Positions 1 through 64,000 of a stretch of 64,000 nt of DNA are shown here, in pieces. The stretch comes from Eukaryota sp. GEM-RC1 (lineage: Eukaryota): positions 744,001 to 808,000 of the forward strand of contig JAUFOQ010000002.1 in the NCBI GenBank assembly GCA_040285855.1. The letters run 5' to 3'. The stretch's first letter is position 1. Every line of letters starts with the position of its first letter. The translations under genes were made by a program, and so were the position numbers. The notes beneath the pieces were generated by a model. That model did not search any database and had not been told where the DNA came from. It saw nothing but the letters and a program-made list of their open reading frames with translations.

Positions 1-8
1 CCATCATC

Positions 9-221
9 ATCGCTATTGATTTATGATGGATTGGATTGATGCGTTGAAATGGGACTTGTTACCTCAAATACTCAGCATCAAATGGCCTCAAGAAGGTCCA
101 TTAGAGTTCAAAAATGTCTGTCTAAAAAGAGAGAGTTTCAAGTTATGATGCTCTGTATAACTAAACCTCAAGTGTCTGAAGAGCTTTAGAAAGTGTCTAC
201 AAGACGTCATCAAGACGTGAT
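9..221. repeat. Direct repeat copy 1 (~200 bp; copy 2 at 1295-1489)
   Basis: ATCGCTATTGATTTATGATGGATTGGATTGATGCGTTGAAATG...AAATGGCCTCAAGAAGGTCCATTAGAGTTC...CTCAAGTGTCTGAAGAGCTTTAGA...CAAGACGTCATCAAGA recurs nearly identically at 1295-1489. It may extend off the left edge of the window. Confidence 0.9.
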
Positions 222-373
222 GAACTTGTTGAACGATAGAGTTGAAAGACAAGGATCACGACCTACTTATTTGTGAGTTGGTCACGATGTAAGTGGATGG
301 AAAGAGGTGTAATCGATGTCAATACGAGAGGAAAATCGGGATGAAAGATCCTGGTCGACTTTCGAACGTCATA

Positions 374-828
374 ATGGATCCATTCTCTGCCATGATGAAA
401 GGTGCAAAGCGTACGCTTTATGCTACCATTGTGTTCAACGTGTTGTCAGTGCTCTTGCATGGAGGCTTCATCGTCGTCGGTTTGATCTACCTCATTCAAG
501 ATGCGGAATGCGATCGCCCTATTGCCCTCTGGTCTTTGGTTTAACAGCCATTGTTTCTCAAGTCTTCGCCTCCCTCATCCCTCTCATCCGGGGTATGACC
601 TCTGACAAGGACAGGGATAAAACAGTCAAGATGATTGGTGGAATTGTTGGTCTTATTGCTTTCGTTTCGTTCATCATCCTCAATGTTCAGACATTTGGTT
701 CTGAGGTTTGTGAAGCCTTCCTCCGCAATTTCTGTTTCTGGGGCATCATCGCTGTCTATGTCCTTATTCCCGTGGCCATTATTACCATTTGCTGTCTGGC
801 GTGCACAACCTTCCGTGGCATGTCATAG
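374..828 (+). CDS. Small 4-TM membrane protein with Cys-rich tail (one -1 shift near 530)
   Basis: ORFs 293-544 and 316-828 join by one extra G (...ECDRPIALW/VFGLTAIV...) into four hydrophobic segments ending ITICCLACTT. Start is ATG 374 or 341. Confidence 0.65.
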
Positions 829-1294
829 CTGATTAATGTGTTACTGTTTTACGATTTTGTACTGCTTAATTAATTTGTAAATAAACGGATCATTTTAAAC
901 TACTTCTGATGCGGAAGAATTCTATACCAGTACTCAACTTGTTGTGGTTTCAGCAACATATCTTTGAATACCAGGAAACTGTTCCCAAAGTAGTGTTCCT
1001 AGAGTTGAACATCATTAAGAGACGCCATGATTATGTTCGATGATGTCGATACCGTGATACTTTTATCATTAATTGAAGAGATGTTACTGTTTTCATCCGC
1101 GTGGAACAGTACATTTATTGTTGTTCCAGCTGCAAGTATTGATGCTTTTGAAGTTTTTCTTGATTATATCGAGACTGCCTTCGCACTTCTACACGAGCAG
1201 TGGTAGCCTTTCAGAGATCTGGAACAGATACACGTTCTATTGATAAAGGAATATTTAACAAAAGAAAACCATTGCTGTTGGATTCACATTCATA

Positions 1295-1489
1295 ATCGCT
1301 ATTGATTTATGATGGATTGGATTGATGCGTTGAAATGACCCAGCATAAAATGGCCTCAAGAAGGTCCATTAGAGTTCGAAAATGTCTGTTTAAAAAGAGA
1401 GAGTTTCAAGTTATGATGCTCTGTATAACCAAAGCTCAAGTGTCTGAAGAGCTTTAGAGAATATCGTCAAGACGTCATCAAGAGGTGAT
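1295..1489. repeat. Direct repeat copy 2
   Basis: Matches 9-221 with a short internal deletion and a few substitutions; ends 38 bp before the ATG of the STRIP gene. Confidence 0.9.
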
Positions 1490-1527
1490 TGTAAAAGATC
1501 CTCTTTTTGTTCTTCAGTTCCACTTCA

Positions 1528-3873
1528 ATGGACAAACAGGATGTTCCCTTTTCTTTAGTATATTCTCCTGTACTTGAAATCAATAGTTTCTTCTCCCATT
1601 CTGAGACATCTCTTTTTGAAGAATACGATAGTGCGTTTGCTTACAATGTTGGTCGTTTTGAAGATTGGGCTGCAACTACTGCAGAGAAACGCAAAACAGC
1701 TCTTTCTGTTCTGTTAGACCGCCTTGATTCAACTAAATCCTGTTCTCAATCAACATACTCATTGCTCTTCTGTCTTCTAGGCTGTCCCTACTATGCCACT
1801 TCTGGTTCCACCCAGGTCTCTCTCTCACGACAAGCTGCAGTTACTCTTCTAGAACTCGGAGCCATCCCCGTAATCCTCTTCCACGTATCTAGAGTCGCTT
1901 CTCTAGTTGCCGATGACACCCCCTCATCAACCTCTCACCAAACCAATGTCTCTCTTCTCTCTTCCCTTCTTTCCCTCTACTACATTATTCTAGTTCATTG
2001 TAAGGAGCACCTGCTACTTCGAGATGTTCTTGTCTCTGCTGATGAGCATACTCCCTTTGAAGACAGTCCTCGTAATGCTGCAGTGGGAGGTAGAGGAGGA
2101 GGAGCAGCTTTGTTGTTCTTTCGTTTGTTGTCTGATGGCGTGGAGTCTCACTTTTGTTGTACGAAAAAGATTCTTCTCTCATTGTCATTGACTTTAACTA
2201 TTCAATTAGGTGATATTCCTGCTCCTTGTACTGGGAATTGTGTAGTTTTCTCGAGATTATCTGAATTATCTGAAATATTTAAAGATCACGTTGATTGGAA
2301 ATATCCCGAACCCATTTATGAATCTCATCCGGAGTTCATTAAAGAAGCTCTCTCAATCATCAACGAACGAGTAGAGGTCACTCAAGCCCTAGAGGAACCG
2401 GAAGGAGTCACAATCATGGAAGAATCAGACAATCAATTTGAAATTCTCTTTCGCCAACTATACTTTGACCTTCAACGCATCGTGATCATCCTACTTCGAA
2501 TGCTTCTACACGCAGGCCCAGCCAGTTCCAGCGATGCAACTTACTCTGGTACTATTCTAGATGTAACCCATGACTTCTCAGTTCTGCCTTCATCTTTAAT
2601 CAAATTACGTCATCCCAATGAGTCTTGCGAGTGTCCTACGTGTTCTATGGCTGATCACGAGTCTAATAGACACTGTGAGATTGTTATTAGGTCTACAGTG
2701 ACTGTGTTGGCGCTTTTGTTTTATCATTCGTTTCAAAATAATAAGCATCAGTTTCTGTATTTGCGAAAGTTGATGATTAAGTCGAGCTCAAACTTACTAA
2801 TTTTGAAAATCTTGAATCAAGACATTGGATCTGTTTTCACCTGTCTCTCAACATCAGATGACGTGATCAGATTGCTAGAATATCCTATAATCGCTCCCCT
2901 CCTTCTCTCAAACAAGGAAGTTTTAAACAGTGCAAAGTCATCTATTCCTCCTAGAACTCCTTTAAGGTCACGTATCCTCGATGGTAACAATGATAAGGAA
3001 GAAGAAGGGGATGAGAATGATGAAAAGACGAATGATGAAGTTGTTGATAAGTGTGAAGCTGTTCCGTTGACTTCAGACGACTCTTCGTCACCGAAGCGAA
3101 GAGTGCAGCTCAAAAGTCAAGATGATGACGACATGTATTCTACTCCTAAAAGAAATCGACCACTCGGTCATAAAGGAGTTTTAACCCCTTTATCAAGGTC
3201 AATCACCCGTCAGCAATCACTACTACTTTCCCGAACTGAGTCTGGATTGGCTTTGAATCTATCAGATATTGAAGAAGAAGACGACCAAATTGCACCTAAA
3301 GTAATGAGGTCATTTGTTTCAATAACTCTCCTATGTTTTCTTCTTGAAGGGTTAGTTCAAAATGAAAGTAATGGATTGATCTACCTACAGCAAACTAAAG
3401 CTCATATCATATTCAGGCATATTCTACAATGCGAGTTTATTGATATCAAAATGATATTATTACGAATGTTTAAAAGATTATCCAAATTCCTTGGAAAGCG
3501 ATGGTCAAACCGAAATAGCGCTATTATTACGGACATTTACATGCTTTTACCCTTCACTGAGTCAGACTTAGATGCTTATTTCTTTGACGAATGGCTAATG
3601 TACCCGTCATCAATCGATCCTTCCTCCATTCCTTCACTTCCTTTCTCTTCTTCTTATATGGACGATCACGCTTTACCAGGGACTATGACCTTGAGTAGTT
3701 TGTCTGATGGTGTAGCTCATATTAAGAAGGCTTATGAGAATTGGTGGACCGTGTTTGGGATTGAGAAACCGTCAGAGTATTTGTATAGAAATGATTTGTT
3801 GGCAAAGTTCTTTAATCAAGACTTTTTTAAACTAACCGATGATGGAGTTACTACAGATGAATCTGATTCTTGA
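1528..3873 (+). CDS. STRIP1: Far11/STRIP1 (FAM40)-like STRIPAK subunit
   Basis: Uninterrupted ~780-aa ORF with the family motifs RHCEIVIRSTVTVLALL, HQFLYL, LILKILNQDI and KFLGKRWSNRNSAIITDIY. Confidence 0.8.
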   Translation: MDKQDVPFSLVYSPVLEINSFFSHSETSLFEEYDSAFAYNVGRFEDWAATTAEKRKTALSVLLDRLDSTKSCSQSTYSLLFCLLGCPYYATSGSTQVSLSRQAAVTLLELGAIPVILFHVSRVASLVADDTPSSTSHQTNVSLLSSLLSLYYIILVHCKEHLLLRDVLVSADEHTPFEDSPRNAAVGGRGGGAALLFFRLLSDGVESHFCCTKKILLSLSLTLTIQLGDIPAPCTGNCVVFSRLSELSEIFKDHVDWKYPEPIYESHPEFIKEALSIINERVEVTQALEEPEGVTIMEESDNQFEILFRQLYFDLQRIVIILLRMLLHAGPASSSDATYSGTILDVTHDFSVLPSSLIKLRHPNESCECPTCSMADHESNRHCEIVIRSTVTVLALLFYHSFQNNKHQFLYLRKLMIKSSSNLLILKILNQDIGSVFTCLSTSDDVIRLLEYPIIAPLLLSNKEVLNSAKSSIPPRTPLRSRILDGNNDKEEEGDENDEKTNDEVVDKCEAVPLTSDDSSSPKRRVQLKSQDDDDMYSTPKRNRPLGHKGVLTPLSRSITRQQSLLLSRTESGLALNLSDIEEEDDQIAPKVMRSFVSITLLCFLLEGLVQNESNGLIYLQQTKAHIIFRHILQCEFIDIKMILLRMFKRLSKFLGKRWSNRNSAIITDIYMLLPFTESDLDAYFFDEWLMYPSSIDPSSIPSLPFSSSYMDDHALPGTMTLSSLSDGVAHIKKAYENWWTVFGIEKPSEYLYRNDLLAKFFNQDFFKLTDDGVTTDESDS

Positions 3874-5244
3874 TTGATTGTTGTTAGTTTTTTGATTTTT
3901 GTACTTTTAGTTTATTTATTGTTTCCAGACATTTTCTTTAATTGTCATTTTTGTTCACTTTTATTTTGTTCTTACTATTTGACACGTGTCGCTCTGAAAA
4001 ATGGTTAAAAATGCTTATGTTTAGTGTATAAACTTGTTGTTTAAACATATCAATTGGATTCTTGTACCGATTTTTGCTACAATGTGAATGTGTTCTGCTT
4101 AATTTAATGTAATTTTGTAGTATATTCTAGACATGAAAAGAAACACGTTGGTTAATATAACCTTTCAATCCTACTGTTGAATATGAGATAGCATCGTCGC
4201 TATCAAACAGTTAAATATAGCCTCGTGTAACTGCCCTCTTGATAACCTACAACAATGAGTATTTATATATATCATTTGTTGAGCACAATTTTCTGAAATA
4301 TCAGCAACATTTTCGGATTTCTAAACGACTGCTAGAAGAATTTATAAATGATGAGAATGATGACTGTTACTAATGGTTGCAATCTAAAATCTAATTTTAG
4401 ATCGTTTTCACCTGTTTAAAGATAGAGTTTATTAAAACATCAAATGACATCGCTGCATATCAATCAGCTTGATCAAATAGAAACAATGTATAAATGCAAA
4501 ACAAACAGTACAACCACCAACTGTATAAGATTGAGTTGCTCGGTGCATTTTAAAGAAAATACATATAGTGCGCGATAACAATAAATGTTACTAGTATTTT
4601 GTTATTTTGTCGTTGTGTGTTTTTCTTCGCACATAAATCCGTTTTTTGTAGATGTATCCATTGTTCAACCTTACTGTGACAATTCTCTCAACAATATAAG
4701 ATATATTACAATAAGATAAGTTCAGTCAAGGACTCTCCATTTTCTTCCTGTAACCGGATTCTTATCATCAAGTCATTTTAGAATCGAGAAGCTTATCTGA
4801 CTCAAGCAGAGTAGAAGCGTCTATTGTATGGCTTCACTAACGTCATACCTAGATTAAAAGAGAACTACTGTCCTGTTCAGACTAATCAATTACTGTTTTT
4901 GTTGATTTATTGATAAATTTGTATTCTTGACTAAACAAATATACTAAACAGAACCACGGTTCAGAACCGGTTCAGTTCAGTTCATACTAGTAGTGAACTT
5001 AGCTGAACCATTTAACATCCCTAATATAGATGTAGAGCGAAATTCGAAAAGTGTACTGGAAAGCGCTCGTGTGAACTACAAGGGAACAAAAGTGATGTAA
5101 TGATTACGAATTAATCAGGAGGACCGTGTCCTTGGATCAATTATCAATTGGACTACAACAGATTGATTGTGTCAAAAATCGAGAATTGATTATCACAGAA
5201 TGAGCATGAGAGTCTAGGTGAAGATTCATTTTCTTAACCAACAA

Positions 5245-5946
5245 ATGACCAGTGATAAACAGGTTTGCTGTGCCGTTTCTGGCGAACTTTTATCGTCTAT
5301 TGAAGCACCCTTCTTCGCCCACAGAAAGGACATGAAAAATCCTGAAGACTACCGCATCTTATTGACAAGGGATGAGCTTGCGTTTGGTACCAGAGCACTT
5401 GCTGCACAGCTCAACCAGGATTACGAGGGCCAAGAGGTTGTTATTCTCCCTGTCCTCAACGGAGCTCCTTGGTTTGCTGTGGACCTCAGCCGGGAACTCA
5501 ACTTCCCTGTTACATTTCACTTCATTTCCGCCTCCTCCTATGGTGTCAACCGCCATTCCTGTGGTGAAGTCACAACTGATCTCTCCAATTTAGTTAACAA
5601 AGATTTCCGCAACAAGAAGATTCTCATTGTAGATGAACTGTTCGATTCCGGCAAAACTATCTCTGTGTTGAAACAGAACCTTATCTCTCAATTTGAAATC
5701 CCTGCCGAACATGTTAAATCTGTCACCCTAATGTCCACAAGTAAACCCACTTCCCAGGACCCCGCTGACTACTGCTTCTTTGTCAAGTTCACTAATATGT
5801 GGCTTTTGGGTTATGGCTTGGACGATAAAGGTCTGTACCGTAATTTCCCACACGTTTTAGTCTATTATCCACCGGATAAGGAACGCGCAGAATTGGACCA
5901 ACGTTTCCTCAACTCTCGTCGACGTATTTTAGATTGTTTTCATTAA
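5245..5946 (+). CDS. HPRT: Purine (hypoxanthine/guanine) phosphoribosyltransferase
   Basis: Motifs PVLNGA, ISASSYG, the PRPP-binding ILIVDELFDSGKT and WLLGYGLDDKGLYRN. First ATG is at 5245. Confidence 0.9.
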   Translation: MTSDKQVCCAVSGELLSSIEAPFFAHRKDMKNPEDYRILLTRDELAFGTRALAAQLNQDYEGQEVVILPVLNGAPWFAVDLSRELNFPVTFHFISASSYGVNRHSCGEVTTDLSNLVNKDFRNKKILIVDELFDSGKTISVLKQNLISQFEIPAEHVKSVTLMSTSKPTSQDPADYCFFVKFTNMWLLGYGLDDKGLYRNFPHVLVYYPPDKERAELDQRFLNSRRRILDCFH

Positions 5947-6091
5947 ATTTTGTTCTTGTAGTGACTTAATGTTTCGATAAGTTTTGTCCTATGCATAGTG
6001 GTTATAGCTCTTACTTCAGTGGTATTTATTTTATCCATACAAAAAAGTTTATTTTCCTTTACCACTAGCAGATACTTTTTGCTTTTTCCAA

Positions 6092-7312
6092 ATGCCTTCT
6101 TCTAAATCAAAGTCTAGTAATGAAGACTCTTCTAAATCTAAGGATAGCAAATCCAAAAGTCGTCGCTCTAAAGACCGCTCTTCAAAATCTTCCTCAGAAC
6201 GATCTTCTGACAAAAAAGACAGAAAAGAGTCGAAATCTCGAAGCTCTAGATCATCATCCGCTCCTAAAGAGGAACCTTCATCTTCAAAATCTATTGAACT
6301 TCCTTGCCAAAACTGCTCAAAGGCCGATTCTGCCATGTTTTGTCTAGAATGTAACCAGAACTTATGCACTCAATGCAACGACATCCTACACGCTTCCTCT
6401 CTATCTTTCCACACTCGCCAACCCCTTAATCCCAATGCTACTCAATCATCTCGCTGCACACTACATCCTTCAAGTGTCCTCTCCCACTTCTGCACTGGAT
6501 GTGATCGCTGTGTCTGCCAGGAATGCATCCAATCAATCTGCTCCTCACAACCTCTTCATTCTGCAGAACCATTGTCTAAAGCTTATACAAGTCGTTTGTT
6601 GAAGTTGAAAGCAGATAACGATACTCGCATCAGAACAAAAAGGAAGGAGATAGTTAGGGAGTATGACGGGATCTCTGAAGTGGAGCAAAAGGTTAGGGAG
6701 AGGGGGCACGAAATTGAGCGGTCTATTAAGGAGTTCGTGCAATCAATCACGTCTCGGTTGCAATCACATGTCGATGCCGTGTTGGCAGTTCCACGTCAGC
6801 AAAAGAAGGAGTTGTTGAAGGTTTTAAATATTTTGGATCGTTTAGATAATTTCAGTAATTTGGATGAATCCAAAATGGTCAATTTTCTGAATCATTTTTC
6901 AGATTTCTCATCTGAATTAGATTTTTCTATTGGATTCAGCTCAAAATTTTCTGATTTTGACCTCAATTCCACTCTGGACTCTATTCCCAATGAACTTAGT
7001 TCTTTACAAAGTCAACCTAATTTAATGATTGAAAATCGAGTTTATTCTGATATGTGTGATCATTTACTTTCCACTGTCGAGGTTAAAGATCAAGATCATG
7101 ATATGGATTTTGCTTCAATTAATTCTGAACTGAAAAATTGGATTGATCTTACCGACCAGTACGCTAAAGAAATTTCAAAACTAATGTTAAAGTGTAAACA
7201 TTGTGGGACTGTGATGTCTCCAAATGATGCCAATGCAGTTTGTCCCTTTAATACTGACAGGAAAGATCCTTTAAGAAGACATTATTGGATCAAATTGAAG
7301 GAGAACCAATAG
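6092..7312 (+). CDS. B-box zinc-finger / coiled-coil protein with S/K/R-rich N-terminus
   Basis: Two B-box-like motifs (CQNC...CLECNQNLCTQC...H...H and CTLH...CTGCDRCVCQEC...H), a coiled coil and a C-terminal CKHC...C...H. Confidence 0.8.
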   Translation: MPSSKSKSSNEDSSKSKDSKSKSRRSKDRSSKSSSERSSDKKDRKESKSRSSRSSSAPKEEPSSSKSIELPCQNCSKADSAMFCLECNQNLCTQCNDILHASSLSFHTRQPLNPNATQSSRCTLHPSSVLSHFCTGCDRCVCQECIQSICSSQPLHSAEPLSKAYTSRLLKLKADNDTRIRTKRKEIVREYDGISEVEQKVRERGHEIERSIKEFVQSITSRLQSHVDAVLAVPRQQKKELLKVLNILDRLDNFSNLDESKMVNFLNHFSDFSSELDFSIGFSSKFSDFDLNSTLDSIPNELSSLQSQPNLMIENRVYSDMCDHLLSTVEVKDQDHDMDFASINSELKNWIDLTDQYAKEISKLMLKCKHCGTVMSPNDANAVCPFNTDRKDPLRRHYWIKLKENQ

Positions 7313-9847
7313 GTATCCTCTTTTTTTCTTTTGTATCATATTACTTATCTTTATTTCTTGTCCTTCTTTAGAGGTACTTCGAAGTGAACAGCACGAATTC
7401 TTTTTTCTTTTTGGTTTGATATTTAAACATTGTTTGTTAGTTATGGAATTAAGAAGTTGAACTCTTTTGATGAATGATAAATTCAAGACATTGATCATCT
7501 TTGGAGGAGCAGCAGACCATCTGTAAGGTTTACTATTGGGAAGTGATTGGATTGTTGCCTCTTTTTGTAGCTGATTTTTAAAGGAACTAATGATTTTCAT
7601 GATGTCTTCATCCTTGTTTCTTTTCAGAAAATTTAATAATGTTGGGTTCACTGTAACTGAAGTTTCTTCCATGTCACTTTGAATTGGACTTTTGGTGACT
7701 TCTTCAAGTACAGTGAATGAGCAGTCTGTGACGGTAGTTGTTGATTCTTCGTCTTCCGAACCACTGCTAGTTTCTTCAATGGAGAATGACACGTCATTTT
7801 GTTCATTGATTTCTGAGTTGCTAATGTCCTCCATCAATACATCTTTGTTTTCAATTTCCTCTAGTTCACCGTAATCCATTCCATTGAAACTCCAGTCATG
7901 TTCGTCTTCTACTTCAGTTTCAACGTCGTCATGATCTTCATTATGTAGTGGAGAATCACTATTTTCAATATGAACAGACATAGGTTCAGATTCATCAATT
8001 GATATTCCTACCGTTTGTTTCTGAGGGTTGTTGTTGATAGTTTCAGGATTCGTTTCAGAACTGTCTGCTATTGTTACCTGACTATCTTCATTGCTTGCAT
8101 CATCATCATCATCATATGATTGTGTAAGAATATCGTTTTCATTGACGAGTTGATCGTCATAATCTGTTGGCACATTTACTCTGACTTGAAGTTCTACTGA
8201 CTCCGTTAATTGTTCGATCAGTTCTTTAACCAGTATTTGAATTGTCTCAATTGAATGTGGCTCACTCGTTTCTTGGTTATTATTGTTGTTCTTTTGGGAA
8301 ATTTTTGATTCTTCTTCCATGTTTTGAGTTAAATTAGTATCGATAAACTGCTTTTTCTTTTTCTTTTGCATCATTTGTAATTATTCCTGGACTACTATCA
8401 TGTCCTTCTAACTTTTCGAAAAGTTTTTCTGAAACACCACTCTGTAGCTGGTCAATGCAGGTCAAACAATCAGTTTGATCAGGTGACGATTGAGAGTCTT
8501 GTACAGATTCATTAATGACAACCATTTCTGATTGAATCCCATCAAGTTGATCGTATAGAGACATGTTGTTTGTTTCTGATTTTGAAAGTTCTTCTCGTTC
8601 AATCGATTCCTTTTCTACCAGCTGAGATATAGCATCATCACAATGTATTATGGAGGATTGTGATTGAGAATTGACAGCATCAAAGTCTACTAGCATCATG
8701 GAAGTGGTGGAATCGATGATACTGACACTTTGATCAGTTTCAATGACGTCATTATTACACTGACCTTCATCAATTGGTTGATCGGTGACCATGTCAATTG
8801 GCACATCATTCTTATGTTGTAAACAATCAATTTTGATCGGTGAAGAAGGAATCAAAGAATTGAAATAGTCTATTGATTGATCAAATTGGCTAGCACGTGA
8901 GCTGTCATGTTCTTCATTGCTCAATGTTGATTGCACTCCATCCTCCGTCTGTCCATCATTACATATCGAATCACTTTCGGTAGTAACAATCTTAATTTCA
9001 ATCATAGGTGATGGTCCATTCTCCATTGCAGGAAACAAAAATTGATCTACTTGATCATTGAATCCTTCAGATTCACTGTCCAAAGTACAATAGTGCCATA
9101 TACTTTGACTTTGGGGATAACGGATGATTGACCGTGAGTTATCACCTTTTGCATATTGATCAAGGGAGATTCTAGAAGTAGATGTGGAATCGATTCTGAA
9201 TTCAGTTTCATTATCAGTACTAGAAGTACTGTTAGCATAATCGGAATCGTTGAGAGAGTCTGGGTGATGGAAAGGCTCAATGGGTCTGTGGCGTAATTGA
9301 TTTGTCTTATGTACTGAATGGCGAAGACCATGTCTAAAGGAAGCAAGGATGGATTTGACAGCATCTGTCCCAAATGGAGTTTGTTGGAGTTCAAGTCTTG
9401 GTCTTTTTTAGAGGAGGAAGGCATTGTGTTGGTCTCTTAATGATTTGGTTAGCAATCCCAGAATGTAAACGAGCAGGTTCTTCTGACATTGCACAGAACG
9501 CAGGTAAAGTTTTCATTTTGGGTGAATATCCCTAGCCCCATTTTACCAATTCTCCCACACACCCAATTCCCACAAACTCTTTTTACTTATGGGATATTCT
9601 TTTGGAATGTTTTGGGACTCAAGACTCGACTTAACGAGCATGTCTATCCACGCTTTGGAAGACACCAAAGTGAGGGCTGTTTGGTCCTTTCTCTGGATGG
9701 GGACGATCCATCTTCTGATGAGTCATCAGAGACTCTGATGATGCTTCTGTGAGGATCCTCTTGCGTGAATTTTATTCCCCTTCCCTTTCCTCTCCCCAAC
9801 AATTCCCCCATCTCCTCTTCTGTCGTCTGTTGTGTCCTTTTATACAT
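7271..9847 (-). CDS. Large acidic, low-complexity hypothetical protein (several frameshifts)
   Basis: Overlapping minus-strand ORFs 9047-9424, 8334-9083 and 7271-8374, the last two D/E/S-rich, with a probable further piece from ATG 9847. Both boundaries are uncertain. Confidence 0.5.
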
Positions 9848-10626
9848 GCCATTATCCTTCCTAAGGTTATCTGAAGTACAATCTAGTGCAGAACTTCACT
9901 TCCTTCGTATTCAATCCTAGCTTCTTTCTTCCATTAAAGTAAGTTGAAGTTGTATTTCCCATATATGATTTTAAATATCTGAGATAAATATTGTTTATTC
10001 TTAATTAGAACCAACCAATGTGTGCTGCAAATAGGGATCATTACCTACCGATATATTTGTCTCGCAAAGGCAGTTGCTTCTGCAATTTCCAATTGTTTAG
10101 TCATATAACCATTGGGTTTTTAAGACTGTATATCATTGGTCTATCGCACAGTAGCAATAATCAGTCATATAGAATGCTTAAAGAGAGGACTGGATGTTGT
10201 CACACTTGTTTTCAAGGTGTTTGAGAGAAGTCAAAATGAAGTAAAAGTAGGAACAAAGGAAGATCTGATGATGGGGACTGAGTGTTTCTAAAAGAAAGAC
10301 GAGTCTTGACTTTCTGGCAAAAGACTTCTGATCATTGTGGCCTGAGTAGAGACCGGAAAAGGCGCATCTTAAAAGATAGAATCGTGAATGAAACTAACAT
10401 GAAGATATTCTGAGAGAGTGAGGTATAATGACTAAAATTGTTGAGAGGAGGTAGGATAGTTGTACACCGTATCTAGAGAAGGAGACAAAGTTTTGCCATA
10501 AATTAACCGAGTTGTAAAGTGGAAAGTAAACTGTTGACAAACTAACAATCAAGTAGGAAACTGAATCCTGCCGAGAGGAAAGTGACGAGAACGAATCACA
10601 ATGTCGACAATTGTTATTTCCTTCCC

Positions 10627-11682
10627 ATGTCTCCTGTCAGTCTTCCCGAAGTAGTTCACGGCCCGGAGTATACACTTTATCCTTGTGGTTCATCCTCTCA
10701 CAACCATGGTGACACTATATTTCCCCCGCCTCTTAAGAAGTCTCACATGTCTTCTGTAGATGACATCCCACTGTATTGCCTTATTGATTTTAAAACGGTC
10801 ATTACCGATAGTGAACGACTTACCCCACTCCTTTTCAATGTTAAGAAGAAATCTCTTCCGAAATGCACTACTACAGAATCTTCAACAGAAATTGTTTCTG
10901 AAGAACAAGAGGCTGCTGAAGTTCCAACAATCAGTGAAGAAATTGAAGTGTCCAGGCCAGAGCTGGTACCAAATGCGGAGGATGATCAAATCATCCTTAT
11001 TGTCCTCACATTTATTTACACCAATTTCGTTTCTACTGTTGTCACCAGTAGCAAAAAAACAAGTGATTTTGATGGTGTTCAAACAATTACTTTTCCATCA
11101 GAAGAAGTCATGATTAATGGTCTTATATCTTTACTGTCCGAGAAAAAGCCTAGATTGCTTATAAGTTATAATTCTGAAAAATTATTGTTCCCGTTTTTAA
11201 TTGCACGATGTAAACTTTTGAACATATGTAAACTTTTGAACATCCCCACCACTTTTAATGTGGATGAGCCATTCAGGCCTTTTATTCCCATCTGGTTCTA
11301 TAGATGGTGTAAGCAAAGCGAATTTGGACCATTTATTTCCCTTGACATGGCAAATGTTGTAAAGTCAACCTATGTTTTCAAAGGTGGTAGAGGTTTAAAA
11401 AATGTTTGCTCCAAATTGTTTCAAAAGGCAATACCTAATTTAATTTTATCACCAACTGAATTCAAAACTTACTTCAACCAATTCAAAAAAATCCTAAAAA
11501 TATCAACGGTTAGCCCTGAACGGGAGAGGGAGTTTACTTTGCTTGCTCAAAATATTAAAACTTCCAAGTTATGGATGGATGACAGAAAACGCAACTCTCT
11601 GGTTGAAGATTTGCTGAACAAAATTAAGATGTTGTCCGAATTGAAGAATTATTTTTTGATGAAGAAATTCAGCTTGTTTTAG
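10627..11682 (+). CDS. Degenerate DnaQ/PolB-type 3'-5' exonuclease-like domain; probable N-terminus of the Fanzor protein
   Basis: ExoI-like LIDFKT, SEEVMI...EKKPRLLISYNSEKLLFPFLIARC (ExoII-like) and ISLDMANVVK...GLKNVCSKLF. After a -1 shift at ~11626 comes ExoIII-like KDVVRIEELF, reading on into the Fanzor N-terminus. Confidence 0.6.
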   Translation: MSPVSLPEVVHGPEYTLYPCGSSSHNHGDTIFPPPLKKSHMSSVDDIPLYCLIDFKTVITDSERLTPLLFNVKKKSLPKCTTTESSTEIVSEEQEAAEVPTISEEIEVSRPELVPNAEDDQIILIVLTFIYTNFVSTVVTSSKKTSDFDGVQTITFPSEEVMINGLISLLSEKKPRLLISYNSEKLLFPFLIARCKLLNICKLLNIPTTFNVDEPFRPFIPIWFYRWCKQSEFGPFISLDMANVVKSTYVFKGGRGLKNVCSKLFQKAIPNLILSPTEFKTYFNQFKKILKISTVSPEREREFTLLAQNIKTSKLWMDDRKRNSLVEDLLNKIKMLSELKNYFLMKKFSLF

Positions 11683-14418
11683 ACCGCCCTCCGATTAAAG
11701 TCGTAAAAAAAGGATTGGATAAGGTTTTCAGAGATTATGAAAACATTCAATTAATTAAAATATGTTCTAAACGAAATCAAAAAGCAACTGTGAGGGGGAA
11801 CCACCTTCTTGAAGCATTTGCTTCTACGTGAATTTGAAGATTTTGGAAGAATCGAAGCTGAATCAATAGTCCAAGAAGGAGAATTGATGTTACTGCACGA
11901 TGACCCTTCGTTGTCCATGATTGGAAATGATTCTGAGTCTTCTGACAATTGTAATATCTGCTATAATTACAAAGACTTTTCGGTTCGCTTACCAGATTTG
12001 AGTCCTTTTTGGCTCTTGGATCAATAAGGCACGTTCTCCGACGAATGTATGTGGAGAAAAAAAAGGCTTGCGGTATTTCCAACTTGAAAATGTCAAAAAT
12101 AGAAGCAGAAGCAGTTTTACAAAATGAAAAATTTGATCATTCTTTGAAACAAAAAATCGCATTACACTACTGTAATAATTTTTATCCAATACTTGACTCT
12201 CTGTCTCATGAAATTGGAAGTAACAACATTTCTTTTCCTAATTTGGAGTTTATGTCAGGCATTTATCATTATACGGCTAAACAAATTGAAACCAATTATG
12301 CTAACAATTTGGCGAAATATTTCCACAACTATGTCTTTCGCTACTTTAACATTGTTACGTTGAAGAACTATCGTCTTAAACAAATTAAAGAGCAACACTT
12401 AAAGAAGGAATTGAAATCAAAATTAAATTCCATCAGAGAACTGATTATTGATGGAAACTTTGAAGACATTCCAATTGATGATCATATCATTTTCCCCTTC
12501 CCGCAATCAGAATTGACTTTAATCTTTTTGCATATTTGAAATTCTGTTTGTTCCCTACCATTGCCAAAGGCAAGAATCTTTACTACGCTCAGAAAGTCAA
12601 GCCACTACAATTTCTTTCTCATGCTGTTTATATCAACAGAATCATTCAGTCTTTTTGCTCAATTGATGGAAAACCCTTAAAGGTTAATAATCCGTTCCCA
12701 ATGACCAAGACGTTGGTCCCACAGCATATTAGATTAGATACTGCTTGGATAAACCAAAGAGTTTTAAATTTGAAAGGTTCCGCTAACGTTATTCGAAAGG
12801 AAGTATTTGACTCTGTACTTACCGAAACAGCTATTACATCATCACGATCATTTGGTCTGAAGTATTCTTCGATTGTAACAGATGGCATTTCCTGTTCCTT
12901 GGTTATGATTCGAAAAGATTTGCTGGATGAAAACGGTAACACCTTTGAAGATTTTACCGCAAAACCACTAATATCTTCGGAAAGATATATTGACTCTTTA
13001 ACGTCGGAAGACATTGAAAAAATGAACCTGACAGAAAAGAGAATAATTGGCATTGACCCGAATGAATATGACTTGATGTTTTGCGTATCTCCAAAAACAA
13101 ATGAAGAGATATTATTTGAAGAATTTTCTTGTTCGGACAACAATCCCACGAAAAAACGGCTACCTTCAGAAATGAGACTGAAACAAAAAGGTGGTATTAA
13201 AAAAAGAAAAAAACAATTGAACCAATGGAGACAAACCCCATCTCAACGAGTACGGCTGAAACCAAACCACTTTTTGACCAGCTTCAGGTACAGTACTGGG
13301 GAGAGATCATATGACCGAAAAAGCAAGAAAAATCGGTTAACTGAAAGAAGAAAACTAAAAACTTCCTTCTTTGAAATTACGAAAACAGAAACTGAAAGAT
13401 CGCTCCAAGATTATACAGTCGAAAATTCTAATGGTAGAACTGTTTCTGGTCAAGAAATCCTCGACGAATTTGCTCTTGCCGTCTCTAGAGGACAACAAAG
13501 GTCCTGTTTCAGTGATGAGTTCGAGACTTACATCAAAGAAGCTGAACGGAGTTGTGTATACCTGAGTGATTTCTATGAAGACGATTGGTTTACGAAAAGG
13601 AAGTTGCAAATTTATTCCAACAATCAACAGAGTGAAAAGAATATGTTGGAAAGGTTTAAATTAACCTATGGATCTCCAGAAGACCTTGTCCTTGGTTACG
13701 GGGACTGGAGCTCTAAGGGAAACACAAGAAAAGGTAAAACTCCAGCTATTAGAGGAGCAGAAATCCGAAGAATGTTAAGAAAATTCGGGTATAAGGTATT
13801 TCTAGTTGACGAATACCGTACCAGCAAGTCCTGTTCAAAGTGTGCTGCTCAAGGACTATTTGGATTATGTACAAATGATCCATCTATCAAAGTTTTAGGC
13901 CCAAGAGGACTGCGTCAAATAAGACGGAAGAAGAAGAAACTCAAGGAAAAAGTACTGGTCTACAACCGTAAGGATCCACCGATAAAGAGAAGCTTTGAAG
14001 ACGAGTGGGAGAAGATACAGAAGTCCGTAGAAGTAAAAGCAAAGTCAACTCCATGGGGGCTGGTGAAATGCAAAGGTGCAAGACTTATTGGAATAGAGAT
14101 CTCAATTCTTCGATCAATATCTATTCCATTATCGAAGCCGCCATCAAAGGTCAAGCTAGACCATCTATTCTCGAGAGATCAAAAACTTTAACAACTGATT
14201 TCGAGAGTGGTAATGTTACTTTGAAGAGAGATCGAAAAAAGACTGAAACGAAAAAGACTCGTAAAGAAAGAGAGTGTGGAGAATGTGGACAAACAGGTCA
14301 CGACATACGAACATGTCCGCAGCTAGGTGAGTCAAACCAGAGTTCACCTAAAACTGGATCGAGAAAAGAAAAGGAGGAACCCCAACGAAGGCAGTCAAAA
14401 GAAGAAGATCTCCCTTGA
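11628..14418 (+). CDS. Fanzor1-type RNA-guided RuvC endonuclease (eukaryotic TnpB derivative), frameshifted in this sequence
   Basis: Fanzor1-like blocks IKVVKKGL, TFLKHLLL, YTAKQIETNYANNLAKYF, LYYAQKVKPLQFL, FPMTKTLVPQHIRLDT and IVTDGISCS. RuvC-I IGIDPN (D 13055), GYGDWS, VDEYRTSKSCSKC (E 13811), CKxCKTYWNRDLNSSINI (D 14098). C-terminal CCHC knuckle at 14275-14316. Confidence 0.9.
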
Positions 14419-14444
14419 AGAAATCAGTCCACCATAAACGGTCG

Positions 14445-14572
14445 GGCAGCGCTATGTGTATGAAGCTATCTCAGTCTCACCGTATCATCTCATAGCATAG
14501 CGTGTCTGTGATGCCTAAATGGATATGACCAAAGTGGGAGCAGGATGTACTTTGGGAGGATTATCCATTTGG
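14445..14572 (+). ncRNA. Candidate Fanzor omegaRNA scaffold (two stem-loops)
   Basis: Starts ~26 nt after the Fanzor stop. Hairpin 1: CGCTATG(14450-56)/CATAGCG(14496-502) with inner TATGA/TCATA and outer GGCA/TGCC. Hairpin 2: AAATGGATA(14517-25)/TATCCATTT(14562-70) with inner CCAAAGT/ACTTTGG. Confidence 0.55.
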
Positions 14573-14629
14573 AGTGAAATTCACAGAGGTAAAAAATTAC
14601 TTCCTAACTTCCTCAAGTCCAACCTTCAA

Positions 14630-17600
14630 ATGACTGATGACACTTCCTTTGATACTGCCAATGCCATTTCCGTGATGGAGTTCCGTCAAAACAGGAAACT
14701 AGCCAACTTCTTCTCTTCAGACAGTGCCATAAAACGTCTCAAAAGTCTGCTGCAGTATCTTGATGTATCTCATGAATTTGAACAACGTGCACTCTACTCT
14801 ACTCAGTATTCTCAAATCTACTCTTGCTTTTTAGATGCCATCAAAGCCTATGATTCCAAAAGTATGCAAAATCCATCTCCTTATCCCAGACAAATCTCTT
14901 TCTGCTTCTGACCTCGTAGCAACATGTTCCATAGTCAAGAAACTCATTACTTTTCTCTCCAACATCATTAAAACTAAATGGCAGTACAAATCTCTTGCTT
15001 ACCTCGTCCGCTGCCTCCTTTCACACACCAACAAACACACGGTCAGAATGCTTGGTGTTGAACTCCTCCTCCAACTTATAGATGCTCTCGGCTCTTCCGC
15101 AGACGATCTCCTCCTTGATCTTCTCCCTGGTACTATTGTCTGGACCCCCTTTCTTTCCCCCTGAGGAGAACCTTTCTCTACCTATCATCACTGTTCCAGA
15201 CTATTCAGGGGTGCTGGTAAGTGCAAAGACATCAGCAGCTAAGGTAAGTGATGGTGTTGAAGTGTTGCATTTTATATTATCTTTTATTGATTTTAAAGAT
15301 ATTCGGCGGTTTGTTTTTTATTATGATTTATTGAAAGTTCACATGTTTCCTTACCTTTTCCCAAAGCAAGTAAGGTTTTAGAGCTGAGCCCTAATCTCGA
15401 CCATGATGGGTTTATAACTGGCTGTCCACGTGAACTCCTTCCCGTTCTAGTTGATCGACTAATCGTCTGGCTACAAAAGAGCTATCACCGAGTCGTCATG
15501 TCACGTGATGAGGGTCACTTAGACCTTCTTTTCGACATCCTTGGTCAAGGTATCATCCTCCCAGAAACCATTCCAAACCTCCTCCCAGTCTACAATGATT
15601 GGATCATCAGGGGAAGCTCTCTTCCCAAGTGTTACTTGAATGGAGAGGAGAAGTATGACGCGATTGTGTTGGATCAGTTGTCGTGTATATTTGGGATTGA
15701 AACTGCGACTGACGTTGATTCTGCTATTCTCTCTGTTATATCTCTCTTCAAAGATCTGCCGGTTAACAGACCTCTGTCTGGGAGTATGTGGAAACATTTA
15801 CTTCAATCTATTCTTAAATCAAGTGAGAAAATGGGAGGGGCAAGAGTTCACTCACGACGTCTGTATGATGTGATGATGACGTTGTTCTCTGGAAGTCTTG
15901 TGAAAGACGTTGACTTATGGACTGAGTTTGTCTCTCATTGTCGAGGATTGGTAATCAGTAGAGATGGGAAGGTGTTTGTTGAGAGGTGGGAGAAGTTTTG
16001 GTTAAATGTTTCAAATGTTTTAATTTTGATTGATGTTCAACGAATTAAGAATGTTGATTACGACTCAGCATCATCCGACGTTGACGAGACATCAGTCCCA
16101 GCCACCACTGACACGCCACCATCTGACACGTGGCACTTCACTCCCCCTTGAAGACCTATCAGAAGAAGACCTTATCTTTGCTTGGTATAACACCCTCAAA
16201 TCACTACCATTTTGTCAAGACGAAGAAGGGAAGGAGTTCTATGATGTTGTCAATCAAAACGTTTCCCCTTATTGTCGGGGGTTAGAAGTTATTTGCCAAA
16301 TTTTTGATTCCTTCTCTCTAATCAAGAAACCGACTGTTGCCCAATCAGAATCATTTCTGACTGTGTTCTCTTCTCGCTCTGACGTTCTTAGGATCTTCGG
16401 TCCTTGGCTTTTCTCTGCCCTGGGGATCTCCTCCAAGTATCTCGCTTCTCCCTTTGACGAATCTGGACTTAGTTGTCTTGATGACGTGGATGATCACGTG
16501 GTTGCAGTCGGGGTTAAGTTGTTGTCGAGAGTTTGCTTTAAAACAGATGATTCTCGAGATTTGAGGGGTAATGAGGGGTTTTTGTATATGTTTTTGGGGT
16601 ATTGTGAAGCACTTCTACATCGAAATTGTTTTTCTCCACCGGCTTTGTCAGTTCTGGTTAATTTATTCCCATTGTATAATGGAATTCTTGGAGATTTAGA
16701 CTCTGAGTCGAATATTTCACAAAATTTAATATTGTCCATGATACCAGCAATCATTTTCGCTTCCTCTTCTCTTCTTTCTAATGTTGTTCGCCTCCAAACC
16801 ATTGTTGAATCTGGACAGTCCGTCAATCGCTCGTTTCCTTCAATGACTGAAGTTGTTGGTTCTTTATTACGTCAAATAGAACTTTCTTTTGATCTTTTAT
16901 TATCAATTGACCTGCAAAGTAGTTCGACTTCTGAGCCTTCGTCACCTAATTTAGATATTTGTGGAACATTTAGACGTGTTATCACGACTCTCTATGATTT
17001 CTCTAAAGATTCAAATAACTCCAAATTTTGGAATAGTTCAACAAGAACAATCATGTCGGTTTTCTTCACCACTCTAAGTAAATTCAGTTCTTTTATTCCT
17101 TCTAGTCAAGAACTATTTAGTAAAGCTCTGATTGAATTATCCGATTTAATTTGTGATTTACTAACAAACTCAAATGAGAATCTAATTACGACAGCTTCAT
17201 CAGTTTTTGAACTTTGTTGTCCCTCTATTTCAACTTCTCCTTGCCCAACAGTCTCACGAATTCTGTCTAGTGTGTTTTCAGCATTTAATGATTGTATTAC
17301 AATTATGATTATTAAATTAAACGAAAAGCAGTTTATTGGAGAACTTATTTATACTGTATTTTCCTCTTTAATTGCTCTCTCTTTGAAATTCCCGTTTCTT
17401 TTGTTGTCTAACAGAGCTAATCTTGATCATTTATTGGGCAACGTGCAGTTATTGGCGTCTGGTGAGACTGCTCTAATTAAATTGTCGAAATTTTCCAAAA
17501 TTTCAAATTCTCCCAAATCAGTTGCCCTAAAAGTTCCAGAAGATTTTCCCAGTGCCATCTTCATTTCTTCTCTACAACTTTTGTTAGCTACCTTACGTTG

Positions 17601-18948
17601 TTGGCCAATGTTTCCTGGTCAAACTTTCTTAGGTACCAATGTTGAAGATGTGCTTCCTAATTCCTGTGTAAGACATGTAAGTTTATCAGGTAGCTCGGTC
17701 GTGACGTTTTCTGAAACGTCATCACGATCACGTGTGACAGTCAGAAACTGTGTTGGAAAGTTCTCCTTCGAGGTTTCGTCAGTGAATGACGTTACTGCTT
17801 TGCCCTCGATTCAATCAGAATTCTTAGATGTACCCTGTGCAGCTTCGTCATCCTCAGCAACGAACGTCATTGATTTTGAGCCTATTGCCTCTCAAGTTCA
17901 ATTTGATGATGATTTAGCTTCCTTTATGGATGATATTCCTTCAGAGTTACCCCAACTATCATCTTTAGTAAATACTTCAATTCCAGACATATCTAATGTT
18001 AAATCTCAAGGAGAACGTGTGATTAGATCTGTATTGGCAACTCGAAAGAGTGATGATTCGCAATCAAATATTGATTGGGATGTTGAGTTTGAGTCGTGGA
18101 AGGCACTCTTGCCTAATATGAACGATTCTGATTCTGAAGAACCTCGACTTCAAAACTCTCGTTTGTTGCTTGTTTCTCTGGGACTTTTGCATCCCATTGC
18201 TGCGTCATCATCACGTGTTCAATCAATAGAAGGCAACTCCAAATTCGTGAGTGAACTGTCGACGTTAGACTCAATTTCCGCTCGGTCAAAAATCGACGTG
18301 ACTGTTTCCTTTGGGGTCAAAAGTCAACGATCTTTAGATGCCTTTATTGGCAATACTGATGTTTCTAAGTCTTTTGTAGACTTTGTCCACTCATTAGGTT
18401 GGGTTATTGATTTGGAGAATCACGTGGGATACACTGGAAGTCTATTGGACTCATCACCAGCAGAATCTGTCTACTTTGCTAATGAAACTCTAGAAATCTT
18501 CTATTACGTGTTACCACAACTTCAACTAACTCCACCAGAAAAGTTGACTGTGTCTCGTATGGCTCCAATTCAGATCTTGTACGCTGATTGCTCGTCAATT
18601 ATTCCATATACTTTTGAGTCTTTTTCGCCACCAGTTTTGTCCCCTGTTACTAAGCTGGTTTTAGTTGTTAGTCCAACTTGTTATTTAAACAGAATTCGAG
18701 TTGGATGTGTTTTTGGAAATAATGTTGATTATTTAAAAGATGTTTTAGCTCCGGTTTATTTGATTGAATCTACTGATTTGGGGTTGTTTTTACGTCAGCT
18801 GATTTCAATAGCTACTAGATGTATCTCGAAATCGTTTACAAGTTCAGGATTGTTGTCCAGAAGTATTAAAATTTCTGAAATTTCGTCGAAGTTTGCCAAG
18901 CCAGTCGACTCGGTTGAAGTTCTTTGTAATTTTTTATCCACTAGTTAA
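14630..18948 (+). CDS. RALGAPA: Ral GTPase-activating protein alpha-subunit-like (Rap/Ran-GAP domain), four frameshifts
   Basis: N-terminal KRLKSLL...YSQIYSCF...KWQYKSL...HTNKHTVRMLGVELLL matches the RalGAP-alpha pattern. C-terminal GAP-like VTVRNCVGKFS and FVDFVHSLGWVIDLENHVGYTGSL. Pieces are 14630-14911, 14835-15164, 15082-15381, ~15370-16151 and 16030-18948. Confidence 0.8.
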
Positions 18949-19117
18949 TTTATGTATCATACTGCTGTAAATGTTTTAAAACTAAAAAATTAAATTATTT
19001 GTAGAATAATAGATAAAACAGTTTATCAAAAATCGTCCACTAATTTTCGAAAAATACTAATCACAATTAAAATATTCAAATTGAAACAATACAATACAGA
19101 AATATACAACTATTGAT

Positions 19118-21003
19118 TTACTCGGCATATTGAACACTGAACCATGGATGCTGCAGGGCTTCAAGTGCAGAAGGTCGTTTTAAAGGATCAACTTCAAACA
19201 AAAACTCCAAAAATTCTACAAAATATGGGTCTGCACAGCGAAGTCTCTTAGCTAAGGAAGTTGGCTTTGGTAGGAGACATTCAGTATAAACATTACCAGT
19301 ACGTTCAGATTTCCTCTTTTCATAAAGCCAAAACTCACCAGTAAAGTACCTATTGGCATACTTGGAGGAAAGAATCATGTGATGAGGGACAGGGCCGATA
19401 ATAGAGATCACTCTGGCCAATAGAGTTTGAATTGTGTCGTTTAAAAACAACACCTCCCCCTGTCCATAATTCTGCTAATACACACGCTGCACTCCAAATA
19501 TCAATTTTACAATCATAGGGAAGACCCAACAAGACTTCGGGAGCTCTATACGATCGTGATTGAACATATGACGATAAATGATCGTGCGTAAAGCAGGAAC
19601 TTCCAAAGTCGACCAGTTTAATTAATCTTCTAGTATACGACCTAATTAGAATGTTCTCGGGCTTGATATCAGAGTGAATGATGTCCAAATCGTGACAGAA
19701 GGCCAAGGAGGTTAATAACTGTCTTGCGATTGATTGAATGACTGGCAGTGTGAAGTAGGGATCGTTTTCGTGTCGATGATTGTACTTAAATGCTTCATAC
19801 AGATTTTCCTTCAAAAGTTCAAAAACTAAAAACAAATGCTCGCGATGGTAAAAATAATTAAATAACCGCACAATATTAAAATTTTCCTCTTCATCAGTAT
19901 CATTCAAAAGCTTTAACAATTTAATCTCATCCAAAGATTGATCAAAATAATCTTTAGAATTTTTAATCATCTTCAAACAGACCTCCATATCATCTTCAAC
20001 ATCATATGCATGAATAGCAAAAGAAAAGGCCGCAGATCCCAACAACTCTCTCACTACATATCTTCCCGCAACCTTTTCTCCTTGTACAAACGTCAACTCA
20101 CGTTCACTTTCGAATCCAGTCCGATTGCGTTCAAAAATTACTGGTAAATAGAAGGACTCGTAAGATTTTTCACACTCAAAAGACCTTCCTAAAGATATTT
20201 GACTTATTGAGTTGTCACTGATTGAGTTGTAGTCGTCGTGGTCATGAGTGTCGTCATTTTCGTCTTGAACCTGATCATCTTGAGATTCTACACCCGCATG
20301 GTCTTCTTCCTTATCTTCATCCTCCTCTACTTCTGCACCAGACTCCTCTTCAACAGACTCCTCTTCAGCGGAATCAGATGAGTCTTTTTCGGAATTGTCA
20401 TCAGATTCGTCATCTGACACGTCATCAGAGTCAGAAGAGCCTATGGAGACCTTAAAAGCAGTATCAATAACGGAAGGGAGAACGGGGGACAGGGGAGAGA
20501 ACCATACCCTTGTAGATGCTGATGACGTCGACCGGAAGTTTAAAGATGTCAGAATCAAAGATATAGAATTCCTTACCGTCAGATGTGTGATGAATGGTGT
20601 GAGAGGTGGAGAGAGGAAGTACATGACGATCATATCCCAAGTCATCACTCTCCCAGCCATCATCTGGAATGTCAGAGAAGGGACGACAAGGAGAAGACTC
20701 ATTGGCGAGAGTTCTGCGTTTGAGTTCAAACCAAGGGGGTAGTGGGGCTTCAACAGTAAGGTCTTGGGGTTCCTTTGGGGAATTGAGAACTTCTTCTTGT
20801 TGTGATAAAGGAGAGGAGAGGTCTTCAGACTCAACAAGAGGCTCTTCTATGATGGGATCCTGGATGAGGTCATCATCATCATCTTCAAGAAGGTCAAGTG
20901 GCGAATCAACGAGATACGTATCGGCCTCAAGTGTGAAGTCGTTGAGACTATGAGAAAGATCACTAGGAGATGGTGGGCTGTTGTCTGAGGGGAGGTTGTC
21001 CAT
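19118..21003 (-). CDS. DYRK-family (DYRKP-like) protein kinase, two frameshifts
   Basis: LGSAAFS, VCLKMIKNSKDYFDQSLDEIKLL, HSDIKPEN, DFGSSC and SYVQSRSYRAPE, with the upstream motif ERNRTGFESE and an acidic N-terminus from ATG 21003. Confidence 0.85.
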
Positions 21004-21186
21004 GACTACTGAATTTGGCAAATTCCGAATCTGAACACCATGTGAGTACAATTTCGCTTGGCCCCGTATAGCCCCCCTCAAGGTGAGAAATTGTAGAGGT
21101 GCGACTGGACACGTATATGCTGATTGCTGTTTTATGACAAAATAATTATTTGACTTACATGTTGATGTCAAATAATTTGAACAAGT

Positions 21187-21754
21187 ACTGGTTTGTATAA
21201 TTAGTCTCATCAGCAATTTTGTCTCCTTTGAATTTTGTCTGTGAGACTATAATCCAAATAAGGTATGTATATATTTCTATTTCTGTAATTTCTTTGTTTT
21301 TCATGTGCCCTAGCTTTGAGGATTACTCACATGTCACTTCATGACCGATCGTTGCAGCATTTGGTTTCGTTTAAGTACGTATCACTCGACTTCAGGACCA
21401 TGCTGTTATTATCTCCGACGAAGATAATTTGGATTCTGATGGTATTACGGACTAGATAAGCTACTAGTATAGTTAGACGTGGACTCGTTTTAAGCAAATA
21501 AACATCACTCAAATGTGCAAAATGTTTGAAGAACATAATGGAAAATGGTCTGAGTGTTTTAATGGGACTAATATTATCAATGATCATTAGTTTTTCGCAA
21601 TGAATAGTATTAAGCAATGGTAAAGAAGTCTTCAAATTGGTATCACCAATTGAATTAGCCTCCTCAATAAATTGTCTGTGAGACTAATTCTAAAATTGAT
21701 GATGAAAACTTCCTTACAAATTAGTCTGAGTGAGACTAATAAGACAAACCAGTG
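21187..21754. mobile_element. MITE of the CACTG/TTAGTCTCA family
   Basis: TIR ACTGGTTTGTATAATTAGTCTCA vs TGAGACTAATAAGACAAACCAGTG (21/23 match). TA follows the right end; the left end is slightly eroded. Internal GAGACTA motifs. Confidence 0.75.
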
Positions 21755-21925
21755 TAGTTAGGGGGTTGCATAAAATGCTCATGACCAATTCTGGTGATTA
21801 AGGCAACTGACGGTCAGTAATCAACCAAACCAAACAAAATGGAAGAATTTATACACACAAAAATCATTTTAAAAATGTAACTAAAATGGAAATTTACAAA
21901 AATAAACAATTACAGTGCAAAAATA

Positions 21926-23952
21926 CTAAAAACCTAATTCCGCTGCAGTTTTAACTATAGCCTTAATACTATCTTGTAGCTCTTTAGGAATACCCTGAAT
22001 CTCTACTCCAACTAAAAATCCACTAACAATAGCACTAGTCGCTTCATCTTCCGTTAAACCACGAGACTGTAGATACTGGATCTTTTCGGTAGAGATTCTA
22101 CCAACAGAAGCTTCATGAGATAGCTCAGATAGTCGATGATTACCATCAATCTGAGGTAAAGCCCAAATCTTTCCAGCAGTATCTTCACCAATCAAAAGTC
22201 CTTGACATTCAACGTGACCACGTGTATCAGGTGCATTTCCAACACAAAGAGCACGTGCAATCACGTGGCCCCCTGAAGAAATAATTCGAGAAACAACTTC
22301 AGCAGTAGATCCTCTTCCATTCAGTATAGCTCTAGAACCAGCATCAACAACGGTTCCCTCTCTCGCATAAATGATTGAGTTGAAGCGAGCAGAAGCATTC
22401 TCTTCTAGTGTGGCAAGAGGATTCAACTGAACCTTGGTGACAGGAGCTAAACAAACGTAATTAGAAACAAATGATCCATTTCTAGCAACATGAGAAGCTG
22501 AGCGAGGGTAGGCTTCAACCGAGGTACACCAACGATGAATCATAGAGAAGGTGATTGTGGCGGATTCTTCAACAAAGAATTCAGAAATACCGTAATGTTT
22601 ACCATTAGCTGAAGAAGAGCAAGTGCAACCACTGATGACGTGCATTTCTGATCCAGGCTTGGCAATGAGGACGTTATGGACATGTTGAATATCAGCATTC
22701 TCAAGTCTAAGGTTTGCTTCAATCGGATGCTCACATTTAGCATTCTCATGAGCAATAATGACATATCCTTGGGGATTTCCAAACTTTTCTTGTTCGTCCA
22801 CGTGTTTGGTGACGTAATCAGCATCTTTCTTAACCACCTTCCACATATACTTCTCCATCCAATCGTACTTTTCAAGGGCATCTTTCAATGATAAAACCTC
22901 AATATCAGGATTAACAGTCAGAGCAGTTTCAAACTGACAGTCACGTTGCATGTATTCACCAGAGTTCTGAGGTAATTTCAACACAGCATCAGCCTCTTGA
23001 CCTTGAATGACAATCTCATGAAGAGTATCTAGCCTAGGAATATCAGCATCCATGACCATGTCTGTGGTCAATTTGACTGGAGCAGGGTCAACAGAGAGAC
23101 GAACTCGAGGTTCAGGACGGGGAGCAGCGGTTTGAGAAGCAAGACAAATGGTACAGTCACCAGTACAGGACTGACAAGGATCATACCCAAACTTAGCAAT
23201 GGTTTCAAGGATACGGCGAGGTTCGCCACTACAAGAGATGCGTCCATCAACCATAACATAAGCAAGATCAGCTTGGATAAAGTCAAGAATAAATCCAGTG
23301 TGAGTAACAACGAGACCTCCTTTTCTAATAGAGGATGGAGATTGGTCAGACCTTGTTAGTAGAGTATTAGCAATCTGCCCTATTACTGAAAGGTTCTCAA
23401 CATCAACACCAGATTCTGGCTCGTCGAGCATAACCATGACAGGTTCAGTGAGGAGAAGCTGGAGAGACTCTGAGCGCTTGATTTCACCACCAGAGAAGCC
23501 CTTATTGACTTGGCGGGAGAGGTGGTTGTGCATGTTGGTCATACGAGCAAGTTTGTTGATACGGACCGCATTGTCTTCCTCGAGATAAGTTTTGTCAGTA
23601 AAGGGATCTGTTTTTGTTGATTTCGTTCAGCAAGCACATTGAGTAAAAATTCGAGTTGTAGACCATCAACAGTTGGAGGTCGTTGGAACATCATTCCAAC
23701 ACCAAGGCGCGCACGTTCATCGGTAGTCATGTTAGTAATGTCACGTCCTAAGAAATAGATGTGGCCTTGTGTAACCTTTAAGTCACCAACACCCATGATA
23801 GCTGAGAGAAGGGTAGATTTTCCAGAGCCATTCTTTCCATAGAGCACAACAGTTTCGCCAGCATGGACACTCAAATTGACACCCTTAAGGATAGGGGTAT
23901 TAGATTCGGCGGCAGAAACATGGAGGTTTTCAATACGTAACAGTTCAAACAT
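21926..23952 (-). CDS. sufCB: Fused SufC-SufB (SmsCB) Fe-S cluster scaffold, ~675 aa, one -1 shift at the A5 run 23611-23615
   Basis: ABC ATPase part: GKNGSGKST, FQRPP, FSGGEIKRSE, MLDEPESGVD, VVTH. Then Cys linker CQSCTGDCTIC and a SufB beta-helix (QHVHN, GISEFFV, GHVECQGLL, LSHEASVGRI...YLQSRGLTEDEA...GF). Confidence 0.92.
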
Positions 23953-24405
23953 TCAAAGAGATAAGAATAAGTAATAAGGAGGCTGTTTCAATTTTAGAAG
24001 GGGGAGTGACGAGGGGAAGGGCCAAAATCGTCACCCAATCACGTTCTTATTGGTATTCTTTAAAGCTGCAGTTTCTCTTACTATATGAATGTGAATGTAC
24101 ACGTGCCACAACAGTATGTTTTTATAATGTATTGGTACATTGTGAAATGACGTCTTGTTCCGACAGGAATGAAAGCCTCAACAGTAATAACTATCCTTGA
24201 AAAAAGTTCCGCTAATTGAGGAACAAATTAAAGACAATCTGAATGCCTTCTTTCGAATAGGATCGGTCACAGCCTATTTTGGTGTTCTTTTTGAAGTATT
24301 TTTTTTACAATAAACATCAAACGATGTCTGATTCAGAATAGAGTTGGTTTAAACGATTCCAGTTCATAACACCACAATAACTTTATAGCTTTTTAACGTA
24401 TTTTT

Positions 24406-25059
24406 TAAGGCTGTTAAAAAGTTAGGATAAGATCATCGGAACTCGGGTCAGGTCATGTCTCAGGTCAGATCAAGATACCTCATATCAGGTCTCGGGTCAG
24501 GTCAAGATGCCCCACTTCGGGTCTCGGGTCAGGTCAAAGATACCTCATATCAGGTCTCGGGTCAGGTCAAGATGCCCCACTTCGGGTCTCGGGTCAGGTC
24601 AAGATACCTCAGATTCGGTCTTCTCTGCTCAATGTATGTGCTGTAGTTGAAAATCATGATGGATTGACAGCACAGATCTAATGTGATGTATCAAAATGTT
24701 CTACACTAGCTAAATATTCTGTCATGTGTGTATTGTACAATCTTCCAGTTTTGAGAATGACACGGTTTACAAGTTGACTATGCTCAAGCTCTTGTCTGTC
24801 TGAATGCATGATTAAAATTTGGTTTTGAATTAAAAGATTTATTAAGCGGTTGTTTTTCTATTTTTGAGTTCAAAATAACAAACAACTGAACAGCAACTAT
24901 AAAACACAACAGTTCTCCCATCGGGTCAAAGGTCAGGTCAAGACATCATGCAACAGGTCAAAGGTCAGGTCAAGATACCTTGTCTCGGGTCAAAGGTCAG
25001 GTCAAGATAGGATCATGACTTTGACCTGACCCGTGACCTGATATCTTTTAACAGCCTTA
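24406..25059. mobile_element. Non-autonomous hAT-type element (654 bp)
   Basis: TIR TAAGGCTGTTAAAA/TTTTAACAGCCTTA; 8-bp TSD GTATTTTT at 24398-24405 and 25060-25067; subterminal arrays of (TCG)GGTCAGGTCAAGAT at both ends. Confidence 0.9.
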
Positions 25060-25108
25060 GTATTTTTATTATGCAACAATCTCTACAAAAATTGTACAAC
25101 CTGACAGA

Positions 25109-27004
25109 ATGTTCTCAACCCCTTCAACACTGAACTCGTCAACTACCACTAGTTATGAGCAAAAAAGCACTGTTAGAAAAGACTATCATGATGACTTTGA
25201 CGATGTAGATCTCTTCCGTCCCCAAAACCATTATGTTCCTCCTTCAACTCAACCCTTCTCTTCCAACACTCTTCTACCAGAACCAACCGATCTATCAGCT
25301 GATTCTTCAGGTGATCAAGATGTACACTCAGCCATGCTTTCTCAACAACTTGATGATGCTCATGCTCAAATCTCTCTTCTTGAGAAACAATTGGAAAAAG
25401 AAAAACAAGAACATGTTCGTCTTCAGTCATATTCAGAACTTCAGGTATCTCAGTCAGTACTCAAATTAAAACAGGCTGCTGAAGAAATGTCTCGTCTGCA
25501 GCACCAACTCAAGACTTCTACTGAAACAATGGAAAAAAGAAAGTCTGATGGACAACGTTTCATCCAGAGGTTTCTCAAGACTAAAGACGCTGGGAAACGT
25601 CCAGTATCTCTTGGAAAAGCTGACGTTTCCTTCATTATAGAGGCTTTTGAGGATGAAATTAAAGAAAAAGATGGTGTGATTAGTTCACTTGAACAGGAAG
25701 TTAAGGATTTGTCAATAAGTTTAAAAAATTTGGAAAATTTTGAAATCACTGGGAATACTCAAATGAAGAGTTGTAAGGATGAGTTATTAATGGAATTAAG
25801 TGGATGCAGAAAAGAACTTCAAGAAAAAGAAACACTTTTAACGAAGTCTACAAGTGAAAATTCCAAATTATCCCAACAAATTGATTTTCTGAACAAATCA
25901 CTCATTACTCAGCAAAAGGAACATGCAGTAGTTGTTGAGAAATTAAATGCAGAGCTTTTGGGCAGACCTTCGAATCAAGAATTTAAATTATTGCAATCAA
26001 AACTTGCCAAAGTCGAAGATGATCTCCAAAAATACAATCAAGGAAAATTTAATCATTGAACATGGACGACCGAAAGGTGATGGCGAAGCACGACATCAAA
26101 TCAAAGTCGATAAAAAGGCTCATCAAATGGGGATCAATCAAAACATTAGGAAAGAATCACGGTCTAACTTAGAACATTTCTGTAAGGAAATTTGTACAAT
26201 TCTTGAAGCTCAAAACCTACGTGAAGCTCTAAGCTCTTTGAACATTCTTAAAGATTTGGTCCCGACCCTGACTAATATGGAAAGATTCTTCACTGAGCTC
26301 CACTCCTTAATCAGTTCACGTCATTCTTGCTCTCCGACTCCTGTTGGATTATTGAAATCGTTTCACAAAATTTTAAATGATTTGTCGGTGAAAGAGGATA
26401 AGTTACAGGAAGTAGTTAATTTGGTACAGAATTTTACTGATGAATTCTTGGTGGATGAAGAAAATTTAGACAATGTTCTAACTCATCTGTTAGGGTTGAA
26501 GTCTGAAGAATTCTCTCGAGATGACGTGGTGTATAGAGAGTTTAGCGTTGCTTTTATGAACTTGTTTGGATTTGAACAACCTGAACTGAATAGGATGGTC
26601 GCCTTTTTGAACAAATTGTATTTGAAAAATGAGGAATATTCTAATTTTATCAAAAATATCAAGGATTTGATTGGTCTTGATTATACCAAATCAACTAGTG
26701 ATGTGGAAGTTGCTGTCTCTAGATTGATCAATTTGACTCGAGGACTTGACATCAAACCTGATGATGTGATTTCAGCTCAAAATGTTAAAGAATTTGAAAA
26801 ATTAGGACGAAATGTTTGCAGTATTTTAAATTGTTCGGTGGAAGAAGTTTTTCGAAATTATCTAAAATTCTTTCAGCAATGAAGCAAGCTGAATCAAAAC
26901 TGTCTGAATACGATGCAATTCTTTCTGAAATATCAACTCTTTTAAAGGTTCCGAATTACTCTGATATTTCAGATGCATTATTCAATCTTTTACGAACACA
27001 ATAG
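25109..27004 (+). CDS. Coiled-coil protein, possibly CEP70-like, two frameshifts
   Basis: Long heptad regions, then IKVDKKAHQMGI and FMNLFG...MVAFLNKLY blocks resembling the CEP70 C-terminus. ORFs 25109-26059, 25947-26882 and 26816-27004. Confidence 0.6.
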
Positions 27005-27261
27005 ATCTGATTTTTATTGCTTATTTGTATTTTTATTGTTATTACTTTGTTGGGAGCTGAATTTTAGGCTGTATCATAATCGGTTTCGTTGTGAAGTATT
27101 TGTATTGTTGTTTTGGCCTGATTTGGCTTTTCTTCAAGAAGAGTTTTGGGCTTTCTTTTTGTCTGTTAAATTACTTCATTCAGACTTTCTCCGATCTGTA
27201 ATATAGTGTAAACTACACACCTCTCTCAATAAATATGTGTTTGTTCCAAAGTTGTTCAAAG

Positions 27262-27779
27262 CAGTGTTCGAAATTTCCCACGTGTTTTTTAAAAGACACC
27301 GTGTCGGTGTTAACACGCGTGTCCACACGGTGTCTTTGATGTGTCTTTTGGGTGTTTTTGCGTGTTTTTTCGAAAAAAATTTCTCATCAACTATACAGAG
27401 TTTGACTATCAAAACATTCTTTTGGGCCAATTCTTGCCTTTATCTGACATCCCATCACTGAATCTTGGATTCTGTGGTTCTGTTGAGTTGAATTGTGTTC
27501 TAGGTTTGGTTGACAACGCATCATGTCAGTATTTTGGCCACTTTCTGTTGGCATTGCAGTCTATTGTGGTATAACTTATAGAAAAACATTCAAGTCGAAC
27601 AGTATTGAGGGAAATAAAAGGGTACTTTCGAAGTTTACTAGGTTTTTTGCAGAAAAACACGTACACACGCGGTGTCTTTTTGCGTGTTTTTTTGCGTGTT
27701 TTTCCAACTAACTGTTTTGGTGTCCGTGTCCAAACGTGTCTGCGTGTCCGAACGTGTCCAGGCGTGTCTTCGAACACTG
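27262..27779. mobile_element. Non-autonomous hAT-type element A (518 bp)
   Basis: TIR CAGTGTTCGAA/TTCGAACACTG; TSD GTTCAAAG at 27254-61 and 27780-87; subterminal CGTGT(C/T) repeats. Confidence 0.9.
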
Positions 27780-27787
27780 GTTCAAAG

Positions 27788-28351
27788 CAGGCTTGTAAAA
27801 AACGTTGCTCAAAAATAAAAAACGACGTTTTTTATCGTTTTTTACGTTTTTTTCGAATTTAGTAAAAAACGTTCAAAAAGGGCAGGTCAACTTTTTCAAC
27901 TTTTCACTGTTTTCTCACTTCATTTTCATCAACCAAATCTTTCATAGTTCGGTCATTGCAGCTATGTTCTTTTGAGATTGGAAGAAGAACACCATGGAGA
28001 TGAAGTATAGTGCTCATCTGCCGATGATGACGTGGTCAGGACGGGAAGATAACCAGATATGTGCAACAAGAACACTGTTCGAGTGTACCTGAAGGTGGTT
28101 TCACTCAGATACATAACCAAAGAGTATATACTGTACCAGTAATAGTGACACCAACAAATGCCCTTGCCTTGTTTCTGTCTTGCTTGGTCAGAAACAACTC
28201 ACCTGAAAGAACACATGACATAATAAGACAAAAGTGGAGTAGAAAGTCGTTCTTTTGTGTCACTCCAGAATATAAAAAACTTTGACGATAATAAAAAACG
28301 TCGTTTTTTTCAAAATACGTTTTAAACGTTTTTTATCAACTGACAAGCCTG
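27788..28351. mobile_element. Non-autonomous hAT-type element B (564 bp)
   Basis: TIR CAGGCTTGT/ACAAGCCTG; TSD GTTCAAAG at 27780-87 and 28352-59; subterminal AAAAACG/CGTTTTT repeats. Confidence 0.9.
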
Positions 28352-28410
28352 GTTCAAAGACATTAAGGGAATCATGAAAAATTCAATGTAATTTTTACTC
28401 CCCTACTAGA

Positions 28411-29262
28411 ATGACAACAAACGGTGATCAACTCTTTCAAGACGCTGAGAAACGACTTAAACGTTTCCTATCCTTTGGTACTGCAAAATATGAAGATGCT
28501 GGTGACCTTTTTGTCCGAGCAGCCAATGCTTACAAACTTCGCAAGCAGTGGAGACAAGCTGGTGATTCCTTTCGCCGAGCAGCTGAATGTGCTGAAAAGG
28601 TTGAAGGTCAAGAATTTGAGATCGGCAATCAATTAGGCCATGCAGCCAATTGTTACAAGAAAGTAGACCCACAACTTGCTGTGTCCTGCTTTAGAGAAGC
28701 ATCGGAAACATTTGCTGCTGCTGGCCGTTTCCAAACTGCTGCCAAGCATCTCAAAGACGCAGCTGAATCAATGAAATCAGATGGAGAAAAGGAAGCCGCT
28801 GCTGAACTCTTTTTGGAAGCTGCTTCGTTATTCGAAAGCGAAGATCAGAATTCTTCTGCTCAGCAATGTGAACTATCTGCTGCAGATCTACTTGCGGACA
28901 TTGACAAGTTCACAGACGCTGCTGAAATCTATCAACGTATTGGTCTTGGAGTTCTTGAAGATCGTCTTCGAAAGTTCTCAGCTCGCGAGTATTTCCTGAA
29001 ATGTATAATGTGCCACCTAGCTAACTCTGATTACGTTGCTGCTGACCTTGCTCTGGAGAAGTTCAATTCGTCAGATGCTTCGTTTAGTTCAACTAGAGAG
29101 TTTGAACTAGCAAATGGAATAGTAGAGGCTTGTCAATCTGGTGACGAGGACAAGTTCACTGCGTCTGTGTATGAGTATGATACTATTTCCAAATTAGATG
29201 ATTGGAAAACAGGCATTTGTCTAAAAATCAAACAACATCTTGAAGATGATGATGTGATATAA
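28411..29262 (+). CDS. NAPA: Alpha-SNAP (Sec17)
   Basis: 283-aa intact ORF with KYEDAGDLFVRAANAYK, GRFQTAAKH, FSSTREF and YDTISKLDDWKT. Confidence 0.95.
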   Translation: MTTNGDQLFQDAEKRLKRFLSFGTAKYEDAGDLFVRAANAYKLRKQWRQAGDSFRRAAECAEKVEGQEFEIGNQLGHAANCYKKVDPQLAVSCFREASETFAAAGRFQTAAKHLKDAAESMKSDGEKEAAAELFLEAASLFESEDQNSSAQQCELSAADLLADIDKFTDAAEIYQRIGLGVLEDRLRKFSAREYFLKCIMCHLANSDYVAADLALEKFNSSDASFSSTREFELANGIVEACQSGDEDKFTASVYEYDTISKLDDWKTGICLKIKQHLEDDDVI

Positions 29263-30448
29263 TTATTTGAAATATAGTTCACTTGTAAATCCTTTTGATT
29301 GACTATTTAAGTCCAATATTCGCTTAATAAATTGACAATTGTATTGAATTTTTTGTTACCTTAGTTGTTTGGGATCAATTTTCGAGAATTAAAGAAAGAA
29401 TTGAGGTTTTTGGATACAGTCTTTATAACTTCTCTAACTGAATCAAGAGCTGTTAGTTATCCAACTGGAACAACTTTGGTAACTGATTGGAACTGTGCAA
29501 AATTTCTATCTTCCTTAAACAATTTATCAGAGAATTAAAGTTCTTACATTTACTTAACTTAGCCTGGATTTAAAATGCATCAACAAATGTTTTTGCAACA
29601 TTTAATACCACTAACAAACTTAGAAAACGTTACCAACAAAATGACAACTTATAATTATTACGATCTACTTTTTTAAGGCCCAACACAAAATTCACAAATG
29701 CCAAAAAAACCCTTTTGAAAAAATGTCTTCCCAACAAAACGGACAAACGGTTAAAATCATTATCTAGTTCCTCTAAATGCTGCTACCATACATTCAAAGT
29801 GACAGCAGATTTAAATACAAGTAGTATGTGTCCTTTACATTTTGAATTGTTTTCAGACTTGAAACAGAATTAGGAACAATTATTGTTGGAAACTGTTGAC
29901 CTGAAATTCAGAAGTACCTCTATTTCGATCATTGAAAGTGTCAATTAGATTTGATCAATGATTGTGAAGAGTTTTCCAGGTATTCTTTTATAAGAAATTA
30001 AATTCACTAATCACAGGAACCAAAATGTGTGAAATACACTGTATTAGTTGTTATTTATTGTCAATTTTGACAGAACTCATCACAATAACTCCACTTTGAG
30101 AATGACTTCGACTGTTGGAAAATGAGAAATAAAAACATCTATAATAAACTAGAAGAGATAACAAGTAGAGTAAGAATTCAATTTGTTGGATCAAATGTGT
30201 AATAGTTTAATACAATAAGAATGAACAATTCAAAAAATGAATAACATCCCTAATACAAAATGGAGAAATCGGAAAAATGAAATGTTGGCTGAAAATTTAC
30301 AGTATCTTGAGAACTTAGCCACCGTGTTAACCCCATCAACTGGTTGAGACGCAACCACAACCACGGATATTTTCCAAACGTAGCAAAAACAACTCAAATG
30401 TAACTTTTTCCATAAACAAGCATCCAGTCAATAGCAACCTATTACTAA

Positions 30449-30889
30449 TCAAGCTTCCATCATAAAATCCAAGAAGTCAGTGTAAGCAATCAAATCTTCA
30501 TCACCCCCAGTCGCAAACTCAGAAATAAGAGAGACACTGGAAGTAGAGAGGCCATACGACGACAAAAGCCTACAAAAGTCTTGAACATTAAGAAATCCTG
30601 TTTTCTGACGATCAATTTGCTTACAATAGTTCAAAATAGATGAATGGAGCTTGAGAGAATGAAGTGATTGTTCGTAAATGGAACAGAAGCTGTCAAAGTC
30701 TATAACTTTAAGTGGACTATCCTTTGCAAAGTAGTCTGTTATGACTGTATTGGAATAGAAGGCATTGCAGCTTTGTAACAATGAAGCAGTTTGCTCTGGT
30801 GTGAGCAAATCATCCTTATCATCGTCAAAAGAGCTAAAGCAAGTACGCAGATGGTCTAGTTGACGTATGTGATAGAAACGGGTAGGCAT
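30449..30889 (-). CDS. Divergent calmodulin-like EF-hand protein
   Basis: EF-hand-like loops FDDDKDDLLTPEQ, IDFDSF, IDRQKTGFLNVQDF and IAYTDF. First ATG is at 30889. Confidence 0.75.
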   Translation of the reverse strand: MPTRFYHIRQLDHLRTCFSSFDDDKDDLLTPEQTASLLQSCNAFYSNTVITDYFAKDSPLKVIDFDSFCSIYEQSLHSLKLHSSILNYCKQIDRQKTGFLNVQDFCRLLSSYGLSTSSVSLISEFATGGDEDLIAYTDFLDFMMEA

Positions 30890-30927
30890 TAACAACAAAG
30901 ACTTAACGAAACTCGAACTTTTCCTCA

Positions 30928-32901
30928 ATGTTGAAGACTATACTACTTCTTGTTTTATGTTCTTGTTATGTATTAGGAGCAAAACCAACAGCATCTTCAT
31001 CAACATCACCCGAATCGTTCATCCAATATGTTCGTTCAAAACCCTCTCTCACTGTTGATTCAGTCCGTGATTATATTAACGATGAGTCTCCTGACTTACT
31101 ACTGAACTCAACTCTTCTATATTCTCTAACATCGTCTGTATTTAGTCATCTGTCTCTTCAACACAACCAACTACCACATCTATGGGTCCAGTCATCTCAA
31201 GCCACCAACACAACCCACCACGATCTAGTCACTACTCTTCTCATCGACCACTACAAACCCCATCTATTACTATTAAATCTCACAAGAGAATTAGGCGGTA
31301 GATCGGCTCCTCAAGCCAACTTCGATCTGGCTGTCCTTGCTTCTCTTGGACTTCCCTACGACGTTCCTGCCCATCCTTCACTTCCTTTTCTCTCTCTGAC
31401 TTTCTCAGCTCGAGGCAACTTTCTACCAGCAAGGCTAGCCCTTGGCTATCGTCACTACCATGGTCATGGTGTTCCAAAAGATTGCAAGACCGCCGCAGCT
31501 CATCTTCTAGCTGCTGTAAAAGACTCTCTAGAGCTTAACCAGTTTGATATTGATCCTTCAAAGAAGTCTTTTCTTCGGTTAGTTGAGAAATCACCTGGAC
31601 TTAAGCAAACCCTTGCAGACAAATACTCTCTTCCCCTTGACTTCTTGAGAATTCGTGCTCGTCATGACACCAATGCTGCAAGAACTCTAGGTGAGGCTTC
31701 TCTGAGAGGTCTTGGCTCTGCTCCAGATCCTTCACAGGCAGGTAAGATCTTCCATGATCTAGCTAGACGTGGTGACAGCTCAGCAATGGTCAATCTTGCT
31801 TGGATGCATATCTATGGCCAAGGAGTTGAACAGAACAATAAGACTGCTCTTAATCTCTTTGCAGAAGCTAACGACCATGGCAATGCTGATGGTCTCGCTG
31901 GTCTCGGTTACTGTTTCCTTCATGGTGCTGGAGTTAACAAAGATCTTCACAAAGCAGCAGAATACCTAGCTCAATCAGTTGAAGGCGGAAGTGTTGTTGG
32001 AAAGTATTGGATGGCTTTGTGTTTGTGGAAAGGTTTTCTGGATCCCGTTGTAAAGAAAGATCATAAGCTCGCCAGGTCTTTGTTCAGTGAAGCTTATATC
32101 TCAGGACATTGGGTAGCTGGGTTCTATCTATCTCAAATGTACTTGAGTGGAGAAGGTGGACCAGCATTCTGTGATGAATCTGTAATGATACTGAGGAAAC
32201 TTGCCGGTCAATCAACAATCGTGATTGATACTCTTTCTGACACCCAGAAGGCACTATTATCACATGATTATGCTGGGGCCATGAGTCACGCCAGCAAGGC
32301 AGCCTCCATGGGCATTGAAGAAGGCTGGGCAAGTCTAGCTTTCATGTTAAGAAGAGAACCGTTAGTTCCTGAATGGAAGGAGAAGTTGGAGTTTGCATTG
32401 ATTAGATCAACTGAGTTGGGGGGAGTTGACAGTTGGCTTTGGTTGGGTAAGTTTTATAAGAGAGATGGGAAGTTTGAAAAGGCCACGGAAATGTTTGAAA
32501 AAAGTTGTAAATTTGGTGTTGCAGAGGCGTGTTTCAGGCTTGGTTACGCTTTTGAGATTGGTCAAGGAGTTTCTCGTGATTTTGACCTTGCCAAACGTTA
32601 TTATGATCTTTGCAGTGAACACGAACCTATTATTGGTTCACTCGCCCTCTTTAAACTTCGCCTTGTTGGTCTATACCGGTGGATACGTTTCCGTGAACCT
32701 CTAGGGAACTGGTGGTTCTTTAGAGGAACTTCAAAGAAGGTACCTGCTGTTTATGAGAAGAAGATCGAAGAAGAAGAGGTGGAGGAAGATTTATTGTATC
32801 TATTTGATTTTGATTTTTATTTGCTTATAATCTTTTCTCTGATTTTGCTGTTATTAGCTCAATTGGTTTTGTTAATTCGACAACGTAATCTTCGTAGGTA
32901 A
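30928..32901 (+). CDS. SEL1L: SEL1L/Hrd3 (ERAD) Sel1-repeat membrane protein
   Basis: Signal peptide, LALGYRHYHGHGVPKDC, multiple Sel1 repeats, RDFDLAKRYYD and a C-terminal TM. Confidence 0.88.
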   Translation: MLKTILLLVLCSCYVLGAKPTASSSTSPESFIQYVRSKPSLTVDSVRDYINDESPDLLLNSTLLYSLTSSVFSHLSLQHNQLPHLWVQSSQATNTTHHDLVTTLLIDHYKPHLLLLNLTRELGGRSAPQANFDLAVLASLGLPYDVPAHPSLPFLSLTFSARGNFLPARLALGYRHYHGHGVPKDCKTAAAHLLAAVKDSLELNQFDIDPSKKSFLRLVEKSPGLKQTLADKYSLPLDFLRIRARHDTNAARTLGEASLRGLGSAPDPSQAGKIFHDLARRGDSSAMVNLAWMHIYGQGVEQNNKTALNLFAEANDHGNADGLAGLGYCFLHGAGVNKDLHKAAEYLAQSVEGGSVVGKYWMALCLWKGFLDPVVKKDHKLARSLFSEAYISGHWVAGFYLSQMYLSGEGGPAFCDESVMILRKLAGQSTIVIDTLSDTQKALLSHDYAGAMSHASKAASMGIEEGWASLAFMLRREPLVPEWKEKLEFALIRSTELGGVDSWLWLGKFYKRDGKFEKATEMFEKSCKFGVAEACFRLGYAFEIGQGVSRDFDLAKRYYDLCSEHEPIIGSLALFKLRLVGLYRWIRFREPLGNWWFFRGTSKKVPAVYEKKIEEEEVEEDLLYLFDFDFYLLIIFSLILLLLAQLVLLIRQRNLRR

Positions 32902-33183
32902 GTTTGTTCAAAAGTGTGATTTACTCGATGTTTTTGGTTAACCTTTTTGGTTTTCTCTTCAGTGTAATTAGGCTTTGATCTGTGATCTCTATATAAATCG
33001 ATGATTGTGTTTTTGATAGTCTGATATTGTTCATGTAGTTAGTCGTGAGACAACCACTTTATTGTTTTGTCATTGGGCAATAACTTATGGCGCTGATTTA
33101 ATCATAGTTTAAATATACAAGAAGCATGAGTTGTTAAGGAGGACAAATGTCACTTTCCCTTTCTCAATTTCTCTCATTCCGAT

Positions 33184-33774
33184 ATGGAGACCGAAATAAA
33201 TCTAACAGACCATCAGGAGTCTCTACAGTCACATATAGACTATAACACTTTGGCCCCTGTGGAACAGAAAGACCTTCTTGACTTTGTCAATCGTTTCGTT
33301 TCTACCAACACAAACTTCCTCAATAACTTCGCTAACTGTGTTGAAAATCGACTCTCTGATTTAGCAAGGAAGCGTCAGGACATTGAATCGCTGCTATGCA
33401 TCCTAGAAGCTAAACTAAAAACCATTCCAGATTCCGTTGCTCAAGCTCCTCCCAAGAGTGCTGCTCCTATTCCTCCACCGGCTCCTACTTCCAGTCATCC
33501 TGCACCACCTCCCCCACCTCCTCCTCCTGGTTCAGGAGCTCCACCCCCGCCACCCCCTGGTGCACCACCAGCTGTACCACCGCCACCTCCTGAGGAAGAA
33601 GAGGAAGAAGATCCTGCAGAACAGGAACGTGCAGAACTGGAAGAGAAATACAGAAAATACATAAAGGTTCTTCGAATGAATGTACCGGAACCTGTTGTTC
33701 GACATAGATTATCAGTCGAAATGAATGCTTCTGAGGAAGAAATTGACAAAATTGTCGCAATTGCAAAGAAATAA
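33184..33774 (+). CDS. WASHC3: WASH complex subunit 3 (CCDC53)
   Basis: FVNRFV...FLNNFANCVENRL...LCILEAKLKTIP, a poly-proline linker and KYRKYIKVLRMNVPEPVVR. Confidence 0.88.
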   Translation: METEINLTDHQESLQSHIDYNTLAPVEQKDLLDFVNRFVSTNTNFLNNFANCVENRLSDLARKRQDIESLLCILEAKLKTIPDSVAQAPPKSAAPIPPPAPTSSHPAPPPPPPPPGSGAPPPPPPGAPPAVPPPPPEEEEEEDPAEQERAELEEKYRKYIKVLRMNVPEPVVRHRLSVEMNASEEEIDKIVAIAKK

Positions 33775-34107
33775 TTATTTGAAATGTTTTTTGCCCATAG
33801 CCCTGAATTTTATTTATTTGACTTGTATAAAAATTTGTGTAGTAATTGAGTTATGCTAATCAAGATCTTAAGTGCTGTTTGGTTTCTAATTATGACGTTT
33901 CCAAATCAAATCACCTCAATGAAATACATATTGTAGCTGAAATAGTATTTATCAAATAGCAAAGGTCCAGGAATAAATGAATATTCAAAAATGAACTGGA
34001 CTATCAGAGAATTGACACATTCTTAAATGTGCTTAACCTAACAGTATTCAAAAAATACATTAAGATTAGGGATTCTCAAGACAAACTCCAAGTGATCAAA
34101 AGAACTC

Positions 34108-34968
34108 TCAACTACGACTTCTTACCACAACCAAACGATCTTTACATCCTGGACAGAACCTTGCTGGTCTACATGACACACTACAACAAGAGGAACAAAC
34201 AAAACCAATAGATACCAGGTTACCGTGACAAGAACAGAATGCTCTAGTATCAACAGAATTCAAGTTAGACAAACAAGGGAGAGAAGTTCGAGTATTAAGA
34301 GGAGTTAGAAAGTTAATAGTAAATACTTGTAGAATCCTGGACATGAACTCCGTCTTGGAAAAATCAGAAGAGACGTTAAAACACTGAAAACATCCTCCTG
34401 AAATGTAAGAAAGTTGATGCAAAGGGTGACTCACCTCATCAGAAGTGTCAAAAACAAGAAAGTCAATGGGAATCTGGCGCTTCTTTGCTGCAAATGCTAC
34501 ATTCAATAGAGGTGTGAAACTTTGAACACTAGTAGAGAAATGAGTGGAAGAAAGAGGAGATACGCAAATGATACTGCCATACAGAGTATCAGAAGATTTA
34601 GTTGAGTGTCTGTTTATGTAGCACATTGCTTTCGAGAGACCAGAAGTAAGAGCTCTAAGAGAAGTAGAGGGATCATTGGGAGAGTGATCAAGCGAAGCGA
34701 TGGTATGGCAAGAACGTTCCAGATTTGAGATTTCCACTGTGTGGGAACAAAAATGTGCTGGTGATTTGTATATGAAATATGAATCGTGTGAAGTTGTTAC
34801 GATTAAGGAACAGAAGTTTTGTTGCGAGAATGACATAAACATTGAAAAGAAGTTCTTGATAACGGACAATACATCAGTAACAGAAAACGGTAGTCTGTGC
34901 CATAGTACAACCGAAAGATCTAAAACTAAGACGAGAGCTGAAGGTCCTTCACTAAGACCATTCTGCAT
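34108..34968 (-). CDS. GTF2H3: TFIIH subunit p34 / Tfb4
   Basis: LVLVLD, LSKAMCYINR, LNVAFAAKKRQIPID and VDTRAFCSCHGNLVSIGFVCSSCCSVSC...CPGC. Confidence 0.9.
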   Translation of the reverse strand: MQNGLSEGPSALVLVLDLSVVLWHRLPFSVTDVLSVIKNFFSMFMSFSQQNFCSLIVTTSHDSYFIYKSPAHFCSHTVEISNLERSCHTIASLDHSPNDPSTSLRALTSGLSKAMCYINRHSTKSSDTLYGSIICVSPLSSTHFSTSVQSFTPLLNVAFAAKKRQIPIDFLVFDTSDEVSHPLHQLSYISGGCFQCFNVSSDFSKTEFMSRILQVFTINFLTPLNTRTSLPCLSNLNSVDTRAFCSCHGNLVSIGFVCSSCCSVSCRPARFCPGCKDRLVVVRSRS

Positions 34969-35114
34969 CAAAGTGTCGGACAAAGATAATAACTTTACCT
35001 AATTAAGTGAGGTGTAACTCAAAGAAGAAGATCAAGGATGCAGAAGTTGAACTTATCTTCTTGTTTGCTTTAAGTCCACTACCAACACCACTTATCACAT
35101 CCTTATAAACTTCA

Positions 35115-36269
35115 ATGGCTGCTCATAATCATACTAAGTCCATGGCTAATGCCTTCAAAATGTATAATGAAAGAGAACGTTTTTCTTCTGCCCAAGTGGC
35201 TTCTCGTAATGAAGCTTTCAAGGAAGAGCGTATCCGTGCCGCAAAACGGTTAGTCGGTAGAGGTGCTGGCAAAGATGCAGAAAAGTCCGACTCTCTTGAC
35301 CTTTCTCAATACAAACCTTGGTATGCCAAGGACTCATCCACTCGTGATCTCAAGGACGTGCACAAAGCTGAACTAGATCCTTCCCTCAAACGTACTGTCT
35401 CCAAGAAGTCTCGTTTTAACAAGAGTTCCTGTCAAAACTGTGGATGCACTGGACACAAAACCATTGATTGTCTTGACCGTCCTACTAAAATGAAGAAGAA
35501 AGATATTACAAGTGTCTCTCAAGATGAGAGGCCTTCCTCTTTGAAGTAGCGACTGATAGATTTTTGGGGTATGACCCTGCTGAGTACGCAAAGGTTGTAG
35601 AAGATTTTGACGAGAAGAAAGCAGCTGAAAAGAGGGCTAAACAACATCATTTACTTACTAGTTTCATTACAGAACCAGATCCAGAACAAGTAAGGTTTCC
35701 TCATAGCACTGTAAAGTACGATCGTCGACAGAAAGTTAAGCAGGATGAAGCTGAGGGCAAAATGAGGGGAGCTGTGGAGAGTGACGATTTACGTATCTTG
35801 TTACCTACTACAAGTCGAAGATCACGTTTTGAAACGGCAAAATATTTGGAGAATTTAGAGGATGAAACAGTTGATTATGATCCCAAGACTAGATCGTCGA
35901 CTGTCACTCAAGATGACGATGGATTGGATTTCGAATCAACTAATGATCCCAATAGAGTTGATCAGGTGTTTGCTTGGGAAGATCGAGCAGTAGTCAGTAG
36001 TATGACTGCAGAAGAACTTGAAGAGATTGAGCAATTGGAAGCAACTACGGGAGTTTGTCTCTAAGGAAAAGAGTTCTAGTAAGGGCTCTGTTGATCACGT
36101 GCCTAAATCAAAGTGGGAAGAAGATCAATTTGAAGGAGATCATTCATCTGTATGGGGGTCGTTTTATAAAGATGGAAAGTGGGGATATGATTGCTGTAAA
36201 CAGACGGTTAGGCAGTGTGTTTGCTTAAAGGAGATGGCAAAGTATAGTATTGGGGGATTAGTGGTTTGA
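35115..36269 (+). CDS. SLU7: Pre-mRNA splicing factor Slu7, two frameshifts
   Basis: PWY, knuckle CQNCGCTGHKTIDCLDRP, GYDP, TAKYLENL...YDPKTRS and KSKWEED...HSSVWGSFYKDGKWGYDCC. Confidence 0.88.
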
Positions 36270-37917
36270 TTGATGATTGATTGTTTTGAAATACACTAAT
36301 TGAATGTCGTCATTTGAAGTTTCATCTTCATCTTCAGTTCACCTTGTGATTGGTCCGAACTATTGTTCTTCAGTATATGATTTTTTATCGTTAGTTCTTT
36401 TAACACAATTCCAGTATTTATAGAATAGTCCCCTACTATAAAAGCATTTGAAAATGTTGCAGTGTGTGATTCTTTTGGTCGTCTTTAATGGGATAGAGAG
36501 AATAATCACTGCATTTATATACTGTGTCATTATTCCGGCATTTTGGTTCCTGAACTGAACCATCTAACATTGCTATCTATCGTATTCATATGTGTTTGTA
36601 TTGACATACAATCTCAGTACCGAGTATGACAATTTCTCATGTGATTTGAGTGCAATGATAAAGGGTTTAATACCACTTAACTAATTGTAGTTTCATACAA
36701 TGAAAACGCCTTTCATTATATCATACAAATAATTACTATCATCAATATTAACAAATGAGATACCGATACCTCTGCATCATCTCAATTCATGTCTCAATGC
36801 AAAAAGACTGTTCAAAATCGAATCAAAATACCTAAACAAAGCTTTGAAAAGGGAAAATGACAACCTTTTTCCCCACCAACTTTCATTAAAATTCTTTCCA
36901 TACTGCCTTCACAATTTGCCAAACAAATTCCTAGAATGTATATTAATGTAACAGTAGGCCCATGTAGTTTAATTGACTTGCTTTTTAGGATGTATTAATA
37001 TATTTAAATTGAATCATCATTTCGATTTTAGATAACTTAACAAGCAGAGTCTACACCTGTATTCTACTGTTGACCATTTTTAAGATTCTCAGCTACCCTT
37101 CTAAAAAACGCATTAGAAATACTCTATACAGCAAATTTTTTTATGAAATACCACCGTGTTCTAACAATTTTAGTCAGAATTACAGTATTAGTCGTACCAT
37201 TGAAAAATATTAATTCATATGTTAGTTCGATCACCTGAAACTTCTTCTACTGTATTAGTCAAATGTATTCTAGGTGAATGTCACAATAGACTCACATTGA
37301 GTTCTTCTGCAGTGATATCATCCTAATATGCCAATGTTCAACAAGTAAACAGAAACGTTTTATTCAATAGAATCACATAATTATTGATGTGAGCGCATTA
37401 TAAATATGATTTGTCGGTAACACAATCCGCTTGTTTTCCACCTTTTGAAATGTTACATTAGGAAATGTTGTCATTTCTGGACAATAGTTTCTTTCATCTA
37501 TTAAAATCATCTGTAAACAGTAGGAGAAGAGATATGTTAATGAAACAGATTGGAGTGACAGGTTGTCCAAAGTCTATAGACGAAAAAAAAGTTCAAAATT
37601 GATAGTTCTTTTGGTATTAGGGAAGGACAAACAAAATGCTCTTTTTAGTAAAGAAAGATAGTCCTGTAGTTTGCAAAATCTGACCTTTTCAGAAACGCGA
37701 AAGATGAAAATTATGATTTTAATCCTGATGATAAAACGCATTGACTTCTGTCAGGTGAGCTGCCATTGTACTACAATTTTATGAACGTATTGAAGTGAGT
37801 GTTAACACCCATAGTAGTGGGTGGTGTTTTAACGACTTCAATACAGGTATGTTTCTTTAACTCATTACTTTTATAAAAATCTACAAAAAGTATACAATTA
37901 TATCTTTATTATTTAAA

Positions 37918-38535
37918 TTATTTATACAAACACTCCCTCCAAACATGTCCAAGTTTACCACAGCAAGTACAACTGGCAATTCTGTGACCGTCATAGCGGT
38001 GTTCACACTGATTTGTTTGATGTGAATCACTGTAACAATAACCACAACTTGGACCAGAGTCGTACCGGCAAGTATCTGGTGAACATTCACTTCCACACTT
38101 GTAACAGAAATCATTCTCTGCAAGATCCAGTTCATCGAAGCTAGAGTCAAAGTATAGAACTACAAACGCATTCAGAGGGCAGTTGTCCTCTGATTCTTCA
38201 TGTAAACGTCCACACAATAGACAAGGAAGAATGACAGGACAAAACCGTGCAATGTGACCATATTCCTGACATCTATAACATTGCACCGTCTCATACTTAG
38301 AGGGGTGAAAGAAATATCTGAAGTGAGATTGTTGGGGTTCGTCTTCTTGGTCAGTGACGGTCAGGAGTATGTCGGAGATGTCCTGATGTTGGTCGCAGTG
38401 TTGAAGTAAACCTTCAAAGCGATCAAATGCAGATATAGCTTCATCTGCTAGAGATGGATTTTCTTCTATTGTTGGTGTTGTTGATTCCCCTAAAAGCTGT
38501 TGGTCAAAAATCAGCCATTCATCGTCATCAGACAT
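37918..38535 (-). CDS. Air1/2-like multi-CCHC zinc-knuckle protein
   Basis: RYF followed by CYRCQEYGHIARFC and further knuckles, ending CTCCGKLGHVWREC. Confidence 0.7.
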   Translation of the reverse strand: MSDDDEWLIFDQQLLGESTTPTIEENPSLADEAISAFDRFEGLLQHCDQHQDISDILLTVTDQEDEPQQSHFRYFFHPSKYETVQCYRCQEYGHIARFCPVILPCLLCGRLHEESEDNCPLNAFVVLYFDSSFDELDLAENDFCYKCGSECSPDTCRYDSGPSCGYCYSDSHQTNQCEHRYDGHRIASCTCCGKLGHVWRECLYK

Positions 38536-38603
38536 GCATTCAGTCGTTGAGACGGTTTAAAAGTTCAAGAGAAAAAGCGTTAGTTTCACTAAAATCTTCA
38601 TTA

Positions 38604-38786
38604 TTTTTGTTTGAGTAGGTTAACGTTTGCGCTGTTTGCTTCAATGTACAGATACTTTAATTCAATTTTAGGTAAATTGCTTGGTGAAGGACAACAGGAT
38701 CGTCGTCCAGATACTTTAGTTTGTGTCTTACAGTTACTTGTTTCTAAAGCAATTTCTTCTCTGATTGGTCATAAACCCCGGCTTTA
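38604..38786 (+). mobile_element. 3' remnant of CRE-like non-LTR retrotransposon (copy A)
   Basis: AGTAGGTTAACGTTTGCG...CATAAACCCCG shared with the copies ending at 52053 and 61568. Confidence 0.75.
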
Positions 38787-39981
38787 TATCTTATATTTTA
38801 CAGTCAGATAAAGATAATGCAACAGACAGAAAACTACATGCACTCATAGGGCTCTATCCTCAAAATCTCTTTTGGTTGTAGACAGGAAATCAGAAATCTT
38901 GTGTCTAACAGTCGCCTAAAGAAATGAGACTAGTCTAAATAAAATATAAATAATTATAATGATTTTACTACACCAGCAGTTGATCCGTTTGTAAAAGTCT
39001 ACAAGGACTCTATTTTGAATGATTCTTATGGTCATCGTCAAAAGGCTGAACAGCAAAAGTGTTCTAATTATGCTGAGTACTCGATGAGAAGAAAGTTGCA
39101 TCTACAACTAGAAATTGGTTTCAAGATATTCTGACTTTTTCTTGTGAAAATAATTTACGGTTATATGGTCAGACATTCGTTTAAACATGAGCTGAAAGAA
39201 AGTTTCGCATATGCTTTGAATAAATCTAACTCAAGTAAATCGTAAACAAACAAAATTGATTTGAAATTATTAAGTGCTTACGTTTGGGTTTGGTTCCTGT
39301 TGAATTGCTCGACAATGCTGAATGGGTATGTAACCATCGTCGCAATGCAACTTTTAGACATGAAATTAATTGTCCCAAATTTATTCAATTTCGTTCTGTT
39401 TTTCATAATGCTGTCAGAGATTTTATAATATAAGTTGCTAAAAATAATAGCAATACTTTTAAGCACTTAAAAACACATATATTGTAAACTGTGTTGAATG
39501 GCTATTCTGTCACGAATTCAAATATTTCATATAAGAACAAGCTTAATGTGATTAAACCCGAATACTGATGAGCCAATAGTGATCATCGTGTAGAATCACT
39601 CTCTTCATAAAAAGAAGGGACACCATTTGGTTAAAGAACGCGAAAGCAGCTACACTCAACAACTCAAAACACAAGTCTATTTTACGGCTCTGAAATCGAT
39701 TTTGTGGAGAGCTTTCGTCAACCAATTGAACCCAGCCACTGCAGACTTTTACAACTTTCAATCACTCTTAGATTAGCAAGCAGTTGCTGATTTAGGAACA
39801 AACAATGAAAACTTGGATGAGAGTGGATGAATAGATTCCGGAGAATATTGTGGGAGGTCAATAGAGAACAGCATGGTTGCAGAGATTTGAAAGAGTTGTA
39901 GGAACACCGTCTGGTGTCTGTGTAAACACTGTAAAGGAGATGTTTCCAAAACTGGATCGTTTACTTTTGATGTCAAAATCT

Positions 39982-41919
39982 ATGATTAGACTTCTTGTGG
40001 TTCTGGTCGCTTTCCATGTTGTACAAGTTTGTGCCAACAATTGGTCCCTTTGGAATCACAAATCTGATGCGATATCCTTTACAAATATCACATCGGTTCC
40101 CTCCAATACGGTTGCTATGTCTGTATCAAAAATAACATATAATGAAGCTAGTTGTGAGTCTCTTGTTCTGACTTGGTTTTCAGGATCTTCTCTCAACTAT
40201 CGTGTACTCTATTGTTACTTCAAATACGGTTGGTATTTCCAAGATAAGGGTTTCCATCCCTTCTTCTTCCTCATGGAACAACAAAACTCAACCTCGCTTT
40301 CTCCCTTTGACGTTCCTGTCAGTGCTCATTCTCGATCTTTTACATCCGTAGCCGCACATCCTGCCACTTACGCAGTCGCATCATCACAGGACAATTTTGG
40401 TGTAGTCCTTGGCCTTTGTACATGTTGGAGTCTCTCTGCAGCATACGTTGGACAGACTTGTGGAAGTACATTTATAGGGTGTAGTAATTCACAGTATGAT
40501 CGAGACAGTGATATTCTTGGAAGATGTCGTTACCAATTAAGAAGGGGACTTGATCTACATGAGCCGAAACTGGCATCTGCATACTTTGACGAAACCGACA
40601 TTTCAGCAACATCTGAACTTTATCACCATATTGATATTCCTGAAACTGATGGCGTCGCTGGTCACAGAAACCCTGGGAGATCCGAAATTCCCCATACTGC
40701 TGCATCTTTCTTTGCTCTCAGAGACTTAACTGGAAATGGTTACACTGATGTGGTTTTTGGAGGGATCGTTCGCACTCCAATCAACTTGTGGACATTTCAC
40801 TCCTTCCCAAAACGGTGCTGTACACGATCTGGTAGCTTAAATAGCGCCTCTGGCTCAGCAATAGAGTCTTCCACCGCTTGGAGACGAGCGATTGTTGGTA
40901 CTGGAAGTGTTTCTATCAGTTCCGGAAGTGCTGGATGGGAGATCATCTCTTCTCGATTGGTGTACGATGGATCAGTGACTTCATCCATTGGTTGGACCCA
41001 TATTGACACGTATGCTGAAAGATCAATGATATCTTCATTTAGTGTCCAGTTTGGTATAATGGAGATGGAGCGACCTAATGGTCAATCGACAGCCGGATCT
41101 ACTATATCAGGTAATGCAGGTGTCATTTTTGGTAGAAGAAATAGTAATAACTTCTACTCTTATGTTGTCGATTTCAGTAGTAATCGCCACCATCTATTTA
41201 AAGTTGTCAATGGGGCCAGATCTACATTGGGATCGGCAGCGATACCCTCATATACTGTCCCACGTACGTTCAGTATTAGCACATCGGTATCTGTAGCCGG
41301 AGTTGTGTCTGTCAATGGAATTGCAGGATCATTTTCATTTTCCGATCTTAACGCACATCACGGCTCATTCACTGTATATGTGAGTAATGTTTTCGGAGGG
41401 TGGTTTTCATCGTTTTCCTTCAGCTGGAGCGCATGGTTTGATACAACTGTTAACAGAGATCCTGCTCCATGGTCTCTTGCTGATCGTAATAACAAAATAT
41501 GTGATCTCAAACTTTGGACTCATGAATACTCATCTGCCACTGAATTCACTACACGGACAATCAACACTGGCAGCTTTCCCGCGTTTTCCAATTGTCCCAG
41601 TGTAAATAGTCCTCTTTTGTGTAGTAGCAGTTGGATTAATCTGGATTCGGATGCTCGTCCAGATCTACTTCTCCAATGTACGGTTGGGACTACCATACAG
41701 TACAGAGTTGGAATGAATTGGGGTATTGCAGGTCCAACTTCCTGGATAACAATGGATCCAGGTGATTTGGAAATAGCCACTAATACAAAAACGTCTTTTC
41801 AGCCGATACGATTCGGTAATCGTCCAACAATGTCATCTGGTACGTTTCGTATCGAACCTTTGCTTTTGATTACTGAAGCTAATGGAGTTCTTCGTTACCG
41901 ACATTTGTTTAGAAAATAG
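39982..41919 (+). CDS. Secreted protein with FG-GAP-like motifs and a lectin-like beta domain
   Basis: Signal peptide MIRLLVVLVAFHVVQVCA; DLTGNGYTDVV and NLDSDARPDLL motifs; beta-rich AGVIFGRRNSNNFYSYVVD...LFKVVNG; no TM anchor seen. Confidence 0.65.
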   Translation: MIRLLVVLVAFHVVQVCANNWSLWNHKSDAISFTNITSVPSNTVAMSVSKITYNEASCESLVLTWFSGSSLNYRVLYCYFKYGWYFQDKGFHPFFFLMEQQNSTSLSPFDVPVSAHSRSFTSVAAHPATYAVASSQDNFGVVLGLCTCWSLSAAYVGQTCGSTFIGCSNSQYDRDSDILGRCRYQLRRGLDLHEPKLASAYFDETDISATSELYHHIDIPETDGVAGHRNPGRSEIPHTAASFFALRDLTGNGYTDVVFGGIVRTPINLWTFHSFPKRCCTRSGSLNSASGSAIESSTAWRRAIVGTGSVSISSGSAGWEIISSRLVYDGSVTSSIGWTHIDTYAERSMISSFSVQFGIMEMERPNGQSTAGSTISGNAGVIFGRRNSNNFYSYVVDFSSNRHHLFKVVNGARSTLGSAAIPSYTVPRTFSISTSVSVAGVVSVNGIAGSFSFSDLNAHHGSFTVYVSNVFGGWFSSFSFSWSAWFDTTVNRDPAPWSLADRNNKICDLKLWTHEYSSATEFTTRTINTGSFPAFSNCPSVNSPLLCSSSWINLDSDARPDLLLQCTVGTTIQYRVGMNWGIAGPTSWITMDPGDLEIATNTKTSFQPIRFGNRPTMSSGTFRIEPLLLITEANGVLRYRHLFRK

Positions 41920-42649
41920 TTGAGTTTATGTTTACTTGTGGAAAAACAGGTTAGAACCACCCAAACCTTGTTCCCAAGATGATATTTTTTGTTAGCAGGC
42001 ACACAGATTCGTTTTTTTTTGGAATAAATAGTAGAATACTATTGTGAATCAAAGAGATTGATAAAGTCATCAGTTTATTGATTATAAATACAATTTTTAT
42101 CCTTTTAGAAATCATAGTTTCATGAATGAAATCTGGAAATACTGAATTGCCTTTCATTGAAAACATCAAACTTAAAATTATGGGATATTCGTTCCCAGAT
42201 TCTAATATATTTAAAGGCTATTTTTCAAAGGAAAAATAGCCTTTGAAGGAGAAAACTGTTGTCTTTTGGCTACTTACACGGAAAGAACATCTCGGCTTTC
42301 TCTGCCATAGATAAACGAGATTTCTTGGATATCGTTTGTTGTAAGAGTACTGTGGTACTGTGTGTATTATTATCCCCCTTTTGGATAGATTGACCTTCAC
42401 ACCACCATTAAAAATCAGTAAACGACCTATTATTATAATATCACATTTAGTGGATAATCTACTCAAAAAAACATTGTTTCGCTACACATATCTGATCAAA
42501 TGGGTCATAAGGTACCTTGAATGGTTCCGTTGCACTCTTCTGAGAACATTGATTCAGTTGGTAGATGAAACAGTGAAGACATTATGAGCAAACTATAGAT
42601 GATTGACTTGAAATGTTGAGGAAAGTTCTTAAAATACATCCTTCTCTTT

Positions 42650-45600
42650 ATGCTGATTATATACACGTTTTTAGTTTTGATCGTCTCCATCGTCGACGGA
42701 ATCACGATCAACAGCAATACTGTTCTACCGACAAACAGTCTGTACTCGACAGTTACATGGAATGCAGGTCACCTTGAGGCCCATAATCTTCGTGTTACTG
42801 GTACCTTACGACTACGAGGATCAACGCCTCGGGAGTTTACGGGATCTATAACTGCGGATCACATATCGGTGGAGGGTGAAGTCCAAATTCTGTGTAGTGA
42901 CGGTGTATCTTCTCAAGCAATTATCGACGCCACCACGCTCCATGTTCTTCCCTACTTCTCTTTATCGAGTACACCTTCCTTTGCTGTCACTCAGCTGATC
43001 GACGTCGATATGGGCTATCTTTCGTTAGACACAACCCTGCGTGCACTGTCGCCTGTTGACTGGAAAATTTCGATGGCTGTTGTCGAGCTATATAACACGT
43101 CTGAAGTCTCACCCAACGATCCTCATGTCTCCACAAATGTTGACATCATGAATGGTGTTTTAGAACTAACGTCAGGACGTCCAATGTCGGTAACAGGGAG
43201 TTGTCATTTAGAACGTGGTCGTTTGGGTGGACATGATAATTTTTCAACATTAAACTTTATCTCTGCGGTCGCAGAATTTCAACTCCCCACAATCACAATT
43301 GATGGCACGTCTCACCTATCGCACTTCGTCTTCTGGCGTCCTCGAACTGAGCTTTCCAACTTAGGCCATCTTACTGTTGGTCATCGTGCTCAATACTCAC
43401 TTCCGTTTCTTTACTTTGAGGAACATACTGGGATCATCAACCACGGCACTCTTATCTTGGATGATGTTCTGGCTTTCTACCACTACAACCACCGTCCAAA
43501 TAGTCCTCACTTTGCCTTCATTTCCAACACGAATGTGATGGCTAAAGACTCTTCAGATCCACAAGGCCGCTTTTTTGAAACCAATCTCCATTTCTCCTCC
43601 TCTGGAACCTTTACCTTGGCCTTTGACAACACTTTCAGACTCTTTGGATCCTTTCCTTACTCACAGCGTCACTTTGTTCATGGCTCAGCTTACCTTGAGG
43701 ACGAGTCACTCTTTCTCCTCTACCAAGATTCCCTTCATTTCACTAATCAATCTCAAGTCTTCGGTGACTCTCAACGCTTCTACATGGAAACAGATCTGTC
43801 TTTGTTGCAGTTCGATCACCTTTACGATGGTAATCTCGTCATGGAGCAAGACTATGGTACCGCTATTTGGAGTAACAACTCTATCTTTCTACTTGATAAA
43901 GCCATTGCTCGGAACAATGTCATTTACAAGATTTTCGAAGATCAATCAACACAAGCCAGTTTCATGGACCTTGTGCAATTAACTGACAAATCTCGGGTCT
44001 CATTCTTTGACATTCACAAGGAGTTAACTATTGATAAGGTTTTGGTCAAGGACGAAGCATTGCTTAAGATGTATTGGAGAGATGGTACCGCCACCTTTTT
44101 GACGAAATTGTAGTTCATGATGGGACAATGATTGCAGGACCAAACTCTCGCAAGGTAGAAATCAAACAGTGGTTCTACGTTCTGAGAGGAAAAGTTTCTT
44201 TTGAAGCTGTTGGAGATTTTATGTTGTTACCTAATACCACTATAGATAGAGGTGAAGTCATTATCGGAGATGTTGGGGGTCCTGTTCTATTAAATCGAGA
44301 GTTACAAGTACTCAGTGGAAAACTTCAAATTGGCTTCGTTGATGGGGACTTTACCATTACTGGATCAGTCATTTGTCGTCAGAGTACAATCTCGATTGCG
44401 GGGATCAATGGATCATTTTTGATTGATGGAAGTGTTGACATGGTACAGTGTCAATTTACTGTTGGTCCAGTAAGTGTTAATGCTGTTATAAGTGGATCTG
44501 TCGTTGCTGATCGTTCTCTGTTACGATTTGATCATATTTTCAAAGTTTTTGAATTGCATCAGTTTTTAAATTTCTTTCACACCTCGACATTTAGAGCTAA
44601 AGCTGGACAAACAAATTTCAATGATTCAATTACGTTTACTGATTCAATTTTTGATCTAACTGTTACTGATTTTGAGCGTGAACTAATTTTTGATCTAGTG
44701 TTAACACGTTCCACGTTTGATGTAATTCATAATGCAAATTTTATTACATTTCCTAAAGCCATCGTTTCTGGTATTTCAACCAAAAATTCTATAGTAACAA
44801 TTCAGAATTCTGGTATTGGACTTGATTTTGTCTTGTATGAAGGAGATTTAACTTGCACTCATTCACGTATTTCTATTGATCTAATTGCTACCAATCATGA
44901 TGCAAAGGGATTCAAACTGCAGAATTGTAATTATCTTGTTTCAAAAATAGGCAATAATTCAAATTTCGAGTCAAATATTGAGGCTGTTCAGTCTTCTGTA
45001 GTGCTGGAAGATATTGCTCAAAATTTGAATTTACCTGGATTTTTGAATTTTGTACAGTCCTCAACGTTTAGAGCTAAAGCCGGACAAGCAAATTTCAATG
45101 ATTCAATTACGTTTACTGATTCAATTTTTGATCTAACTGTTACTGATTGTGAGCGTGAACTAATTTTTGATCTAGTGTTAACACGTTCCACGTTTGATGT
45201 AATTCATAATGCAAATTTTATTACATTTCCTAAAGCCATCGTTACTGGTATTTCAACTAAAAATTCTATAGTAACAATTCAGAATTCTGGTATTGGACTT
45301 GATTTTGTCTTGTATGAAGGAGATTTAACTTGCACTCATTCACGTATTTCTATTGATCTAATTGCTACCAATCATGATGCAAAGGGATTCAAACTGCAGA
45401 ATTGTAATTATCTTGTTTCAAAAATAGGCAATAATTCAAATTTCGAGTCAAATATTGAGGCTGTTCAGTCTTCTGTAGTGCTGGAAGATATTGCTCAAAA
45501 TTTGAATTTACCTGGTTTTGTGAATTTTGTACAGTCCTCAACATTTAGAGCAAAAGCCGGACAAGCAAATTTCAATGATTCAATTACGTTTACTGATTCA

Positions 45601-48600
45601 ATTTTTGATCTAACTGTTACTGATTTTGAGCGTGAACTAATTTTTGATCTAGTGTTAACACGTTCCACGTTTGATGTAATTCATAATGCAAATTTTATTA
45701 CATTTCCTAAAGCCATCGTTACTGGTATTTCAACTAAAAATTCTATAGTAACAATTCAGAATTCTGGTATTGGACTTGATTTTGTCTTGTATGAAGGAGA
45801 TTTAACTTGCACTCATTCACGTATTTCTATTGATCTAATTGCTACCAATCATGATGCAAAGGGATTCAAACTGCAGAATTGTAATTATCTTGTTTCAAAA
45901 ATAGGCAATAATTCAAATTTCGAGTCAAATATTGAGGCTGTTCAGTCTTCTGTGATATTTGAATTTGTTTATAACTTTGTCACTGTGGATCAATCCATTA
46001 TTTTGACTGAATCTTCAAACTTAGAAGTTAATGCTAAATGTTTTTCTGTTGATCGTCTTGTATCCTACGACTCCAATGTTTTTCTTACCATTCGAAGTCC
46101 TCTTTGTCGTTTAGAACTTGATGCTGAGATTGTTCGCGGAGGAATTGATATCCATCATAACTCCAGTTTAATCACGTTTCCTATAATTACTATTGATGAC
46201 GTTATAATAACAATCATTAATGATGGCAATGATCCGAATGATGGCGTGGTTTTTGCCGATGATTTCAATTGTTTAAATTCCTCTATATTTATCAATCTAA
46301 TTAATTCAAACTTTAATGCTTCTTCTTTTCTCTATTCTATTGTATCTTTGAAATTTCAGAAATTAGTCACAATGCGTCATTTTTCGGTAACTTTTCCGCC
46401 ATCCATTCATCTCTTCTTCTTCCTAATGTTGGGGATGAGCTGTTTTTCCAAGATCTGGTTCTTTTAAATAATTCCATTTTACTATCCTCTTTGGACAAAA
46501 GTCAATTCCATGGTAGTATTGATCTTTCAAATTCTGTTTTTGACCTGAACGTGAGAAAGATTGCGTCTGATCTTGTTTTCCGATTATTCTCAGTTTCTTC
46601 AGAATTCTTCCTCAATCATTCAAGTAGTTCAATCATTTTTGATTCATTACAGTTTCACGACGAATCTCTTATTGATATTTATAACTCTGTTCATGGTGAT
46701 GACGTGATGGAGTTTGTGGGATCAATGACTTGCTCCGGCTCCAGTTTAATAGCAAATAGAGTGTCGTCAAATTTGATTGGTGATGTCATTATTCTAGATG
46801 ATTGTCATCTCTTTGTTGAGGCAGTTCACAAGGATCTATTAGTTTCCTCGTCTGTTACCGCTACAAACTCTACTATAGAATTTCCTTTTGTTCAGCAAAC
46901 ATCCCGCCTTTTTAATCTAACATTAACAGACTCAGATTTTTCAGCGTCTTCTGGTACTTTTCATCTTTCAGTTGGACTCTTGACTGACTCGGTCTTCAAC
47001 CTTTACAATGTTACCAATAAGGCTTTTTTCTATGATTTGGTCTTTTTTATCAGGTACTTTTGATGTATCTCGATCTCTTGATGTTGTGTTTGCTGGAAAT
47101 TCAGAGCTTTGGAACGGTAGTCTGTCTATTGAATGTTTCAGTTTATCCACTTTATCCGATACATCTCTCTCAATACTTGGAGGTGTAGTTTACTGGAACA
47201 TTTCCTGGGTTTCCTTTCTGGACAATAGTGTTTTTCACTTTTCAAGTGGATATTGGAGTTTGATTACTTTGAATGTCTTTGTTTACCAGTCACACTTTTT
47301 AATTTCAGGGGGATTGGTTCTTGTTGGCGGTCAATCAAAACTGATTGACGAGTTGTTAACAGCTGATCAATCAGTCATTGACGTTTATGGTGTGGAATTC
47401 TCTTCAATTCATGGCCGTGTTTCTTTAATCTCCTCTGTCGAATCTTATGTGTTCCTAACCGACGTCACCATTACTTCATGTAAATCATCTTACTTGATCC
47501 GAACGAAATCAACAATGTTGACAATTCAAAATTCGACAATTTTAAATATTTCCGGTTCTGTTATGAGCTTGGCTACAGCTTCGATCGCTAGTGTTGACAA
47601 TGTTCAATTATTCAATATATCATCATCATTGCCTATATTGGATGTTGATTCATCTCTTGCCAACTTCACAAACTTATCATTATTAAAGATCAAGAGTACC
47701 TCGTCATTTTCTATTTCTTCTAAAAGTAGGGTAATGCTATCACTGATTAAGACTAATGATTCTGTTTTCCTTACTAGTACCATTCGTACTGAATCATCGG
47801 AAGTAGTGGTCAGGAATTGTTCTTATAATCTTGTCAGTTCGAAAAATTTAATATTTGTACAATTATCTGAATTTTTCATGTCCAGAATTACTTTACTAAA
47901 TTCAAAATTTTCAACAATTGGGACTTTTATCTCATCATCAGCAGTTCTGTCTTTCTCGAACTCACTTTTCCAAGATTCCATTGGTGACGTTGCATTTGAC
48001 CTCAGACACAGTACTGTATCCATCAACGACTTAACACTTCTTCCTTCACTTTCCCTGAGTCAATGTGCTTTACTGCTTACATCTTCTATCATTGAACTGA
48101 CTACAGTCACCGCGTTTGACTTGAACACTGTTTTGCTGGTAAGTTCTCGGTCACAACTAATGGTTAGAAATGTTCAAGTAATCAATTATTATTCGCCCGA
48201 GCCCTTGCTTTCATTGGTGAGATCAACTGCTGGTGTTTCCGATATGCTAGTAATCGATTCGTATTCTTCTCTGTTTTCCAGTGTGTTTTCTGATTTATCC
48301 CTTTCTTCATCTTCTTTCTCAAACATATCATCACATGTCGTGTATTCTGGTCAGCATTCTGATCTAAGTGTTGATAGTTGTATGTTTAACCATGGGTTAG
48401 ACTGTGCAATAATAGCCACTGATTCTATTCAAATTGAAATTTTAAATTCCAGTTTTAATAATAATATTGGAAAATGTGGAGGTGGAGTTCGTGTGAACGA
48501 GTTTAACGTTTTACGTATAGGCAATTCCACTTTCTCCTCCAATACTGCTGTTCAAGGTGGGGCTTTGTGTCTGAAGTCGTCGTCAAATCCACTACATTTT

Positions 48601-50743
48601 GAAATATTCGACAATTTATTCACCAACAATTCTGCCAGTGTTTCCGGTGGAGCCATGTTTTTAAACTTTCCCGACGTCTATAACGTTAGTAATAATGAAT
48701 TTATTTCAAATTATGCCACTTTTTGGGGTTCGGAAGTTGCCACCAACCCTCGTCATTTGATTGCCTCTTTTAATGATCCTAACTCGACTGCATACTATCG
48801 TGATTTGATTGTTACAGTTACTGATGGTTACAATCAGTCTGCTCTTTTGACCCTGACGATCACCACGAACTCGTCATCACACCTTCCTCTTCTGAAATTA
48901 TGCTGATCACCAGACCTATCATTTCTAAACCTTTCTTGTTTTATATATATGCTAATATCACCATGAATGGAATTACAGGGGTGTATAACTTACTCATTTC
49001 ACATCCTTTGTACAGAACTTTTGTTCTTCCCTTTACTACCGGAATTTGTCCATTGGGTCATGGCTTTGGAATTGTTGGAGGTTATATCACTGGCTTCTGC
49101 TCACCTTGTCCTCCAGGATCAATGAGTTCCTTCAGGGGGAGATTCGTTGTGTGACCGTTGTCCTTCAGGTACATGGTCAACTAGAGGTTCACATGATTGT
49201 TTCCCTTGTCCTAGAGGAACCTTCAGATACAATGATACATCTCCTTCATGTACAAGATGTCCCTATAACTTTGTTGCAGAATCTGTGGGATCACTTGAAT
49301 GTCGTGAATGTGGTAAGAATCAAATATCAAATCATGGTCGCAATCAATGTGATTGTGTTGCCAATTCCTTTGCAGTGGTCCTAAACAATACTCTTGAGTG
49401 TGTCACGTGTCCAGAAGGTCTTCTTTGCTTCGGAACAGACTCTTGCGTTGCACCTGGGTATTGGAAAGGCGAATCCAATTCTCTTTACAAGTGTTATCAT
49501 CAAGGCTGTTTGGGTGATTGTCAGGACGGTCTAATGCCCTTGACTGATCCGGTCATTGAAGAACGTGGTTGTGATGTCTTACATGAAGGTTCTCTTTGTC
49601 ATGAGTGTGTTGACAACAGTTATTTGATTGGTGGTAAGTGTACGTCTTGTTGGGGTCCTCTAGTCAGTGGTTTTATCCTTGTTTTGTCTGTTTTAATGTT
49701 TTCCTTCTTTGTTTTCATGGTGGTTTCACAAGGAGGAAGAGTGGGATCTTGTCTGATTGTAATTAGATTTATCCAACTAACTGTTTCCCTAGTGGTTATT
49801 TGCTCAATCACTATACATTCTTCTCTTTTGCCTATTTATGGAGCTCTAAGAACAATCTTTCTTGATATTTGGAAACATCTTCCATTGGTCTGCATGAACC
49901 TTGCTGCACGTAACCATCCATTAGAGTTTTATTTATCAGCAATTATATTGGCATTAACTTGTATCTTTATTTGGTTGCTTAAGCCTAGAGATCGTTTCTC
50001 TAAAGTAGAATCAGACCATTGGACACTGGAAGCTGTTTTGATTGTTATTTTGACTCTGACACCATCACTTGCCTTTTCTGGATTGGGAGTGTTCTCGTGC
50101 CGTCCAGTTGATGACGTTTATGTATTAGAAGCTGATTCATCTCCCACAATTATGCAATGTTTTACAAAACAATGGACCACTCTAATGGTTGTTGTTCTTA
50201 TCGTTTTATTGACCATTGGCTTGTTCCTATTCAACGTGTTTCATGTCCATAACAGTAAGCGAAAACGTCAAGGTAAAGTTTCTTTTGCAAAGCTCTTTGG
50301 GTATACTTGCTTCACGAGTGAAATTGGGTTTTTCGGAGGTACAATTGTCATTACAGGATTACTGTGGATGCTCCCCCCAGGTCTCCCCCGGCTAACAATT
50401 GCTTTAATTACTTCCAATGTGTAGTGTGGTATTCGTATGTCGTGTTTTGCCCTTTGTGGACAAACAAATGAATGTTATTGCAATCGTTTCTAATATCATT
50501 GTTCTGATGTTGGTCTTCCATGCTATTACTATTCACTTACAGAGGTATTCCAGACATTTCATTTGGAATTCTGACTCAACTCTTTCTTTTGTTGTGGGAA
50601 TGGTACCGTTAGTTTGGATTCTGATTCTCATGTTGTTTGCTCTTAATGCTTTTTGGAAATCTCCTTTTATTATCAAATCCAATCCTAAAGCTATGCATGT
50701 CTTTAGAACAAATCAGCTTCAAAATCCCCTAGTTCGTTTGTAG
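42650..50743 (+). CDS. Giant (~2,700 aa) surface/receptor-like protein: beta-solenoid ectodomain, Pmp-like repeats, Cys-rich repeats, multi-TM C-terminus (frameshifted)
   Basis: Seven abutting + strand ORFs: signal peptide, FxxN...GGA(L/M) repeats, CxxCPxGT(W/F) repeats, GYW...C...C...GSLCHEC motif and about 7 TM segments. Confidence 0.75.
44590..45953 (+). repeat. Coding tandem repeat, 477-bp (159-aa) unit, ~2.9 copies
   Basis: Units begin TTTAGAGC(T/A)AAAGC at 44590, 45067 and 45544 and are near-identical, with a few substitutions. Confidence 0.97.
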
Positions 50744-51204
50744 CTATTCTGTTTGGGCAATATGCACACATTTTATTTATTTAACGATAGATTTGTTATA
50801 AATTCAATTTGTGTTTAGTTTCTTGAAGTAGAATTGTGAGGTTGACAGTTGTAACTTCCGTTTGAATAAGTACAAATACATTTATTGGATATATTTTGGT
50901 GACAAGTTTTCTTTCCCCTCATTGCCTCGCTGTCACTTTAACACAGCCTCGTATAGAGGAACTCTACAAATGGTGTTGTTCTTAGTGGATGGTGTGGACG
51001 AGAACGTCATCATAGTCTACTTTGGGTGTTTTACTATACAGTGATTAAGGTAACTCCTCTTATCATAACCTTCAAGGCATCATACTGCTCGTGTACTCCA
51101 ATAAGCCTACACACTATTTGACGATTTATGGCCTTCAGGTCTTTTGAAGCATTCTCCATGTCTTTGTGGTTCAAAGGCTTCAAATTTTCATCATTTATAA
51201 GGTA

Positions 51205-51413
51205 CACTGGTCACAATATTTAGTCTCAGTGGAAAATTAGTCTCAGTTCAGAATTAGTCTCACTGAGACTAATTTATGTTTTGCGTCTTTTCGACATTTT
51301 AGAGGCAAATTTCGCTAGATGAAAATTAGTCTCAGTGAGACTAATTTATGAATAGACCATTTTGAAACTAGGTTATGAATTAGTCTCACTGAGACTAATT
51401 GTTGTGACCAGTG
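51205..51413. mobile_element. MITE (209 bp), CACTG/TTAGTCTCA family, TA-flanked
   Basis: TA-CACTGGTCACAATATTTAGTCTCAGTG ... CACTGAGACTAATTGTTGTGACCAGTG-TA; internal palindromes TTAGTCTCA(C/G)TGAGACTAA. Confidence 0.9.
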
Positions 51414-51415
51414 TA

Positions 51416-52053
51416 GTTAACTGACATCAATTTATTCATTTTCGGTCAATTATTCACAACAGTATCCGGGATACATGTTTGGATATGTTTAAGGCTAATG
51501 GTTTTCATGAAAAAATTGAACCTTTACTTGCAAATATTTCTGATCAGCCAAAAGTTGATAGAAGTCGTGGTGATTTGATTGGTCCTTGGTTATCTTGTCA
51601 GGAAATTATCATGGATTTCACGACTGTTGATCCTTGTAATTCCAGATCAATTTCCAAAATTTTTGATGATGATTTTTCTGCTCTTGAAGTGGCTGAAAAA
51701 GGAAAAAATACAAAGTACTGTCACTTAATTAACCAATTGAATGTTGACAGGTACAATTCTTTTGTGTTTCAACCTTTTGCGATGTCGATATACGGTAATA
51801 TTGGACCAGCTGCACAAGGTCCTTTGGTAAATTGTGTTCTGAGTACGGTAAAGTTTTCAATGAAAATTTTTTGTTTAAGTAGGTTAACGTTTGCGTTGTT
51901 TCGTTCAATGCACAGATATTTTAATTCAATTTTAGGTGAGTTGTTCGGTGATGGACAGAAAGATCATATTTTAGATACTTTAGTTAGTGTCTGTTAGTGA
52001 TTTACTTCTGCAAATGCATTTATTTCACTGACTGATCATAAACCCCGTCTTTA
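51416..52053 (+). mobile_element. 5'-truncated CRE-like non-LTR retrotransposon (REL endonuclease remnant; copy B)
   Basis: IHNSIRD, IEP, RGDLI, MDFTTVDP, AEKGKNTKY and FQPFAMSIYGNIG form the restriction-like endonuclease pattern of CRE/R2-group elements. Ends CATAAACCCCG. Confidence 0.8.
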
Positions 52054-52110
52054 TTGTATTGACGAGAAACAGAATCTACGGTTCTTTAAAAATGAATGTT
52101 CTTTTAAGTA

Positions 52111-52661
52111 CAGTCAACTATCGAATAGAGCCCCAATTGACAGGGGCTCTAAATTTGAGCCCTACCGTATAGACCCCGTTTCTGAAAATACATTGTAGCT
52201 TATTATTTGACATATTGATATAAAATTTTAACTAAAATCATGATTTACTATTTCATATTATCTGAATACAAATGAGCGTAAATTCAGCAATGTCTCACAC
52301 CAGCATTTATTTCCCACTCTCTTCAAAGTTGATTTTTGGGTACCTTGAATCAGCTCCATATTGCCCAAAACTCTGTATATAGTCATGCTATTCAACGTCG
52401 GAATTTCGACAGAGAAGGTGTTGGGAAACATCCTGAAGTTGAAGTATTTCTACCCTTGGAATTGATTGAGGAAGATATTGTTGCATAATATTAGTAGATC
52501 AGTCTATTTACTACTAAAATTAGACCGTACATAGTATCATCAACAAAACTACCGAATAGAGCCATATTCGGGAGGGGCTCTAAAATAGAGCACTACTGAA
52601 TAGAGCCCTACCGAATAGAGCCCCTAAATAATTTTTCGGGGCTCTATTCGGTAGTTGACTG
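52111..52661. mobile_element. Tc1/pogo-type MITE (551 bp), TA TSD
   Basis: TA-CAGTCAACTATCGAATAGAGCCCC ... GGGGCTCTATTCGGTAGTTGACTG-TA; subterminal AATAGAGC repeats. Confidence 0.9.
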
Positions 52662-52666
52662 TACTA

Positions 52667-53383
52667 CACAGCCGTTGACAATTAGTCTTGGAGAGACTAG
52701 TTCTTAAGACACTTTCAATCATGTACACATAACAATTAATCTCACCAAGACGAATATATGAGTGAGACTAATTGAACTGTATTTTGATTAATCTCACCAA
52801 GACTAATTCTTGATGATTTAACTTAGTCTTAATCGACTTCAAATTCTATTGACAAAGTTTTATGATAAACAAGTAAAAGAAAACTATTCTATATTTATAA
52901 TATCACCAGCATTGTGTTAGTCAGTAACAATACTGTAGGTAAACGCTGTAATGGGAGGGTGTTTGACCGTCAAAGTTTGAGTGATACTTTCCATTAATTT
53001 CTTGCAGTTGAAGTTATAACTGAGAAATTGGTAGTAGTCCCACATCATGAAGATTTTTAATACGCAACGCATGATGATATTGGTTTTCGGGCAAAAGTGA
53101 CACCAGAAGCATCTTGTCTTGAATTCACATCATCAACAACTTCCTTAGCAATTTCCATCATGTACGTTTGCCTGGATTTTTGCAACAACACTAACAGCAC
53201 AGACTACTTTTTATTGTGTTTTAGTCCCTTAATCTCTTTCAATCTTCACTTAAAACTGCAAAAGAGGAATTAACTTTATCAAAAGTTTTGATCCACTAAA
53301 ACCAGCTAAGCAAAAATAGTCTCACCAAGACTAATATATGAGTGAGACTATTTGTCTAATGAGACTAATTGTCAATGACAGTG
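52667..53383. mobile_element. TA-flanked DNA transposon derivative (717 bp), CACTG/TTAGTCTCA family
   Basis: TA-CACAGCCGTTGACAATTAGTC ... GACTAATTGTCAATGACAGTG-TA; internal direct repeat CTCACCAAGAC(G/T)AATATATGAGTGAGACTA at 52741 and 53321; decayed minus-strand coding remnant. Confidence 0.82.
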
Positions 53384-55013
53384 TAGTACAGTAGTATGTA
53401 TTTTGTGAATTTATAACATAAAATCATTTCTTTACATCATTTTCTTTTACCGGGTGGTGATGAAGTCGTTTGGATTTAATCTTAGTGTTATTTGTTTGAT
53501 TTTACAATTTCATAGTTTTGTAGGAAGGTTACCTTATTGGGTACCGAATAAAGTTTTTCTTTACAGTAATAAACATTAAAGTGTGCAAAATACAATACAT
53601 ACTTATATAAAAACAACACAAACCCCAGCAAAAACCAGACTGCTGGGTTAACATGACAGAGTTAAGAGATTTGCTGTGAGCAGTCGATGAGAATTGAATC
53701 GTTAACAGAGGCAGGAAACCTTTGGACCAGCACAACTTACAATTTTGAGATATATCGAATCCACTTAATCAATCAGTTGTATGACGAATGACAGAAGGAT
53801 CGTATTCTCAAAACAAAGGGTGCTGTACAAGAAACAGTATTTCTAGATAAAGAAACTCTCTTGTTTCACTACTCCGTTTGGAGAAAGGAAGGAGCTTTAG
53901 AACACGAACTAACGGTGTTGTAAATGAATTGTAGCTGAAAGAACACTTTTATTGATTATAAGTAGGAGAATTTTAATTCTTGCATTTTTATGTGCTAGTA
54001 TGAATCAATTGCGGAAAAACCGTGTAAACTTCTTTTTGTTATTTTAAGAGTAATTTTATGTTATAAATTAACGAAATACAAAGAACTAGTACTTAAAAGA
54101 TATTAAATGATCCACTTTGTTATTTTAGTAAATTAAATTTATAAATCTCTAAGTATCTAAAAAAACCTATACATTAGTAATTCTGAGAACTTCTTCCACC
54201 AGTTGAATTACACTGAGAGAATGAAGCTTTAGTGTGATACGACAACGGCCCGGAATTATCAACATATACGCGTCCGCCACGGAATTCACTGTCAGGGAAT
54301 GTGTTTTCATGTGTATAGTTTTTCAAAATTTGATTCAATTTGAAGAAATGTTACGATCTGATTTACACTTGACATACATTTATAGCGAAGTACTACTATG
54401 TACCATAGTACTTAACAAATGTTTTCTATCAACTGTCGAACCAAAATACAATTTGTTCCGTGTGATCAAATATCAAAGAAAAATACTGAAGAAACTATGA
54501 GATTGCACCAAGGTGTTTGATTCAAATCTGAATTATTGTGGAATAAGGAAAGATGTAGTTTGCGACGTCTACAATGCTGCCCAATAACAGAGTAACTATA
54601 TGCTAGGAGAAACGGCCGAATTGTTGAACTTCTTGTTGACTAACAATTTAACAGATAATTGGAAGTCGAAAACCACTACTGCGTATTAGTAGACCGAAGA
54701 CAACAGACAGTCTCACTGAGACCAAAGACGAAGCTCCATTGTCAGATAACCATTAATATTCTACAACATAATTAATTTGCAACAATAGATTGCTAATTCA
54801 GAAAAAGTGAGAAGTTAAATTCTCCACATTATTTTCATACAAAAATTTGTGTCAACACGAGAACTGTCTCTATACAATTTGGAATAAATGGAACTTCGAT
54901 ACTTATGGATGCTTTTGTAAAGTGGAAAAACAATTCGACAAAATCCAGAATTTGTCATGTCTTCTAGTTTGTTTTTTAAAAAAAGATTTTGTCATTTTTT
55001 TTTGATTTTTTTG

Positions 55014-56496
55014 ATGAATCACCTCATCGATTCCTCCCAACTATCTCTAAAAAGAACCCATTAGGCAAAGAGGAGATGTGTTTGTACGTCACGCTGATTG
55101 GTTTTCACAACCTGTTGTCGTTAAGATCTTCAGTACAGCATATCAATGCCAAATCTCTCAACTTGATGAGCAGCTTTCCCGTCTAATGTTCCTCCATCAT
55201 CCCTCAATTCTCCGTGTTTTTGGGTATTCATTCATTGACAACAAGTTTGCAATCGTAACCGAAGTTGCTTCCACTCCGCTAATGACGCCCGATTCAGCTT
55301 CTCGACATTCTATATCTCTTGCTCTAGACATCTGCCATGGACTACTCTTTCTACACTCTAACAACTTCATCCACGGCGCTCTCCGTCCAAGTAACATCCT
55401 TATTGTTGATGGCCACGCTCGCCTCTCTGACTTCAAATTCACCGACTCTTTCATCTCTTCTGATGCTCCTGCTGTGGCTGATGGAAGACTTAAGTACGCT
55501 GCACCAGAAGTATTTAATTCTTCTTCTGACAGTGAATCATCCACTTTTCAGAGTGACGTTTACTCTCTTGGGGTTGTAATTTATGAGCTTTTGACTAATC
55601 GGACTGCTTTCGATGGTTATAGTACTAGACAGTTATTTATTGCTACAAATAAGGCTTCATTGTTGACGTTTCCTGATGAAAATACAGAATTCAAAGATTT
55701 GGTTTCCCGGTGTTTAAGAACTGATCCATTGACTAGACCAAATATTACTGAAATTATTGAATTTTTAAAGAGATTTAAATCTGAGTTCGATAAGGATGAC
55801 GTTCCCACTACTGATGAGGTTTACACCTTAAAATCACAAAATGCAAAGTTTATTAAACAAATTGAAGAGCTAAAAGCTGAACTTAAAAGGATTAGATCTG
55901 CCCCATCACTTCCCACTGAACCTACCTCTTCTGTTAAAGATCCTTTAGTAGATATCAAGAAGACCCATCTCATCTCAAGTTCTTGTCCACTTCCAGAAGT
56001 TTCAGCTGATACGAGCTGTAAAATACAACGAGCAATCATTGATATTCGAAATGGGGCTTCTGAAATCCGACTGCCAAATGATGACGTCACTGATGAAGGT
56101 GTGGTTCTTCTTTCGGAGGAGATTAAAAAATCTACATCGTTGAAAGTGTTAGTTCTTGGTTGTTTTCACAAATCAAGTAATACGATTTCTAAAACAGGAG
56201 CAGAAGCTTTACGGAATGCATTATTAGAAAACAGATCAATTACTGCAATTAATTTAAATTGTAATAATTTGGGCTCGCAAGGGGCAATTGCTTTAGTTAA
56301 AGCTCTAACTGTAGATTCACCTATTACTAGTTTGGAGTTAACTTCAAATAATATTGGAAGCAGAGCAATTGACCAATTGGTGGATTGTTTAAATCATAAT
56401 CCACAGTTATTGAAGCTCGATTTGAGAAAGAATCAAGCTGACCCTAATCGGATGACTCAATATTCTGCTAGATATGGAAGACGTTTACTGATATAG
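55014..56496 (+). CDS. TKL-like pseudokinase fused to RNI-like leucine-rich repeats
   Basis: VVVK, HPSILRVFG, HGALRPSN, LSDFK, YAAPE and SDVYSLG, then a short coil and LRRs (INLNCNNLGSQGA, LELTSNNIG). The extreme N-terminus (ATG 55014, MNHLIDSSQL) is frameshifted. Confidence 0.85.
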
Positions 56497-56616
56497 CAAG
56501 TGATTTTGTAATTTATGAAAAAATATACACTGTAATTAGTTCAAATAATTATTTTGACATATATTAAATCGCAAAATTTTACAGAACAATTGATTATTTA
56601 CAATATTTAGATTTCA

Positions 56617-57527
56617 TCATTTCAAGTCGGCAACAGAATAAAACGCCGCTCCACTCAGTGTAATATATATTCCAAGAGCATTTAAGGAAGAAATTTCAGT
56701 TTTAAACAATACGACAGATGCTATGATTGTAATAATTTGTTTCAAGTTTCCCAACACTGTTAATGTTAATGGTGATGTAACTTTGTTGACGGTAAAATTT
56801 GAAATATTCAGAATAAATGAAATAATTCCTGTAAGGAATATCAGTAACAACGACAACACAACATTAACAGGAGAATTCAATGTGAAGAAATCGCGCAACA
56901 TTGGTAATTCCATGACTACAAAAGGGATCAAAAGATCATCGCCGGGACAGCCATTCTATTTAAGAGAACAATAGGGTGTTGTTGGAGATTTCCAACTAAA
57001 AATCTATGTGACACAACACATTTCAATGAACTAAGAAAGACCCCAAAGATGGCAAAAGTAGAGGCATCAGACTGAACTGAACATCTCCAATGAAGGCTAT
57101 GATCATGCCCAGTAGCATAATGGGTAAGGTGCAGTAAGTGCAGATTGAATGGTTTTGGTTTAATAGTAGGTAGGACAAAAACACAGTGAAAATGGGTGTC
57201 GTGGCTCTAATTGTTTGAGTCATGGCGACACTTATGAGTCCTAAGCTGGTGTTTCCAACAGCAATATTAATGGAGAATAAGAAGGAAAAGAACAAGAAGA
57301 AGATCCATTGTTTCTTCCGAAAGCAACGTTTTTTCAAGGTGATGACGTTTGATGTAGTGTGAAGAGAAACATAAGGAACATAGGAGATGAATAGATGAAA
57401 GTATGCATGGGGCTTGGAAATAATTCAAATTGAAGCACATTTTGTTCAAAATTGTAATTGAGGTATTTGCGATAAGCCATAAACTTGACCATAGAACTTT
57501 CTCACGTTGGATAAGGGCAGAAAACAT
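56617..57527 (-). CDS. Triose-phosphate/nucleotide-sugar transporter family (SLC35E-like), frameshifted
   Basis: ITILNK, GNTSLGLISVAMTQTIRATTP and TSPLTLTVLGNLK across three ORF pieces. Confidence 0.85.
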
Positions 57528-58379
57528 TGAAGTAAGTTGAGATATCCTTGTTCAAGAAACCTATTATGCAAGACAATCAAATAGCGGTTAGATATGAGTG
57601 CAACTATTTGAAATCTTTGATAGTGTTGCATCAAGTGATTGGATTCTTTTGAGGTCACTTACACGTTGAGTGCTTCAAGTAATTAAGACTTTTCTGAAAA
57701 AGGCTGAATGAGTTGAACGACTTGTTCATCATATTCAACATACAAAACCTTTCAATAGAGCAACAGTTATTAACATTTTGTCATCGATTTTGCAAGGACC
57801 CAATATAGAACAATGAAAAATATACACAAATTTCCAAATACTAACTGTGCTTATAAAAAGTCAATTATTTATCTTAAATGAAGTGATGAGAGTTCTTCGA
57901 AAGAATCAGTGAAGACAACTTTAAAATCATACAGCATATCTGTAATTACTAACTGCAGTTTAGGACATGTATAGTCATGTTCATTTTATAACCTTGTTGG
58001 AATGACTGTTGTGAAGTCATAACAGTGATCGGATTAGTGTAGTCCGTAACCCTGGTTCTACATCAAATCAAATGGTTTGAATGGTGAATAGAATCACAAT
58101 AAATTATGATAGTTTCTTCGTTTGGTACAACAGTTTCCTAATGAAATACATTTTACATGTTTTTCAGTGTTTTCTATAGACTTCTTGGGAATTCAAGAAC
58201 GAAAAGCATATTACACGTTTATAACTAATACAGACGTATCCAGATAAAAAATATATTTAAATCTAATGTAGAAAATTGTCAAATTTAAAAAATAAAACAC
58301 ATTTATAACTGCCAAATTAAGAGTTTCACATTAATATATACATGTACATCAAAAATAAACAAATAAATAAATCTACTCC

Positions 58380-60803
58380 TCAATAGTAAAAAGTAAAGGG
58401 GGAAAACGCCACCCCATTAGTACTACTTCTATACTTCCCCTCACTTTCAACCCAGTGAAGCCTTAAAGAGTGAAGAAAAGCGGAGAGACTCTCCATAATA
58501 ACCAACACACCAACAGTAGCAAAAGTCCAAGCAAGAAACGTGACTGAAATCATTAAAGGATTCTTAGTCTTGACTCCAGTAACCAGTAGCATATCCCAAA
58601 AGACATCTGACAAGGCAGCGTGTGACAAGGAAAGTGCCCAGAGTCTGAGGTAGGAGGCGGTGTTAGAAACACATCCAAGGACAAACTCAATAGTGTGGAT
58701 GACTTGGTTAACAACCAGTTCTGGAAAGGGCTGACTGTCACTCGCGTCATCAAGATTCTGATAGCAACCTCTTTTAGATCTATACACAATGATTGGTTTG
58801 GCTAATAACAACCAAAGTATAGACACACCAAACAAAACTAACAAGAATTGTTGAATAAACAATTGGCCTGAGAACAGCGCGTATTCATTTGGAGTTAATT
58901 GTCCCGGACTTAGGAACATGTTGATCAGCATATGGATCAGTGAAGGTGCGTGGAAAGTGTTTTCATAGACCGAGAGCCATTTAATATAGATGGTTAAGAC
59001 TAAGTAACCAAAGACTGACAAAAGCATTGTAACTTCAGGAAGAAACCGGGTGTATATGTCGATTTTCTTGTTGAAGTGTCTGTAGTTGAACATGCTTAGA
59101 ACGAGACCAACAGTCATTTGGAGAACACCAATCACAATAGAGAATTTCATTTTGAAGGAATTAAAAAATAACAAATTTTCCTTAGATATTTTCCAAATCC
59201 AATCAAACCCTATTGGATACACCTTTGACGGGTCTTTAAAACAATCACCAGCTACTGAACACGTATACGACGAAGAAAACAAATGCAATGGTTGCGAGAA
59301 AGCATCGTTAAAGATCAAGCCTACATAGATGGACAGCAAACCCATTATAAACAATATATAACGACCAGTGTACATGTAAGCCATGATATCCCCCAACTTC
59401 TTCCCTTCTAACTTCTTCTCTTGGGAAATCAAGAACCAAGCTGCGACTGCCATCATTAACCCATGACCAATATCAGAAAACATCAGACTGAAGAGGAAGG
59501 GGAAAGTGATTAAGGAGAAGAGCGCAGGGTTGATTTCTCCATACTTTGGAACTCCATAGGAGTCGGTGATTGACTGGAAAATTTTAAATATTTTGCCAGT
59601 TTTGAAATATGTTGGAGGTTCTTCTTTCTGATCAGAAATTTTTAATTCTTCCATGAACGAGGACACTGTTAAACCACTTTCAAAACTTCCTCGTTGTAAA
59701 GCCTCCTTCAATAAATCAAGAGAACTCGTCAGAGTCCAACCATCACTCATGATTAGATCTTGACTGGCATCAAAATTACATTGATTGAGCGCATGAAACA
59801 CTGCTTTTTCCCTATTAATGAACTTAGTCCACGTGTTGATTCTAACCCGCACGTTATCTAAAATCATTCTCTTATGAACCTTGGATTGACTCAAAACTTG
59901 TTCTAAATCTTGAATTCGAAGCTCAACCTCTTGCACTTCCACCACTCTATTAGCAGGGGAAGGACTAATAGGAAAGATTCTTCCTCCCAGAGCTTCACAA
60001 ACCCTTACCATCTTGCCTTTAGCAACTGATCCAGAGTAGAAGCAGAGGAAGACGGTTTTGTTGAGGTCAGGAAGGGTTATGTGTTTGAGGAAGAAGTTGC
60101 CACGGGTGGATCTCCAAAGATTTCGTTGGAAGTCATGGAGTTTGTCTCCTGAAAAGATTCCAACAATGTATCCTAGTTTTGAACCTGCAGTAGGTTCTTG
60201 GGAAGATGGCATTGAATGACCAGTTGATTTGAGAGAAGAAGCTCGATTACGCAAGAGGGGGATGTCAGAACCATCAGATTCAAGTACGGAAGGTATGTCA
60301 AAGGTAGGGGAAGGGGTTTGAGTGGAAGAGTCATCAAGAAGAGAGCCAACAGTGGCGAGGACAGTTTTGTACTCCTCGTTATGGACAAGTTGGTCTTCGA
60401 GAGCCTTGTCGTGGTCGATGAACTGTCTGAGACGAGATTCGAGTTCAGCAAGTTCAACGGATAAGGTGTGGAGAGAGATTGAGGATATAGAAGGAGAAGC
60501 TTCAGAGTCTGATGAAGCTAAAGTAGGAGGGAGTTGGGATCTGAGAAAGGCTAGACGACGTTGCATTTCATCACAAAGTTTGACTTCAGAGACAAAATGA
60601 CGCTGTAAGAGCGATTTGGAAGCATTGAGATCTCGAATTTGATAGCTGTTGATTTCACCGAGTTTGATGAAAGTAGAGTGAGCAGCATCTCTATGGATCC
60701 AGAGTCGCACAGGAACCATAGGTTCACTCCGTAATAAGTCCAAATGAAAGTTGTTCATTTTTGTTGAGGGAAGTGAATAAAAATCGATATCTTTACTAAC
60801 CAT
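58380..60803 (-). CDS. ATP6V0A: V-type ATPase V0 subunit a (Vph1)
   Basis: LLRSEPM, PPTYF, YGEINPA, FPFLFSLMFSDIGHG, NSFKMK, HTIEFVLGCVSNTASYLRLWALSLSHA and LHSLRLHWVE. Alternative start at 60758. Confidence 0.97.
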   Translation of the reverse strand: MVSKDIDFYSLPSTKMNNFHLDLLRSEPMVPVRLWIHRDAAHSTFIKLGEINSYQIRDLNASKSLLQRHFVSEVKLCDEMQRRLAFLRSQLPPTLASSDSEASPSISSISLHTLSVELAELESRLRQFIDHDKALEDQLVHNEEYKTVLATVGSLLDDSSTQTPSPTFDIPSVLESDGSDIPLLRNRASSLKSTGHSMPSSQEPTAGSKLGYIVGIFSGDKLHDFQRNLWRSTRGNFFLKHITLPDLNKTVFLCFYSGSVAKGKMVRVCEALGGRIFPISPSPANRVVEVQEVELRIQDLEQVLSQSKVHKRMILDNVRVRINTWTKFINREKAVFHALNQCNFDASQDLIMSDGWTLTSSLDLLKEALQRGSFESGLTVSSFMEELKISDQKEEPPTYFKTGKIFKIFQSITDSYGVPKYGEINPALFSLITFPFLFSLMFSDIGHGLMMAVAAWFLISQEKKLEGKKLGDIMAYMYTGRYILFIMGLLSIYVGLIFNDAFSQPLHLFSSSYTCSVAGDCFKDPSKVYPIGFDWIWKISKENLLFFNSFKMKFSIVIGVLQMTVGLVLSMFNYRHFNKKIDIYTRFLPEVTMLLSVFGYLVLTIYIKWLSVYENTFHAPSLIHMLINMFLSPGQLTPNEYALFSGQLFIQQFLLVLFGVSILWLLLAKPIIVYRSKRGCYQNLDDASDSQPFPELVVNQVIHTIEFVLGCVSNTASYLRLWALSLSHAALSDVFWDMLLVTGVKTKNPLMISVTFLAWTFATVGVLVIMESLSAFLHSLRLHWVESEGKYRSSTNGVAFSPFTFYY

Positions 60804-61239
60804 TGTTGTATGCTCGGTTCAACACGGTGTTGGAAAATATTGAACACATGTTGAGTGTTTGCGCCAACACGTGTTGGACAAATTCTGAGGAGAACAGAAT
60901 AACTCTCTTCAAGATCAACCAACGGAAAAACACATCTATTTTTCACTTTAAATTGATGTTTCATTCAGTGATTTTTCATGTTACAGTGGAACCAAGTTGA
61001 TAAATTGGAACTGATTTTCAATGATTCCAGAACTGATAACGTGAAGAGCTCATCAATAATTCATACATTTAAGTAAACTTTGGAGTAAACTTGAATTTTC
61101 TACCTTTATTCATTATAGTTTTATCAAGAACAGTAGAAATTTACCCAAATTCAGTGAAGTGACATAGAAGAATGACATATTCAACACGTGTTGAGGTGAC
61201 TCCTAACATAGGTTTTAAAACCATCCGAGTAGAAATGAA

Positions 61240-61568
61240 AACCAATTGAATGTTGACAGGTACAATTCTTTTGTGTTTCAACCTTTTGCGATGTCGATAT
61301 ACGGTAATATTGGATTAGTTGCACAAGATTTTTTAGCTCCCTTTGGTAAATTGTGTTCTGAGTATGGTAAAGTTTTCAATGAAAATTGATGAGTAGGTTA
61401 ACGTTTCCGTTGTTTCGTTCAATGCAAAGATACTATAATTCAATTTTAGGTAAGTTGTTCGGTGATGGACAGAAGGATCATAGTTTAGATACGTTAGTTA
61501 GTGTCTGTTGGTTATTAACCTCTGCTAATGCGTTTATTTCACTGATTGATCATAAACCCCGTTTTTTA
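61240..61568 (+). mobile_element. 3' remnant of CRE-like non-LTR retrotransposon (copy C)
   Basis: AACCAATTGAATGTTGACAGGTACAATTCTTTTGTGTTTCAACC...CATAAACCCCG, near-identical to 51731-52047. Confidence 0.85.
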
Positions 61569-62049
61569 ATATCGGTTAGTTCTATTTACAATCTATCTGT
61601 CATTAATGAGACAATAACAACTCAAGGACTTTGAGTGAAACATCAACTGTTCCTCAGACTCGTCGACTTCCTAAAGGAGTTAAATAGACGTTGTAGTGAA
61701 TACAACTCTGATTGAAAACACTTCTTTGCAGTATTGCTGATCGCAAACAACATAATAGATTGAGCTACCGACGTATTTGGGAGAACAAATCGTGTCAGAT
61801 ACATATTTGAAAAGTAGTGGGTAACATTTTGCTTATGTTCAGGCATAGAAGAGGTTCAGATAGAATTACATTGTCCTCAGCAAGCTCCAATCGATCACTT
61901 TACACTGTATTTCTTCAATCACTACACAATAAATTACTGTTAAAACAGACAAAATAGGACACCAATATATTTGAATACATTGCAATAATATTGTTGATTG
62001 TTTCAACCAACAATAGACATATTGTCGGTAACTCACAGAACAATAAATA

Positions 62050-62152
62050 TAGGGTTGTAATTTGAGTCGAGTCGAGTCAGGCTGACTCACGAAATACAAG
62101 AGAGACTCAACTCGAAACTCGTGAGTTTGACTCGACTCAAATTACAAGCCTA
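62050..62152. mobile_element. Minimal hAT-type MITE (103 bp)
   Basis: TIR TAGGGTTGTAATTTGAGTCGAGTC/GACTCGACTCAAATTACAAGCCTA (23/24); 8-bp TSD AATAAATA at 62042-49 and 62153-60. Confidence 0.9.
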
Positions 62153-62339
62153 AATAAATACATGTTTATTACAATAAATACAATTTAAACACTTGTATAT
62201 TTTTTCTCACCACTGATTCTGACACTGGTGAATTGTGACCATGAATATCACACTTGAAAAATACACCAAACACTATTTAATGTACAAGTATTTTTGTATT
62301 TTTCCAATAAAAACGCCTGTATTTTTACAAGTATGGTGA

Positions 62340-62965
62340 TTATTATTACATCAATGCCTACATCTCTACCAAAGGGTTCCTACATTCAGTGGTCAATGGG
62401 TTTCCCTTTTCCCTAAATGTTATTCTGTTCCCTCACAAAAGTCATTCAACATTCCTAGCTAATGAACACAGTGGAGTTTATAGATATATCATTGTCAACT
62501 CATCAAAACCATGTGTTAATGACAAACAAAACTGATGTTGAGCTGACTCTTTCGAAGGTTTCACACAAACTGCAGGAGTAACACAAGTTGTTGAAAATGG
62601 ACTTTCCACTTCCCCTACAGGCACAATATCCTCGAGATAAATCAGCGTAGCCTACTTCCATAGTAATTGACTTGTCCCTGAAGAGACCTAAGGTGAAACA
62701 ATTGACTGCATACCTTTCTCAATGTATCTAATAGTTGCTAGATCTCCATCAAAGACCATGCGTGCAGTTTCCTTCGGGAAAATGGTCCGTGGAGGTTGAT
62801 CGATCCAGTAACCTTTGATAAACTGAGGATGAGACTCATACCCTGTTCCACTACTTTGGAATTGAGGCGAAGTTCAGCTCTCCTGTTGTCATTGTGGATA
62901 GTGACGGTGTAGCGAGCACAGAAACTCAACCCGATAAAAAGTAGAAGAATTGACAGTTGTCGCAT
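62340..62965 (-). pseudogene. Fragmented secreted-protein gene (pseudogene or assembly-broken)
   Basis: Signal peptide MRQLSILLLFIGLSFCA at 62965. The ORF breaks at 62738 but coding-like composition continues; the 3' end is approximate. Confidence 0.35.
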
Positions 62966-64000
62966 TCAATTAGGAATTTTTCAAGAATAAAGAAAAAACT
63001 TTAAATTAATATATATAAGTAGCGTTCTTGTGAGATCAATTTTGATTTTGCAACAACACCGTTCTTGTGGTAGCGATGCTGAACTTTTAGCTTTCTACTT
63101 CTAGTAATCTGAAGAATTTTTGAAGATTATATTCCACAAATTAGAAGCATAGCTGAAAAATACAAATTAGTCGATTTTTGTATTTTGACTCAGGGAACGC
63201 TAATTAATATTTGTATTGCAATATTTAAATAAATATTGGGAAAACTATAAATACAGTGTATTGGCTATTTCAGAAATGCAATATTTAAATAAATATGATT
63301 AAAGTCATATTCTTAGAGATGAGCACAAAACACACACATTTGACCTGAAATGCCGTTGTTCATCGACGTTAGGTTGTTCCTTATTTATCATTTGTTTCGA
63401 TATCACATTGATGTCAGAAAAACCAATAATACGTAAGGTAAAATAACATGTATCTGGACTATATTTCCATAAATCTTTCCATAAAACTATGACAGCGACA
63501 TGACTGTGTAGCAAAGGTGAACTATTTATTTATATCCAATCACAATATCATATTTGTTTAAATATTCCCTGTTTTGACTGTATTTTTGTAAAATACAAGC
63601 GTGTCTCAACAATGTACTTTCTTGGATTTTTGTATTTTTATATCTCCGTATTTTTGACTGAAATTGATTGCCTATCGTTGTTTGTCGCTCTGAAGATGAT
63701 AGTCAAACATACGAAAGTGCTTCGTAATAGTAAATCCAACAGTTGTGGGTACTTTGTCCAAACTTTGGTTTTCAAGTGATACCTTCAGTACAAAGGGAAA
63801 GGGAAAGATATTTATAAATGAATTATAATGACTATGTAACCATACTAATACCTTTGGCTAACACAAGTGTTTCGTATATCTTTTTCAATAGATTTTGTCA
63901 AACTCATACTGTCTTTCTTGGTACTGGAAGTCAAGCAGACATCAATATAGGCATTTTGGATTAGTAGATTACACTTGTGCTTCAGTTGTTGTGATTATCG

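Follow-up and report, generated by a model that had tools for sequence, protein, structure and literature searches.

A stretch of 64,000 nucleotides, here called the window (all positions follow its numbering), carries what is best read as a copy, disrupted by frameshifts, of a multi-copy Fanzor1 element, in which a PolB proofreading exonuclease was fused directly before the Fanzor, likely in a single event. The design would be one of cut-and-trim homing, with the exonuclease predicted to be dead in the branch to which this copy belongs. This joint reading is given a probability of about one in two. The modules follow one another in the order PolB 3'-5' exonuclease domain, Fanzor1 with an intact RuvC D-E-D triad, and CCHC knuckle. 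Read across five frameshifts, positions 10627-14418 give about 1,265 amino acids with no in-frame stop before the terminating TGA at 14416-18. The original prediction of three modules in one protein of about 1,260 residues holds for the modules, their order and the size, but no single ORF covers all three as deposited. That they would form one polypeptide is partly supported, and the support comes from homologues, not from reads.

Table 1. Features of the fused locus in the window
Feature	Position	Strand	Basis
Likely start codon and N-terminal low-complexity leader	10627..10782	+	Paralogue P0185 begins at the same Met
PolB-type DEDDy 3'-5' exonuclease domain, predicted catalytically dead	10783..11655	+	Pfam PF03104, tblastn and alignment A1
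In-frame 18-nt tandem duplication	11208..11243	+	Perfect direct repeat D14; private to the window copy
Junction of exonuclease and Fanzor with frameshift 1, most likely within the T6 run	11653..11668	+	Junction scan; gapless read-through in homologues
Fanzor1 WED/REC region, frameshifts ~11805, ~12013, ~12525	11658..13051	+	Frameshift-aware alignments to P0168, P0015, P0024
Fanzor1 RuvC and C4 zinc finger (CSKC ... C-x-x-C), frameshift 5 ~14073	13052..14190	+	phmmer; alignment to P0160
CCHC zinc knuckle in basic C-terminal tail	14275..14316	+	Sequence; 16 paralogues with the same motif
Candidate omega-RNA scaffold, two long hairpins directly 3' of the stop	14419..14590	+	Fold compared with shuffles

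The nuclease of the window is a Fanzor1, nearer to this group than to Fanzor2, TnpB or Cas12, the fold part of this assignment coming from the model of its relative P0013. By phmmer, it matches SpuFz1 (8gkh, E 5e-13) as well as GtFz1 and PpFz1, and its PDB sequence matches are only three, every one a Fanzor1. The Fanzor part carries PPIKVVK at 11688-708, RuvC-I as IDPNEYD (13052-72), RuvC-II as VDEYRTS (13805-25) and RuvC-III as WNRD (ending at 14100), and the triad consists of the D in IDPN, the E in DEYRTS and the D in WNRD. The Fanzor1 motif is given in PMC3627910 as D-X(125,275)-[TS][TS]-X-X-C4 finger-X(5,50)-RD. It is found here with IDPN at 13052, YRTSKSCSKC at 13814-43 and the second Cys pair across break 5, the D-to-TS spacing being about 254 codons. 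The rearranged RuvC E six residues before the zinc finger, by which Fanzor1 is defined (PMC13565253), is present in VDEYRTSKSC. In the model of P0013 (residues 266-1443), the Fanzor part is confident, with a TM score of 0.76 to SpuFz1 over the target. The top seven Foldseek matches of this model are all Fanzor1 (E 2e-19 to 4e-14), against an E of 0.03 for the Fanzor2 9b0l.

The upstream ORF matches Pfam PF03104 at 46.1 bits (cut-off 23, E 5e-12), and tblastn of P0013 against the window exonuclease gives an E of 5e-23. ExoI is seen as IDFKT (10783-97), ExoII as SYNSEKLLF (11164-90) and the ExoIII position as EDLLNK (11605-22). It had been suggested earlier that the domain is probably inactive, as the ExoI E is K and the ExoII D is L. 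Both substitutions were borne out; the ExoIII Y and D are also gone (Y to D, D to K), so that four of the five catalytic residues are lost and only the ExoI D is kept. The window exonuclease is, therefore, predicted to be catalytically inactive. Two of the losses are common to a 92%-identical paralogue and hence predate the copying. The core of the domain persists: 27 of the 53 columns that are invariant between two families of relatives described below are kept, and identity to P0013 (33.7%) is above that between these families. A single-sequence model of the window exonuclease reaches a pLDDT of 36, which is not a confident RNase H-like fold. In the P0013 model the exonuclease is mostly below 50, with a strand-helix order that fits such a fold.

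Support for the fusion comes from the skoliomonad TZLM3-RCL, where two divergent multi-copy families carry the exonuclease and Fanzor1 in one predicted protein. Family A has nine members on six contigs, with P0001, P0006 and P0007 as intact predicted fusions; family B has four on three contigs, with P0013 and P0168 intact. These five are the single exonuclease-Fanzor1 polypeptides that had been anticipated. The complete proteins are predicted at 1,324-1,755 aa and are collinear with the window across the junction; the step from ExoIII to Fanzor is crossed in one chain by nine of the 13 proteins of both families, all of them gene predictions that may include predicted introns. Their exonucleases are only 23% identical (58 of 250 columns), yet D-x-E, F-D and Y-x3-D are kept in both. 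The full set D-E, D, Y-D is present in P0006, P0007, P0013, P0168 and P0170; P0001 has a change in ExoIII (D to E) and P0005 one in ExoI (E to K). Four TZLM3-RCL fusions retain every catalytic residue of exonuclease and RuvC; these four carry a 2A motif, and some also an Ulp1 protease. The Ulp1/C48 domain occurs in family A, and the 2A motif in both families, upstream of the exonuclease. No 2A motif or Ulp1 remnant was found upstream of the start of the window copy. For the P0013 exonuclease, the Pfam E is 5e-13, the Atlas score to PF03104 clusters is 0.95 and the best solved match is Pol delta; an Atlas search with the whole of P0013 gave no usable match.

Such fusions are rare. Among the 150 best Fanzor representatives, the exonuclease occurs in just one, and 104 other near-full-length Fanzor1 representatives are without it. 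The papers and supplements searched do not describe an exonuclease-Fanzor1 fusion either, which agrees with the earlier remark that the architecture was unrecognised. No confirmed locus emerged when viral contigs were scanned with alignment A1, or when a Fanzor fragment was used on metagenome contigs. In a quick tree of 67 rows (11 skoliomonad, the first 55 other matches by id, and the window; 130 passed the coverage filter), the window and 12 skoliomonad rows lie on one branch (SH-aLRT 98). All the exonuclease carriers tested form one clade, and the fusion likely arose once, in skoliomonad-like protists. An insertion of giant-virus origin was considered for the window and is unsupported, the flanking ORFs matching ordinary eukaryotic families or nothing.

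The junction was placed by scoring every possible break position against four intact homologues. Position 11656, in a run of six T, scores 185 against 128-146 for 11626-29, and the ExoIII helix thus most likely stays in frame 1 (EDLLNKIKMLSELKNYF). It had been proposed that one A added at 11626-27 joins the ORFs and completes a helix reading DVVRIEELF; the later break fits better, and that helix is probably out of frame. A one-base change at the junction gives a gapless alignment with the homologues. Five breaks are enough (~11656, ~11805, ~12013, ~12525, ~14073). From the earlier list of indels, those at ~12015, ~12530 and ~14075 remain, whereas 11760, 11783 and 11798 collapse to one (~11805) and ~11626 moves to ~11656. 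The Fanzor frame does lack an ATG of its own, none being present ahead of the WED strand. Frameshift-aware alignment to P0006 recovered the C-terminal part only.

Long-read assembly errors are a somewhat likelier cause of the five breaks than decay. Four of the five adjoin a run of at least five identical bases, as do 12.7% of 28-nt windows (P about 0.001), and the corrected reading path is free of nonsense codons. Among the frame changes in host genes of this stretch, five of 11 have no donor-like intron to account for them; the other six junctions have candidate introns and were left out of the error count. Introns were rejected as the cause of the breaks: none is possible at break 4, none that would restore the frame at break 1 is donor-like, and the candidates at breaks 2, 3 and 5 would delete residues that align with homologues. 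The paralogue P0185, which is identical to the window copy across most of the first 140 aa, is also frameshifted, at a different place, which is compatible with decay. So is the private 18-nt duplication, where P0185 shows a six-residue gap. Homopolymer slippage happens in vivo as well.

As predicted earlier, the knuckle lies downstream of RuvC-III. Its zf-CCHC_6 match (E 6e-4) is below the cut-off of the profile. It is, however, lineage-specific and not part of the core architecture, being present in none of the 13 TZLM3-RCL proteins and in 16 of the 193 proteins gathered, all 16 labelled GEM-RC1 or TZLM1-RC. The hairpins of the candidate omega-RNA (14448-588) have a fold z of -2.6, with one of 200 shuffles equally stable; at -45.0 kcal/mol, only one of 244 GC-matched windows is as low, the boundaries having been picked after folding. 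A fixed 130-nt window scan of the 3' region gave no clear fold signal, and Rfam no match apart from two sub-threshold chance matches. For terminal inverted or direct repeats, the best matches between 9400-10626 and 14420-14680 are no better than random stretches. Multi-copy paralogues are spread over many contigs, as would fit a mobile element.

Fanzor1 cuts 14-21 nt beyond the TAM (PMC10432273), and gene conversion at empty sites is the proposed route by which nucleases of this kind reinstate their own transposon (PMC13565253). The cut would leave a TAM-side 3' end of about 16 nt whose sequence is that of the flank past the element instead of the element itself; because of this mismatch, the tail would need removal before a polymerase can copy the element. 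A tethered 3'-5' exonuclease would remove it after cleavage, which would also block clean re-ligation. In the window's branch, the folded inactive domain may have been retained to grip single strands or 3' ends, or as a scaffold, with trimming left to host enzymes and the knuckle contributing added nucleic-acid binding. RNA-guided, TAM-dependent cleavage of double-stranded DNA by a protein of this type is putative. As both TZLM3-RCL families keep the DEDDy residues, the fusion appears to have begun as a two-nuclease enzyme, whose exonuclease catalysis was apparently lost in the window's branch. The original prediction of two extra nucleic-acid-binding modules agrees with the predicted loss in the window but not with the ancestrally active type of the exonuclease. 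Restorative homing needs excision; searches of the window turned up neither a transposase nor a terminal inverted repeat nor a target duplication.

Alternatively, the exonuclease domain may in every family chiefly help to bind or unwind DNA, its catalysis being incidental. The window's branch, which keeps the core yet not the catalytic residues, speaks for this. According to PMC12923547, exonuclease fusions (TREX1/2, T5) impaired the editing by MmeFz2 and DNA-binding fusions raised its activity, results that suit binding at least as well as trimming. Families so divergent, however, would hardly keep all catalytic residues without selection on catalysis, and this explanation is unlikely, though it fares best among the alternatives. 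The amplification of the window's branch with a dead exonuclease (P0185) indicates that this branch, at least, does not need the domain for trimming.

It is improbable that the exonuclease is captured transposon cargo or part of a virus-derived polyprotein, working on transposon ends or released, and uncoupled from RNA-guided cutting. The Ulp1/C48 domain, the 2A motif and the DEDDh nucleases listed among accessory proteins of P and piggyBac elements (PMC3627910) fit such an origin. The 2A motif, however, lies upstream of the exonuclease and not between it and Fanzor, and the junction is tight and gapless across three families, unlike the variable Ulp1 and knuckle modules. Ulp1 and the knuckle would suggest MuDR as a possible carrier of the element.

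Some DEDD enzymes cut RNA. A role on the guide RNA or transcript, either shortening the 3' end of the omega-RNA to the length of a guide or shielding it by binding, is decidedly improbable: Fanzor RNAs do end 14-15 nt past the element, which requires 3' trimming (PMC10432273), but all matches of the domain are PolB-type DNA exonucleases, and the 104 other Fanzor1 representatives do without it. An artefact, in which frameshifts or gene prediction join a PolB fragment to an ordinary Fanzor beside it, is suggested by the frame 1 stop at 11680-82 and the five breaks, and is very improbable and largely refuted by the nine proteins crossing the junction in two distant families, the single base that restores a gapless alignment and the missing Fanzor ATG.

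The fusion shares with Fanzor1 (SpuFz1 8gkh, GtFz1 9cer, PpFz1 9cf0) the D...E-x-x-TS-C4 finger-RD motif, the D-P-N of RuvC-I, the fold and the candidate hairpins 3' of the stop, and with Spu-1 the multi-copy elements without their own transposase. It differs in being twice the usual length (600-700 aa, PMC11423790), in the N-terminal PolB exonuclease, in the optional 2A motif, Ulp1 protease and CCHC knuckle of the fusion group, and in that no terminal repeats were found in the window. Like the exonuclease of family B DNA polymerases (PF03104; Pol delta, archaeal PolB), it has the ExoI-II-III layout, the post-ExoIII helix and, in the TZLM3-RCL families, the catalytic residues, most of which the window's branch lacks; unlike in these polymerases, there is no polymerase domain and the exonuclease is joined to the Fanzor WED. 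The T4 polymerase proofreading exonuclease and DexA contribute to intron homing (PMC2988022, PMC12153337). The T4 td intron (43Exo, DexA) would be a parallel in cutting away from the insertion site and using a PolB proofreading exonuclease, but in that system the phage exonuclease is an enzyme apart and the endonuclease protein-guided, whereas here both would lie in one putatively RNA-guided chain. The engineered TREX1/2 and T5 fusions on MmeFz2 likewise pair an RNA-guided nuclease with an exonuclease, though artificially. TREX2-SpCas9 is reportedly another such engineered pairing.

A broader proposal is offered tentatively, as somewhat more doubtful than the reading above: this may be a natural single-chain RNA-guided enzyme of skoliomonads whose captured PolB exonuclease trims guide-directed breaks in cis and drives homing independently of trimming by the host, the whole belonging to a modular polyprotein (2A, Ulp1, knuckle) from a transposon group not yet described. 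The fusion breaks the picture of Fanzor1 as uniform nucleases of 600-700 aa, and a second conserved nuclease in one chain points to the needs that a transposon-borne RNA-guided nuclease may have once it has cut. One protein and two point mutants would suffice to put the homing model of eukaryotic Fanzors to the test, and the coexistence of active and dead exonuclease versions provides a natural comparison. For engineered nuclease-exonuclease pairings, which failed on a Fanzor2, the fusion offers a natural template as well.

When the Fanzor frame of the window was searched against proteins of 997–2,845 aa, just one of 6,940 candidates was returned: P0001, a 1,324-aa predicted protein of the skoliomonad Eukaryota sp. 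TZLM3-RCL, annotated with PF03104. Its cluster, family A, has nine members on six contigs, two of them being 1,732 and 1,755 aa long. A full HMMER search gave 1,150 matches at E 0.001, of which the best 150 were used as representatives. Among these best 150 of 1,150 matches was a second family, family B, represented by P0013 (1,473 aa; four members on three contigs), which matches the window collinearly, with E 5e-23 over the exonuclease and E 6e-65 over the Fanzor. The original prediction of an exonuclease and a Fanzor1 in one protein is borne out by nine of the 13 predicted TZLM3-RCL proteins of families A and B, which cross the junction in one chain; the junction of the predicted relatives also aligns to the window without a gap. 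Judged from these sequences, a natural, lineage-restricted fusion of a PolB exonuclease with Fanzor1 is well supported as an architecture, with a probability of about 0.9.

The motifs on which that prediction was built are present, in three frames, in the translation of 10300–14700. The upstream ORF, taken to be of PolB type, indeed lies above the Pfam cut-off for the PolB exonuclease family (E 5e-12). Frameshift-aware alignment to P0168 (family B) and to the related Fanzor proteins P0015, P0024 and P0160 joined the pieces with five breaks; the six segments have no stop inside and together give about 1,263 aa, the break codons not counted. The break at the junction had probably been misplaced at 11626–27, as a scan of the exonuclease–Fanzor junction scored 128–146 at 11626–29 and 185 at its best position, 11656. 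Runs of at least five identical bases adjoin four of the five breaks (P about 0.001 against the window background, the stretches having been chosen around the breaks). The reading path of the element holds no nonsense codon, and five of 11 frame changes in host genes lack a donor-like intron. The assemblies of the named relatives are described, in the part of the preprint available, as Nanopore with Illumina correction (bioRxiv 10.1101/2023.05.03.539051). Decay of the element would better explain a break density above that of most host genes and a private 18-nt duplication in the window copy; still, assembly errors are the likelier source of the five breaks.

The exonucleases of families A and B are only 23% identical. 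The D-x-E, F-D and Y-x3-D motifs are all kept in P0006 and P0007 (family A), P0013 and P0168 (family B), and P0170; the RuvC triad, too, is intact in the first four. In P0001, the ExoIII D is replaced by E, and in P0005 the ExoI E by K. The window exonuclease keeps 27 of the 53 columns invariant between the two families and one of the five catalytic residues. The window's representative is, as read from its sequence, frameshifted, with an exonuclease predicted to be catalytically dead. P0185, a paralogue labelled GEM-RC1, is 92% identical to it and has the same starting Met; it stops short of ExoIII via a frameshift of its own. Since P0185 shares the ExoI and ExoII losses, the inactivation would predate the copying of the window's family. 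A structure model of P0013 (residues 266–1443, alignment of 118 sequences, mean pLDDT 66.5) is confident in the Fanzor part, which matches SpuFz1 (TM 0.76 over the target), with the WED strand beginning about 25 residues past the ExoIII helix. The exonuclease has pLDDT below 50, and the relative geometry is not readable from the model.

The fusion is rare. Of the 150 representatives, the best of 1,150 matches, 105 have at least 550 aa (median 671), and a profile made from the exonuclease alignment A1 detects the domain in P0013 alone. PF03104 was found in two of 67 proteins Pfam-scanned (P0013, P0168), and a search around P0001 gave only P0001 itself and one ordinary Fanzor. In a quick tree (67 rows, midpoint root, SH-aLRT, no bootstrap), the window and 12 skoliomonad rows share one branch (SH-aLRT 98), which is consistent with a single capture of the exonuclease. 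Pol delta and archaeal PolB match the exonuclease with similar scores, and its neighbours in the Atlas are PF03104 clusters of eukaryotic, viral and archaeal origin. The predicted proteins of the P0173 family of GEM-RC1 cover only the C-terminal part. A large related Fanzor1 family of this organism, the P0022 cluster (26 members), is recently amplified; most of its predicted members are fragmentary, and a form of 644 aa has an intact RuvC triad and a knuckle.

The accessory modules vary. Of 193 proteins compared, 16 have the CCHC knuckle, every one of them from GEM-RC1 or TZLM1-RC; the 13 TZLM3-RCL proteins all lack it. Upstream of the exonuclease, four TZLM3-RCL proteins carry the canonical 2A motif GDVEANPGP and one a variant, within the N-terminal 150 aa of P0006, P0007, P0013, P0168 and P0170. 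Such a motif is, by the accessible text of its definition, no proof of activity by itself (PMC3708506). This motif, together with a similar peptide upstream, recurs in two Fanzor families that otherwise share less than 30% identity, which points to a 5' module or carrier element common to both. No 2A motif in a DNA-element Fanzor was found in the literature searched. In family A, a Ulp1/C48-like protease domain (residues ~170–345 of P0006 and P0007) with His and Cys motifs separates the 2A motif from the exonuclease; it scores slightly below the Pfam cut-off (E 4e-4 to 1e-3). The window copy has neither the 2A motif nor this domain.

The element sits between host ORFs in gene-dense eukaryotic DNA (by Pfam scan of ORFs: V-ATPase subunit, SNAP, kinases, Tfb4, Slu7, SufC-SufBD fusion); the 37 ORFs scanned include neither a transposase nor a viral gene. 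No terminal repeats of the element were found. One of 244 matched windows is as stable as the downstream hairpins, but in a blind scan their signal is weak; Fanzor1 RNAs lie at the corresponding position, according to PMC10432273.

Features of the window by position
Position	Strand	Feature
10627–14418	+	Exonuclease–Fanzor1–knuckle coding region
12482–14188	+	569-aa frame; only three solved sequences matched, all Fanzor1
14419–14600		Folds as two long hairpins, z -2.6
21190–21740; 51200–53400		Nested inverted repeats of a palindromic ~23-nt unit, resembling small non-autonomous transposons
21926–23952	-	SufC-SufBD (SmsCB) fusion gene, two frames, split near 23600
24440–25044		Tandem 32-nt units, inverted copy ~450–500 nt off
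37918–38556	-	Gag-like ORF with several CCHC knuckles, adjoining a repeat copy
38614–38788; 51731–52052; 61240–61566		Degraded repeat, three copies
42620–50424	+	Very long Ser/Phe-rich gene with internal repeats of 477 nt, interrupted by five frame changes; probably a surface protein
51425–51997		ORF, no Pfam match; presumably similar to the C-terminal nuclease part of non-LTR retroelements

The full-text literature search, outside subscription papers and Repbase, gave no natural Fanzor/TnpB–exonuclease fusion in titles or abstract openings. The word 'exonuclease' is absent from the main text of PMC3627910, PMC10711439, PMC10530073, PMC10432273, PMC13565253 and PMC11423790. The searchable supplements of three of these (a picture-only PDF lying outside) lack exonuclease, PF03104, Skoliomonas and metamonad, while their sequence tables could hold unlabelled long Fanzors. 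The exonuclease–Fanzor1 lineage is a kind of Fanzor1 not previously described in the literature searched.

SpuFz1 cuts 16–17 nt past the TAM on the non-target strand and 20–21 nt on the target strand (PMC10432273). For such systems, cutting of the empty site and restoration of the transposon via gene conversion have been proposed (PMC13565253, in part). Here too, the empty site would be cut and the element copied back by gene conversion, excision of these elements being putative. The TAM-side 3' end would then bear about 16 nt unmatched to the donor at the junction and would therefore need removal before synthesis, a step that the fused PolB exonuclease may supply in cis. In T4 intron homing, the proofreading exonuclease of the polymerase and DexA contribute by 3'–5' degradation (accessible parts of PMC2988022 and PMC12153337), whereas here a PolB exonuclease is fused to Fanzor1 itself. 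Against this stands MmeFz2, which is impaired by exonuclease fusions (PMC12923547, in part). A cut-and-trim role of the fused exonuclease is tentative, at slightly less than even odds; the window's branch would use its dead domain as a grip.
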